Source: Amphiscolops sp. MND2022
Taxonomy: Eukaryota
Length of the DNA stretch: 64,000 bases
NCBI GenBank assembly: GCA_964187785.1
Contig: OZ076409.1
Coordinates: 57,166,001-57,230,000, forward strand
Direction of reading: 5' to 3'
Shown: one piece after another, positions 1 to 64,000 of the stretch
Layout of the letters: the number at the start of each line of letters is the position of its first letter
Position numbering within the stretch: position 1 is the stretch's first letter
Translations under genes and position numbers: made by a program
Notes under the pieces: generated by a model
What the model was told of the DNA's origin: nothing
Databases searched by the model: none
The model's input: the letters and a program-made list of their open reading frames with translations, nothing else

Positions 1-138
1 TGCAAGTGAAAGAAACTGAGGTTTTTTTAGGACAGTAAGCGATACTTATTAGCTGTCTTCACTCAAAAATCATTGTCAATTGCACTCTGAGCTGAGGCTC
101 TATTTGGTTTACATCATGACTTTCTTTGGAATTCAAAC

Positions 139-1368
139 TAGGGGTGTAACGGGCATCAAATACAGAAATATGTCCGATCCGGTATCCGACTGGACTTTTG
201 ATGGAATCCACTGGACAAATATCTTAGCAAATGAATTGAAACAAACAAAGCTTGATTTGATGAATCGAAGACATCGTCAAAATATTTAGTGTAAAAATTT
301 GTTCAATCAACATGAGACAATCTTCGATTAACCTTCATTTGGAAGGAAACATCTGGAGCTATTCTAAGAAAACCGATCTTTTATTTCGTCACAAAAAATG
401 ACGTTTTTGCTACTTTCGATATAATTTCCTTCCTATGAACACTTCAGTCAAAAATGAATCGAAATATAGTTAGCGTATATAGTTATTAGAGAACACCGCC
501 AAAAAATTGCGATTTAAAAAAAGCCCCTGCGGAGCACAGTATTGTTTCTGCTTTTTGGACTTTCATGTTCATTAATAGAAGGGTATCTCGAATAACTAAA
601 CACTCCTGTTTAATCATTATATAACGCACAATTAATCACTCTACCAGTTTACACCGCCTTTAATTCTTCTGGGACTACAACTAAAAATATAACTACCAAG
701 CGTAGACGAAGTTTCTTTTCGCATTTGAATGCAGGCGAAGCTCTCGGCGAACGAATAATTTAACACTCGTTCGCTTCATTTCAATAACTTCGCTCCATCT
801 CAAAATGTCGGCGTACGAAAGCATAATTACGAACATTTGCTCGCTTCATCTCAATGATTTCGGCGCACGAATGCATAATTACCACTCGCTCGTCCCATCG
901 CACGAGAAACGAATTGTCGTCGGCAGCTTGAGAAATTTAAATTCACGCTTATACTCACAGCCGAACAAAATATGTGAACCTTTCAGTAGGTACTCGAATG
1001 GCGTACGCAAAGTTAACTGAAAAAAAGTTGCAAAGTTCAGATTTCAATAATATACCTGCTATCGCAGAAATAAAAAATGAAAAAAGCTTTCCGATTTTGA
1101 CACACATGTATTCATTGCCATTATTGAACCATCATTTCTCGATAAGTAGAAAATTTTTGGCATTTTGATGTTGAAGAAAAAATGCAATAAAGTCTCCTTG
1201 TTTTGGAGCAAAACTTTACTTGGCTTTTCATCATACACACAGCCTAATTCTTGATAGTCTCTCATCGCTTATTATTTAGGATCATGTCGGACAGGCCACT
1301 ATCCGGCTTCAATCCGTTATTTCCGGTTGTTCGTCCAGACGGAAATTTTCCTGTCTTGTGCACCTCTA
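139..1368. mobile_element. Non-autonomous hAT-like DNA element
   Basis: Imperfect TIRs TAGGGGTG.../...CACCTCTA flanked by near-identical 8-bp TSD attcaaac (131-138) / gttcaaac (1369-1376); no transposase ORF. Confidence 0.55.
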
Positions 1369-3466
1369 GTTCAAACGTGTAGGTGCTAGTTTTAAAGTAA
1401 CATCTTCTTTGATTTTGATAACGTAGTTCATGTGAATGTCCTGTACGTTTTTGAAGAAAACATTTTAATCATTTCTCAAAATCCAATCACCACATTTTCA
1501 TCCAAATCATTCAAAATTTGCTGGAGTCGAATGTGTTTGTTTGTTGCACATTGACAAGGTACTTGCTTAGATAGTTTGAACTTGCTCAAAACTCAACTAT
1601 GACGAGTTGAGCGAGATTCGAAGCTTATTTTGCACAAACACAGGTCTGACTTTTTAATCAGTACATCATGATCCATAAAAACTTTTGAAACCTTTTGACT
1701 CTTTTATTTTTGAAAAACTAAACTAATCCTCCAGAAAAACTTGTAAGTTGGTAACTGTTTCGTGTTCGATTTTGGTTTAGTCATAATACAAGAACATCAG
1801 AAGCTGAACAAGAAGTGCGAAATACGAAAAATAAAAATTTAGCACAATTTCCCTCATTTCACGCTTTTTTGAAGAGAAACGAACTGTTTCACTGAAAAGT
1901 TGTAAGGTAGCCAGTTTTTGTTGAATTTTGTTGATTTTCATACCCACAAAAACATGCAAATCTTTAAAAAAATTACCAAAAATTTCGTCGCCGTTCGCCA
2001 TTTTCTCTAATTCTACTAGGAATCGTCTTACTATTGAGTCTTAATAATCATTGAGTCTTGCGATAATTGTTCAATTAATACTATCATTGACTACTTTTAT
2101 TTATGATTTTGAGAGAAAAAGTTTTGAACCATTTCCTTATCCCCATCAGATACACCTTATTTCTTATCCCCCCAACACGAGTTGTTTCGCCACTTAAAGC
2201 AAAAATTACCAGGATTGTTTGATAATTTTCTAGGAAAAAAGCAAAAATTCGCCCTTGGAACAAGCTCAAACTGTATTGCAAAGCCCCGGTAAGTGGTAAG
2301 TAGTTTCACCGGTAGGATTGAAAATATACAATTGCTCAATAAGCGTCTTGATGAGTTGGTTGAATGCAATTAACTTTTTGACTCAATTTTGGTGACAGAA
2401 TGAAACTTGTTCCTAAGAACTCATTTTGATAAATAAATAATTCAAATGATATCTTTTTGTGAACGCTCATTACTATACATGAGCCGCATCGAAGAAAGAT
2501 CTTGCGAAATCGATAAATAGCTAAAAACAACGCGTCATTATTTTAAATCCTCATTACGTTTCTATACTCATTGCACTATTTGATTAACCGTTTCACTAAG
2601 TGTTTAAAACTCGTGGTTTGACTCCTTTCCACAATATTCAATTACGCACTTTGACTAATTTCCACTTCTCACATCTATACGGAATTTGATTAAATTTCAC
2701 TTTATTCTGGTACACATTAGTCAGGCTGTTAATTCTAATCTATACGACGAAATTTCTGACGACGAATTTTCTCACGACGAAATTTCTGGATTTGATTAAA
2801 AAATAACGGCTCAAAAAAGCATTCTGTCTTTGAGTTCTGTGTAAAATATCCATCAAAGTTTCCAAAGGTTGTCTTTCATAAAAGTGTCCAAAATTTAAAA
2901 ACCGGTTTTAGCCTTTTTCGGGCCTTTCAACGTTTTTTTTGAGAAAAAAACTTATTTCTCTTCGGAAGGGTAAGTACAGGGTCACGACTTTTGACTTTAA
3001 CGCTTGAGCCACAACTTCTGTGGAAAATGTATTCCATGTTCTGTTATGCCCTAACAAATACTTGAAGGTAAAAAACTATCCAAAAACGCACGAGTCTGTG
3101 CTACGCTCAAAGAACATGGCATAAAGTAAATTTTTGTAGCTACTCATCAATCATGTTCACGATGCTGAGCTTTTAGCAGTTATGTGGGTGTTCTGTAAGC
3201 AAAGACCATCTACTTGGAGGTTCTAGAAAAAACCTGCTTCTGATTCGAAATGAATTTTGCAGAAGGAAAAAAATTCTAACGTCGTATTTTTGAGAAATTC
3301 GCCCATCTTTTGTACAATTTTTGATTTCCTTCAAAGGGTCCCAATGCCTCATGAAGGGGACCCTTCAATATCTGAAGATAGCTAAAGTGTGAATAAGGAG
3401 CAAAGAAGTTTTAAAAAATACAGCAAAGTTGGTACAATATGGAAAAAAGGAACTTCAAGTTCCTTT

Positions 3467-4013
3467 TTTTAGTCGGCGCTTTTCGAAGAAAAACGCAGAC
3501 TATAGTAGTGACTTTTTTTAAGACCAACGAACTGACAGATTTATAAAGAGTTATAAATAGCTGAGCTGACTTCACTGCACTAACAGTAACTGCAACGCTA
3601 GCTATCACTGCTGGCACTTGGCATAGAGGTTAATTAAGCTTTTTGAGGTCTGCCAAGCAGAAGGACGTGGGTTCGAGTCCCGTCCTTGATCAAATTTTTT
3701 TCGGCAGGTTTTTTCGGCTTTGTGAGACTTTTTTCGCAATTTTTTTTAATGTCTCCAAAGGGTCCACCCTTCATTTTTTTTCTATTTTGCATAAGAATGG
3801 ATGTTCAAAACCTCCCAAAGGGCCCCTTTTACAATTTTTCGGCACTATGCGACTTACCGGAGACCAAAAAATTTCGAAAATTCAAAAAAATTCGGATTTT
3901 TTTAAATTTTTCCTCACGCGGGTACTGTAGAAGAGAATACTTGACACTTTGAAGTCCCTTTGCTATTTTTGAGCCTTATATATGGCGCCGACTTGGGCCG
4001 TTCCCGGCTTGTT
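3467..4013 (+). mobile_element. Non-autonomous Helentron (DINE/HINE-like) element
   Basis: Starts in a T-run with agtcggcgc; inverted copy gcgccgact at 3985-3993, then hairpin gccg-ttcc-cggc and TTGTT end; a shorter copy with the same ends lies at 6164-6330. Confidence 0.6.
3612..3686 (+). pseudogene. tRNA-like (Gly-GCC-like) relic inside the Helentron-like element
   Basis: A-box-like tggcatagaggtt, ctgccaa anticodon-loop-like segment and B-box ggttcgagtccc; no convincing cloverleaf. Confidence 0.4.
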
Positions 4014-6163
4014 CCACATTGTACCAACTAAGTTAGGTGCCGAGAAAATGTCAGAAAAGGGTCTCTTGGTCTTTGGAACATTTGTTAGTTTGTTTGGTCT
4101 TTTTTAGTCTGAAATGGTTCGGTTAGACACCACAGAAGAAAGAACAAAGACAAAAGGATATCGAAAAATTTTTTTACCAATGACAACTGAATAGAAATTT
4201 TTAAATTCTAATCTACGTTCTGGTTGCTACTCCTGGTAACCACTTTGTAGAAAGCGAAACAGTTGATCATCAAAACAAGATTTTATTGCAAATGGTTTAT
4301 CCGAATTTTACATGTTGTAACCGATTTTGGTTATTTCATTCATTATACTAGAAAAAAACGTTTTGCACAATTTGATTCGAAAAAATACCGGCGTTAGCGG
4401 TCGGGTTGGAACCCACGACGTAGCTTCCAACATATGAACACATGCAACTTTTTCATTGAGCATTTCAACGAGATTGAAAACCGGCTGCTTTGGACTATAA
4501 TGGTTCATTTGGACACTAGAGGTCATATTCACTTATCAGAAGTCGTTAAACTTTTTGATGCCATAAACATGACATGAAAGACGTTTCATTACATTTCATA
4601 TTTGTGGTGTTCCGTAAGCACCGAATTTATCAAAATGAATCGCTGGCTTGTAAATCACTTCAATTACTGTTTCCAATCCAAATCTCTTATCTCGCTCATG
4701 AACTATGCTTGTTTTTGCCAATACGTTGATTTAAATCTCAAAATTAGTCAACCTTCGATGCTTATCGCTAAAACTATTTGCATTAACCATTATCTGTCAT
4801 GGATATGTTTCTTTGTGTCCTTTAATAGGTAATAGCTAAAAGCTGGACTGAATTTTATCGCTAACATCACAAACGGATTCTAATGTATCAACTCGTAAAC
4901 CCAATTTACCATTCCGATTGTCGATGCATGTAACCTCAAAATTTGTAACTTCGACCATTTACCGAGAGACAGGAAGGTTTCCTTCAGTAAAAAATTCCGG
5001 ATTTACATCTAAAATGCAACCCAGGACGTGCTTTTGCAGGTGTAATAAGCATACGCTAAGGAAGAAAAACAAAATAAATTTTTAGATTAAAGTACAAAAT
5101 TTCCTTTCATGTAACTAGATGCCGGCAAACGGAACCTTTCAAGTGATATTATCCTGGAAATTAGGCGCTTTTCAAAAACGCTGCATATAAGGCAAGTGTA
5201 CATTTTACTATTTTCACTCTAATTGCGGAGCCCAATAACATAGTTTGCACTCAATTACGTTTAAGCGTCCTGTAAAATGCCAGTAAGAAAATGATGATCT
5301 CAAAAAGGAAGTTGCGCTTTTGATTGAAACGTACCTTAATACGATGAGGAATGAATATGAGCAGAAAACATTTACAGCGTGATTTTCAGTTTAAAAAATG
5401 CCATTCGAGGCGACGTTGTGTCATTCAGAAATCGGCTTTCGGGGCTCAGTAAAGCTGCAAACGCAAAATTGAGCGTAGCAAAACCAAGTTCCGTTTTGGC
5501 TTGTATCGCTTTTGCAAAAACTACGTTGACGCTTCAAGCGACCAAATCATTGTTTGAATAATAGTGTTCGTGTTGGGCGGACATAAGAAACTAGGTGCGT
5601 CGGGGGAGGGATGTGCGGGGACTCTGAAAGAATATCTAACATGGTTCAAAATTTTGTGATTTGGATAAAAGAACAGACCTTTCGACTTAAATAATGAATA
5701 CTAGTAATTGATACTGATATTTCGCATTCACATTTGAAGAATGTCCAGAATCACACACCGAGAACTTTAAATAATAGTCATTTATCAATAATCATTATTC
5801 GCTTCGTGTCAATAATCGTAGTAAAGTGGATCCCGGTGATAAACCCGCTCATAGTCGATTTGTGCCTCAGTCCTGTCCATCAAAAACAGGCTCGCCTTTG
5901 GGGCACAAATATATTTCTGCTTTAAGCTACAATAACCAGTAACTTCAATGTTCGATAAGAACATCTGAAATAGATATACAGTAGTGATATTATTAAAAGC
6001 AAAAGGCAAATCTCAAAATCGAATATACCTAAAACAGCACCGATTTTTGAAAAATGACAAAGTTTTGTTTTGTTTCCGAATATGTTTGTTTGAAATTCAT
6101 GCGATAAAAATAATAAAACTTACGACAAGCCATTTTTAGCCAAATTTAGGTCAAAATTGAGGA

Positions 6164-6330
6164 TTTTAGTCGGCGTTTTCCGTAGAAAAATGCAGACTAT
6201 AGTAGTGACTTTTTTTAGTCGGCGCTTTTCGTAGAAAAGCGCAGACTATAGTAGTGACTTTTTCAAGACCAACGAACTGACGGATTTTATACGCTGACTT
6301 GAACTAATACTAGGCCGTTCCCGGCTTGTT
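6164..6330 (+). mobile_element. Short Helentron-like copy with duplicated 5' end
   Basis: Two tandem copies of ttttagtcggcg...gactatagtagtgact and the same 3' end ggccgttcccggcttgtt as 3467-4013. Confidence 0.6.
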
Positions 6331-7000
6331 CTCTTTTGGTCTACTTTGGTAAACTCTTTGGATTTCAACGATGAATCACGACATGAAGAACTCCAAAAAA
6401 CTCAATCAAGAATTACTACTTGTACTCATTCTGAATTTCAAAACTAGCTCTAAACTGATGAACTATTTATTCAATGATTTACCACTTTGAAAAAACTTGA
6501 TGAAATTGAACCATGTTGAATAAAGATTCCATTGAATAGAAATGATAGACCCAGATTGATTGGAACGGTCTATCCTTTCGTTAACGTTTGTTTTGCGATT
6601 GAATATCCAGACCTACCAATCAATCTGGGCCGCTCTAAACGAGCCAACAACAAGTGAAAGATGATCTAAAGGCAAATACGCCCAAAGATTTTACAACTTT
6701 TGCTCGAACATTTTGAAAAAATTTATGTTCAATGGACCCCCAGATTTTACTGAAGCCCCTGATATGATTTGATTGACAAATGATTGAGAAATTGGAATGA
6801 AAATAAGATGTAAAATTAAGCTTTTTCAAAAATACATGTATTAAGAAACAATTTTGAAATACGTCCACTTAAAACAAGCTCATACTTTTGCAATTTACAA
6901 TATTTTCGAGAAAAATATCAGATTCGAAATATTCGGTAGAATTTTTCTGTCAAAACTATTTGAAATCAGAAAAGTGAAGTAAGGTCAACACTTCAAAATA

Positions 7001-7355
7001 CTAAACCAGTGTCGCATAAGCGGTAAAGGAGTCGGCTTAAGTCTTTTTCCCTCTGACTCGCTCGAATCCCAGCCATACGAATTTATTGAAATTACATACA
7101 TAGGACCATAATATGGTGTAGGATGACTAGAAAATTTCGTTCGAATCGTATGGACAGTTTTCAAGGAAATCGAAAAAAGTCGAGAAATGGCTGTGCCTTT
7201 GCGCATGCAGGGTGCCCCATTGGGTGTAGAATGACTGCAAAATTTTATGAAAATCGTACGGACAGTTTTTGAGAAATTCGAAATTTTCATGAAAGGTCGG
7301 GAGAAAAAAACGACACGATTGCATAAGTAGTCGAACATTTCCGACTCCTAAAAAA
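7001..7355 (-). mobile_element. Second Helentron-like non-autonomous family
   Basis: Minus strand begins tttttaggagtcgg; subterminal inverted ccgactcct followed by hairpin cgc-ttat-gcg near the 3' end. Confidence 0.45.
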
Positions 7356-9449
7356 CGATGATTTGGAAATAGATCTCCACGAATGAAATGAGCGCGTGAG
7401 ACCTTTATCAGCCAATGAGATTTGTTCATTTGCTCTCTTCTCGCGTGCTTTGTTGCTTTCAAAAATATGACTACTGTACACTCCTGTTGATTCATTACAT
7501 AGCGTTTAATTAATCACCATCAGCTTACACTGCCTTTGATTAGTCTCGGACGATTGGTCTCAAGCTTTGTTACTTGAAAAGAATACAAATACTAAGCAAA
7601 TATGACGTTTCGGTTTAGTATCATTTCACCCCACATTCATTTCACACCATATTGTAATTATACAAAAGCGTCTCGCCTTAATTAAACCAATTAACGACTA
7701 GCCTCGCTGCTACGAGAGTATAATAAACTAGCTTAAGACTTGAAGTACCGCTGAATCACTGCTACCAGAATTGTCGATCAAAACGGGACGTTTTTTGACG
7801 TCGAAGCATTAAAAACTAAACAATGTCACGAAACTATTTTACAATTGGCATCAACAAATGGACCAATAAACTTGAATATTTAAAAACACTGTTAATTTAA
7901 CCCTGGTTTAAGAGCGTCGTAAAAACCCTGGTTTTGCCGAGATGCTTGAAAGAGTTGACTAACAAATGACCGTTTTCTATAGAAACTTCGCAATGAAATA
8001 TTTTTGTTTTGTACACAACTTGAAATGTCTGGAAGGGGGGCACTCCGTGTGGTGAAAGTCTCAGAATTTAAATTTATAACTTGATAAAGTCAAACTGAAA
8101 TATTAGAACAGAAGGTGGAATCAACATTTCGCTATATGTCCACCTAGCGAGACGGGGTAGCTGGTTTATATGCGATCTCCCTTTGATTGCTCGAGAAGAT
8201 GAAGTTCAAAAAGTAACAGAGTACCTAGATAAATCAGAAAATGAATTACAAATTACCAGCCATCATTTACATCAAAAAAGCAGTCCGATTGTACCCGATG
8301 AAGTGTTTTGCATAAAACAAGAATATTTTGTTTGCATTTCGAAAAGGTCCAATTTTTGTTCGACGACCAGCTTTGAGAGAAAATTCAATTGCTACATGAA
8401 TCTAAATGTTGCAGCGGTTGAAAAAAAGAATCAGGTGAAAAATTATAATTTTAACTCGGTCTTAGTGAAGTAATAAAAATCTGGTTTGTATTCATCATTT
8501 TTACATATTCATTGCTTCCAAATTACCGATGCATCAAACAAGTCAATACAGTTGACCACATTATTTGATGGGAACACAAAACTTCATTAGCCAAAAGGGG
8601 TAGAAAAGTTAATGGAAAGACCAACAACTTGATAGAGTAACCAAAACGACAAAGCACGAGAAAATGACCTGTGCACTTTGTTAGAGCCATGTGAATGAGT
8701 TCAGCAAACAATCTGAAGGCATAATTTGCAATTGCGAAGGCGTCAAATGATAGGCAATTACGGAAACGCTTTTTGGTCATTATTTTGATAAGAAAACAAG
8801 AATTATTTCAGGTGTCACCTTATTCCCGTCATCGCTTCATTCTCTGCATAGACGTTTTAGGGCATAATGATGGAAACGCATCCTTTCGAAAAATTTAGTT
8901 CATATCGCTTGAGGCACACAAACAAAATACTTCATTGATTGTCAAAAACATCTGAAACAGTTGGGCAAGACTCCTGGGTGTCGCTCAGAAAATCATTGCA
9001 ATCGTGGAGAAAAAGTACCTTTTTGAGAATAATGTGCCAAATTTGCTCTTGATATTTTGCATCATTTTGCTTTTTCGGATAACTTTTCAACTATGCAGAA
9101 AATAAATGCCGGAAATTTAAATCTAATACCGGCCGTTTTTAGCGTAATAATGCCGGGAAAAAGTTCTTCCTAGAAACAACACACAACTTTATAGATGGTA
9201 GGCGGTATATAGCACCTCGAAAATCAATGCCACAGGAAACTCACCTTTACAATAGTTAATATCATTTTGTTTGTAGGATCAAATTCAGTTCAGATCCGGA
9301 TCATTAAAGCAATTAAAACTATTTACATTGATTCAGCTCTTAGAATACCAAGATATAAATGCCGATTTCCATGACTTGAGTGTATGATTCAACAAGCCCT
9401 TGAGCAAGACTGAATATTGATGGCAGTAGATGACATTCTGATGCTTGAT

Positions 9450-12400
9450 TTAGAAACTGACCCTGTCGAAAGAGTGCAGCAGGAGTTGGAAATCGTCATA
9501 CATGGCGCCTAGCTCAGCAGCTGAAACCAAGCCCAACAACGCGATGTCCAACACTTCTCTGGCTCGGCATTTCTTCAACACCCTCAGAACAGGAACCAAT
9601 GACATATTCTCGCCGGACGCGCACGCCTCAACAGCCTCATTCATGCTAGACATAGCCATCAACTCCTCCACCGCGTTTTCAGGCGTGTCTCTGTTTTTCC
9701 AAATGATTTTGCACGCTTCTCGTCCGGTTGAGGCCAAGCTGCCCAAAACTGTCGTATGCTGATTAAACTCGAGCTGGCTTTGCACTGTTCTCCAGAACTC
9801 AAACGACTGAGTCCCTTCGCAGTGGAATGATATGCCACTTGAGCCTTCAGCGATTTCTTTTCCCAGCATTAGTCTGACAACTTCGTTTACTTTCTCGAAG
9901 TAGTATAACTCCTGATGAAGAGCTGAGCAACATGGTAGCATTTCATCTTCATCTCCAGCCTTTGCTGTTTTTCGGAACCTGTACAGACAAAGTCCGGCTG
10001 TAGATTCAGATCCACATACAACACACTCCGGGCTGACTTCCAGACATCTCATGGCTAGTTCATCATCAACTACGGCTTGACACTTTCTAGACGTAACGTA
10101 TGACTCACAGTGATGACATTTTGGAATTTCTCGTTTAAATTTCAGTTCCTTCTGTTTCGCTTTTTCCAGGAAATATCCAATTGCGCTCACTTCCGGGTCA
10201 TCTGGACCTTTTTCTCCGAATGCTCGGTTGTACAAGGCTTCCAGAGCCCTTCTCACAGCTGAGTTGAGCTCGCTCTCAGTCAAGCCAACATCACCATAAT
10301 CCTTTACTCCATTCTTTTTTGCCAACTCGCGAAGCTCGTTGAATCGTTTTCGGACTAAATCGGGAATCGTCTGTGCTAGAGCGAAGTCAGATTGATCTGG
10401 GTTATCTGATAGGCATTGACGCACTGACTCATCAGCTCGTTCACTCAACATTACATTATCATCGACCGCTGTCTGATCAATTGCTTCACTTTTCGGGAAA
10501 AGTTCCGCAAATTTGGATGAGTCATTAGCAACTAGAATAGCTTTTTCTACATCCGAGAGCGATTCCAAGATCTCTTTGCACAGCTGTTCTCGTCGGATGG
10601 GATCTACATTCTTGTTTTTCAACACACACTCATCGGCGAATACCACTTTTTCCAGGGGAGTAAGCTCTGATATTTCCGCCATGTTGTCTTCCTTGAACTG
10701 CGCAAAATTAGGAGATTCGCTGGCTCTTTTTATCAGATCTTCATCCACAAAATTGATCAAATTCACGAGATCAGGGTTGTTTTTGGTAATATCACTTATG
10801 ATATCCTTATTGCGTTTCGCAGGCTTAGTGTCTTTCTCCTGATTAGCCAATTGTCTCTTCATTTTTTCGATGTTTGAAATGTTTGTATCGGCAGACTTGA
10901 CTCCCATCTCAGACTCGGTGATAATTTTCAGAAGACCCGGGTTGTTATATACACTTTCCGGATCAATTGCTGACAAGGAATTCAAAAGACTCGAGTCCGG
11001 GATTTCGTTTGAAAGTTGACCATTGATGATTCTTTCACACAGGTCATCAATAACCGGCTCCGTCGGCTTCAGGGGTGGCGTGATTTTCATAGCAGCTTCG
11101 TTTCTCTTCTTCAATTTGTCTTCGAATGAGTCATCACCAGCCACGTCGCCTTTAGCTGCATCTTCGAAAAGAGCATTGCTCTTAGCGATGAGATCATCGA
11201 TATCTTCAATGTCCTCGCTCGAGTTGTCGAACACTGGGTTTTCAAGAACCGACTCGAGATATGATTCAAACGTAGGAGTTGCGATCATCCAAGGAAGCGA
11301 TTTGTCTGTTTCAAGAGCTTTCATGATTGCATCATAGATGCGGCCATCAATTCCTACCGGGTCGTAACCCTGTTCTGACTTTATCATCCAATCATTGACA
11401 TTCTCAGGTAGTTTTTCATCTTCTCGCTTTTGGGTCATGACTTTTCCGGTCAAAAGCAACATCCCGACTTTACCTTCTTTGGAAACAAAAAGTTTAGCTG
11501 CGTCACCTGCTTCCTGTTGGATCAACTCGTCGATAGCCTTGTCCAAGTTATTCAAAGAAGCATCACTTCCTCCGCTTTTCTTCGCTTCTTTCAGCGCGTT
11601 GATATATTTTTGGAATTTGGATTTAAACAAAGGACTGGCCAAGGTAGCGAGCGAACTTGTGGCTCCTTTTGCAGCGACGCCAAGACGGAGTTTTTGCAAA
11701 TCCTCTTCGCTGAGAGATGGGTACTTGTCTTGTGCGTCTTTGGTGGATACAGCATTTGCTAGTTTAAGTGCAAACTTCTGTTGGAATATTTCAGGTTCAG
11801 CGTCAACACCGAGAGCAGCCCGCAGCATATCGTTAGAAGCAATGACCCCTGAGTTAGGAGTATTTTCGTCATTTCGCAAACTTTGGCAAGAAGTTAAAGC
11901 TAAAGCTTTCTTGACATCGAAATCCTGGTTTTCGTAAATGTCTTTCGAAGCTTCATTGAAAAGACTCCTCTCATAACTGCGTGCGAAATCAAACAAGGTT
12001 TTGTAATGAGCTGGAGATATTTGGTCCTCCGTTGCAACTTGCCTCGCTTCCTTCCTGAACAAGGCAACTTCAGTTGCGGCGTTACCAGTTGTCAGAGCAA
12101 GATCGTTGTACGTGTCGTCAGTGAGAGTTTTAGAACCCACAAAGATGGGGTCTTCTTCAACCATATGCTCATCCAGTTTAGCACGCTGTTCCGAAGTTGG
12201 AAAAAACTTCAAGCCACGTCCGAACACATTAAGTCCCAAATCGTCCTGAATGATAATCTGAGGGGACGTGCGATAGAGATAACTGAGTTCTTTAACGCCA
12301 TACTTTTGAGCGTCTGATTCTTGTCTCAAGTTATTTTTGTATTCAACGAAACAGTCGTTGACAAGTTCCGAGAACTTGGCTCCTGTTATCACATCGCCCC

Positions 12401-15400
12401 ACGGCTTGTCGCGATTGAGATGCCACAGAAGTAATGACATCAACGGAATTCGAAAACGCTTTTCTTTCACCAAATTGAAAATCTCGGCTCCTGAAAAGCG
12501 TAAGCGTAACAGAATATCAAAATACATATTAACATGCTATAAGGATCGCTATGATCATGTTTTATTTGTTTGTCCATCAGAATACATTTTCAAATGTGTT
12601 CGAGGCGAATTGCAATCGCAACATCTAAGAACATATCAACTAAAATCTTAAAAAACTGAGCTTTGTAATGATACATTTGCATTCGAACTCTTTACTATGG
12701 ACAAAGAACTCAATTTCATTTATTCCATATACATGTGCTATAACGTATTAGTACAGAGCAAATTAACGAACCATTGCGCTTTTCCTCCGGCAGATTATCA
12801 AATTCGTCGAACAGCTCTTTGAAGCATGGACTAGCAGCTCTAAATATCGTGTTGATGTACTGTAGCAAGTCATTCAACTGTTCCGTTCCTTTGTCAGTCG
12901 CCGGCAGTCCCAGAAAGAACTTGCAATCTTGCACCGCAAATGAGATGTTGCTTTTGGATACAGCCGGTTTTTCCGCTTTCAGTTTCGGATCAGACACGTA
13001 CCTCTCCCAAGTATCGTCCAGGAAACAGTCAGAGGGCGAAAGTTTGATACCCTGAGTTCTGGTCCTGGACAGATCGCAGAGGGAGACGTGCAGGTACTCA
13101 AAGAAGATGTAAGGCAATGCAAAGGGGCCTTCCTCGTGAGTCGAGGATCCCAGACTCCCGTAAGTCTCCCAATTGGGGAACACGTCAGAAGTGGCAAAGT
13201 CAGAAGTCTTTGAGTTCTGACACGTGCAGTACATGTGAATGAGTCCAGAGTCAATGAAGCGGCTCACAATTTTCGGTTTGTGGCACTTCATGCAGAAACA
13301 TTGCGGATGACAGCACTCGAAGTAGGGTCGCTCGTCTCTTCGCAACATCTGCCGTTTATTCGCATCCTCGGCATTGTTCGCATTTTTGAAGTAGAAGTAA
13401 GGAGCCGCATTTGGCACCCCTCGTTTGAACGCTTTGGCTGCCCAGTAGTGATCAGCTTCTTTTTTGTCTGAGGCGCTCTTCCCTGTGAAAATACAACAAA
13501 ATCCACTCTGCGTCACAAAAACATGTGCCTTTTTCTAGCAATTCCATACAGTAGATTTACACAAGCAATGAACAATGAAAGAGGTGTATACCAAACAAGA
13601 AATGCTTAATGGGGTTGCTCGAAATATCGACAAAATATAGATTCATTTATATTCACACTGAAGGTCATAAGACATACATACCACTGGGACGAGCTGAAAA
13701 TATTAAACACTAGAAAAGTCAGCAGGAACATGGTTTCATGAGCACTCACCACAACAACAAAGCAGTAGGCTAAGCAGCGGGCGGGAGCGAATAGAACGAA
13801 CCCTTGTTGCAATCAGCAATTCACTGAAAGGAGAGTTATCCTCGAAACAGTATGTGACTCGATACATAACGCTGGGAGACTTAATTAGCTAAATGGTTGT
13901 AACGAAGGTCACATTCTCTAAGGATCAAATGCTATCACAGGATTGCTCATCATTGAGTGAAGCATTTTCTTCTTTTCATTTAATGTGCTTCAACAGTTAT
14001 GAACATTGAAAAGAAGAACTTCAGAGAAAGTAAAGCAAAAAACAAGTTCGAGTGAATTAGACGAAATCCCGAATCCGTTGACACATCAATAACTTTCGCA
14101 AAACAAAATCAAAATTCTCAACTGGTCATGAAGTTTTCTTATTATAACTAGGCCTCCCAAAAAAACCTGGGACGATTGAAATCGCCGCACCATCAAAAAT
14201 GCAATATTTGTAAACAAGTCACAAAGGTTCATTAATTTTGCTGTCAAAAATTACAGATGTATGTCTCTAAAAACCGAATAGCTGTAAAAACGATGACATT
14301 TTCCCCTTTAGGTGACTAGACATCGTTTGATATAAAAGTACACGCCATTTATGACGTAACATTTGATGCATGAAGTTGAATCGATTCAATGAACAGTTTT
14401 CATTTTGAATGATTGATAGACTGAAATACCAATTTCAAAGCTTTTGAATAGCTCGTTGACAGATATTTGGAAGCCAGATAGACCAACTCCTAGAATTTCT
14501 ACGTAATCCATTTTCAAGGACGCACATTATATCATGACACTGATACAAAAGACCTAATTTGTCAAAAAATAACATCATGCCGAATGTCAATCATTTAAGT
14601 CTGAAACAAAATACCACATGTCACAATTCCAGGATTCTAGCTTTCAGCTGATTGCACAGCTGCAATTCAACCTGCACGATACTTCGAAGAGAAAAGACTG
14701 ACGTGATGAACATATTCACTGCAGTTTCAATTACAAGTTACCCTCGCGTTCTCTTATTCTTAAAACGGTGCCTAAACACTCAAGTCCCAATTTTAGTCGG
14801 TGCCCTCGATGGTTTTCTGATACCAAAAAACAACGATGAAGAAAAATACCGAAATTTGAGTTCGTGAACGGCCCTAAGTATCCATGAAGTTATTTGGAAG
14901 CGCTCGACATTAATTTTGCAACTGTAGAAAAAAAACTTACACTGAACGACGTGTAATAGTTCCGAAAACTAAAAAATTGAAAACTATATGAAAGCTCTAT
15001 TTCATACTCCTGGTGGAATTTCCTCCATTCAATGACTTCTACAATGCTGTAGTCCTGACAACTCTAACACAAATATTTATCAAGTGGCAGAAGCAATCAA
15101 AGCATGATAGAAATGGTTTTCATTTTGAATAGAAATGAGTTGAGAAGTGAGAAAAACGAATTCTAAAAACTGATTTTTGTGGCACTTTATAATTTTTTCA
15201 AAAAATCTTCAAAATAAACTTCTTTCAAATCAATGTAACTTTTCTCTTGTAAGGACCATACCAATTAAAAAAGCCAATAGACGCCTGTTGTACTTCGACT
15301 GAAAGCCTGAAGGATTTGGGAAACAATTTTTTGACAGAAAATTTTCGGAATTTTGATATTGAAGAGCAAATAACAAAAATAACTGGGCGAAATCAAATAC

Positions 15401-16312
15401 TTCGGAAAAAAATTACTCGGTCGTAAAAAGTCTAACTGGAAAAACAAAAAACTTCTCAATTAGCGGTAAAATGAAATTACATTTGAAAGTTTTTAGACAA
15501 CCTTTTAATAGGTATTGCACAATACAATAGCTGAAATGAATACTTTGTACTTTCAAAAGATGGCCATAGAAGCTAGTTCGGACTGCGCGACATTAAATCA
15601 AATTTGACATAAAAGAATCAACTAGCACTGAAACGAAACAATTTCTACTTCTTCCACGTGAACGGTTCTAGTTTTGATGAAGCTAATGGAGAAATCATGC
15701 GCTTTTAAACTATTCATGCTCTTTTCATTGTTTTAATTTTCCAGTCACCCAAACGCAGAATTAGGACTATCACGGAACGAACTATTTGCTGTCAAATCTG
15801 GAAATCAATAATTGGGTGCAGAGAAAGCAAGATTTCTGCTTCATAAAACTGCTTCATGAAAAAATTCCGGGCAATGTAGAACGAGAGGAGTGTATTTAAC
15901 TTACACAATGAAATATCAAACCCTCAAATTTCCATAACGATAACCGGCTCAATCTTGTCTTTAATGGGACAAGTTAAACAATCCCATTTTCGCCAATGCA
16001 TTCTCAAGTAAAATTTTTTAAGGTCACGCTTAGGTGGAAAATAAACGAAGTAGACGCACAACACGCAGATCTAAAACAACATTGATTGATGCTAAAAATG
16101 AACTTACCACCAAAGACACTTTGATGAGGTCCCCAACACGCTGTGCAGAGATCCAAATGGACGGAACATACGAATTTATTTTTGACCACATCCACTCCGG
16201 GTATTTCCTGGACATATAGTTTATTCTGAATCGGCTGCTCACATAGGAAACAGATGGCTTTTCCTGCAACCGAGTCGTTTTGCTTCGCAGCGGTGTTTGT
16301 ACCAGCAACCAT
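9450..16312 (-). CDS. Putative 3-exon host gene, ~1318 aa, Cys-rich termini and acidic helical centre; unknown function
   Basis: Exons 16108-16312 (aaaATGg start, donor GTAAGT), 12772-13482 (acceptor ttttcacag, donor gttcgt) and 9450-12490 (acceptor ttttcag). Both introns are phase 1; 205+711+3041=3957 nt = 1319 codons including stop; exon 3 is a 3 kb open frame. Confidence 0.7.
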
Positions 16313-17439
16313 TTTGCACAGCTCAATTCGATCAAATCACTATGACTGCAATCAACATCTGAAGAATATGGGCATATACATTCAAAGTAACAGCTAGACT
16401 GTCCGAATATTGGCAGAGGAGACAAAATGAACTGAATTTATGTGGGTAGTTCAAACATGTTTAGCGCAAGGTTTACAGTAATTATCAAGGTTCATATATT
16501 TGAATAATGTTCGGACAGATGCTTTACCGACTGTTCCAGACTAAAGATGTTACCATATATGGAAGACTAACAATACAAAACGTTATTAAAGCGTGAAACA
16601 TTGTTTGAGAAGCAAAACGCATTTCTTTGCAAGATGCAAAACTGAAAATCAGTATATACCGACCACGAACGAGCTTCAATTATATATGCTCTAAATAACT
16701 ACTTACAGCCACCATATAAAGCTCTGAATAGTCGAATAGTCCGTAATCGAAAGACCAATGACTAATTCAACATCACACAGAGCACGAAAAGAAATTCATA
16801 TCGCAAAAAATGACTAGAAATTCTGCTATTTAAATCTCATGGGAATGATCATTCAACTTAATGACTTTTTGTGATACCAAAAAGTGAACATATCGGTAAA
16901 GGGATGCTTCGTTACATAAAAACATATAAGCATAAACATACATATAGTGTCCTAAATACAGGGGCGAAGCGACATTCCTGATCCGTGGTTGGTTCTGCGA
17001 AGGCCGAGCTGAAGTAATGGTCTCTGGTTGACAAAAAAAATCAAAATCCTTTAGTGAAATCTAAAACAAAATAGAAAGAACCACAACTTTCGTTTTCGAC
17101 TCAGTGATTTTCAGCCAAATGGAATAAAGTGACCATCGCTTCAAGCCTTTTGGCTGAAAACTAAGCCAATTGACCAAAAGCATTAGACCGAATGACTCTA
17201 AGCCAAATGACTTTAAGTGAAGTGACCATTTACCGTTTGAAGTTCAGTTGTAGTAGAGTAAGAAATTCGCTCGAAGTGAGAAAAGTACTTGGTAACATCA
17301 AAAAAGGATGAAACACAGAAGAAGAAGATAATCAATTAACCTTCGAATGTGGCAGTACAAATGACTTTCTATCATTGATTCCAGAACAAAGTAAATAGTA
17401 TAAATAGAATTGACAGAAGGAAGGCAGGTGAGGATTGCA

Positions 17440-19700
17440 GGGTTATAAGAATTAATCGATGCTTGCAATAAAACCAGCCAACGCGTTTATCACATGCTTG
17501 TTTTCGCAATTTAGCAAACCAACTAGCGTTTCGTCAATGTTTTGATTTTAAAGCTCCTAAATGAAACTCCTTCGGTGTTCTTGATATGAGACACAGGAAA
17601 ATAAAAAATGTGCAGTATCATCGACAACTCTACAATAGGGACAAATATCGGTTTTGCTCTTTTTACTTCTAAATAATACCTCGCGTACTTCAAAATCATT
17701 TATTAGAACACGTAGCATTTTGACAGAAACTTTCCTGGGATATGGTGCAAGCATTTTCATGATGCTGTTTCTTACTTTAAGCCCTGAGTAATTTGAGTAC
17801 ATAAGACCTTGCTTTATTTCTCGTTGCCATAAGTGCCTGCAATACTCATCCACCTCTTTCTTAGAAGTACTGACTGAGGATTGTCTAGCATATTGTATGT
17901 ATATTGCCTTAATTTCATCGGGGTCACGATTTACAATTGAAAGTTTGTGTACCAGAAATAATCTCACCATATTAATTTGTTGGGGTATGATTGCTAAATT
18001 ACCTGGGTTTAGAATATCTGCACTTCTAGCAGTTGAATGTAGAAACATTAATACTTGATTAGTGTAGAGTAGAGAAGGAGGCCAAATATTACTTAAAACA
18101 CTGACTACCTGTTTCGATACCTGGTAGTTTCTTATCCCAAAGATAATTTATGAACACTCCACCACATCTTGTCCAGAGATGTCATATTTTGATGAAACCA
18201 AATAGTCATACAGTACGTTACACGTGGTTTCACATATGAATCAAAGATACGTACAGCGTAAAATGGATTTAATCCTTGCGTTATAAGTATACTAGTTTCT
18301 TTCCAGAAATTAACCACTGAGGCAGAGATAATAGCAGCATGTGTTTTGAAACTCAAATCTCGATCAAACCATAGGCCCAGTATTTTACTTCTCTCAACAA
18401 ATTTATAGTCGGACTGAAATACTTCTTTTGAGAAATTTATATGTTCAGTTTTGTCTTTATTCAGCACCTGTCTCCATTTGTATGTATAGTTTTCCGCCTT
18501 TTCTAAAGTTGTGCTCAAGTTTTCTTTGCTTGAAAGAGAAGTACTGTCATCTGCATACTTATATGTGAAGTCCGCATCTTGGAGCAAACCCTTCATATAA
18601 AATATCAACAAAAGTGGTGACAGTACAGCACCCTGAGGTAAACCATTAGGAGGGACAAATGACATGTCGATAAAATCATTGACTTGGATACTGACTTTCC
18701 GATTCGATAAGAAAGATTTTATAGTAGCTAACATTGGACCATTTAAACCACTGTTTATTAGTTTGCTTAGCAATAAAGTTTGATCTACGGAATCAAAAGC
18801 TTTCTCAAGATCATATACTGTTGCTATTGGTAAATTTTTCATTGCTAAGATATCATGATGTTGCTCATCAATGTCGAGGATATCTGATGATCTTAGTCTT
18901 CTATCTATCACTCGTTCAACTACTTTTCCTAAATGGGATGAAAATGAAATAGGTCTCCATGAAGATGGATTGGAATAATCAGTTTTGCTAGACTTTTTCA
19001 AGAATTTGACTATGGTTTTATCAAATGGCCAAATCCCCATGAAGAATGCATTGTTTATCAAGTGCAAACATATGCTAATGGTGTTAAATTTGAATTTCTT
19101 TAATAGTTTAGGATGAAGGCCATAAGGATCCACGACCTTGTTGTTCGTCTTCATTTTCTTTATGGCTTGTTTAAGTTCATCCATTGTAATACGCATGTTT
19201 AGATCATTCTTGACCTCCTCCTTGTAATAATCCCCAACGGTGTGAGCCAACTTCTCTTTCACTTCTTTTGTTTTTTCATAAAAAGCGTCGTCAAATAGTT
19301 TACCAGTAAGGTGTGCACCGTCGAAGAAAATACGTTGAAAGGGCGCTGCTTTATGGCAATCCTTTTCCAGTGTCTTACCCTTGTGACGAAGTACTCCTAT
19401 GTTATTTAAGTCCATTGAGCCATTGAATTTGCGGATATTATCGAAAAATGTTTTAGAGTTTCCCTCATTCATTTCCATGATGCCATTTTGCGTCCAACGG
19501 GTATTATTCTTTTTCATTTCCTTTTTGAATTCGATTTTAGCCATTTCAACAATGTTCTTGTTTTTCGGGTTACATTGGAGTCTATATTTTTTGCGTGCAT
19601 CTTTCAATTTTTTTGATAAGTGAGTCAATTTATTGCTCCAGTATGGTTTGGAATGTTTTCCGTGGAATCGAATTTTCACAAACTCCTCTCACTAGGCCCA
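17440..19700 (-). mobile_element. 5'-truncated non-LTR retrotransposon (RT + C-terminal CCHC)
   Basis: ORF 18132-19679 with WRPIS, DLEKAFDSV, GLPQGAVLSPLL, YADD; ORF 17557-18048 with CPYC...HFLFSC; frameshifted. Confidence 0.85.
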
Positions 19701-20342
19701 TAAATGTTAGGAGAGCTTTCGTGGGTGCTTCCGTTATCATGCTTTCCATGTTTTCCACCATAATATTTTCCATTTGTATACTTATTTCTTCTGACAAACA
19801 CAACTGACAAATTACAAAGCCAACTATTCGGACTGAAAGCAGCTGTGCCTCGTGACCTTCGCGGACTCTTTGTCTTAGATTACGTGTCCCTCATGTTGGA
19901 GAACCTATGTCCGTCAAACAACCCGAGATCTTGGCACCCGAATTAACGAGCATCGATACGCAGAAACTCCGATTCGCGATCACTTCAACTTGCAATGGGG
20001 AACCCGTGTTACGAAGGATAATGTCAATATTCGCGGACAGGGGCCTCACCCGCCGATGGCTGAGATGATCAATTGTCGAAAAGCTTTTCAACACATTTTG
20101 TTCACTTTACACAACAAATTAACATAGTCTAGCATTCTCTACTTAAAACCCAAATAAAATATAGACAAAATGAACAAATGACAGTTATTCCTGTGTTCGG
20201 CCTCAGTCAGGAACTCATTGTCTCGAGCTGAACTTTTGCGGAGACAGAAATAATGGAAAAATAGTGATAATCTAAATGAATAAAGATCGAATTGGCAAAA
20301 AAATTGGATAGCGTCTTAGAACTAACTAAAATTCGTGAAAAC

Positions 20343-20375
20343 AAGCCTAATTGTTGTGATAAACTTATTAAATAG
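20343..20375 (+). other. 33-nt spliced-leader-like sequence, copy 1
   Basis: aagcctaattgttgtgataaacttattaaatag, exact reverse complement of 25341-25373 with unrelated flanks; ends in AG and is not followed by GT. Confidence 0.6.
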
Positions 20376-20404
20376 TTTCAGAGCATTCGATGTTTTTAAA
20401 ATTA

Positions 20405-20700
20405 TTTTTCCTCTATCAGATATCATGGATCTTCGTCATCAAATGCCATGTGTATCATCATGTTGGGGGGAGAAGACACACACCTGTGGTCTGCAACGAA
20501 AGTAGGGAACCCCATACCAGCCACTGTCCCAGTAGACCACTAACAAAAAAAACAACAAACTACGCATACCAGCCACTATCCCAGTCGACCAGTAGAGACA
20601 TTTTAAAAGCTGCAATGGTATAGAGGTTTTAAAAGAATAAACTATGTAATGAATTTCTTCGAACGCATCTGTCGCTCACAGTTCCTAGAACACAGGCCGA
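20405..20700 (-). mobile_element. 3' fragment of RLE-type (CRE-like) LINE
   Basis: Similar to 57850-58075, the 3' end of the RLE LINE. Confidence 0.75.
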
Positions 20701-21683
20701 GCTGTCGGAGGAAATATATACAGCTAGATGACTAGATAAAAATTGACGAAATGACCAGATACAGATCTCAAAAATGGACTAGACAACCAACCAAATACTT
20801 GAAACTAGAGGGTAGTTCAGGTTGATTTCCCCCGCCAATTTTTGCAAAACCTCGACATATCAAAATTTTAGGTTTTCTCCGTGCATTTTTCCAATGAATT
20901 TTTGCAAAACCTCGAGACAGAGCACATCAAAAGTTTGGTTTTTCTTCTAAGTGAAAACTATAATCAAGTGAACAGTTCACTTTAACCGCATTCTTGATTT
21001 ATTCATAATTTAGGGACAAATCAGAAACAATCAGTTATGTAAATTAACATTGAGAGAGAAAAAACACTGTATTATTGTATAGGGATAGCTGGTGCCAGTA
21101 TACAATATGTGTAGATTGATTTATGCTGAAGCATAAATGATTTTTTCAAGTTTTACAGGGCGATAAATCAGGTGAAGGGGAAATCACGCCAAGTATGAGA
21201 TGTATGGATAGGCATACGACTACTTTCCAAAGTTAGATGATTTCTGGGACGACTTTCGAATGTGTGTAGACTTATAATAGTGTCTCTAAAGTACAACGGT
21301 AATGAGTTCCACTTCGAAGAAGAATGATGAAAGAAAGAACTGAAGAGAGATACATGACTTCCCATGTATATTATCTGATTAGTGCGATTGTTCCACCTAA
21401 AAATCGCCGTAGGTAATTTTAAAATGCTCTGGAAGGCTTTTTTAGTATTTTTGAGATATTGGAACAGAAAACTTGAGATTTCAACTCGATAAGTTGCTTT
21501 ATTCCAATTATTTTCTTTTTTTCTCTCAGATCACTCGACGATTTAAAGCTCGAACGGAAGTAGACAGATTTTAATGCCCAGTTCATCTGTTTCTCAAGGG
21601 AAACAAAGTAGTAAAGGAGGGGATATTTGAGTTTAAAAAATCGCAGAGTATTCGAAATCACAGATTATTAGCGCGTGGAAAAG

Positions 21684-22028
21684 AGGTGGGTGGAAGTAGG
21701 TCGAAGGAACGGGATCGAAAATCAGAGTTAGTCCTCAGGTCGACATACCAAATTTTTTGAATGGGATCGAAACAACTCGGATCGAATTTTTTATAACTTA
21801 GTCAGATGTGTTCACATACCCCTAGTGCCCTGAATGCAGGAGCGAAGCGGAGCGACGTGCCATATGGCCATGCCTCAATGTTGCTACTTGGCGAAGGGAG
21901 CGAAGCGATCGAGCTATTCAACAAATACGATAAAATTCGACCGCATTTCATTCGATCCCTGCAATTCGATCACAACGTTCGACCTCTGTCCTTTCGACCA
22001 GAAAAATTCGACCTATTTACAGCCACCC
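21684..22028 (+). mobile_element. MULE-like MITE, copy 1 (inserted in LINE)
   Basis: Imperfect TIRs; 9-bp TSD gtggaaaag at 21675-21683 and 22029-22037. Confidence 0.85.
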
Positions 22029-25000
22029 GTGGAAAAGCATGACTAAAACTGTGGTCGGAAATTTGTGTTGTAAAGATTCAATAGTTTTTTTTCCTACTGC
22101 CATGTTTTTCAAAACCTTTTTTACTTGGGTTTGGAAAGTCAAGTGTTGATCTAACGTTATTCCAAGATATTTGCATTCACATTTCTTTTTGACAACTGAG
22201 GAGCACACGACAACTGTTTCGGAGTCTAGCTGTCTCTTGTCATTTTTTCGAGAAAAAGTTATCAATTCTGTTTTACTGCCATGGGACTTAAAGTAACTTC
22301 AAGTTTCGAAATATTTGTTTGCAAACATTGCAAAGCAATGTCAGGGTCCTGGTGACTACAAAAAAGCAAGCAATCATCGGCGTACTGGATAATGCGAGCA
22401 TCCTCCGTTATCTGTTCAGTCAGGTCATTGACATATAGGTTGAAGAGCAGTGGTCCTAAAATAGTGCCCTGGGGAACGCCTTGTTTCAGTTCTATCCAAT
22501 CCGATTTGACATCGTTCAATGAAACCTGCTGCAGTCTATCACTGAGGAAACTTTTTATAAAGCTTTGGCCGAAGATGAGAAACCAAGAGACTTGAGTTTA
22601 GACAAAAGGATTTCATGTGAAAGTGAGTCAAAAGCTTTTGATAAATCCAGCAAGACTGCATGAACTATTTTTCCATCCTGAATTTCATGTTGAACCGATT
22701 CGGTGAAAAACAAAACAGCATCTTCTACTGATACTTTTTTCCTAAAACCAAAATGGAGTGGAGCGAGGAGATTTTTTCTTCAATGTAAGCTGTAATTTGC
22801 CTATGAATACATTTTTCGAGGATTTTGGAGAACGTTGTTGTAATCAAAAGGGGACGATAATTTTTGGGATCTAGAATGTCATCTTTTTTGAAGATGGGGG
22901 TTATAGTCGCTCTCTTTAACATCGTAGGAAAGACAATTTCATTAATGCACTCATTGGATATGAATGTTAAATGAGAAGTCAAAATTTGCTTTCCATTAAT
23001 TATAGCCCAAGCGGGCACCTTACAAGGACCGGTAGGTTTGTTCGGTTTCAACTCATTGATGATATCGTAACAATATTTCACTGTGATTGGACTAAAAGAG
23101 AACGAAGAATCACCGGGAAGGAAGGATGGAACTTCATCATTGATATTACCAAAATATTGACCAAGGTTCAAAATTATCAGGTTGAAATGACCGGCCATTT
23201 CCTTGTCATCAACTATCATTTTACCGAATGAATTTCTCACTGCTGCAAGATTGACCGACTTTTTATTTTGCCCTCGGGCAGAATTTATGAAATTCCATCT
23301 TTCCTTAGCGGTGCACAGAGAGGAAAAACAGCTCCAGGCAAATTTCTCTTGGTTCTTTTAGTACCTTAGAAAGTTGATTTCTAAGTTTTGAGTACGTAGA
23401 CCAGGTTTGAGCAGAGGTATTATTACAGTATTCGTAGTAAGCTGCTTGGCGTGCCTGGGTTAAGGTTTTGCACTCGCTGTCATACCAGGATTCTTTGAAA
23501 AGTTCAGGGGTCCTTTTTCAGAGAAATTTTTTTTGACGGGTGCACGCTTTTCCACAACACTAGCTAACATATAGACAAACAGATTGAACATATCAGCAGC
23601 ATTCGAACAATTATAGATTCTAAAGCATGGGATATTTGATAGTGACAGACAGAAAGCGGCTTTTTGGTAAGTACTCAAATCGAACACTTGCAAGATTGTG
23701 CACTTCTGTTTTTCAGCGAAAACGTTTGTGAAAACTACTGAGCCAGAATGATCTGTTTTAAAAGGACTATTGAACACAAAGCATTTACCGTCTAAGATGT
23801 TTTCACCTATTATATAGTCAATCTGTGTTTTTGTAGTTTTACAGACACGCGTAGGTAAATTTGGGCTAGCTACGGAAAACCCATATGGTAATATGACTGT
23901 TCTAGGTTTTCCCGTTAAAATGGGGTGAGGTAGTCTAAATTGTAACCGCCCATCATTGTGATATTTGCAGTTTCGCACGTGGAGTTGTCTATATTTGTTT
24001 CTAATTGTTCAAGAAAATCATTTTGAAATTGTTTCATAGGATTATAAGTTACGTTAATCAACATGGTTTTCTTGCAATTTTTTGAGAAATCATTCCTACA
24101 TTCTACCCAGATGGAGTCGAACTTAGTTTTATCAAAAAGGATGAGATCTTTTCGTTCCCTCGGAGCAAGTTTCAAAAATACCAAGAGCATTACACCACCA
24201 CCCTTTTTTTCGAATTTGCAGAACTTCGGTCACATCTTAAAAGCTCGTGGGTGTTTGAAGCTACATTCCAAAAAACCATGTCATCACTAGGAGTTAACAA
24301 ACTTTCAGAGATACCCACAATTGCGTTCAGTCCCATGTCGTTCACAAAAGATTTCAACTGAGTATGTTTTTTAGATACATCTTGAAAGTTCATGTGGACT
24401 ATGCGTAAATTTTGTTTATTTTTGTCGGACAACTTGGAAAAATTATCATAGCTAATTTCAGGGCCTGGATTTTGCTCAATATCTCCACAAAATTTCAAAA
24501 GAGCTCTAGCGAATGTTAGAAAATCGAATGAACAAAATGCATCAGATATCCCAAGGTTTCATATAAAATTTTTAACACTTTTACATGCACCGGCAAGTAG
24601 CTCTTTATCCCATTTTTGCAGTTTATATAGGTTTTCAAATACGAGTTTTTCATTATCTTGCATAAACACAATTATTTTTTCATTAACAGGATGCACTCTA
24701 GCAACATCATCCCGTTTCCTCAATTCACGAGTTACTTTAGCTCTGATTGGGGTAAGATCATCATTCACAAAAAAGTTGGTATTTTTGAGATTGCGCTTGT
24801 TTTTCATTAGCTGATGTTTCGTGTCACGTCTCACAAATTTGGCTATCAGAGGTTTGGGGCCCGACCCTCCGCCATGTAAACGGTGGCAGATACTTACGTC
24901 ATTGGCAGTAATTTGGACACCGGCCTTTTCAGCAACACTAACCACCTTCGCATAGACGTCCTCGCCTGGCTCTTCTTGCACTCCGAAAATGCGCACATTC

Positions 25001-25340
25001 TCCCTTCGCCCATACTGCTCTATGCTGTCAGCCTCGATGATTGGCGCAGCTCCTCCGTGGTACACCTACTAGCTTTGTTCAGCCCCTCAAATGCACAGAA
25101 TCCACACAGGAAAGGCCTCGCGAAGAAATTCTTGGGAATATGTGTGGGTACCCATACATTTGTCCAGATGACACATCCATTCCCATCCACACCAGGCCCA
25201 GTGCATTCAATCAGATGGTTGCTACCTTCTTCCTTTTTGCCCTGATTGATGGAGGATGTTGATGGGTTTCGCGCAGACGGCATTTCGTCGGGCCTTCTGT
25301 TTTATCGGTTAATCTGAAAAGACTTATTAAACAGCCGCAG

Positions 25341-25373
25341 CTATTTAATAAGTTTATCACAACAATTAGGCTT
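25341..25373 (-). other. 33-nt spliced-leader-like sequence at LINE 5' end, copy 2
   Basis: Identical to 20343-20375; lies ~57 nt upstream of the ORF1 ATG (25283), in sense orientation. Confidence 0.6.
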
Positions 25374-25900
25374 TTACCCCTAGTGCCCTGAATGCATTGA
25401 ACCTAAAGTGAAATACTAAAAGTAGGGCTGATTAACATTAACCACGGAATTCAGCACATAGGTTTTCAATTCCAGATGGGGCTCCAGACAATATTTGCTC
25501 AAGCTCATTTAAGGAGTATGAGTGGCAATTGCAAACGTATAAAAGAACAAAGATTACATGATGACAAACAGCTTTAAGTTTTTTTCACTTTATAAAAACA
25601 GTTACAATAGGGAATACTGCCAATTTCGACAGAGACGACATGTCTTTCACTAGACAAAAATACAGTTAGGGAGCTTCCCTCATTTGTATCTGCTTTCACA
25701 ACATATCGCATACCAGAATTTGAAGGAAAAACGTGACGTAACAATTCTTTAAATGCATTAGACAGTACTTCGTTATGGGTAACCAAAGGGTCGCGTATTT
25801 TTGTCAATTGACTGTTCTTGATTTTGCTGCTTGTCAACGCGCGAAGTTCGCCTTGGATTCACCTTTGTTGTGTAATTGTCAGAAGAAACCAAAACGTCAG

Positions 25901-28900
25901 TATAGAAACCTCTATTTGTAGAAACCTCTATTTTCATACAATGATCCTCTGAAATAAAATGACACTTTAAAAATACATCTATACATTTTACGATCTGTTA
26001 TAATAGAGTTTGCGACTATGTACATCTCCCTCCCCTCTCCAGTCCGAACTGGTCGTAGTAGATCGGGGAGGACTGTCACAATCGAATGTAGTCCCCAAGT
26101 CTCACAGGGGGACGCTTTTCTCTCTGGGACCGTCTGGGGGGGGGGGGGGAGCCGGTGGGTTATCCGGAAGGGGGGTTCTTTGCTAGAGGTGACTCGTTGG
26201 AAGACCCAGTTTCATTAAGTTTATCACAACATCTGGACTCCTTGTCGGGTGATCCACCAGAAAGGATGTGGGGCATGATATCTTTGTCCAGCGAGGGCTT
26301 GTTCTCATCTCCAGGGGACTCATTTGGTGGGCAATTGAACTTGAGTGGAGCTTTGATTGTAACTGCCGGTGTCTTTGGGGGGAATATGGGACAGTTTGCC
26401 TCTGGGGGTGTTGTGTAAACAGTGCACCGGTCAGAACTTGACGCTTTGTTTCCGGTTGCGGTGTTTGCGGCTTTGCTTTAGGTGGATCTTGTCCCTGTTC
26501 TGGGTTGGGGGTGGGCGGAAGTAGGTCGAAGGAACGGGATCGAAAATCAGAGTTAGTCCTCAGGTCGACATACCAAATTTTTGAATGGGATCGAAACAAC
26601 TCGGATCGAAATTTTTATAACGTAGTCAGATATGTTCACATACCCCTAGTGCCCTGAATGCAGGAGCGAAGCGAAGCGGAGCGACGTGCCATATGCCCAT
26701 GCCTCAATGTTGCTACTTGGCGAAGGGAGCGAAGCGACCGAGCCATACAACAAATACGATAAAGTTCGACCGCATTCCATTCGATCCCTGCAATTCGATC
26801 AAAAGGTTCGACCTCTGTCCTTTCGACCAGAAAAAATTCGACCTATTTACAGCCACCCCTGGGTTGGTTCATTGATTCACGGGAGACAGATTCTCGGCGT
26901 TGTAGAGAGTTTTCAAAGGTTTGATGGTGCGGGTAGTACCGAGTATGTGGTCCACAACAATCTTGTTGAATTTCCTTAGAAGTTTCCGATTCCGGAGAGT
27001 AACTCTGCCCGATCCATCAACTTTGACGGCGTACTGGTCGAACTGTTTCTCCTCAATCACTAAGCCGGTTCGATCCCATCGCAGTGGATGGTTACCTGTC
27101 TGGTTCTGGATGAAGACCCGGTCGCAAACTTTAAGGGGTTGTAACCGTACTTTGTGTTCGGTGAGGCGTTCAGCATTTCTGACATTTCTAGCACGCATTG
27201 CTTCTTCCCTGGACCGTGATGTTTCTATCCAGGTGTTGTGAGGTCTGTATGAACCAGGCAGAATGGGGATGAAGTCCTTTATGGGTCGTCCAAAGATCAT
27301 TTGTGCTGGGGATAAACCGGTATCGCGGTCAGGGGTGTTGCGGTATTGAAGCATGCCTCTTTGAAATTTGTCGAGGTTGATCTCGCCGTTCGGGCCAGTG
27401 TTGTCCATGAGCATGCTCTTGCAGGTCTTGACCCCGAGCTCGGCGCGACCATTGGAGTGGGCAAGTGCAACAGATGAGAGGCGGTGATGGACACCCCAGT
27501 TTGACAACAGTTGTTGTGTCTCCTCGGCCGTGAATTCAGATCCGCCATCTGACGATAGTTCGTCTGCAATGCCGTATGTAACGAAAATTACGCGTAGGCA
27601 TTTTACAAGACCTGAAGAACCATCTCGTGATTGCTGCACAATCGGCCAACCAGAATAGCGTTCCACAACCACCATGTAACTGCAGCCTTTGTATTTGAAG
27701 TAATCCACACAGATTCACTGGAAGGGGTAAACTTGTTCCTGAGCCGCGAGCGGAGGGCCATGTTGTTGACTGGGCGCACGCTCGTTGCATGACCGGCATC
27801 GGGCTCTCTAGATTGCAATAGCCGGCGTAATGCCCGGCCAAAAGACGCTAGATTCAGCCCTGGACGTCATGCAGGAGACACCTTGATGAGCAGAATGCAG
27901 TGTGTCTAGGATTAGTGCTCTTAGTGGTGATGGGATAACAGTCCTGCTGTTGTATAAAATCACTCCATCCACAGTGCTGAGTCAATCCTTGACTTGGAAG
28001 AATTCTCGTATACCCGGGGCAAAATCCAATCGTGAGGTAATGCCCTGGAAACCGTCTTCGATCTTTTTTTGGAGATTTTGTAGAGTTTCATCGCGTAGGG
28101 TGTGTTATCGGACCTCCGCCCATGTAACAGCGCGAATGTCGCCGAGATTGGTGGCCGCAGCAACTGCAAGCGTTTCTTCCAGATCAGCTGATGTGTCGGG
28201 TTCCCACGTCATGGTAGCCTCAGAAAGACGGAGACGCGGTTCAATACAAGCGATGGAGTCCGACTCCTCAAAATCACTATCCAAGGGAGGTTTTTTTGCA
28301 TCACCAGTGGGTTTCCCCGAGTTTGCATTCGGCGCCTTTCGTTTCTGTCCGGGTATATGGATTATAGAGAAACGGTATGGCAGCGTCTTCTCCTTGAGTG
28401 ACAGTAGTCTTTCATTCTTGATATCGCCGGGTTGTCGGTTGTTGAGGACCCCGAGTAGCAGCGTGTGGTCGGTAGCTACTACTAAGTTGTCGCAACCGAG
28501 TACGAAGTGACGGGCGGACTCCAGTCCAAAAAACACAGCTAATGCTTCCCCTTCAATAGGAGCATATCTTGATTCTGCTGGGTGTGTGAACCTGCTACCA
28601 GCGAACACTATTTTCTATCCCGTTGAGCAACAGACAGGAGTGATGACCTCACAGGTGCAGTACTTCTGCAAGAGCCAAAAACCGATGCCTTTCTTGGACC
28701 AATCTGTGGCGAGACATGTGACGTGTTTGGAGTCGAAGATCCGGACACTCTCGGTGATTTTGTCCAGTATAGCAGTCTTTGACTGCTCAAAAACTTGTTG
28801 CAGCTGATCATCCCAATAGAACATTGACGACGGCTTGAGGTGCTCGCGAAAGGCGCCATGTCGTTGCGGAGGGAGTCGCAGTACGATACTTGGTTGATGA

Positions 28901-31790
28901 GGCCAAACCAAGATCGGATATCAGTGATGTTTTGTAGCGTTGTTAAATCACGGATTGCGCGGATATGTTTGTCACTGGGCTGGATATTGGTCGGAGTGAT
29001 GACGAAACCAGCAAATTCCACCGTGTCGGAGTCATATACAAACTTTTCGGTATTCTGAACAATTCCGTGTCGACCGCAGATTTCTAGCCAACGACATGTT
29101 CGAAAGAAGCTTTCTTCGAGAGTGTCAGCCCGTAAGCATGTGTCATCGAAGCATTTGGTTTTGTTGGGGAAGTCATTGACAATCTCGTCGAATCTTCTGG
29201 TGTATCCGTCCTGTGAAGCAGCGTAGCCCTGTGGACAAGTTTTGTATCGTTACCGACCCCATGGCTGATGAACGTGGTGAGGTGGCGATCTTCTTCTCCG
29301 ATTGGTACACTATGATACCCGTTCCAAGCATCAGTAATTGTCTTCTTGGTCCCTGCAAGTACCAGCGTTGCCTGGTCAATCGGGGATTGGGTGTGAAGTG
29401 TTTCATGAACAGCATGTTTGTTGAGCACCTGCATGTCCACTGTGCGTCGTGGTTTGCCGTTTTTCTTCCGAGCCGTGACCATTCGATGGCAGCAGGTAAC
29501 CGGTTCTCCAACTGTGACAGCCTCCAGAACCCCGAGTTTGACATCTCTGTCGATAGACTCCTTCACCTCCTGTTGCCAGTGTAGAGAGACTGGAATGGGT
29601 TTGTGGACTGCGATCGGCTTGGCTTCGGGGTCGACGTGGAGTTCCAACGGCGGGCCCTCCATCAGAGGGAGTGTTTGGCCTTCGCAAGTATTGAAAGTGC
29701 TGGATCGGTATCTGTGTAGTATCCAATTCTGGAGAGCGGTCCGGTTGGCGTCCGTTGCTGGGAATGGTAGAGCAGTTGGTAATGGTGGCGATTTGGTGCG
29801 TATGGGGCAGGAGCAGTCGCACTCCTCGTCGCGTGGGCTTGCTGCAGCTGAACTGACTGACATGGGTTGCTGAGTGGCTTATCCGATTCGCAGGAAGTCG
29901 CTCGAGATAATTCCCAGTGTTGTACAGGCTTCCCGACTCAAGTATGCACCTCCTATCACGTCGGTCACATAGCATATTTGTGCTGTCTCGAGTACTTTGC
30001 CAGACCCCGTATTTCCGGACAGTCGTAGGGTAACAGCCCCTAGAATTGGGATGACATCACGATTCACCGCCGACATTTTTGTTTTCACGGGTATGAGGTC
30101 CGATTTTTTGAAACCCAGTCTGTGGATGATTTTGATCCCAACTAAGACAGATTGACAACCAGTATCAGCTGTCATGGCTATCGTAATCTGGCGTGTCCTT
30201 GTGTGAAGGCGGTACCCCAGCTCCTCATAGTCTTTTGTATGAGCGCGGGCGGTGAAAGAAACTGTCGGTTGTGGCGGTGACCGTCTTGTGATCCAGCCGT
30301 TTCTGTCGTCGAAAATGTGGTGGTCAAGGACGACCGCCTGTTGACCGGTTTTATGAGAGATGACCGTGCAGGCAACCGAGATGTTGCACATTTTGTGAAA
30401 GACAGTGTTGGATTCATCCACATCTTTTGTTGTGTTTCCACCGATCCTTTTGTGTTTAGACCTACAGACGTTGGCGAAGTGGTTCCTTTTGTCACACTTT
30501 GAACAAATTCTGTCCGAGGCCTTGCATTTCTCCTTCCTAGCCTGTGTATCGCGGCCATCACCATGGCCTGGTTTTCAACAATTTCGGCATTTGACTACGT
30601 GTTGGTCTTTGTCCGTCTGTTTATACGAGGATACTGTCGCTGCACTCGGGTTCTGGAGAGTTGCTTGTGATCGTTTACCAGCTTCCTTGGCCTCTATAAA
30701 CTTGACCGTGTCCTCCAGGGTCATGTCCTGGTCGTTGTGTCCCAGTACATCTTGCTGGATGTCGCTGTCGCCAAGTCCTCTAATGAGAGCGTGACGGACC
30801 ATGTCGTCAGTGTAATTAACTGCTTCAAATAGGTTGTGAGAGCAGTTTTTCGAGAACTTGCAGATCTTAGCTTGACCTCGTAAGCGAGCGGCATAGCTCC
30901 TAACACCCTCCTCTCTGTCCTGTGTCATTGTCAGGAGAGTCATCCTGCTCACCATGGCGTTCTCAGCCTTCACGGCTAGAGTCTTGATTCCTGTCAGAAC
31001 GTCTATCTCGGTTGCAATGGCGATGTTTGAGTGAGAGCGGTGGAGGTCCTTGCGTAGAATGTCTTGACAACATTCGAGGAGCTGTAAGGTGGCATCATGG
31101 TCGACTATGCGTGTGGCTGTCTTGTAGGCGTCCCATCTGGTGATGAAGTTCTCCCAGTCTTCACTTGTACTCTCTTTAGACACTTTTGGGCAAGACAATT
31201 TGTCGGGTTTGACCTGTTGATAGGCGCCGGGGGCATGTGAATACCCGTGCACCGTGAAAAGTGCGATGGCTTGAGCCGCTTCAATATCCCCCGTGGCGTA
31301 GGTATATCCTTCAATGGGGCCATTGAGCACCACCATGGCTGGCAGACACGTTCACTGGTTTATTTTCTGCTTGGACCACACGATACCTGATGCTACCAAG
31401 GTAGATATAAAACGGGTTTAAAGTACACGATACGTGATACTTTAAGGACAAATAAAAAGAACACGCTTGAAGCACACGACACGTGATACTACAAGGTGAT
31501 ATTCATGAGCGATACAATTGTAGCTCCGATCCAGTTCAGGCTTTGTTAGGAATAAAATGCAAAGGAACGAACTAACGGGAAAAGGGTAGCTGTTCCTTGT
31601 TTGCAGGATCTTTGTAGATTGCCTCGTCCACTTACTGAGGATAGAGGATCATATAGAAACCTCTATTTGTAGAAACAGTAGTGTTACCAAAACATTTATT
31701 TCATACAATGATCCTCTGAAATAAAAAGACACTTTAAAAATACATCTATGCATTTTACGATCTGTTATAATAGAGTTTGCGACACTGTAC
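25901..31790 (-). mobile_element. Degenerate Gypsy-type LTR retrotransposon
   Basis: LTR-like repeats 25901-26024 (truncated) and ~31400-31790; PPT 26025-26040; PBS-like tggtagcatc near 31398; gag 30575-31336, protease ADTG, RT (DAWNGYHSVP, CFDD), RNase H (SRYAPIEGEALAV), integrase 26869-27708, in Gypsy order. Confidence 0.9.
26509..26858 (+). mobile_element. MULE-like MITE, copy 2 (inserted in Gypsy element)
   Basis: 9-bp TSD ctgggttgg at 26500-26508 and 26859-26867; same sequence as 21684-22028. Confidence 0.9.
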
Positions 31791-31936
31791 TGTCCGCTGG
31801 TTCAGAGCAGAGACTGGTTAGCAACTGTCCGGCGATATCTGCAGTCTTAAAATACCGTTGATTACTTTTATTGGGAAGGCACTTACATATTGCATTTTCT
31901 TGCTTTCTGAAGTGAAAAAGGCAACTCTGCATTTGA

Positions 31937-32070
31937 ATATGGGACAGTTTGCCGAAACCCAGTTTGCCAAATTCGGCAAATTGTCCCTACCTTGCCCAGT
32001 TTGCCGAAAAAAAATTCGGCAAACAGTCCCTCGGATTCGGCAAATTGGGTTTCGGCAAACTGGGCATATA
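31937..32070. repeat. Small palindromic MITE-like element
   Basis: Multiple direct and inverted cagtttgccgaa/ttcggcaaactg units forming nested hairpins. Confidence 0.5.
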
Positions 32071-32340
32071 CACTGCATTTCCTTGCGCCAAAGAATAAAT
32101 CCACTCCGTGCGAACGAGGGTGCCATAATACGGTCAAAATCCTATCGTCGAATTTGAAGCTTCGTCCTAGCGTCAAAGTCCCATTGTCGAAAGACCTTTG
32201 TCGAAGTAATTGCTGAAGGACAATAAGTGCGAAATGGACTTGCCTGTGCCTATTTACTTGTCGGTAACGTTTTTCAGGTATCAGCAACTTGATCAGTACG
32301 ATCTGAGAATTTCCAGAGAACAAAAATGGACTGTCAGAAT

Positions 32341-32898
32341 GGTTACCAGTGTACTTGGCTTAATACCATTTGGCTTAATTTTTTCGTCGAGTCATTTGGC
32401 TTAAAAATTTTAAGCCAAGCGACCACAAAATTAAGCCAACTCCATTCCAACTCAAGGAATAAATATATCAACTCCCGGAAATATCATAATGTGGGAAATA
32501 TGCGGTGTATGCACGCTCGCCCTCACCGTCGCAGAGAGCAGCTCCCACTACGATCGCTTCGCGATCTTCGTTCCCGCTAGGTCTTTGCTCCTGTTCGACC
32601 TCGCTTAGCAAGATGGGAATATAAGCGGCCCCAAGGGGCCGCAGGGCACTAGAGGAAATGGGGACATATCCGAATGGTACTTGATATGACATGTTATAAT
32701 AATACGCTGACTACGTTATAAAGATAAATTCGACAAAATCTGCCACGTGTTTTCAACTAAGTGGTTTTAAGTCAAATGACTCTGGGCCAAATGACCAATA
32801 CGCGAGACACTTAGCTTAAAAAAATTAAGCCAAGTGACCAATTGAATTGAGCCAAATGACTTTAAGCCAAATGGCATTAAGCCAAGTGGCCATTTACC
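32341..32898. mobile_element. MITE with ttggcttaa subterminal repeats
   Basis: Inverted arrays tggcttaa/ttaagcca; 8-bp TSD gtcagaat (32333-32340, 32899-32906); related right end at ~17120-17236. Confidence 0.6.
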
Positions 32899-33106
32899 GT
32901 CAGAATTACCAAAAATACTTATGGAAAACGATGCTTATTGGTATCAGGTGCTGAAATATGGAACTCACTACCATGCGATCTTATATTGAGCCCTTCATAT
33001 GACACTTTCCAAACATGATCACGAGCATAACTATTCCGAACACTTTGAGTGTTAAAAAAGCGTCCTTTACAACTTCAACTTCTTTGCGACGATAAGGGCG
33101 AGCGTG

Positions 33107-36100
33107 CATACATCGAGTCAGGGACATTTCGTCACCAGCCATTTGGGCGACAATATGGCGTCGGTCACATGGGCGACAAAAGTGTCGACCAAATGGGTTG
33201 ATCAAGTTGATCAATTAACTGATATATTTGAAGAGGTTAGGATATTTGTTTTACGGCTCGGTCGCTTCGCTCACTTCGCCAAGTAGCAACATTGAGGCAT
33301 GCCCATATGGCACGTCGCTCCCTTAAGCTTCGCTCCTGCATTTAGGGCACTAGGGGTATGTGAACATATTTGGCCATTCAGTCTACGGGTAATTTGGGCG
33401 ACATTTTTGTCGCCGAAATGGGCTTAAATTTTTGTCGCCCAAATGGCTGGTGACGAAACGTCCCTGCCCCCATACATCGAAAATGTCCGCATATCAGTTG
33501 GTGAAAAGCTTGCTTGGTGTAGTTAGTAGCATATTATCAGCCATTTCAATCTGAAACAAACGGGAATTTTTCGACAGAATTTCGACATTAATTCGACATT
33601 GGTTTTTCGACTAGATTCGAAGTTGTCCTTCGACTCTAATGATTCGACGTTAGGAATTCGACGTGTCAAAACTCGACGCAATTGACGCAAGCCGTGCGAA
33701 CGACAGAGCATTTTAGAGAGACGCGTGATGAAATCTTCACTAAAAGATCTAACCCTTTCTGATAAAACTAAATTCGACTCCATCTGGGTAGAATGTATTA
33801 ATGATTTTTCAAAAAAGTGCGAGATAAACCATGTTGATTAACGTAACTTATAATCCTTTGAAACAATTTCAAAATGATTTTCCGTAACAATTAGAAACAA
33901 ATATAGACAACTCCACATGGGAAACTGCAAACGTCACAATGATGGATAAGTACAATTTAGACTACCTCACCCCAATTTAACGGGAAAACCTAGAAACAGT
34001 CATATTACCATATGGGTTCTCCGTAGCTAGCCCAAATTTACCTACGCGTGTCTGTAAAACTACAAAAAACCCACATTGACTATATTAGAACTGAAAACAT
34101 CTTGGACGGTAAATGATTTGTGTTTAGTAGTCCTTTCAAAACAGATCATTTTGGCTCAGTATTTTCACAAACGTTTTCGCTGAAAAACAGAAATGCACAA
34201 TTTTGCAAAAGTTCGATTTGAGTACTTACAAAAAAGCCGCTTTCTGTCTGTCACTATCAAATATCCCATGCTTTAGAATCTATAATTGTTCGAATGCTGC
34301 TGATATGTTCAATCTGTTTGTCTATATGTTAGCTAGTGTTGTGGAAAAGCGTGCACCCGTCAAAAAAAATTCCTCTGAAAAAGGACCCCTGAACTTTTCA
34401 AAGAATCCTGGTATGACAGCGAGTGCAAAACCTTAACCCAGGCACGCCAATTAGCTTACTACGAATACTGTAATGATACCTCTGCTCAAACCTGGTCTAC
34501 GTACTCAAAACATAGAAATCAACTTTCTAAGATACTAAAAGAAAAGCAAGAGAAATTTCCCTGGAGTTGTTTTTCCTCTCTGTGCAGCGCTATGGAGAGA
34601 TTGAATTTCATAAAGAACGCCCAAGGGCAAAATAAAAAGTCGGTCAATCTTGCAGCAGTGAGAGATTCAATCGGTAAAATGAAAGTTGATGAACAGTTAA
34701 TGGCCGATCATTACAACCTGATATGATCGAACCTTTGTCAATATTTTGGTAATATCAATGATGAAGTTTCATCCTTCCTTCCCGGTGAATTCTTCGTTCT
34801 CTTTCGTCCAATGACAGTGAATAATTGTTACGATATCATCATTGAGTTGAAACCGAACAAACCTACCGCTCCTTGTAAGGTGCCGCTTGGGCTATAATGG
34901 ATGGAAAGCAAATTTTGAATTCTCACTTAACATTCATAATGAAAGAGTGCATTAATGAAAGTGTCTTTTCTACGATGTTAAAGAGAGCGACTAAAACTCC
35001 CATTCGCAAAAAAGATGACATTCTAGATCCCAAAAACTATCGTCCCATTTCGGTTACAACAACGTTCTCCAAAATCCTTGAAAAGTGTATTCATAGGCAA
35101 GTTACAGTTTACATTGAAGAAAAAATCTCCTCGCTCCAAGCCTATTTGGTTTTAGGAAAAAAGTTTCAGTAGAAAATGCTGTTTTGTTTTTGACCCAATC
35201 GGTTCAACAGTAAATTCAGGATTGCAAATAGTTCTTGCTGGATTTATCAAAAGCTTTTGACTCTTTTTCACATGAAATCCCTTTGTCTAAACTCAAGTCT
35301 CTTAGTTTCTCATCTTCGGCCATCAGCTTTATAAAACGTTTCCTCAGTGATAGACTGCAGCAGGTATCATTGATTTGTGTCAAATCGGATTGGATAGAAT
35401 TGAAGCAAGGCGTTCCCCAGGGCACAATATTAGGACCACTGCTCTTCAACCTATATGTAAATGACCTGACTGGACAGATAACGGAGGATGCTCGCATTTT
35501 CCAGTACGCCGATGATTGTTTGCTTTTTTGTAGTCACTAGGACGCTGACCTTGTTTTGCAAGGTTCGCAAACAAATATTTCGAAACTTGAAAGTTACTTT
35601 GAGTCCCTTTGAACTTGAATGGCAGTAAAACAGAATTCATAACTTTTTCGCGTGAAAATGAGAAGAGGCAACTAGACTCCGAAATAGTTGTCGTTGTCAA
35701 AAAGAAATGTGAATGTAAATATCTTGGAATAACGTTACACTTAACTTTCCAACCCCAGGTAAAAAAGGTTCTAAAAAACATGGCAGTTGGAGTATAAACT
35801 ATTGAAACTATACAACCAGGGTTGTCGAGAAATAGTCGAGACTCTTGGGTTGTCGAGAAATAGTCGAGACTCACATACATCGAGTCAGGGACATTTCGTC
35901 ACCAACCATTTGGGCGACAATATGGCGTCGGTCACATGGGCGACAAAAGTGTCGACCAAATGGGTTGATCAAGTTGATCAATTAACTGATATTATTGAAG
36001 AGGTTAGGATATTTGTTTTACGGCTCGGTCGCTTCGCTCACTTCGCCAAGTAGCAACATTGAGGCATGCCCATATGGCACGTCGCTCCCTTAAGCTTCGC

Positions 36101-38587
36101 TCCTGCATTTAGGGCACTAGGGGTATGTGAACATATTTGGCCATTTAGTCTACGGGTAATTTGGGCGACATTTTTGTCGCCGAAATGGCTGGTGACGAAA
36201 CGTCCCTGCCCCCATACATCGAAAATGTCCGCATATCAGTTGGTGAAAGGCTTGCTTGGTGTAGTTAGTAGCATATTATCAGCCATTTCAATCTGAAACA
36301 AACGGGAATTTTTCGACAGAATTTCGACATTAATTCGACATTGGTTGTTCGACTAGATTCGAAGTTGTCCTTCGACTCTAATGATTCGACGTTAGGAATT
36401 CGACGTGTCAAAACTCGATGCAATTGACGCAAGCCGTGCGAACGACAGAGCATTTTAGAGAGACGCGTGATGAAATCTTCACTAAAAGATCTAACCCTTT
36501 CTGATAAAACTAAATTCGACTCCATCTGGGTAGAATGTATTAATGATTTTTCAAAAAAGTGCGAGATAAACCATGTTGATTAACGTAACTTATAATCCTT
36601 TGAAACAATTTCAAAATGATTTTCCGTAACAATTAGAAACAAATATAGACAACTCCACATGGGAAACTGCAAACGTCACAATGATGGATAAGTACAATTT
36701 AGACTACCTCACCCCAATTTAACGGGAAAACCTAGAAACAGTCATATTACCATATGGGTTCTCCGTAGCTAGCCCAAATTTACCTACGCGTGTCTGTAAA
36801 ACTACAAAAAACCCACATTGACTATATTAGAACTGAAAACATCTTGGACGGTAAATGATTTGTGTTTAGTAGTCCTTTCAAAACAGATCATTTTGGCTCA
36901 TGTTTTCACAAACGTTTTCGCTGAAATACAGAAATGCACAATTTTGCAAAAGTTCGTTTTGAGTACTTACAAAAAAGCCGCTTTCTGTCTGTCACTATCA
37001 AATATCCCATGCTTTAGAATCTATAATTGTTCGAATGCTGCTGATATGTTCAATCTGTTTGTCTATATGTTAGCTAGTGTTGTGGAAAAGCGTGCACCCG
37101 TCAAAAAAAAATTCTCTGAAAAAGGACCCCTGAACTTTTCAAAGAATCCTGGTATGACAGCGAGTGCAAAACCTTAACCCAGGCACGCCAATTAGCTTAC
37201 TACGAATACTGTAATGATACCTCTGCTCAAACCTGGTCTACGTACTCAAAACTTAGGAATCAACTTTCTAAGATACTAAAAGAAAAGCAAGAGAAATTTC
37301 CCTGGAGTTGTTTTTCCTCTCTGTGCAGCGCTATGGAGAGATGGAATTTCATAAAGAACGCCCAAGGGCAAAATAAAAAGTCGGTCAATCTTGCAGCAGT
37401 GAGTGATTCAATCGGTAAAATGATAGTTGATGAATAGTAAATGGCCGATCATTACAACCTGATATGATCGAACCTTTGTCATTATTTTGGTAATATCAAT
37501 GATGAAGTTTCATCCTTCCTTCCCGGTGAATTCTTCGTTCTCTTTCGTCCAATGACAGTGAATAATTATTACGATATCATCATTGAGTTGAAACCGAACA
37601 AACCTACCGCTCCTTGTAAGGTGCCGCTTGGGCTATAATGGATGGAAAGCAAATTTTGAATTCTCACTTAACATTCATATTGAAAGAGTGCATTAATGAA
37701 AGTGTCTTTTCTACGATGTTAAAGAGAGCGACTAAAACTCCCATTCGCAAAAAAGATGACATTCTAGATCCCAAAAACTATCGTCCCATTTCGGTTACAA
37801 CAACGTTCTCCAAAATCCTTGAAAAGTGTATTCATAGGCAAGTTACAGCTTACATTGAAGAAAAAATCTCCTCGCTCCAAGCCTATTTGGTTTTAGGAAA
37901 AAAGTTTCAGTAGAAAATGCTGTTTTGTTTTTGACCCAATCGGTTCAACAGTAAATTCAGGATGGCAAATAGTTCTTGCTGGATTTATCAAAAGCTTTTG
38001 ACTCTTTTTCACATGAAATCCCTTTGTCTAAACTCAAATCTCTAAGTTTCTCATCTTCGGCCATCAGCTTTATAAAACGTTTCCTCAGTGATAGACTGCA
38101 GCAGGTATCATTGATTTGTGTCAAATCGGATTGGATAGAATTGAAGCAAGGCGTTCCCCAGGGCACAATATTAGGACCACTGCTCTTCAACCTATATGTC
38201 AATGACCTGACTGGACAGATAACGGAGGATTCTCGCATTTTCCAGTACGCCGATGATTGTTTGCTTTTTTGTAGTCACTAGGACGCTGACATTGTTTTGC
38301 AAGGTTCGCAAACAAATATTTCGAAACTTGAAAGTTACTTTGAGTCCCTTTGAACTTGAATGGCAGTAAAACAGAATTCATAACTTTTTCGCGTGAAAAA
38401 GAGAAGAGGCAACTAGACTCCGAAATAGTTGTCGTTGTCAAAAAGAAATGTGAATGTAAATATCTTGGAATAACGTTACACTTAACTTTCCAACCCCAGT
38501 TAAAAAATGTTCTAAAAAACATGGCAGTTGGAGTATAAACTATTGAAACTATACAACCAGGGTTGTCGAGAAATAGTCGAGACTCTC
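33107..38587. repeat. Tandem duplication of ~2.74 kb (33107-35847 and 35874-38587)
   Basis: Paired ORFs 33523/36265, 34897/37638 and 35235/37976 are near identical, with scattered substitutions and one ~25-bp indel. Confidence 0.95.
33115..33470. mobile_element. MITE with ~26-bp TIRs (second copy in duplication at ~35882-36212)
   Basis: TIR cagggacatttcgtcaccagccattt / aaatggctggtgacgaaacgtccctg; catacatc(g) duplicated on both sides. Confidence 0.8.
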
Positions 38588-39553
38588 GGTCGAGACTCGA
38601 GAAATGCCAATTCGAGACGAGAATTGAGAAATAGTTCGTCGAGGATCGAGAATCGAGAAATGATTCGAGAAGTGAATTCGCGAAACCCAATTCCATTTAT
38701 CTGAAAAATTTGAAATATCTCAAATGCCATGAAAGATTCAAGTCTGTATGTCTATAGAATGATTATTATTGATTATTTTAGGCCAACAAGCTGTGATGTT
38801 GAGAGGATGTTTTCGACAGGACGACTATTCAAGTCATGTCTTCAGGGCCGGCTGTCTCGTGACAATCATCACCGAAATGTGTTTTTAAATAAAAACGCCA
38901 CGCTAAGATCATAATCTTGCACATTTAATGTCGTATAAAAACTCCTCGCTAAGATCATTATCTTGCACATTTAATAACGTATAACAACGCCGTTTTGTTG
39001 AATTTGAAGGATTTTCGTAACGAGTTGAGTTGACTAGAATGCTTTTTGAAGAAGGTTTTATATTGAATGTTAAATTAGAAGATATGTTAAGGTTGAAATG
39101 GATAGATAGAGAAAATTGTATTTAGCGCAAAAGATGGTTGAAAGAAAGTTAGAAGGTTCAACGCAGAAAGGCTCAAAAGCAAAATGTCTAACTCCTCACA
39201 CTTCCTCAAATACCCCTTATCAGACAATATTTTGGTGAGTCCCACCATTATGGGAGTTATTTTATTACATTATACACAGACCTGTCGAAACCCGTTGGCC
39301 TGTGGTTACGTTATCAACGTTTACTGTCGAACCCCGACAGTACAATGTGACTAAGTTGTCGTGCCCGTCAACTTCAATTTACGATATGTCACATTAATAT
39401 TATTTTGTTGCCAGCCATATTTTAGGCTATAAAATCTCTCCATTTTTTTCAATTAGTTCTTTCTTGATTTTGATTTTCAAAAATATCACATAGGTTTCCT
39501 ATGTTTCTCCCCTCCCAATGAGAAGTTAGCACATTCAAGTAGCACCATGAAAA

Positions 39554-40060
39554 CTAGTTGTTGTTTTTGAAAGTTAACAATTCATCAGCTGCCTCGCACC
39601 CATTTATATCGTATTCAGCTCTGTCGTCAGGGTCTGTTAGTACTCTATGGGCCCGCTGCAGACCAACGAAGTTATCACTAGTTCCGCCCTGGTCTGGGTG
39701 GCTCAAGACACTCAATTTTCTGAAATTTTTTGTAATTTCTTCCACTGACGCATTATTGGGGACCAAAAGCAACTGATACAGGTTAGATGATTCCATTAGT
39801 TTAAAATTTTCCTGGAGCTGTGTAAGGTTCATTCGAAGTTCATCACATTGTCTTCTACCTTCGTCTAAGTCGCCAATAACATTTTCATAGTCTTCTTGCC
39901 ACACTTGTAATGTTCTTTTTAACTTCTTGAGTTCGTGTTTTTGCTCCTGGTTCTCCTCTTGTAACTCCTGTGCCGCTTGTTGCCACAGGTACTTTTGTTG
40001 CCCCAACTTCTCGGCAGTCTGCTTCTCACGGGCCAACTCATCTTTGAAAGCTTGCAGTTG
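39554..40060 (-). CDS. Coiled-coil + C-terminal J-domain protein 2 (5' end lost in N gap)
   Basis: NLYQLLLVPNNASVEEITKNFRKLSVLSHPDQGGTSDNFVGLQRAHRVLTDPDDRAEYD matches the DnaJ J-domain consensus; HPD at 39692-39700; frame open up to the gap. Confidence 0.85.
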   Translation of the reverse strand, partial: QLQAFKDELAREKQTAEKLGQQKYLWQQAAQELQEENQEQKHELKKLKRTLQVWQEDYENVIGDLDEGRRQCDELRMNLTQLQENFKLMESSNLYQLLLVPNNASVEEITKNFRKLSVLSHPDQGGTSDNFVGLQRAHRVLTDPDDRAEYDINGCEAADELLTFKNNN

Positions 40061-40260
40061 NNNNNNNNNNNNNNNNNNNNNNNNNNNNNNNNNNNNNNNN
40101 NNNNNNNNNNNNNNNNNNNNNNNNNNNNNNNNNNNNNNNNNNNNNNNNNNNNNNNNNNNNNNNNNNNNNNNNNNNNNNNNNNNNNNNNNNNNNNNNNNNN
40201 NNNNNNNNNNNNNNNNNNNNNNNNNNNNNNNNNNNNNNNNNNNNNNNNNNNNNNNNNNNN
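40061..40260. other. Assembly gap (200 N)
   Basis: Run of n. Confidence 1.
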
Positions 40261-40397
40261 CAGTTAGATCCAGTTTTTTCAGAGCGAAGCCCGGTCTGAA
40301 TTTTTCCTGAGGAGAATTAACCCATCTCTACTCAATCGAGCGCCACCCGTTTGCTAGTATTTAATTTTTTAAAGAACGAACCCCGTTCCCTCTTTTT

Positions 40398-41138
40398 TTA
40401 GTCGCTCCACCTTGATTGTCTTGACAACTCATCCTCAGCACGCTCAAGTCCAAACAAGTTATACAATTCTCTGGCTATTTTATTTGAAAGTACGGAATAA
40501 GCTCTGTGGATAGATTTAAACTGTTCTTCGCAGTCATTCACATCGGGATGAGTTACAGACGCTAACTTCTTGTAATTCCGTTTGATTGTCTCTTCATCCG
40601 CATCTTCCTTGACGAAAAGAACCTCGTACAAGGTGAAAAGACGTTGAATCAAGGTTTTTTGCTTTATTTCTTCGATGAGTTTTTCAGTGACCTTAGCCTT
40701 CGCCCGTTCACTTCTAACCAGAGTTCTTTGCTTTTCCAAATCTTCGCTGAGTCGCCTTATCTTGTCTTTGTGTGTATGTACATCCACCTCATGCTGGTGG
40801 ATATACCTTCGTGCATCTTCAACCTCCTGATGCACGTTTCTTCCTTCAAATTGTAGGCGCTCTTTCAGATTGTTCACTTCTGCCTTGGTGAGCTCCAACT
40901 CTTGTCGAATCCCGACAAGTTGGGTGGTGGAAATGTCCGCTCTCATCTTGATTTTGGATGGGCTGAGGGTGTCGTCCGTTGCAATTTTTCGCATCCCCGA
41001 GACACATCCTTGAATTCGATACAAGCCCGGTCCCACTTTCGATTTTATTTGATGAAGTTCGGGCAAGTAGTATACATATTCATTTATACAGTTGTTTTCC
41101 ATTTGTAAAAAATCTTTAAGGATTTTTATTGGTTTCAT
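40398..41138 (-). CDS. Coiled-coil + C-terminal J-domain protein 1 (246 aa)
   Basis: TLYEVLFVKEDADEETIKRNYKKLASVTHPDVNDCEEQFKSIHRAYSVLSNKIARELYN; HPD at 40542-40550; ATG 2 nt after the env stop. Confidence 0.88.
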   Translation of the reverse strand: MKPIKILKDFLQMENNCINEYVYYLPELHQIKSKVGPGLYRIQGCVSGMRKIATDDTLSPSKIKMRADISTTQLVGIRQELELTKAEVNNLKERLQFEGRNVHQEVEDARRYIHQHEVDVHTHKDKIRRLSEDLEKQRTLVRSERAKAKVTEKLIEEIKQKTLIQRLFTLYEVLFVKEDADEETIKRNYKKLASVTHPDVNDCEEQFKSIHRAYSVLSNKIARELYNLFGLERAEDELSRQSRWSD

Positions 41139-41140
41139 GA

Positions 41141-43100
41141 TTACTGTTCGTCATTCAGTGTAACGTGCAATTTTGTTTCTGATGAGCTTTGTGCATCATT
41201 TAGGAGCATTGAGGATCTGGGTTGTTGATTTTTGAGCTCCTTAACATCTATTAAAAATTTATTGTGTTCATAAAACGGATTAAGCGGTTGCAAAGCAAAT
41301 CGCGTTTTCGTACCCAATCGTTTCAATCGAATTATGACAATTATTTTGAATCCTAGTCGAACCAGCATTCCGATTAACGTGATTGTCAGTATAGTTACTG
41401 CTATCTCTCTCGCTATCCACCAAAAAAACAGCGTTTTCTTCTTTACCGATTGCAACCACGGTAGTACTCTCCAGCTGAACCCAATCTGGTGCTCTGGAAA
41501 ATTGAGATGAAACAAAGTTTCAAGCGAGTACGTGCCTTGTGAACCCAGATACACCTCAACCGGTTACTGTTGTACGGCTATGGCGAATGGAGCGCGCGCG
41601 ATTGCTTCTAACAAGATCTTCTATTGTGAACAACCCATTACCCTTCAAACCCACAATTTCATGTTGCCTTAGTTCCCGTGAAGAGCTGTTCCGAAAAACA
41701 ACAGGTTCGACTCGCGCTAGTTCGGTTGTTTTTCAATACGTCACCCAGGATCCGTTTAGCAACTGATACAAATTGGGGTACACTGGGTTGCATTCGGTCA
41801 GTGTGTAGTTGTTGTAAAAAATCTTTGAAATTGGATTCATGAATTTAATCACGGACTCTTTCCTATCCCCAAGTCTCACATGGATTTCTTCTGTGCAGAA
41901 GTCTAAAGTTGCCAGTGTAATTTCCATTTTTGCACATCTGTGTAAGTATACAAACTCGCCCGCACGTTCAATATGTGTTCCCACTATCTCGTCCCCAATT
42001 ATTGCACTGTCGAGATTTGAAACTAACAATAATTTGAGCCTGGCCTCCACATCTTGAATTCGACATCTCTGGAAGTTGACTTCCTGCCAAACTCGTTCAA
42101 TTTCCTGTAACATTTGGGCATGTAAAAAATCAACTTGGCTCTGTAGGAGCATTTCTTTGTCAATGTTGTTCATAATTTTAACTGGTAAATCTGTATCTTC
42201 GAATGAAAAGAAAATTCCTTTCATGATGGTTGGGTGAACTGTAAGGTTACACAAAGAAACAGGCTGGTAATGAATTTCCAGTGCGAACTTTCTGCCTTGT
42301 CTGTTGCTAACGAATCCCGTTAGCATGCTGTTTTTTTCACCAACTAATTTGATCACATTGTTTCTTCCATTTATGCTGGAGAGTTTATAAAGGTCGCACT
42401 CTATTGACTTGGTCACCAAGTAAACCACAAAATCTTTTTCGAAATCAGTTTCGATGTCGTCGCTTGTTATAGGGTTTCCGAGAAGGTCGTTCCACTTATG
42501 GAAGTTGCTTCCGCCAAGTTGCTTCTGAGTGAACACTTTTCCAATTGTCAGTCGTCCATTGATGAGGACAGACGCTTCAATTACTTCTCCTGTTGGTGTT
42601 GTCCAGTCGATTGAAGTTGAAAACCCAATTCCTTCTCCTTTAGCTTTCATAAATTTTGCTGAGTAGGCGAAGTTCATAAACAACTCATGCTGAGAATTAT
42701 TTACTTCTTCTATATCAGTCTTTTTCAATTGGAACCGATTTTTGCTGGATCCCGGTAATATGAAATGTTTTGATGCCCACGCATGACGACAAACTTCAAT
42801 CGAAATCAGGTAAAATGTTGGTAAAATTTTTGGATTTTTCATGTACAACACCGTATACGAGGCTTGATAATGACAAGTTTTCATTTCCCGTCTACTTACG
42901 TTGTCGCTGAACACCATTGAACCACGTGGCACTGACGCCATCTCACCCGAACCTCGAGTACATTTTTTTATCAGTTAAGGAGTACATCGTGGTCCCTACA
43001 ACTTGCTCGGAGTCGTATCCTACAGTTTTAACGTTTTCTTCGTGCACCGATACGGCAATAATAATCAAAAGTAGTATTATCTTGTTACCTGTGTCTCTGT
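41141..43100 (-). pseudogene. env-like membrane glycoprotein, chuvirus-G-like, frameshifted
   Basis: Signal-like ILLLIIIAVSV then VGYDS; motifs QRC, AGEFVYLHRC...CTEEIHV...FMNPISKI...CNPVYPNLY...GSW; C-terminal TM IAVTILTITLIGMLV. Confidence 0.75.
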
Positions 43101-43144
43101 TTTCTCTTGGGATTTGCATTCTTTTTCCGTGTTCTCGGCTGCTC

Positions 43145-46100
43145 CTAATTTCCTGAAGCAAAAACGTCGTTGTCATCGAAAGAAGTATCGTTATTGTACA
43201 CAAAGCAGTCACCGAATCTTTTCGGAACTGATCGGATACGAGTATTCTCCTCCCTTTGTGGCACTATTGGAGGCCTTCTCTCGTTTTTTGGTTTCATAAC
43301 TTTTGTTTGAGGCGTTTTCAATAGAACCGATTCATTGTTAACTCCCTCTGCACAACTTTTCGTTGTCGCTCCGCCATCAGATTCCTTTAACTCGCTTGTG
43401 CTCGCAGTAGGCCCTTGTTCGCTTTCGGTACTTTTTTGCGTCTCATCTGGATTGGCTACTCGTTCCCTCTTTCCTAATTTACCTATCTGTTCAATCTCAA
43501 CCTCTATTAGGTCGTCATCGGTGATCCCAGATTCGTCTGTTTGTTGAGTTTCAGTGTGTTCCTGGGTTCCGCTCATTCTTGTGAAGATTCCATTCGCGGT
43601 TTGTACTTTTTCATTCGATCTTAATGTACTTTGATTTCTTTTCTGGTCTCTTCGTGGCACACACGGAAATTCAGATCGTTGATTATTTCGAGAATTTTGT
43701 ATGATCCTCGGTAGAACGAGGTGAACTCCTTTGTTTGTCCCTTCTTTACTGTAGGGAAGAATATAAGCACTTGTTCACCCACGTGGTAGACAGGGCCATA
43801 TGCGCGGTAATCATAATACGTTTTCTGTCGTGTTTGTTCTAATTCCATGTGCGATCTCACAAGATGGTGAGCTTTTTGCAGTTCTCTTTTTGTGTTGTAA
43901 ATAAAATCACTCGGAGTCGCGAATAATTCGGTATGACGTGTCTCGTACATACAATCAATCGGTAATCTCAATGGTGTTCCCATCACAAGATAGTTTGGAC
44001 TATGTTTAGTGACTGCATGAATTGACGAGCGATATACCATCATGACCAGTTGCAAATAACAGATCCAATCGCTCTGGTGATCATCGATGTGTTCCGATAA
44101 GTTTTCTTCAATGGTCCGGTTTGTTCTTTCAATCGTCGCCTTGCCTTCTGGATGAAAAGGAGTGATGGATGTCCGTTAAATGCCCAAAACCCGACACAAC
44201 TCTGTAAAGAGTTCCGACATAAAAATTGTTCCTTTATCACTATGTAAATTCACGAGACATCCGAATTTTGTGATCCGGTTATCGACTAATGCTTGTGCGA
44301 CTGTTTTTGCTTCCTGATTTGCCATGGCAACGGCTTCGTACCATTTACTAAATTGATCACCAATCAACAAAATGTACTTTTGGCCATTGGATTCTGGCAA
44401 AGGACCCATCACATCTAATGATACCTGCCAAAAAGGATGGCTCGTTTTCCACATTTTTAGACTGTGTCTGTGTTTCTGAGGGGTGCCTTTTCTCGTCAAG
44501 CATTTATCACATCTTTGAACCCAGCTGTTCACGTCTCGTTTCATCCAGGGCAAAAGAACCGTTCTTGAGCTCTCTGATATGTCTTTTCGATTCCGAAATG
44601 GCCTCTGCACGGAGACTCGTGCAGCAATGATAGATTGTTGGAAATTTGATTCTCCGCAACAATAAGCTGATGTACCCAACGATCTCCGTCTTCTAACTTT
44701 TTTTCTTCTGAAGAGAAGTCCTTGTATCAACCGGAGATTCTTGAAGTCCACCCAAAATTTCCATAGTTCTTTAGAAGCTCCGTTCATGTTTTTTCGATCA
44801 GGTTTCTGCTTTTCTTCAATCCATTTTAGGACTTTCTTTATGTTGTTATCTTCATGCTGTTTCATTTGCATACTATTACGATCTGTATTCTGAAGTAACA
44901 TCCATGGGTTCGCAGGAAGTTCCTCCATTGTCCTGTTTTCTGTCAGTGCTGCCACATAGACAGTTATCGGATCTTCCTCCTCCGGCAGTACTCGCGATAA
45001 ACAATCTGCATGAGGGATGCTTCTACCCGCTTTATGTTTAAATTCAAAGTCAAATTGTCCAAGTTTTTCCAACCAAGGTGCAACCATCACTTCTGGATCT
45101 TTGAAACTGTAGAGCCATACCAAGGCTCTGTGATCAGTAACTATTGAAAATTTTCTACCTAAGAGATTGGTTTTGAAATGATTTGTAAAATGGACAATGT
45201 TGTCCTTTTAGTTGCTGAATAGTTTTTTTAGCTTCTGTTCAGAGTTTTGCTGGCGAAAGAAATAACTCGATCAATTCTTTTTTGTTGCTGTGTTAGGACT
45301 GCCCCAGTTCCCGTTCGTGAAGCATCCGTAGTTAGATTGTACTCATCTCGATTGTTCGGATACCCCAAAATAGGTGCCGACAACAATTTTCCTTTCAGCT
45401 CTTGCAAGGCCTGTTTGCATTCTTTCGTCCACGCGAATTTGTTTTTTTTTCTTCAGAGGATTGTACAGAGGTTCTGAAGTCTTTCCGAAACCTGGAATAA
45501 ATGTTCTATAGAAACCCACCAACCCAAGGACTGCTCTAACTTCTTTCAGACAAGTTGGTTATTTCATTTTCTCAACTGCCTTCACTTTTTCTTCATCCAC
45601 CTCAACCCCATTTTCAGAGATGACATGTCCTAAGAAATGTATTCTCTTCTGGAGGAATTGCTCAATCTGATTGTTGAAACCCGAATCATTTGAGTGTCTC
45701 GAGAAAATTGTCTCGTACTTATTGCATTATGTACTTACTTGGTGCAGCTGGTCCTTTGACAGATTTTTATTTTCTATATTAACAATTCTCCTGAAGCTGA
45801 AATCTTCGCGCTTCGTTTTGTCTTCTGTTTGTCGTTTTAATTTTAATGAATGTTCATCCAACTCCAATGTTTCTGGTGTACCTACCCTAGTATACCGATA
45901 AGTAACAATATCTTCATTGTGTATGTTCAATAGTCTTACCCAACACGTTCTGTTGTGATCGTTCACTAAGGCATGAGCAACCCATAATCCTGCCGCTTCT
46001 TGGAAGTTTTCGAGGGGGTTTATTATACGTTCTAACTTGGTAGCCTTCGAACCATCCTCGTAAATCAACTCACACTGCACTAGTGTCTCAGTTCGTGCAG

Positions 46101-46599
46101 GAATTGCTTGGTTTGACTTGACTACCAAACATGTTGACCTCTTTTTACTAGCATTTGACTTTAGTTCCAAGCTTCGGTTTATTTTTCCACAGAATAGTTT
46201 CTGTTGTTTCGCGTACAGTATACAATCGTTTTGTACCATGAAATCTAATCCCATTAGGCACGGGAAAAAATCCAATGCTGAGATTAAAAATGTGGCCCGA
46301 GCTTCGGCTGTAAACTTTTCGAGATGAACGATCAGTTCAACTTTACCCTTTATCAGTAGAGGCGAGTTATTGGCCGTGAGTAACTTCCCGTTATAATCTT
46401 CCGTTTTACCACTGAACGTTATTGTTTGCAAATACGACCAGCTGACCAGTGAGATGCTACTACCACTGACAACTAAAGCAGTTGTAAGTTTTCCTTGCAG
46501 CAAAAACGTTGTGTTTAAAGCGTGTATATTAGTTTGACTCAGTTCAGTCATTCCCATAATGGCCAAAGTCGATCGAGGGAAATGTGTAGCCATTTCCAC
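43145..46599 (-). pseudogene. pol remnants: protease, RT C-terminus, RNase H, integrase; RT core apparently deleted
   Basis: ALVVSGS protease-like motif; FLGHVISENGVEVD; DAS RNase H; PFWQVSLDVMGP...HSDKG integrase; GPY/F-like YRGSY; no YxDD seen. Confidence 0.85.
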
Positions 46600-49318
46600 A
46601 TCGGCCTGTTTTAGTTTAAAAAAGGACAGTCTTTTTTGAAATGCTGTGAGCTTCCGCAGTTATAGCAATTCCTACACTCTCTCGCCCAGTAACCACGTTG
46701 ACCGCATCTATGACAACTATCCCCTGCGATTCCCGCTCGATCCGATTCTGAAACCCTCTCTCGAGATTGGGATCTGCTTTGTCCGCTTTCCGACCTACCG
46801 GGCGTTTGTTGTCTGCCTTTATATCCTCCGCGTCCTCTGCTTCGTCCCCTCGACTTCCATCTCCCCCGTTTCCGTTTCTATCACTATCTCTTGAACTACT
46901 TCTTCGGTATTGTTTCCTTTCCGGAAAACTGTTGCGATTGTCATTTCGCGAATCTCGCGAAAGAGAGTTTTTCTATCAACCGATTCACAGATTTAATCAA
47001 TCTCTCATTGTTGTCGGGTTGAAGCACAGCGACTCTGGGTACTTTTTCTTCTTCCTCAATTCTAGTGACGGCTTCAAGGTGCAGAGCCATCTCTAGTATG
47101 CGCTCAATGTTCATTTCAGCGTCTCCAATTGTCTTTCTGAGATCTAGTCTCACTTGACTATTACGGATTCCCTCAAGGAATCCCCTAACTACCAAGTGAT
47201 CTCTTATCTTTTTTGATTCACCCGGGTAGGCCTTCATCGCTAAGCCCTGTAAGTCTCCTAGAAAATCGGTTAATATCTCCCCCGGGCTTTGCGTCCTCCT
47301 TGCAAGCCGTCCCCGGATTACCACTGGTTTATCAGTGTAATTAGTTCTGAAAGTTTTCTTCAACTCGTCATAACTCGCTTTTTGAGCGTCAGTTAAAGTT
47401 CGATAGAAATCAATTGCGGATTTTTGGAGACGTAATCAAAATCATGCGGCCGATCATCACTTTCTATGACATTTCCTTCACGAGTTTCTGTTCTAACCCA
47501 GTTCTGGAGGTTAGCTAACAGTTCGAAATGAGTTATATAACTTTCGATGTCATTGGAGCCAGTGAACGGTTCCGGTAATAACATCTTGGAAGTACCCGTA
47601 GCCATCGTAGCTATCAACCCGACCTTGCTCTTCTTTCCTTTATGTGTACCGAATCTACTTAAGGAAAAGTTACGCTAGACAACTTTTGGGATTTTATTTT
47701 TAAGCATTAGCTCTTTGATAGTGACCCACTAGCAAAAGTTTGTTGTTTTTCGAAATCAGTGAAACCCACTGATTTGTTTTGAAGACTATTTTTTTCTTAG
47801 TTTCTTTTGTTTTCAATTATTGATATTTTCTACGCTTTGGTTGTTTCAGTTTCTTTTTCTTGTAGGATTGTCCGTTTAAAATGGTTTCTACGTTGTTTCG
47901 ATGTTATTTCTGCTATGTGTTTAAAGCGTGTATATTAGTTTGACTCAGTTCAGTCATTCCCATAATGGCCAAAGTCGATCGAGGGAAATGTGTAGCCATT
48001 TCCACATCGGCCTGTTTTAGTTTAAAAAAGGACAGTCTTTTTTGAAATGCTGTGAGCTTCCGCAGTTATAGCAATTCCTACACTCTCTCGCCCAGTAACC
48101 ACGTTGACCGCATCTATGACAACTATCCCCTGCGATTCCCGCTCGATCCGATTCTGAAACCCTCTCTCGAGATTGGGATCTGCTTTGTCCGCTTTCCGAC
48201 CTACCGGGCGTTTGTTGTCTGCCTTTATATCCTCCGCGTCCTCTGCTTCGTCCCCCTCGACTTCCATCTCCCCCGTTTCCGTTTCTATCACTATCTCTTG
48301 AACTACTTCTTCGGTATTGTTTCCTTTCCGGAAAACTGTTGCGGTTGTCATTTCGCGAATCTCGCGAAAGAGAGTTTTTCTATCAACCGATTCACAGATT
48401 TAATCAATCTCTCATTGTTGTCGGGTTGAAGCACAGCGACTCTGGGTACTTTTTCTTCTTCCTCAATTCTAGTGACGGCTTCAAGGTGCAGAGCCATCTC
48501 TAGTATGCGCTCAATGTTCATTTCAGCGTCTCCAATTGTCTTTCTGAGATCTAGTCTCACTTGACTATTACGGATTCCCTCAAGGAATCCCCTAACTACC
48601 AAGTGATCTCTTATCTTTTTTGATTCACCCGGGTAGGCCTTCATCGCTAAGCCCTGTAAGTCTCCTAGAAAATCGGTTAATATCTCCCCCGGGCTTTGCG
48701 TCCTCCTCGCAAGCCGTCCCCGGATTACCACTGGTTTATCAGTGTAATTAGTTCTGAAAGTTTTCTTCAACTCGTCATAACTCGCTTTTTGAGCGTCAGT
48801 TAAAGTTCGATAGAAATCAATTGCGGATTTTTGGAGACGTAATCAAAATCATGCGGCCGATCATCACTTTCTATGACATTTCCTTCACGAGTTTCTGTTC
48901 TAACCCAGTTCTGGAGGTTAGCTAACAGTTCGAAATGAGTTATATAACTTTCGATGTCATTGGAGCCAGTGAACGGTTCCGGTAATAACATCTTGGAAGT
49001 ACCCGTAGCCATCGTAGCTATCAACCCGACCTTGCTCTTCTTTCCTTTATGTGTACCGAATCTACTTAAGGAAAAGTTACGCTAGACAACTTTTAGGATT
49101 TTATTTTTAAGCATTAGCTCTTTGATAGTGACCCACTAGCAAAAGTTTGTTGTTTTTCGAAATCAGTGAAACCCACTGATTTGTTTTGAAGACTATTTTT
49201 TTCTTAGTTTCTTTTGTTTTCAATTATTGATATTTTCTACGCTTTGGTTGTTTCAGTTTCTTTTTCTTGTAGGATTGTCCGTTTAAAATGGTTTCTACGT
49301 TGTTTCGATGTTATTTCT
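46510..49318 (-). repeat. Tandem duplication (~1.4 kb) of gag + 5'UTR within the LTR element
   Basis: 46510-47911 and 47916-49318 near identical; gag ORFs 46941/48348 and 47393/48800; separated by gcta. Confidence 0.95.
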
Positions 49319-50483
49319 TACCCGTCTTCAAAATAACTTCGAAATAAAATTGTTCTACCGAAAAATTATTCTCGTACAGTGGAAGTTGGTTTTACGTTTA
49401 TGTGATTTTCGAGGATTCCGATTTAAGTATCGATTCGATTTAATTTTGAAAAATTAAGTTTTACTCGTGTTTATAGTACATCTCGTTTTTTTTCAATATG
49501 TCCAACGAACTTTTTTTCTCCGTCGTTGATTGCGGGTCTGATACTATTTGGAGTATCTAAGTCGATAAGTCGTTTCCTTTTTTCCTTGTCACCACTGTAG
49601 CGTTCCGAGATGAAAGTTTTGTTGAATTTGAAGGATTTTCGGAACGAGTTGAGTTGACTGGAATGATTTTTGAAGAAGGTTTCATTTTGAATGGTAAATT
49701 AGAAGATATTGAGGTTGAAATTGATAGATAGAGAAAATTGTATCCAGCGCGAAAGATGGTTGAAAGAAAGTTGGAAGATTCGACGCAGAAAGGCTCAAAA
49801 GCAAAATGTCTAACTTCTCACACTTCCCTAAATACCGCTTATCAGACAATATTTTGGTGAGTCCCACCATTATTGGAGTTATTTTAATACATTATACACA
49901 GACTTGTCGAAACCCGTTGGCCTGCGGTTACGTTATCAACGTTTACTGTCGAACCCCGACAGTACAATGTGACTAAGTTGTCGAGCCCGTCAACTTCAAT
50001 TTACGATGTGTCACATAAATATTATTTTATTGCCAACCATATTTTAGTCTATAAAGTCTCTCCATTTTTTTCATTTAATTCTTGCTTCACTTTGATTTTC
50101 AAAAATATCATAAAGGTTTCCTATAGTCGCTTTGGTGAAGTTTATCACCACCTCTATGAGAAGCATTTCATTTCCTTCACCTAAAGACATTATTAAATGC
50201 CATTTTGCTTTGTTTTCTACAAGAATATGTAAGTCGAGAAGTTAAATTCTGTCGAGAATCGAGACCGAGAATTAAGTTTCAGATTTTTCGAGACCGAGAA
50301 TCGAGAAATGGGAAGTCACTCGAGAATCGAGAATGATTTTGTCGAGATCTCGACAACCCTGTATACAACACAAAGTTCCGACCACAGTCTTAGTCATGCT
50401 TTTCCACGCGCTAATAATCAGTCATTTCGAATACTCTGCAGTTTTTTTTACTCAAAAATCCCCTCCTTTACTACTTTCCCTTG

Positions 50484-53400
50484 AAAGAAAGAAAGAAAGA
50501 AAGAAAGAAAGAATTAAATTTTCTCTGAAGCTATGTTTAAAAATTTGAACAATAGTACCAGTACAGAAGTTAAGTACAATGCAGTCAGTTTAAATAAAAT
50601 ATAGCACCAGAGGGGACCCTCCAAAGGTTATTATTCCTAAACGGGGGAGGACCCTCCAAACACAAGGGCATCAACAAAAAATTTTGTCTGCCAGACGTTT
50701 GCTACTTATTTTGTTTTTAATTTTTAATATCAATCTTTTAGTCTCATTTTCACCGATAGATTCATAATTGCGAGGTAATAGCTTCGTTTTCAGTAGATGA
50801 TTCAGTAAGACAGTTCCACGATATTTTAGTGATTGTCGGCTAACTTGCGTTCGTGCTTCAGGTACATAAAACAGATTGGAAGAAACACACCGAGTAAAAA
50901 CAAGTGAATTTTTGTGGATAAATACGCTCCTGATGTTATGCAGTTGACTTTCTCTACCAGAACGCACGGCGAATTTTAATAGTTCAAATACGTATAGATC
51001 AAAAACATTCATAATTTCGCTTCTTTTGAACAATTCATCCGATGGATATCATCTGTTTTTAAAATATGTAATACAGAGGATTTTTTTCTGAACAAGAAAT
51101 ATATCATTCAGTACACTCTTCCTCGTGCACCCATATATCAAGAGTCCGTATTGGATAATTGGTTTCATGTATGTTTTATAATATTGTATCACTACCGAAC
51201 TACTGGTGAAATGCCTTAGACGGTTAATAATGGATACATGTTTAGCTAATTTATTCAGTACTCGTTTGACGTGGAAACCATAAGTTAAATTTTTATCAAG
51301 TAAGATACCCAGATTATTAACGTATTCAATACATGTTATTTCAGTATTTTTCAATACTATGCTTTCATCTTTGCAGTTTAAAACATGGACCAATTCAGTT
51401 TTAGGAATATTTTGACTAAGTTTATTCATAGCCATTCATCCAGGAATTTGTTCAACTTCATCTTGTAATGTAGATGTCTCATTTTTGGGTCTCGCGTAAA
51501 CGCAATTAGCATCATCCGCAAAGAGAAACGGAATGATGTTTTTACACGAGTTCGGGAAATCATTTACATAAATTATAAAGAGCAGTGGGCCAAGAATAGA
51601 TCCTTGAGGAACGCCGCAGTCAATAAGTAATGGTTTTGAGACTTTACCGTTAATTGAAACACATTGACTTCGTTTACTTAGATATGATGTGAACCAATCC
51701 AAGCAAACCCCTCTGACACCGTATGCTTCGAGTTTATACAAGAGAAATTCATGGTTTATTGTATCGAAGGCTTTTTGTAAATCAAGCAAAATACAAGAAA
51801 TATCGAGGTTAGAATTATCCCTAATCATTTCTGTAATATCGGAAAGAGCGTGAATGGGGCTCAGTTTTGACCTGAATCCAAATTGATTTGGGAATAATAG
51901 CTTATTTTTATCCATGAATTTATATAATCGTTCACGCACAACACGTTCAAATATTTTGCTCAATACTGATAAAACAGATATGGGTCTGTAATTTTCACGT
52001 ATAGATTTTTTGCCGGATTTGTATATCGGTACCACTCTCGCAGCTTTCAAAACCTGAGGAAATGTTCCACTTTTTAGCGATTCATTCACGAGATGAGTTA
52101 ATTTTTCAACTATTACATCGTGACTCACTTTTAGTATTTCTGCAGTCAGTCCATCTAGACCAGGTGATTTATGGTTCTTAAGATTTTTTATAATCCTCGA
52201 AATCTCAGTGCCATCAGCTGGATAAAAAAATAGTGATTTTTCATTGTTTTTATACCATGAGTCGTGAATAGGACATTATCAATTGAAGCAGCTAAGGTTT
52301 TACTCATGGAAACAAATTTTTCATTGAACGACTCGGCCACATCAATATCATCCGTAATCAATTCATTTTTATCATTCTTGATAACAAAGTTGGAATTTTT
52401 TGTTGCTTTACCAGTGATTTTGTTTAGTTCTTTGTAGAAACATTTAGGAGTATTGATAAGCCCATTCAGACGTGAATCGTAGTATTCGCGCTTGCTTTTA
52501 CGAAGCTGCTGGTGCACATTATTTCTTGCTCTTGTGTAGCGTAGCTTGTTCTGATAGGTTTTACAGCGCTTGTATCTGTGGAAACTACAATTTCTTCGAA
52601 TTAAGGCCTTTTTTACTTCCTTTGTGAACCAAGGTCTTACGGCATCTTGGTGTTCTGATTGTTTTTCAACTGTGAAAGCATTAACTGCTTCCGATATTGC
52701 ATTGACAAACGATTCAGTAGATGCATTGATGTCCTGTCCTAAGTCTACAAGTTCCAGGCAATGTTTTAAGTAATTTAGATAGAGATTTGTTGCATTACCG
52801 TCCCGGAGAAACGGTCTATCCTTAATAAAATGTTGAGAACGAATGGATTTAGATTTATTTATATTCAAATCAACGTAGGTTGCAAAATGGTCTGTAATAT
52901 ACGTCTTGATAACTCCAAATTCCAGAGGTCTTTGGTAGTCATTATGGATTATATGATCGTTTAACGATTCTGAGTCAAGCGTTACACCGGTTGGTTCTTC
53001 GATTCCTTGGGCGCAACCATAAATTTCCAACAATTTCAGATACCTATCTGCAACAGGGTTGCATTCCAAGAGGTCAATATTAATATCGCCTATTAGATAG
53101 TAGTTCTTAATTTGACTAAGAGACTCAAGAAGTAACTCAAACTGATCCAAGAAATGCTGTTTATTTACGGAAGGCGAATTGTATAAGCATACAACGGTAA
53201 ATTTTTCCTTATTCCTAGCAGTACAATTGACTCCAGTATAGTTTAGATCAGGAATAGAATCTTTCTGTATGTTAAGCTCCAAAAGTTCAAATGCCAGCGA
53301 TTCATGGACATATAATGCAACACCTTCATTTCTTGTTGAACCAGGATCAAATTCCATAGGTGCATAGGATTCTAGTGCGTAGGCATTTTTGTCTGAGGAT

Positions 53401-53846
53401 TCAGTCATCCATGTTTCGGACAAGCAAATAATAGACGGTTTGTTTTCACGAAAGGTATCTATATGCGTTTCTAGTTCTTCAAAATTGTAGTCGATAGACC
53501 TTATGTTCAAATGAAAAATCCATTCGTTGTCAACACTTTGTTCTTTTAAGTTGTTTTTATGTTTAGGCTTTGATTTCTTACGTTTCAATTTGTAAGCTAG
53601 AGTAGACAAAATCAGGATCCCATTAGCCCGATTTTGGTCTGTCTCCTTACAAATTTTGCAATGATAGGGCGCCCTTGGCCAGGCTTCACATTTCTGCTGG
53701 GAACCCTATGGCAGATGCTGATGTCTGCTCTGGATACCTGACATCCCGCCTTTTCTGCCACATTGATCACAGCTTGATACACGTCCTCATTTGGTGCCTC
53801 CTCCACCCCAAATATGCGGACATTGTCCCGCCTTCCATATTGCTGG
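50484..53846 (-). mobile_element. 5'-truncated CR1/L2-type LINE (different family)
   Basis: ORF1 remnant 53612-53846, APE 52188-53609 (ICLSETW, GDIN, TDH), RT 51436-52128 (FADD); (TTTC)n tail 50484-50512; interrupts the host LINE at ttga. Confidence 0.9.
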
Positions 53847-54480
53847 TTGAGATACAGATGAACTGGGCTTTAAAAACTGTCTACTTCCGTTCGAGCTTTG
53901 AATCGTCGAGTGATCTGAGAGAAGAAAAAGAAAATAATTGGAGTAAAGCAACTTATCGATTTGAAATCTCTAGTACTTCTGTTCCAATATCTCGAAAATA
54001 CTAAAAAAAACCTTCCATACTTTAAAATACCTACGTCGATTTTAGTTGGAACAATCGCCCTAATTAGATATTATACGTGGGAAGTCATGTTTCTCTCTTC
54101 GGTTCCTTCTTTCATCATAGTGGAACTCACTACCGTTGTACTTGAGAGACACTAGTATGAGTCTACACACATTCAAAACTCTGGGTGGCTGTAAATAGGT
54201 CGAATTTTTCTGGTCGAAAGGACAGAGGTCGAACCTTTTGATCGAATTGCAGGAAATCGAATGGAATGCGGTCGAATTTTATCGTATTTGTTGTACTATT
54301 TGTCGCTTCGCTCCCTTCGCCAAGTAGCAACATTGAGGCATGGCCATATGGCACGTCGCTCCGCTTCGCTTCGCTCCTGCATTCAGGGCACTAGGGGTAT
54401 GTGAACATATCTGACTACGTTGTAAAAATTTCGATCAAAGTTGTTTCGATCCCATTCAAAAATTTGGTATGTCGACCTGA

Positions 54481-55230
54481 TGTAACGACCGGCTAGCGAC
54501 GCACATCTAGGAAGAGGGACAATGCCTAGGATGCTTAAACAGGAGACCGTTGTCTTACTACATACCTAGACACTAGTTTTTGATCCCAAAATGGTCTCCA
54601 AGGGGGACTTTTCTAACGTCTAAGGAGGCTTCTCTAGTTAGAGCTCCGAAGCGACGTGCCGGCACTCTCAAAGTCCGGACACGCCCCACAAGCCTGTAAA
54701 AACGTATCCTAGGTTCCTAATGCGTTCCTGCTATCTCCTACATACTTCCGAGGTCCAAAAAGGTGTCTAACTGAAATACATTATATTGAGTGAATAAGGA
54801 CTAAAATGAGGACCTAGTAGGTCAAACATTATCCAAATACGCTATAAACAGTCAAAACAGGTGGGGATAGGCCCCAATAAAGTATACAGTTACATTTCGG
54901 TGGCGATCATCGGCTTCCTGCCTCTGGCATCATTCCTCATCTTCGGGGCACAATGGTCTCATTTGGCACTTTTCTGCCAAAACCCTGTCTTTTTGCTGTC
55001 AGATGGCAGAATCCCTGATTCTCATGCCTTCTGGGTGATGACATCTCGGACATTCTCGTTCCTGGGTGGTGGGGTGGGATATGGGTCCTCTTTTGCACTC
55101 TTTTGTCCTCTTTTTCAATTTTTAGTACCTGTCAGGTCGGCCATCTTGTGCATTCTTCGATATCGCACATTTTGACATCTTGAACGAAATTTTCAAAGTT
55201 CGTTCTGTTCGCCGACTGCCGGACGTTACA
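54481..55230. mobile_element. 750-bp solo-LTR-like insertion
   Basis: TGTAACG...CGTTACA termini (12/13 inverted match); tga duplicated at the junction. Confidence 0.7.
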
Positions 55231-55275
55231 TGAGGACTAACTCTGATTTTCGATCCCGTTCCTTCGACCTACTTC

Positions 55276-55716
55276 CAGTGATTGCAAGTACTTGGTTTAT
55301 CAGGAATTGGAATTGGTGAGCTACTATGGAATTGTGGGATTGGAATTGACCAATTCCAAGCGCAGGAATTGAAATTGGAATTGGAAAGATTTAAGGGCAT
55401 ATTCAGTGTTCTTTGACCGGACACCAACACTTTTGTTGGTCCTTTGCAATTAGAAATATGCTTGAGCATTGCACTTGTGCCACCATTTACAGCTTTTACT
55501 ACTGTAGAGCATCTCATGCACTTACGAAATTCCGTTTTACGGTCATTTTTGAATTCAACTAAGAAATGTTTGTAGACTTCATTCAATCAATTTAGTAATT
55601 GGAATTGGAATTGGGAATTGGAATTGAAATTTACCAGGTTATTACTTGGAATTGGAATTGAAATGGGTGGGAATTGGAATTGGTACCAAGTACTTGGAAA
55701 TGGATTGAAAACACTG
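55276..55716 (-). mobile_element. Mini hAT with BED zinc finger remnant
   Basis: TIR cagtgattgcaa/ttgaaaacactg; 8-bp TSD cctacttc; ORF VYKHF...CMRC...GTSAMLKH; ggaatt subterminal repeats. Confidence 0.85.
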
Positions 55717-56044
55717 CCTACTTCCGCCCACCCCAAAACTCTTCTCAGGAAGCATCTATCTTTGGAAAGTAGTCGTATGCCTATCCATGCATCTCATTCT
55801 TGGCGTGATTTCCTCTTCACCTGATTTATCGCCTTGTAAAATTTGAAAAAATCATTCATGCTTCAGCATAAACCAATCTACACTTATTGTATACTGGCAT
55901 CAGCTGTGCCTATACAATAATACAGTGTTTTCTCTCTCTCTCTCGCTTTGCGACGGTGAGGGCGAGCGTTGCATACACCATATATGACCTCACATTATTC
56001 ATTGGACGCTATTCTTGTTCAATTCAGACCTTCGTTACGGTGGA

Positions 56045-56305
56045 GGCATATCATATAGCCCTTTGACCCCATGGCTTTTAACCATGTCAAATGACTCTGT
56101 GACCACAAGATTTTGACCCTATGACCCCTTGAGACATCATATAACCCTTTGACCCCATGGCTATTAACCCCATGTCAAATGATTCTGTGACCACAAGATT
56201 TCGACCTTATGACCCGATCAGGCATAATATATAACCCTTTGACCCCATGACTTTTAACCCCATGTCAAATGACTGTGAACACAAATTTTTGACCCTATGA
56301 CCCCA
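56045..56305 (+). repeat. Minisatellite, ~3 copies of an ~85-bp unit
   Basis: Repeated ccctttgaccccatgg...catgtcaaatgac...cacaag...gaccctatgaccc; inverted related motifs at 56570-56640. Confidence 0.8.
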
Positions 56306-56690
56306 TACTGATTTGATCTTCTACCCCGTGCGTGTTCATTTCTTGGTTGATCTTTGAATTATCAGTATAAAACGTGCCTCGGATATGTCTCCATTTCTAT
56401 AGTGCCCCCTTGGAGCCGTTTTTGTTCCCATCTTGCTTAGTGAGGGCGCGCGTGCATACACCGAACATGACCCCACATTTTGTTTCAACTCAAAGACCTT
56501 GATTTCCTCGTAATTTTGTCACCTAATTTCCATATATTTCGTTTAATTTTTCCGTGGAGTCCTTTTCCACGGGGTCATAGGAACCTTTTTGGCCGTCTAT
56601 GGGGTCATAGGGTCGTTTTCCATGGCGTCAAAGGGTCAAAAAACATAACTCGTTACGGTGCATGCGTTTTAGATCTTAGTTCTTTAGGTC

Positions 56691-57090
56691 TTAGTTACTG
56701 TCCCCGTGTTGTTTATATGCTTCTTGAATTTGTTTCGGACAGGAGTTAGCAAAGGAGTTGAAGATTTTGACATCGAAAAAGGTTCGACAGAATTTAGAAT
56801 CGAAAAGTCCGTTTGCTTTGATGTCTAATGTAGCCTCATCTTCAGTGCTCGTTGATTTATTATCGAAAGTCTCGCCTTCTAATGACTGAAGTTTCAGTTC
56901 AATTTCAACATCGTTGCAGACGTGTCCTAGGAGCTTAGCGAATGTGTCGCGAGTTTCATTGTGCCGCAGATGGGTATATCCGCCTTTTACACAGTGTAAA
57001 GCGTGCGACATAAAAGGTTCACCGCATGCACAGGAAATAGGGAGATTTTTCGGTTCCCATCGATATCGGAGTGCTAAGCCGTCTCTGAAT
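56691..57090 (-). mobile_element. Fragment of RLE-type LINE (zinc knuckle + endonuclease)
   Basis: CACG...HALHCVKGGYTHLRHNETRD...LDIKANG...FFDVKIFN. Confidence 0.75.
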
Positions 57091-58595
57091 TAATCTGATC
57101 ATTTATTAATTTAAGGATCCATCATTGCAATATTTTTGTTTCTGACGTAACACTTTTTTTGGTTCACGTTTAGATAATTCATATTTGTGCCTCTTTCAGA
57201 TGTATAAAATGCGATGAAGGTTATTTATCACCCATTTTTTTTTGCTATCTGCTTGATTATATCGGTCTCTTTAGATCAAAAAAGTAGATCTGATTCATTA
57301 TATCATTTGTTAGTTACCAGTTTTACCCCTTCGATCAGATCTAATTGATTCCACGCACCCGTCAATCTGTTTACATGCACCCGTCAAATACATCAATTGC
57401 TGCTCTTTCATGCCAACATCGAACATTATTGAGAGCAGTAAACGGAGCAGCAACGTTTTCTCAAATTCGATAAATACTGGGATTTTCTAAGGTTTTGAAT
57501 ATTTCATATGGGACCGTTAGTGACTCTTTTCGATTCGCCCCCTGTTAACAACGGGCTACTTTTATATTTGTCCCCACATGAAAAATGGGTTTCAGTACGC
57601 ACGTTCCTTTTTTGTCTAGCTTTAAAATGAATACTGGGATACCAAGCTCGTCAACGAAATTATTAACTCTGTTGAGTAATGCGTTGACTTGAATAGATGT
57701 AGTAATTCCAGGTGTAATTAACGTTTAGCAGCAGAATTAAAAACAATTATTGCACTTTCTTCGAGTGGACCCGTCCGGAATCTCCCTAGGTAGTGTGGAT
57801 CCTTTCCTCCCATCAACCACCACCGTAGAAACTTTTATGTTTCTTTTTTTTCCTCTATCAGATATCGTGGTTCTTCATCAATCAAGTGCCATGTGTATCA
57901 TGTTGGGGGGAGAAGACACACCGTGGTCTGCAACGAAAGTAGGGAACCCCATACCAGCCACTATCCCAGTCGACTTTTTTAAAGCTGCAATGATATAGAG
58001 GTTTAAAAAAATAAGTTATATGCAATAAATTTCTTCGAACGCATCTGTCGCTCACAGTTCCTAGAACACAGGCCGCATTTCCGATCTGAAGAGCCATTGA
58101 AATCCGTTGCTTCAAAAAGCTGCCGGCTCGTTGATCGTCGTGCGAACGACAGAACATTTTACGGAGACGCATGATGAAAATTTCACTGCTCTCGCCTAAA
58201 GAACCCTGAACTTCCAAGGCCACCGGTTGAAAAATGTATCCATTGTCTATTAATTCGCGATACTTCTCAATTTTACGCGCTTCACCGGTGGCGGTGGTTC
58301 CGGGCTGCATAAAGAGCGCCTTGATTTAAACGGCTGGGTGCAAGAGCATCCACAGCCGTGACATCCCACACCAGATGCTTACCCATTTCCCAAGGAATCA
58401 TGGTAACACCGTGTGGACGTTTGCCATCGGTTCGGTACAGTCCACGGGGTTCGAGCACTGAAAGCAAGTCGAGAGAACCCAACGTCTGCTTTATGAGAGA
58501 ATTGAGAGTAGCATGACGTGAGAAGCGACCAGTACTCTTGGTGCAAGAAAGACCGTGTAAACCGTCCCGTTCAACTGTTTTACCACAGTGGCACG

Positions 58596-61500
58596 TGAAA
58601 ACAATTGACTAGTGTTCAAATATATATTAAAACCCCACCACAGACATATACAAAACTGAAATGAAACACAATGAAATGTCATAGTCACCAGGCAACAGCC
58701 GAGTTAGTCAAAAGACTCTGGCGTCACTAGGATCTGAGAAAGGGGAAAACTAATCTCGCAATTTATTCAAGAGTTGTTGTGCATTTTGCTTCTGCTTTGC
58801 ACGTTGTTTAGCTAAAGGCTTGTTCTTCGACTTGCTTCTAGTTTGCTGTACAAGTTGCCGTAAATTGTGCTGGTATTTCAGTACAGTGACTACCATATTC
58901 AGATGCAATTCGACAGAATGGTGCAACTTGGCTACGTCAGAGATAATCCACTGATTGTGCCGTTTTCTGTATGACAATAGATGCTTCTTCACGTCAATAA
59001 TCGGCAGTTTCTCGTCAATGGATTCTAGCTCTGCCCTAATATCAAGTAGACCTTCACGGCGACAATAGACGATTCCAGCTATTCTTGGTTTCAACTCTTT
59101 CAAGGTTTTCACCAGATCGTCAACTGGGTAGGGTGTGTTGTTATTACTGTGATGCGCAGAAATAGTGTTGTTGATCACTCCAGGGAGAATCACAAAATTC
59201 TTGTGGTGCTTCAAGCAACCATCCTTCAACAGTAAGTTCAAGTCCTTGGATTTGTTAATGGCATTTGGGTTGAAAGATAAACCTTTAACAGACAAAAAGT
59301 ATCCACGTGACTGAAGGTGTCTTCGATCCCAGTATGACAATGACTTGAATGCAAAGTTGAATCCACTGGCACCAAGGAAATGAACCATGGTGAGTCTGAA
59401 AAATAACACGTTGAAGCGATTGGCAGGGGATAAACGAATGATAAATGAACACCATTATTGAATAAAAGATATTGAAATTCATTATACATATTGCTAACAG
59501 TTCTGGTGCATACGACTGATAATATTAGTGAGTCGCAAACACCATCAATGAGCAACGTCCGAGTTAGCTAAAGGACTCTGGAGTCACAAATGATGGCGCC
59601 TGCCCAACACTGACAATTCGTTCCAGATTGCCATAATTAGCGCTTGTTTTCGTTAAGCAATCTGCAAGTTGTTTACTCGAGGCAATCCAATTAAGTTGTT
59701 TTTCCTTTTGTTCGTTCACTAGCCGTTTCAGATGACTCATGTCCACCCGCAACCGCTTGTCTTGTTGTCTTGAACGGATTTTGTAGACTTCACCGCATCA
59801 ACCAGACTTTTGTTGTCGACATAAGCAATCTGAGGTAACTTTTTTCCAGTCAATTCAGTAATCAACTTTCCCACAAGAAAAGCAGTGTCACTGCCATCAA
59901 TAGCCGCCATTGTTTCCGCAGCTATAGTGCTTCTGGCCACTCTTTTAATCTTTCGACTTTGCCACGACACTGCAACAGCTTGGGACTTCTCATTTCCGAT
60001 GAGGAGAACATGTCCTCCTTGGGTTCCTCCGTTAGGCAGATTAGCCCATGAGGCGTCCGAAAAACTGTACAGAGCCCAGTTCTCCATCGAACCAAGATTT
60101 CGAATAAACATTTCGAGTCGCCTTCCTGTCTCCGTTTTTCGGATTAGCTTATTCATTCTTGCAATATCGCTAACAGTACTAATATTGATAATTCCAGCTA
60201 ACAATGTAACAGAGAAGCTGATTTCGGGCATACATTGCATGGCAATCCAATTGAATTTACCGATCATCTCACGCATCTGGCCTTTTTCAGCGTCGGTGAT
60301 GTTATCATCCTTCGGACAATCTTTTCGCATGGTGATTTCCTCCAATTTGTTTGAGTAATCACTCATCGAGAGTTTAATCCCCTCATCAGTTCGAGATTTG
60401 TCTAATTTCAAGTATCGATATGGCAACTTCTTTCTTGAACCTATCATGAACACAGTGGCTAACTTGTTTACAACGAGTCGGAAAAATAGGTCAGTGCAAG
60501 CAGTCCCGAAATCGTCTAGGTGCACACATATAATTCCTTCCAGATTTGTGCCCTTTTTCCAGTAAAACAACGATAAATCGAAGGAAGACATTTGACATCC
60601 AAGAGAACATAATTCAGTTTTAACACTGTTATACCAATGACGCGAGGCATATAAAAGTCCATAAACACTTTTCTTCAGTTTCCACAAGCATGTAACATCC
60701 CACTCCTGAGGAGGAGCTAGATAAACAGTTCGTGACAACTACTCCCCTTGATGAAAAACCGTTTTGATGTCCAAAGTTTCCGTTTGCCATTGTGGTTGTG
60801 CGGCTAAAATTACCAGCATAGTGCGGAATGTTTCTTTGAAAATTGTCGGCGAATCTTTGGTTAGTTCAGCTTCGTTTTCCAGCAAACCTCTAACGACTAA
60901 GCGGGCTTTTCTCCTGCCGTCGTCCTTCACCGTTAAGATCCAACGTGTAGTCACTCTTGGTTGCCCTTCATCAGGAACACGTTCAAATACATCGTTTTCA
61001 ATCCAACTTTGATGTTCGGCTAATTTTGCTTCGTGGAAGTCATCATCCATGGTAATTAAAGCTAAATTTGTATTGTCTGCTTCGTCATAGGACCATTCAG
61101 AAACATCGTTTTCAAAATCTACTCTGCCTGTTTTACCAGCCATCGATTCTGGGTACGTGTTCTCAATATTAAGCCAGTTCTTGTGTTTGCTATTCGCTTT
61201 TCCAGAACGACTCAGCACAAATCCTTTGAAATCATTTCCATGAACATATTCGTAGACTGTTTTGAACGAGACGTTTGAATTTGTACCAGGAATTTTACCA
61301 GATCTTGACTCTTTTGAGGGTTCGCTTACATTGTTGATTATTTTTGAGGTTTGTTCCTCAATAATTCTGTCCTCGCCATTTTCCTCTCCAGAACAATGTT
61401 TTGGAACCGGATGTTCCCGTACTGGTTCTCCGTCTGAGGAACCGACGGTTTCTTCCATTCTAGTTTCACCGAGATCTTCCTGACCCGATTCGTCTTGCAT

Positions 61501-63874
61501 GGAGTCGCCAACTGCGGCAATACCAGTGTCGCCTTGTGCTAAAGGAGCCGATTTCGCTGGTATTGGTGCTGCCGGTGCTGTCTTTACGCGTCTCAATCTT
61601 GTCCTGTGTACCTTGACGACGTATCCACCATGTTTCACCAGGATATTCGTGCCATCAACTATCACTTATCCTGGCCCCTTCCATTCATTGGCATTTTCAC
61701 GTTTATAGAATACTGAATCACCAGTATCAAAACTTTTTTCATTGCAACAAATATTTGCTCGCAATGCTCGTCTTACTCGATCTGCATTTTCGGACTGAAT
61801 GTATGCCTCTCGTGTTTTGTGTAACGCAATTATGTGACTTCTAATCACATCCGAGGTTGTGACGTTTTCCAAGGCTGGTAGATCTTGGTCAAGTGTGCTG
61901 GGTAATCTTGGAGCATACCCTCTAACAATCTGCTGGGGAGAAAAACCGTCCTTATTAGAAAGACAATTTTTGCAAAGGAACAATACTTATTCAGGCTTGA
62001 ATCTGGTATATCCCAAGTTTGATCTACTTTGAGCTTCATAAATATATCTGTCAATGCTGCATTATGTCGCTCACAAACACCATTTGACCATGGGCTCTCG
62101 GCAGCTGTCGTTTTATACGTATTCCATAATTCACGGCCGTTAATCGAAAATGCTGGTTGTCGAATTCACCTCCATTATCTGTTAGAGTACTTTGTGGTAC
62201 ACCAAAATCGCATATCCATTCAAATATGAAAGATGCTTTTATTGTTCTCGGTGTTTTGTCATATATAATAGCTGCACGACTGTATCGGGAATATGAGTCG
62301 ATAAAATGAATGTGATATACGCTCGGTTTTAATTGATGAGAATCCATTGCTACAACCGCATCAAACTCGGATGCTGGTGGCATCGATACTGCAGGTTTCG
62401 GACGTCCAAACTTTGCGCATAGTTCGCACTTATGCACGATTTCTTGAATATCGTTACGCTTTGCTACGCCTCCGGCGTTTGTTATTAGTCTACATAAACG
62501 ATCAACACCACAGTGTCGAAATTGTCGATGTAACTTAATCATATCTGTCTTGTCCAATTCATTCTTTGTAAATAGAACGTTTGCCAATTTTACCAGTGAA
62601 ATATGTGAACCATCCTTTAATTCCAAAGTGTTCGTAGAAAAATTAATGATAAAGATTTGATACTGATCAGCAATGGTATATTTACCGGTACTATTTCTAC
62701 CGATAAGAAACAGTTGAGATCTCCAATTATAGCAGGTATCTTGACATTTCGTCTACTGAAAACTTTCTCGCCATCGCCAAATATGATAGATGTCTTGTCT
62801 GGTCTGCTTTCGTTAATTTTAGAACTCACTGACGATTTGAAAGCTTGGTACCACGCTTCTCCAGGGACCGTCATAGTACATCCGGTGTCGATTATTCCAA
62901 TTTTCATGCACTCCTTGGTTACTGACTGGGGTATCGTAGCGAATGTTAAATAACCGCGCGGTTCTTCCTCTTCTTTTTTGTTTTCTGGATTTTCGGGACA
63001 GTCACGCTTCCAGTGATACCTTAATCCGCATATAGAAAATGTTGATATACCCACTGCTGTTGGTTGGGTTCGTGCCAGCTTTTTGTCTTATCATATTTCC
63101 TCTTTTGACGAAAGGACGTCCACGGGTCCCCCGTCCTCTACTACTCCAATAACAGTTTTTTCGATTTCTTCATTTTCAATTTGTTGAGACTCTGTAGTTG
63201 TCACGAATGCCGGTTCTGATTTTATTTTCGGTGCGTCTGGGATCACGCTGACTGCGCTACTTCCAAATATCCTTCTCTATGCCGTCTTGATCGGTTCGAA
63301 TTCCAATTTTGAAGTTGCAGAAAGCGCCATTTGTCGTTCTTTAACGTCGAGATTTGCGCAATATAATATCTTGCATGCCAATACTTCTTTCGGTAATTCT
63401 ATCCCCAATGAGGTTAATTGGTCATTCTTTCGTTCAAACTCTTGCAAATATTCCACCATGCTTTTAGTGCCTCTGTTGATCGATTCAAATTTCGAGTACG
63501 CCTCAAAAATTCTATCAGTTTCGTCTTGTCCAAATGACAATTTCAGTTTGTCTAGTAATGTTTTGAGGCCCTCATCTTTATTGAGATCTTCGGCTTCAAT
63601 TTCAAGTGCAATCTCGCGTTTTCCAGTCAGAGTAAGTGCTACTACTGACCCGCGTTTCTTTTTATCAGTTCTGTCATCAACTCCCATAAATCCATTTCAG
63701 ACTTGCATTTTTCGAATGATTTCCCATCTTCCCATAGTGGTGGTGTCTTCAAACTGCTACTTGACGCCATGTAATTCCTGCTACCATGAAAACAATTGAC
63801 CAGTGTTCAAATATATATTAAAACCCCACCACAGACATATACAAAACTGAAATGAAACACAATGAAATGTCACA
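58596..63874 (-). mobile_element. Copia-type (GalEa-like) LTR retrotransposon with 88-bp LTRs
   Basis: LTRs 58596-58683 and 63787-63874 (2 mismatches); 5-bp TSD gcacg; PBS tggtagcag; order gag, PR (IIDTG), IN, RT (KARLVVRG, HLDD), RNase H (FSDASWAN). Confidence 0.93.
58750..59388 (-). CDS. Extra ORF in Copia, SGNH/GDSL-hydrolase-like
   Basis: Intact ORF between pol and the 3' LTR; VHFLGAS (block I), SVKGLS (II), VILPGVINN (III), DVAKLH (V); basic C-terminal tail. Confidence 0.6.
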   Translation of the reverse strand: MVHFLGASGFNFAFKSLSYWDRRHLQSRGYFLSVKGLSFNPNAINKSKDLNLLLKDGCLKHHKNFVILPGVINNTISAHHSNNNTPYPVDDLVKTLKELKPRIAGIVYCRREGLLDIRAELESIDEKLPIIDVKKHLLSYRKRHNQWIISDVAKLHHSVELHLNMVVTVLKYQHNLRQLVQQTRSKSKNKPLAKQRAKQKQNAQQLLNKLRD

Positions 63875-64000
63875 GCACGTATGCGCAACACAGATGTTGG
63901 CTCCGAGACGCAAACCAATTGAAATCTGAAGCTGCTGATCATCAACTTTCAGTCCTATGTTCTTTCAAGGAGCGACGTTCAGCCATTGAGACCCGAACTT

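Follow-up and report, generated by a model that had tools for sequence, protein, structure and literature searches.

How does a LINE come to begin with what looks like a spliced leader (SL), and how could it pass that leader on from copy to copy? We investigated this question in Amphiscolops sp. MND2022 within a window of 64,000 nucleotides, the window being the whole stretch analyzed (contig OZ076409.1, positions 57,166,001 to 57,230,000). A 33-mer at this locus is the acoel SL exon at the 5′ end of a LINE, and on balance, we lean toward the reading that it was placed there by trans-splicing and near-complete reverse transcription in a self-renewing cycle. The idea of the preliminary description thus holds in large part, with a junction that is unusual.

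A scan of the window located two copies of the 33-mer, each with 0 mismatches and on opposite strands, an orientation that the preliminary description had left out. These and the features next to copy 2 are as follows:

25341..25373, minus strand: SL exon copy 1, LINE 5′ end (33-mer scan; published acoel SL; SL RNA gene L036)
20343..20375, plus strand: SL exon copy 2 (33-mer scan), probably the 5′ remnant of a further SL-headed element
20376..20381, plus strand: TTTCAG directly 3′ of copy 2, then A (sequence)
20402..20699, minus strand: 3′ fragment of another repeat, interrupting the copy-2 stub (71% to 57844-58075)

No other match was found in the window at ≤3 mismatches, and 0/100 shuffles gave any. 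As the preliminary description had reported, the recurrence is exact and the flanks are unrelated: the homology between the copies spans exactly 33 nt, with the same starting base in both. The AG end without a following GT, noted there as well, is also confirmed, the next base being C at copy 1 and T at copy 2. With GT donor and intron absent after the exon, neither copy reads as an SL RNA gene, and no piece of the SL intron was found in the window (best match 13 nt). Over the copy 2 leader and the 11 nt after it, 43/44 nt agree with the head of LINE L046. The repeat fragment about 25 nt from copy 2 belongs to a restriction-like-endonuclease LINE by motif reading only and has no Pfam match. 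Elsewhere in the window, a 16-nt exact piece of the leader core (blastn E 0.001) is present at 26216-26231 (−), close to where an LTR-type element with an integrase has its 3′ end, and is either a relic or a chance match.

Bases 3–33 of the 33-mer are exactly the first 31 of the 32 nt published as the SL of Symsagittifera roscoffensis, in both window copies, which bears out the likeness to acoel leaders noted in the preliminary description (PMC9911081). The S. roscoffensis SL is carried by 30.2% of genes (PMC9911081; preprint 10.1101/2022.08.27.505549), and SL-headed LINEs go unmentioned in the text on that leader (PMC9911081). A literature text search using part of the 33-mer returned only this genome paper and its preprint. 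Scanning with an exact 24-nt leader pattern gave 64 metagenome loci and 1 in genome contigs (L065), 65 in total, and 0 matches in viral contigs. These split into 49 mRNA-type contigs, 3 SL RNA genes, and 13 LINE 5′ ends; the exact 24-mer partly builds leader conservation and a clean AG end into the counts and leaves leaderless or diverged-leader LINEs uncounted. The loci come from mixed samples, and the mRNAs, SL genes, and LINEs are probably from different species.

The leader is present at mRNA 5′ ends, where the preliminary description had proposed to look for it: the match lies at the contig end in 48/49 mRNA-type contigs, of which 46/49 have a cellular Pfam family. LINE proteins were found in 0/49, and none of these contigs is RNA of the window LINE or of any of the 13 relatives. 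The proposed search for SL RNA genes (exon, GT, and Sm site) was likewise productive. The exon is followed by GTAAGT in L028 and L036 and by GCAAGT in L018, and the genes have an arm pairing with the exon, a U-rich Sm-like site (by eye), and a strong hairpin. None of the Rfam SL families matches this acoel-type SL RNA, and Rfam gave 0 matches over the window. Because the SL genes continue with GT or GC after AG and 38/49 mRNAs continue with A, the exon itself ends in AG, and the last A of the published leader probably belongs to the acceptor exon, as its commonest first base. The scan yielded SL RNA genes of acoel type in which the exon boundary is clear and the exon falls one base short of the leader as published. 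A longer, 38-nt form of the leader is found in three mRNA contigs and in L036. Window positions 25341-25372 (32 nt) are identical to the L036 exon, and this match stops 6 nt short of the longer leader's start, so copy 1 may be less than the complete reverse transcript it had been taken for. Of the 13 heads with flank, 0 reach the start of the 38-nt form, and their breaks fall within the leader's first bases. The host leader may be a shorter variant than the 38-nt form. In L036 (530-856), a 5S rRNA gene (117.8 bits in Rfam) comes after the SL RNA gene, in the same orientation.

Copy 1 heads a LINE that is full-length in layout, from about 25373 to about 21000 (−) with its 3′ end inferred, and that is decayed by frameshifts and stops. 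The leader lies 57 nt upstream of the ORF1 ATG and in sense to ORF1, in agreement with the preliminary description. The features of the element are as follows:

25365..25369, minus strand: CTAAT in the leader, putatively branch-point-like, A about 26 nt before the leader end (sequence)
25322..25353, minus strand: predicted hairpin of the leader 3′ half and an anti-leader arm (25322-25335), 14 bp with a c(UGCG)g loop
25314..25319, minus strand: acceptor-like TTTCAG, then A (sequence)
24559..25283, minus strand: ORF1, frameshifted, 45-64% identity to ORF1 of L037 and L051
21168..24558, minus strand: ORF2, broken, with a 2A-like DxExNPGP, an endonuclease-like start, and RT (RVT_1; tblastn)
21685..22032, strand not assigned: short DNA-transposon-like repeat inside ORF2, 348 bp, 8-bp duplication, 94% to 26510-26862
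20995..21167, minus strand: likely 3′ untranslated end, end point placed by AATAAA

RVT_1 matches fall at 22265-22779 (Pfam), and L051 ORF2 matches window positions 22424-23900 by tblastn. The endonuclease-like start of ORF2 is a motif reading only, with weak pairwise scores, and Pfam and pairwise tests on the window's endonuclease pieces gave no confirmation. The relatives carry an N-terminal Exo_endo_phos domain (Pfam), and a restriction-like endonuclease was not found in these SL-headed elements. The window ORF1 has no Pfam match. A profile of 12 ORF1s gave only a weak match, to LINE-1 ORF1p (E 0.033); the top match of a PDB profile search was an unrelated protein, and single-sequence AlphaFold of L051 ORF1 reached a pLDDT of 37. 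ORF1 is close to that of L051, yet the RT is just 35% identical to L051's, which suggests a possible ORF1/ORF2 swap between these elements. The window LINE is putatively of the CR1 group (CR1, L2, Crack and kin), which it resembles in having ORF1 followed by an endonuclease-RT ORF2, in the microsatellite tails of its relatives, and in a 2A-like peptide in the window copy; our RT tree covered the sequences of this analysis. The DxExNPGP peptide, which we assume to be 2A-like, is located at the ORF2 start at 24460-24490 (−). The inserted 348-bp repeat is presumably a hAT/MITE, and LINE sequence at 50364-50492 lacks this insertion. Positions 21052-21256 match a sister fragment at 55736-55940, and no target duplication was noticed around the window LINE. 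The 5′ end is missing from every sister copy in the window, namely those at 33739-35816 and 36481-38557 and three short 3′ fragments, and also from a related LINE at about 50700-53860.

Is the leader at the head of other LINEs? Window aside, 13/13 genomic non-gene leader copies are LINE-like (12/12 in metagenome contigs and 1/1 in genome contigs). Pfam matches to RT or endonuclease were found for 8/13; L016, L023, L026, and L032 are called by homology to these Pfam-supported heads, and L053, the weakest LINE call, rests on a PHD-type ORF1. Judging from their sequences, the SL-head trait spans deep LINE lineages, as the RTs of six SL-headed LINEs are only 20-52% identical. Adding window copy 1 gives 14 heads, which are not independent: L026 and L056 are one family, L016 and L037 share 15 nt, and the window and L065 share 56 nt. 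A fair reading is that about ten lineages stand behind the 14. The leader stops exactly at the exon boundary in 14/14 heads, with donor or intron bases in 0/14, by a pattern that is blind to shorter joints. In L037 and L053, short pieces of the leader recur on the upstream side, a patchwork that fits the joining of a cDNA end. Just upstream of copy 1, a 22-mer at 25375..25396 (+) is an inner piece of a short repeat family, with 6 matches in the window and 0 in 100 shuffles. The source repeat also sits in ORF2 of the window LINE in the same orientation, and the 22-mer is possibly junction filler.

We then compared the joints downstream of the leader, scoring a motif as acceptor-like when YYTCA directly follows the leader or YYTCAG occurs within 45 nt, YYTCAG being a candidate for the acoel acceptor consensus. 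By this rule, the motif is present in 12/14 LINE heads vs 1/49 mRNAs (Fisher p 4e-10), with a background of 51/1420 windows; the two heads without it are L015 and L053. It follows the leader directly in eight metagenome heads, of which five end in AG and three read TTTCAT or TTTCAA. Window copy 2 has the motif in this position too and is excluded from the 12/14 count. YYTCAG is followed by A in 11/11 cases, with an ATG 2-53 nt further on, like host mRNA starts. An A at +1 after the leader is found in 4/14 heads vs 38/49 mRNAs, and the host-mRNA-like joint (A after the leader, acceptor gone) is not what the LINE heads show. In sequence, then, the junction differs from an ordinary trans-splice product. 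Leader-TTTCAG joints do occur in RNA-type contigs: L061, a non-coding-looking contig of this type in which no LINE homology was found, has the leader and then TTTCAG. The CTAAT of the leader is exact in 10 of the 13 heads with flank, has its third base changed in 2, and is lost in 1; the branch-point consensus is yUnAy. We rejected TTTCA as a transcription initiator, since the leader upstream of it would then not be inherited. L016 and L037 belong to different ORF1 families and have the same 15 nt from leader to ATG, with TTTCAT replacing TTTCAG, as a second shared head.

The window head also contains a predicted hairpin in which an arm downstream of the leader pairs with the leader's 3′ half (z −4.1; 0/200 shuffles as stable). 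L065 has a similar hairpin with a c(UUCG)g loop, and L056/L026 have a longer one (z −4.9 and −7.5 for L065 and L056/L026). In all three, the arm lies between the leader and YYTCAG, its departures from a perfect leader complement are G-U pairs, and the leader AG is 27-38 nt from TTTCAG. The predicted binding of the anti-leader arm to the leader is −14 to −21 kcal/mol vs −10 to −12 kcal/mol for the SL RNA's own arm. Pair counting found 0 pairs with two-sided covariation, the leader side being fixed by the exact-match search. We considered snap-back cDNA as the source of the arm and rejected it, as the arm lies downstream of the leader and folds better as the sense strand in the window, L065, and L056. 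The window and L065 heads share 56 nt at 93%, no other DNA is detectably common to the two, and L065 ORF1 does not match window ORF1. The preliminary description had named membership of a longer repeat consensus as the alternative to a leader, and this holds in part, because 56 nt of the window head recur at the head of an unrelated LINE, L065. As modeled, the hairpin would bury the leader's terminal AG, which is the main difficulty for its use as an acceptor.

Since the acceptor is cut away in trans-splicing, daughter copies should lack it. Most copies keep TTTCAG, so the RNA that was copied would either have escaped splicing or have received its leader at the AG that ends the leader itself, and in our analysis the latter is favored. 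The self-renewing cycle that we prefer would run as follows. A LINE copy would be read through from an upstream host promoter. The integrated leader would supply the branch-like CTAAT and its terminal AG, and TTTCAG would recruit 3′-splice-site factors. A new leader would be joined at the upstream AG, giving a capped RNA with the same head as its parent and TTTCAG retained. Reverse transcription would end a few bases before the cap, and leader and acceptor would be inserted again. RNA spliced at TTTCAG itself would give daughters without TTTCAG, likely poor parents; in TTTCAT and TTTCAA heads, the motif could not be lost by splicing there. In the most speculative step, the arm would let go of the old leader by strand exchange with the incoming one, whose 3′ end it would then keep at the upstream AG. 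A partial precedent comes from adjacent 3′ splice sites in C. elegans, where a bare AG just upstream of a UUUCAG is favored in the germline (PMC10946429). These sites share with the LINE heads a bare upstream AG near a downstream UUUCAG; they differ in being cis-spliced, nematode, and spaced by up to 18 nt, and they serve as an analogy only (PMC10946429).

More tentatively, and with our confidence falling well short of even, several deep lineages of acoel LINEs could be promoterless parasites of the SL machinery. In these, the leader would give branch point and AG, the unconsumed TTTCAG would define the site, and in some a guide arm with a UNCG loop, shared by unrelated LINEs, would capture and align the incoming leader. 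If true, this would solve the puzzle that trans-splicing strips the acceptor from daughters and would explain how a LINE that has no internal promoter regains a 5′ end that is full and capped. It would also constitute a natural RNA guide for spliceosomal trans-splicing.

The main rival to renewal, which we consider rather unlikely, is a single past capture, through trans-splicing or a template switch, of the leader alone or of leader and arm together. The head would since have been fixed, transcribed from an internal or upstream promoter and unrenewed, like the snRNA heads of SINEU. The 56-nt head common to two LINEs with unrelated ORF1 fits such inheritance, as does the alteration of L010 and L056 at the same leader position. 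The hairpin fits it too, as it hides the upstream AG and looks like the first stem of the SL RNA itself, which it may mimic in a fixed head. The Ascaris leader has an internal promoter role; a literature search on this role found no paper. Heads of this origin have a parallel in SINEU of crocodilians, where a small nuclear RNA piece forms the 5′ head of a retroelement and is proposed to stem from template switch (PMC4494074). However, SINEU elements are non-autonomous and their heads are cut at no splice boundary, whereas here autonomous LINEs carry the exact exon (PMC4494074). Nothing would oblige a template switch onto SL RNA to stop where the exon does, and a donor or intron base is found in 0/14 heads; the exact exon end thus fits an inherited head less well. 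A fixed head also leaves the retained acceptor-like YYTCAG and A unexplained, and the TTTT box proposed as a dinoflagellate leader promoter (PMC12014239) is absent from 13/13 heads with flank.

A somewhat smaller chance falls to a scenario in which master LINEs have their own promoter and outron, and the SL-headed copies are dead ends, i.e., non-propagating by-products of ordinary trans-splicing that used an AG shortly before the main acceptor. Slamovits and Keeling reportedly described comparable SL-relic retrogenes of dinoflagellates in 2008. Such relics on retrocopies are common in dinoflagellates, and as in the acoel heads, the leader was copied to DNA from trans-spliced RNA and the relic can be the next acceptor (PMC12014239). 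The leader-TTTCAG joint of the non-LINE RNA L061 is also in favor of by-products. However, a joint that is minor in mRNAs (1/49) would have to prevail in LINEs (12/14), and the presence in three lineages of an anti-leader arm, with G-U pairs and UNCG loops, implies that leader-bearing RNA has been under selection. The dinoflagellate relics differ as well, in that a new leader joins near the relic start, relics stack, and the cargo is host genes (PMC12014239), whereas the acoel leader has the LINE itself as cargo, with an acceptor-like motif retained on its downstream side. Stacked or tandem leaders were found after the SL in 0/14 heads; in L032, the end of the leader recurs as a 7-nt echo.

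It is very improbable that the leader is target DNA left by site-specific insertion into SL RNA genes. LINEs that target SL genes do occur in trypanosomes and nematodes, and in CRE, SLACS, CZAR, and NeSL the LINE adjoins an SL exon (PMC3636483, PMC4640811); LINEs also abut SL RNA genes in L018 and L028. However, those known elements insert into SL genes and have a restriction-like endonuclease (PMC3636483, PMC4640811), whereas the acoel elements have two ORFs, the leader as head, and unrelated flanks. Beyond the leader, the 5′ flanks of LINE heads show no match among themselves or to the SL gene L036; SL-gene upstream DNA with the remainder of the SL gene was not found around them, and the window's match to the SL intron is ≤13 nt. 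L046 and L051 are bordered on their 3′ side by unrelated DNA, with no target-site duplication (longest shared stretch 4-5 nt), and L015 ends in its tail. We give almost no credence to an SL RNA pseudogene or a chance LINE neighbor: leader and arm do look superficially like the first stem of SL RNA, but the donor and the strong second SL-gene hairpin are absent, and the 13/13 other genomic non-gene copies directly precede a LINE ORF1. Our literature searches, which covered few subscription papers, found nothing on SL-headed LINEs or a retained acceptor. Leader relics on retrogenes, SL-gene-targeting LINEs, and snRNA-headed SINEs are known already; new here are mainly the retained acceptor and the anti-leader arm.

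Several further observations were made in the window and the scanned loci. An ORF at 58753-59454 (−), esterase-like by motif only, is homologous to the first ORF of the SL-headed L053 (E 2e-11), and upstream of it is TTTTTCAG and an ATG, with no leader. An open frame of 1028 codons with no Pfam match spans 9450-12536 (−). Near-identical tandem duplications are present at 33107-38589 (2.7 kb, 98%) and 46510-49318 (1.4 kb, 99.7%), and are either recent duplications or an assembly artifact. L018 and L028 each contain a LINE of L1/Tx1 type, with RT and zinc finger and with the 5′ end missing; the two are 71% alike in DNA, and from their motifs we take them to be Tx1-type. We did not accept AAAAGCC as a proven leader variant, since the A-run in L018/L028 may be a LINE tail. 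Immediately where each of these LINEs ends, a whole SL RNA gene begins (5′ end first), 95-98% conserved. They are likely a family that targets SL genes by means of an APE-type endonuclease and is separate from the SL-headed LINEs.
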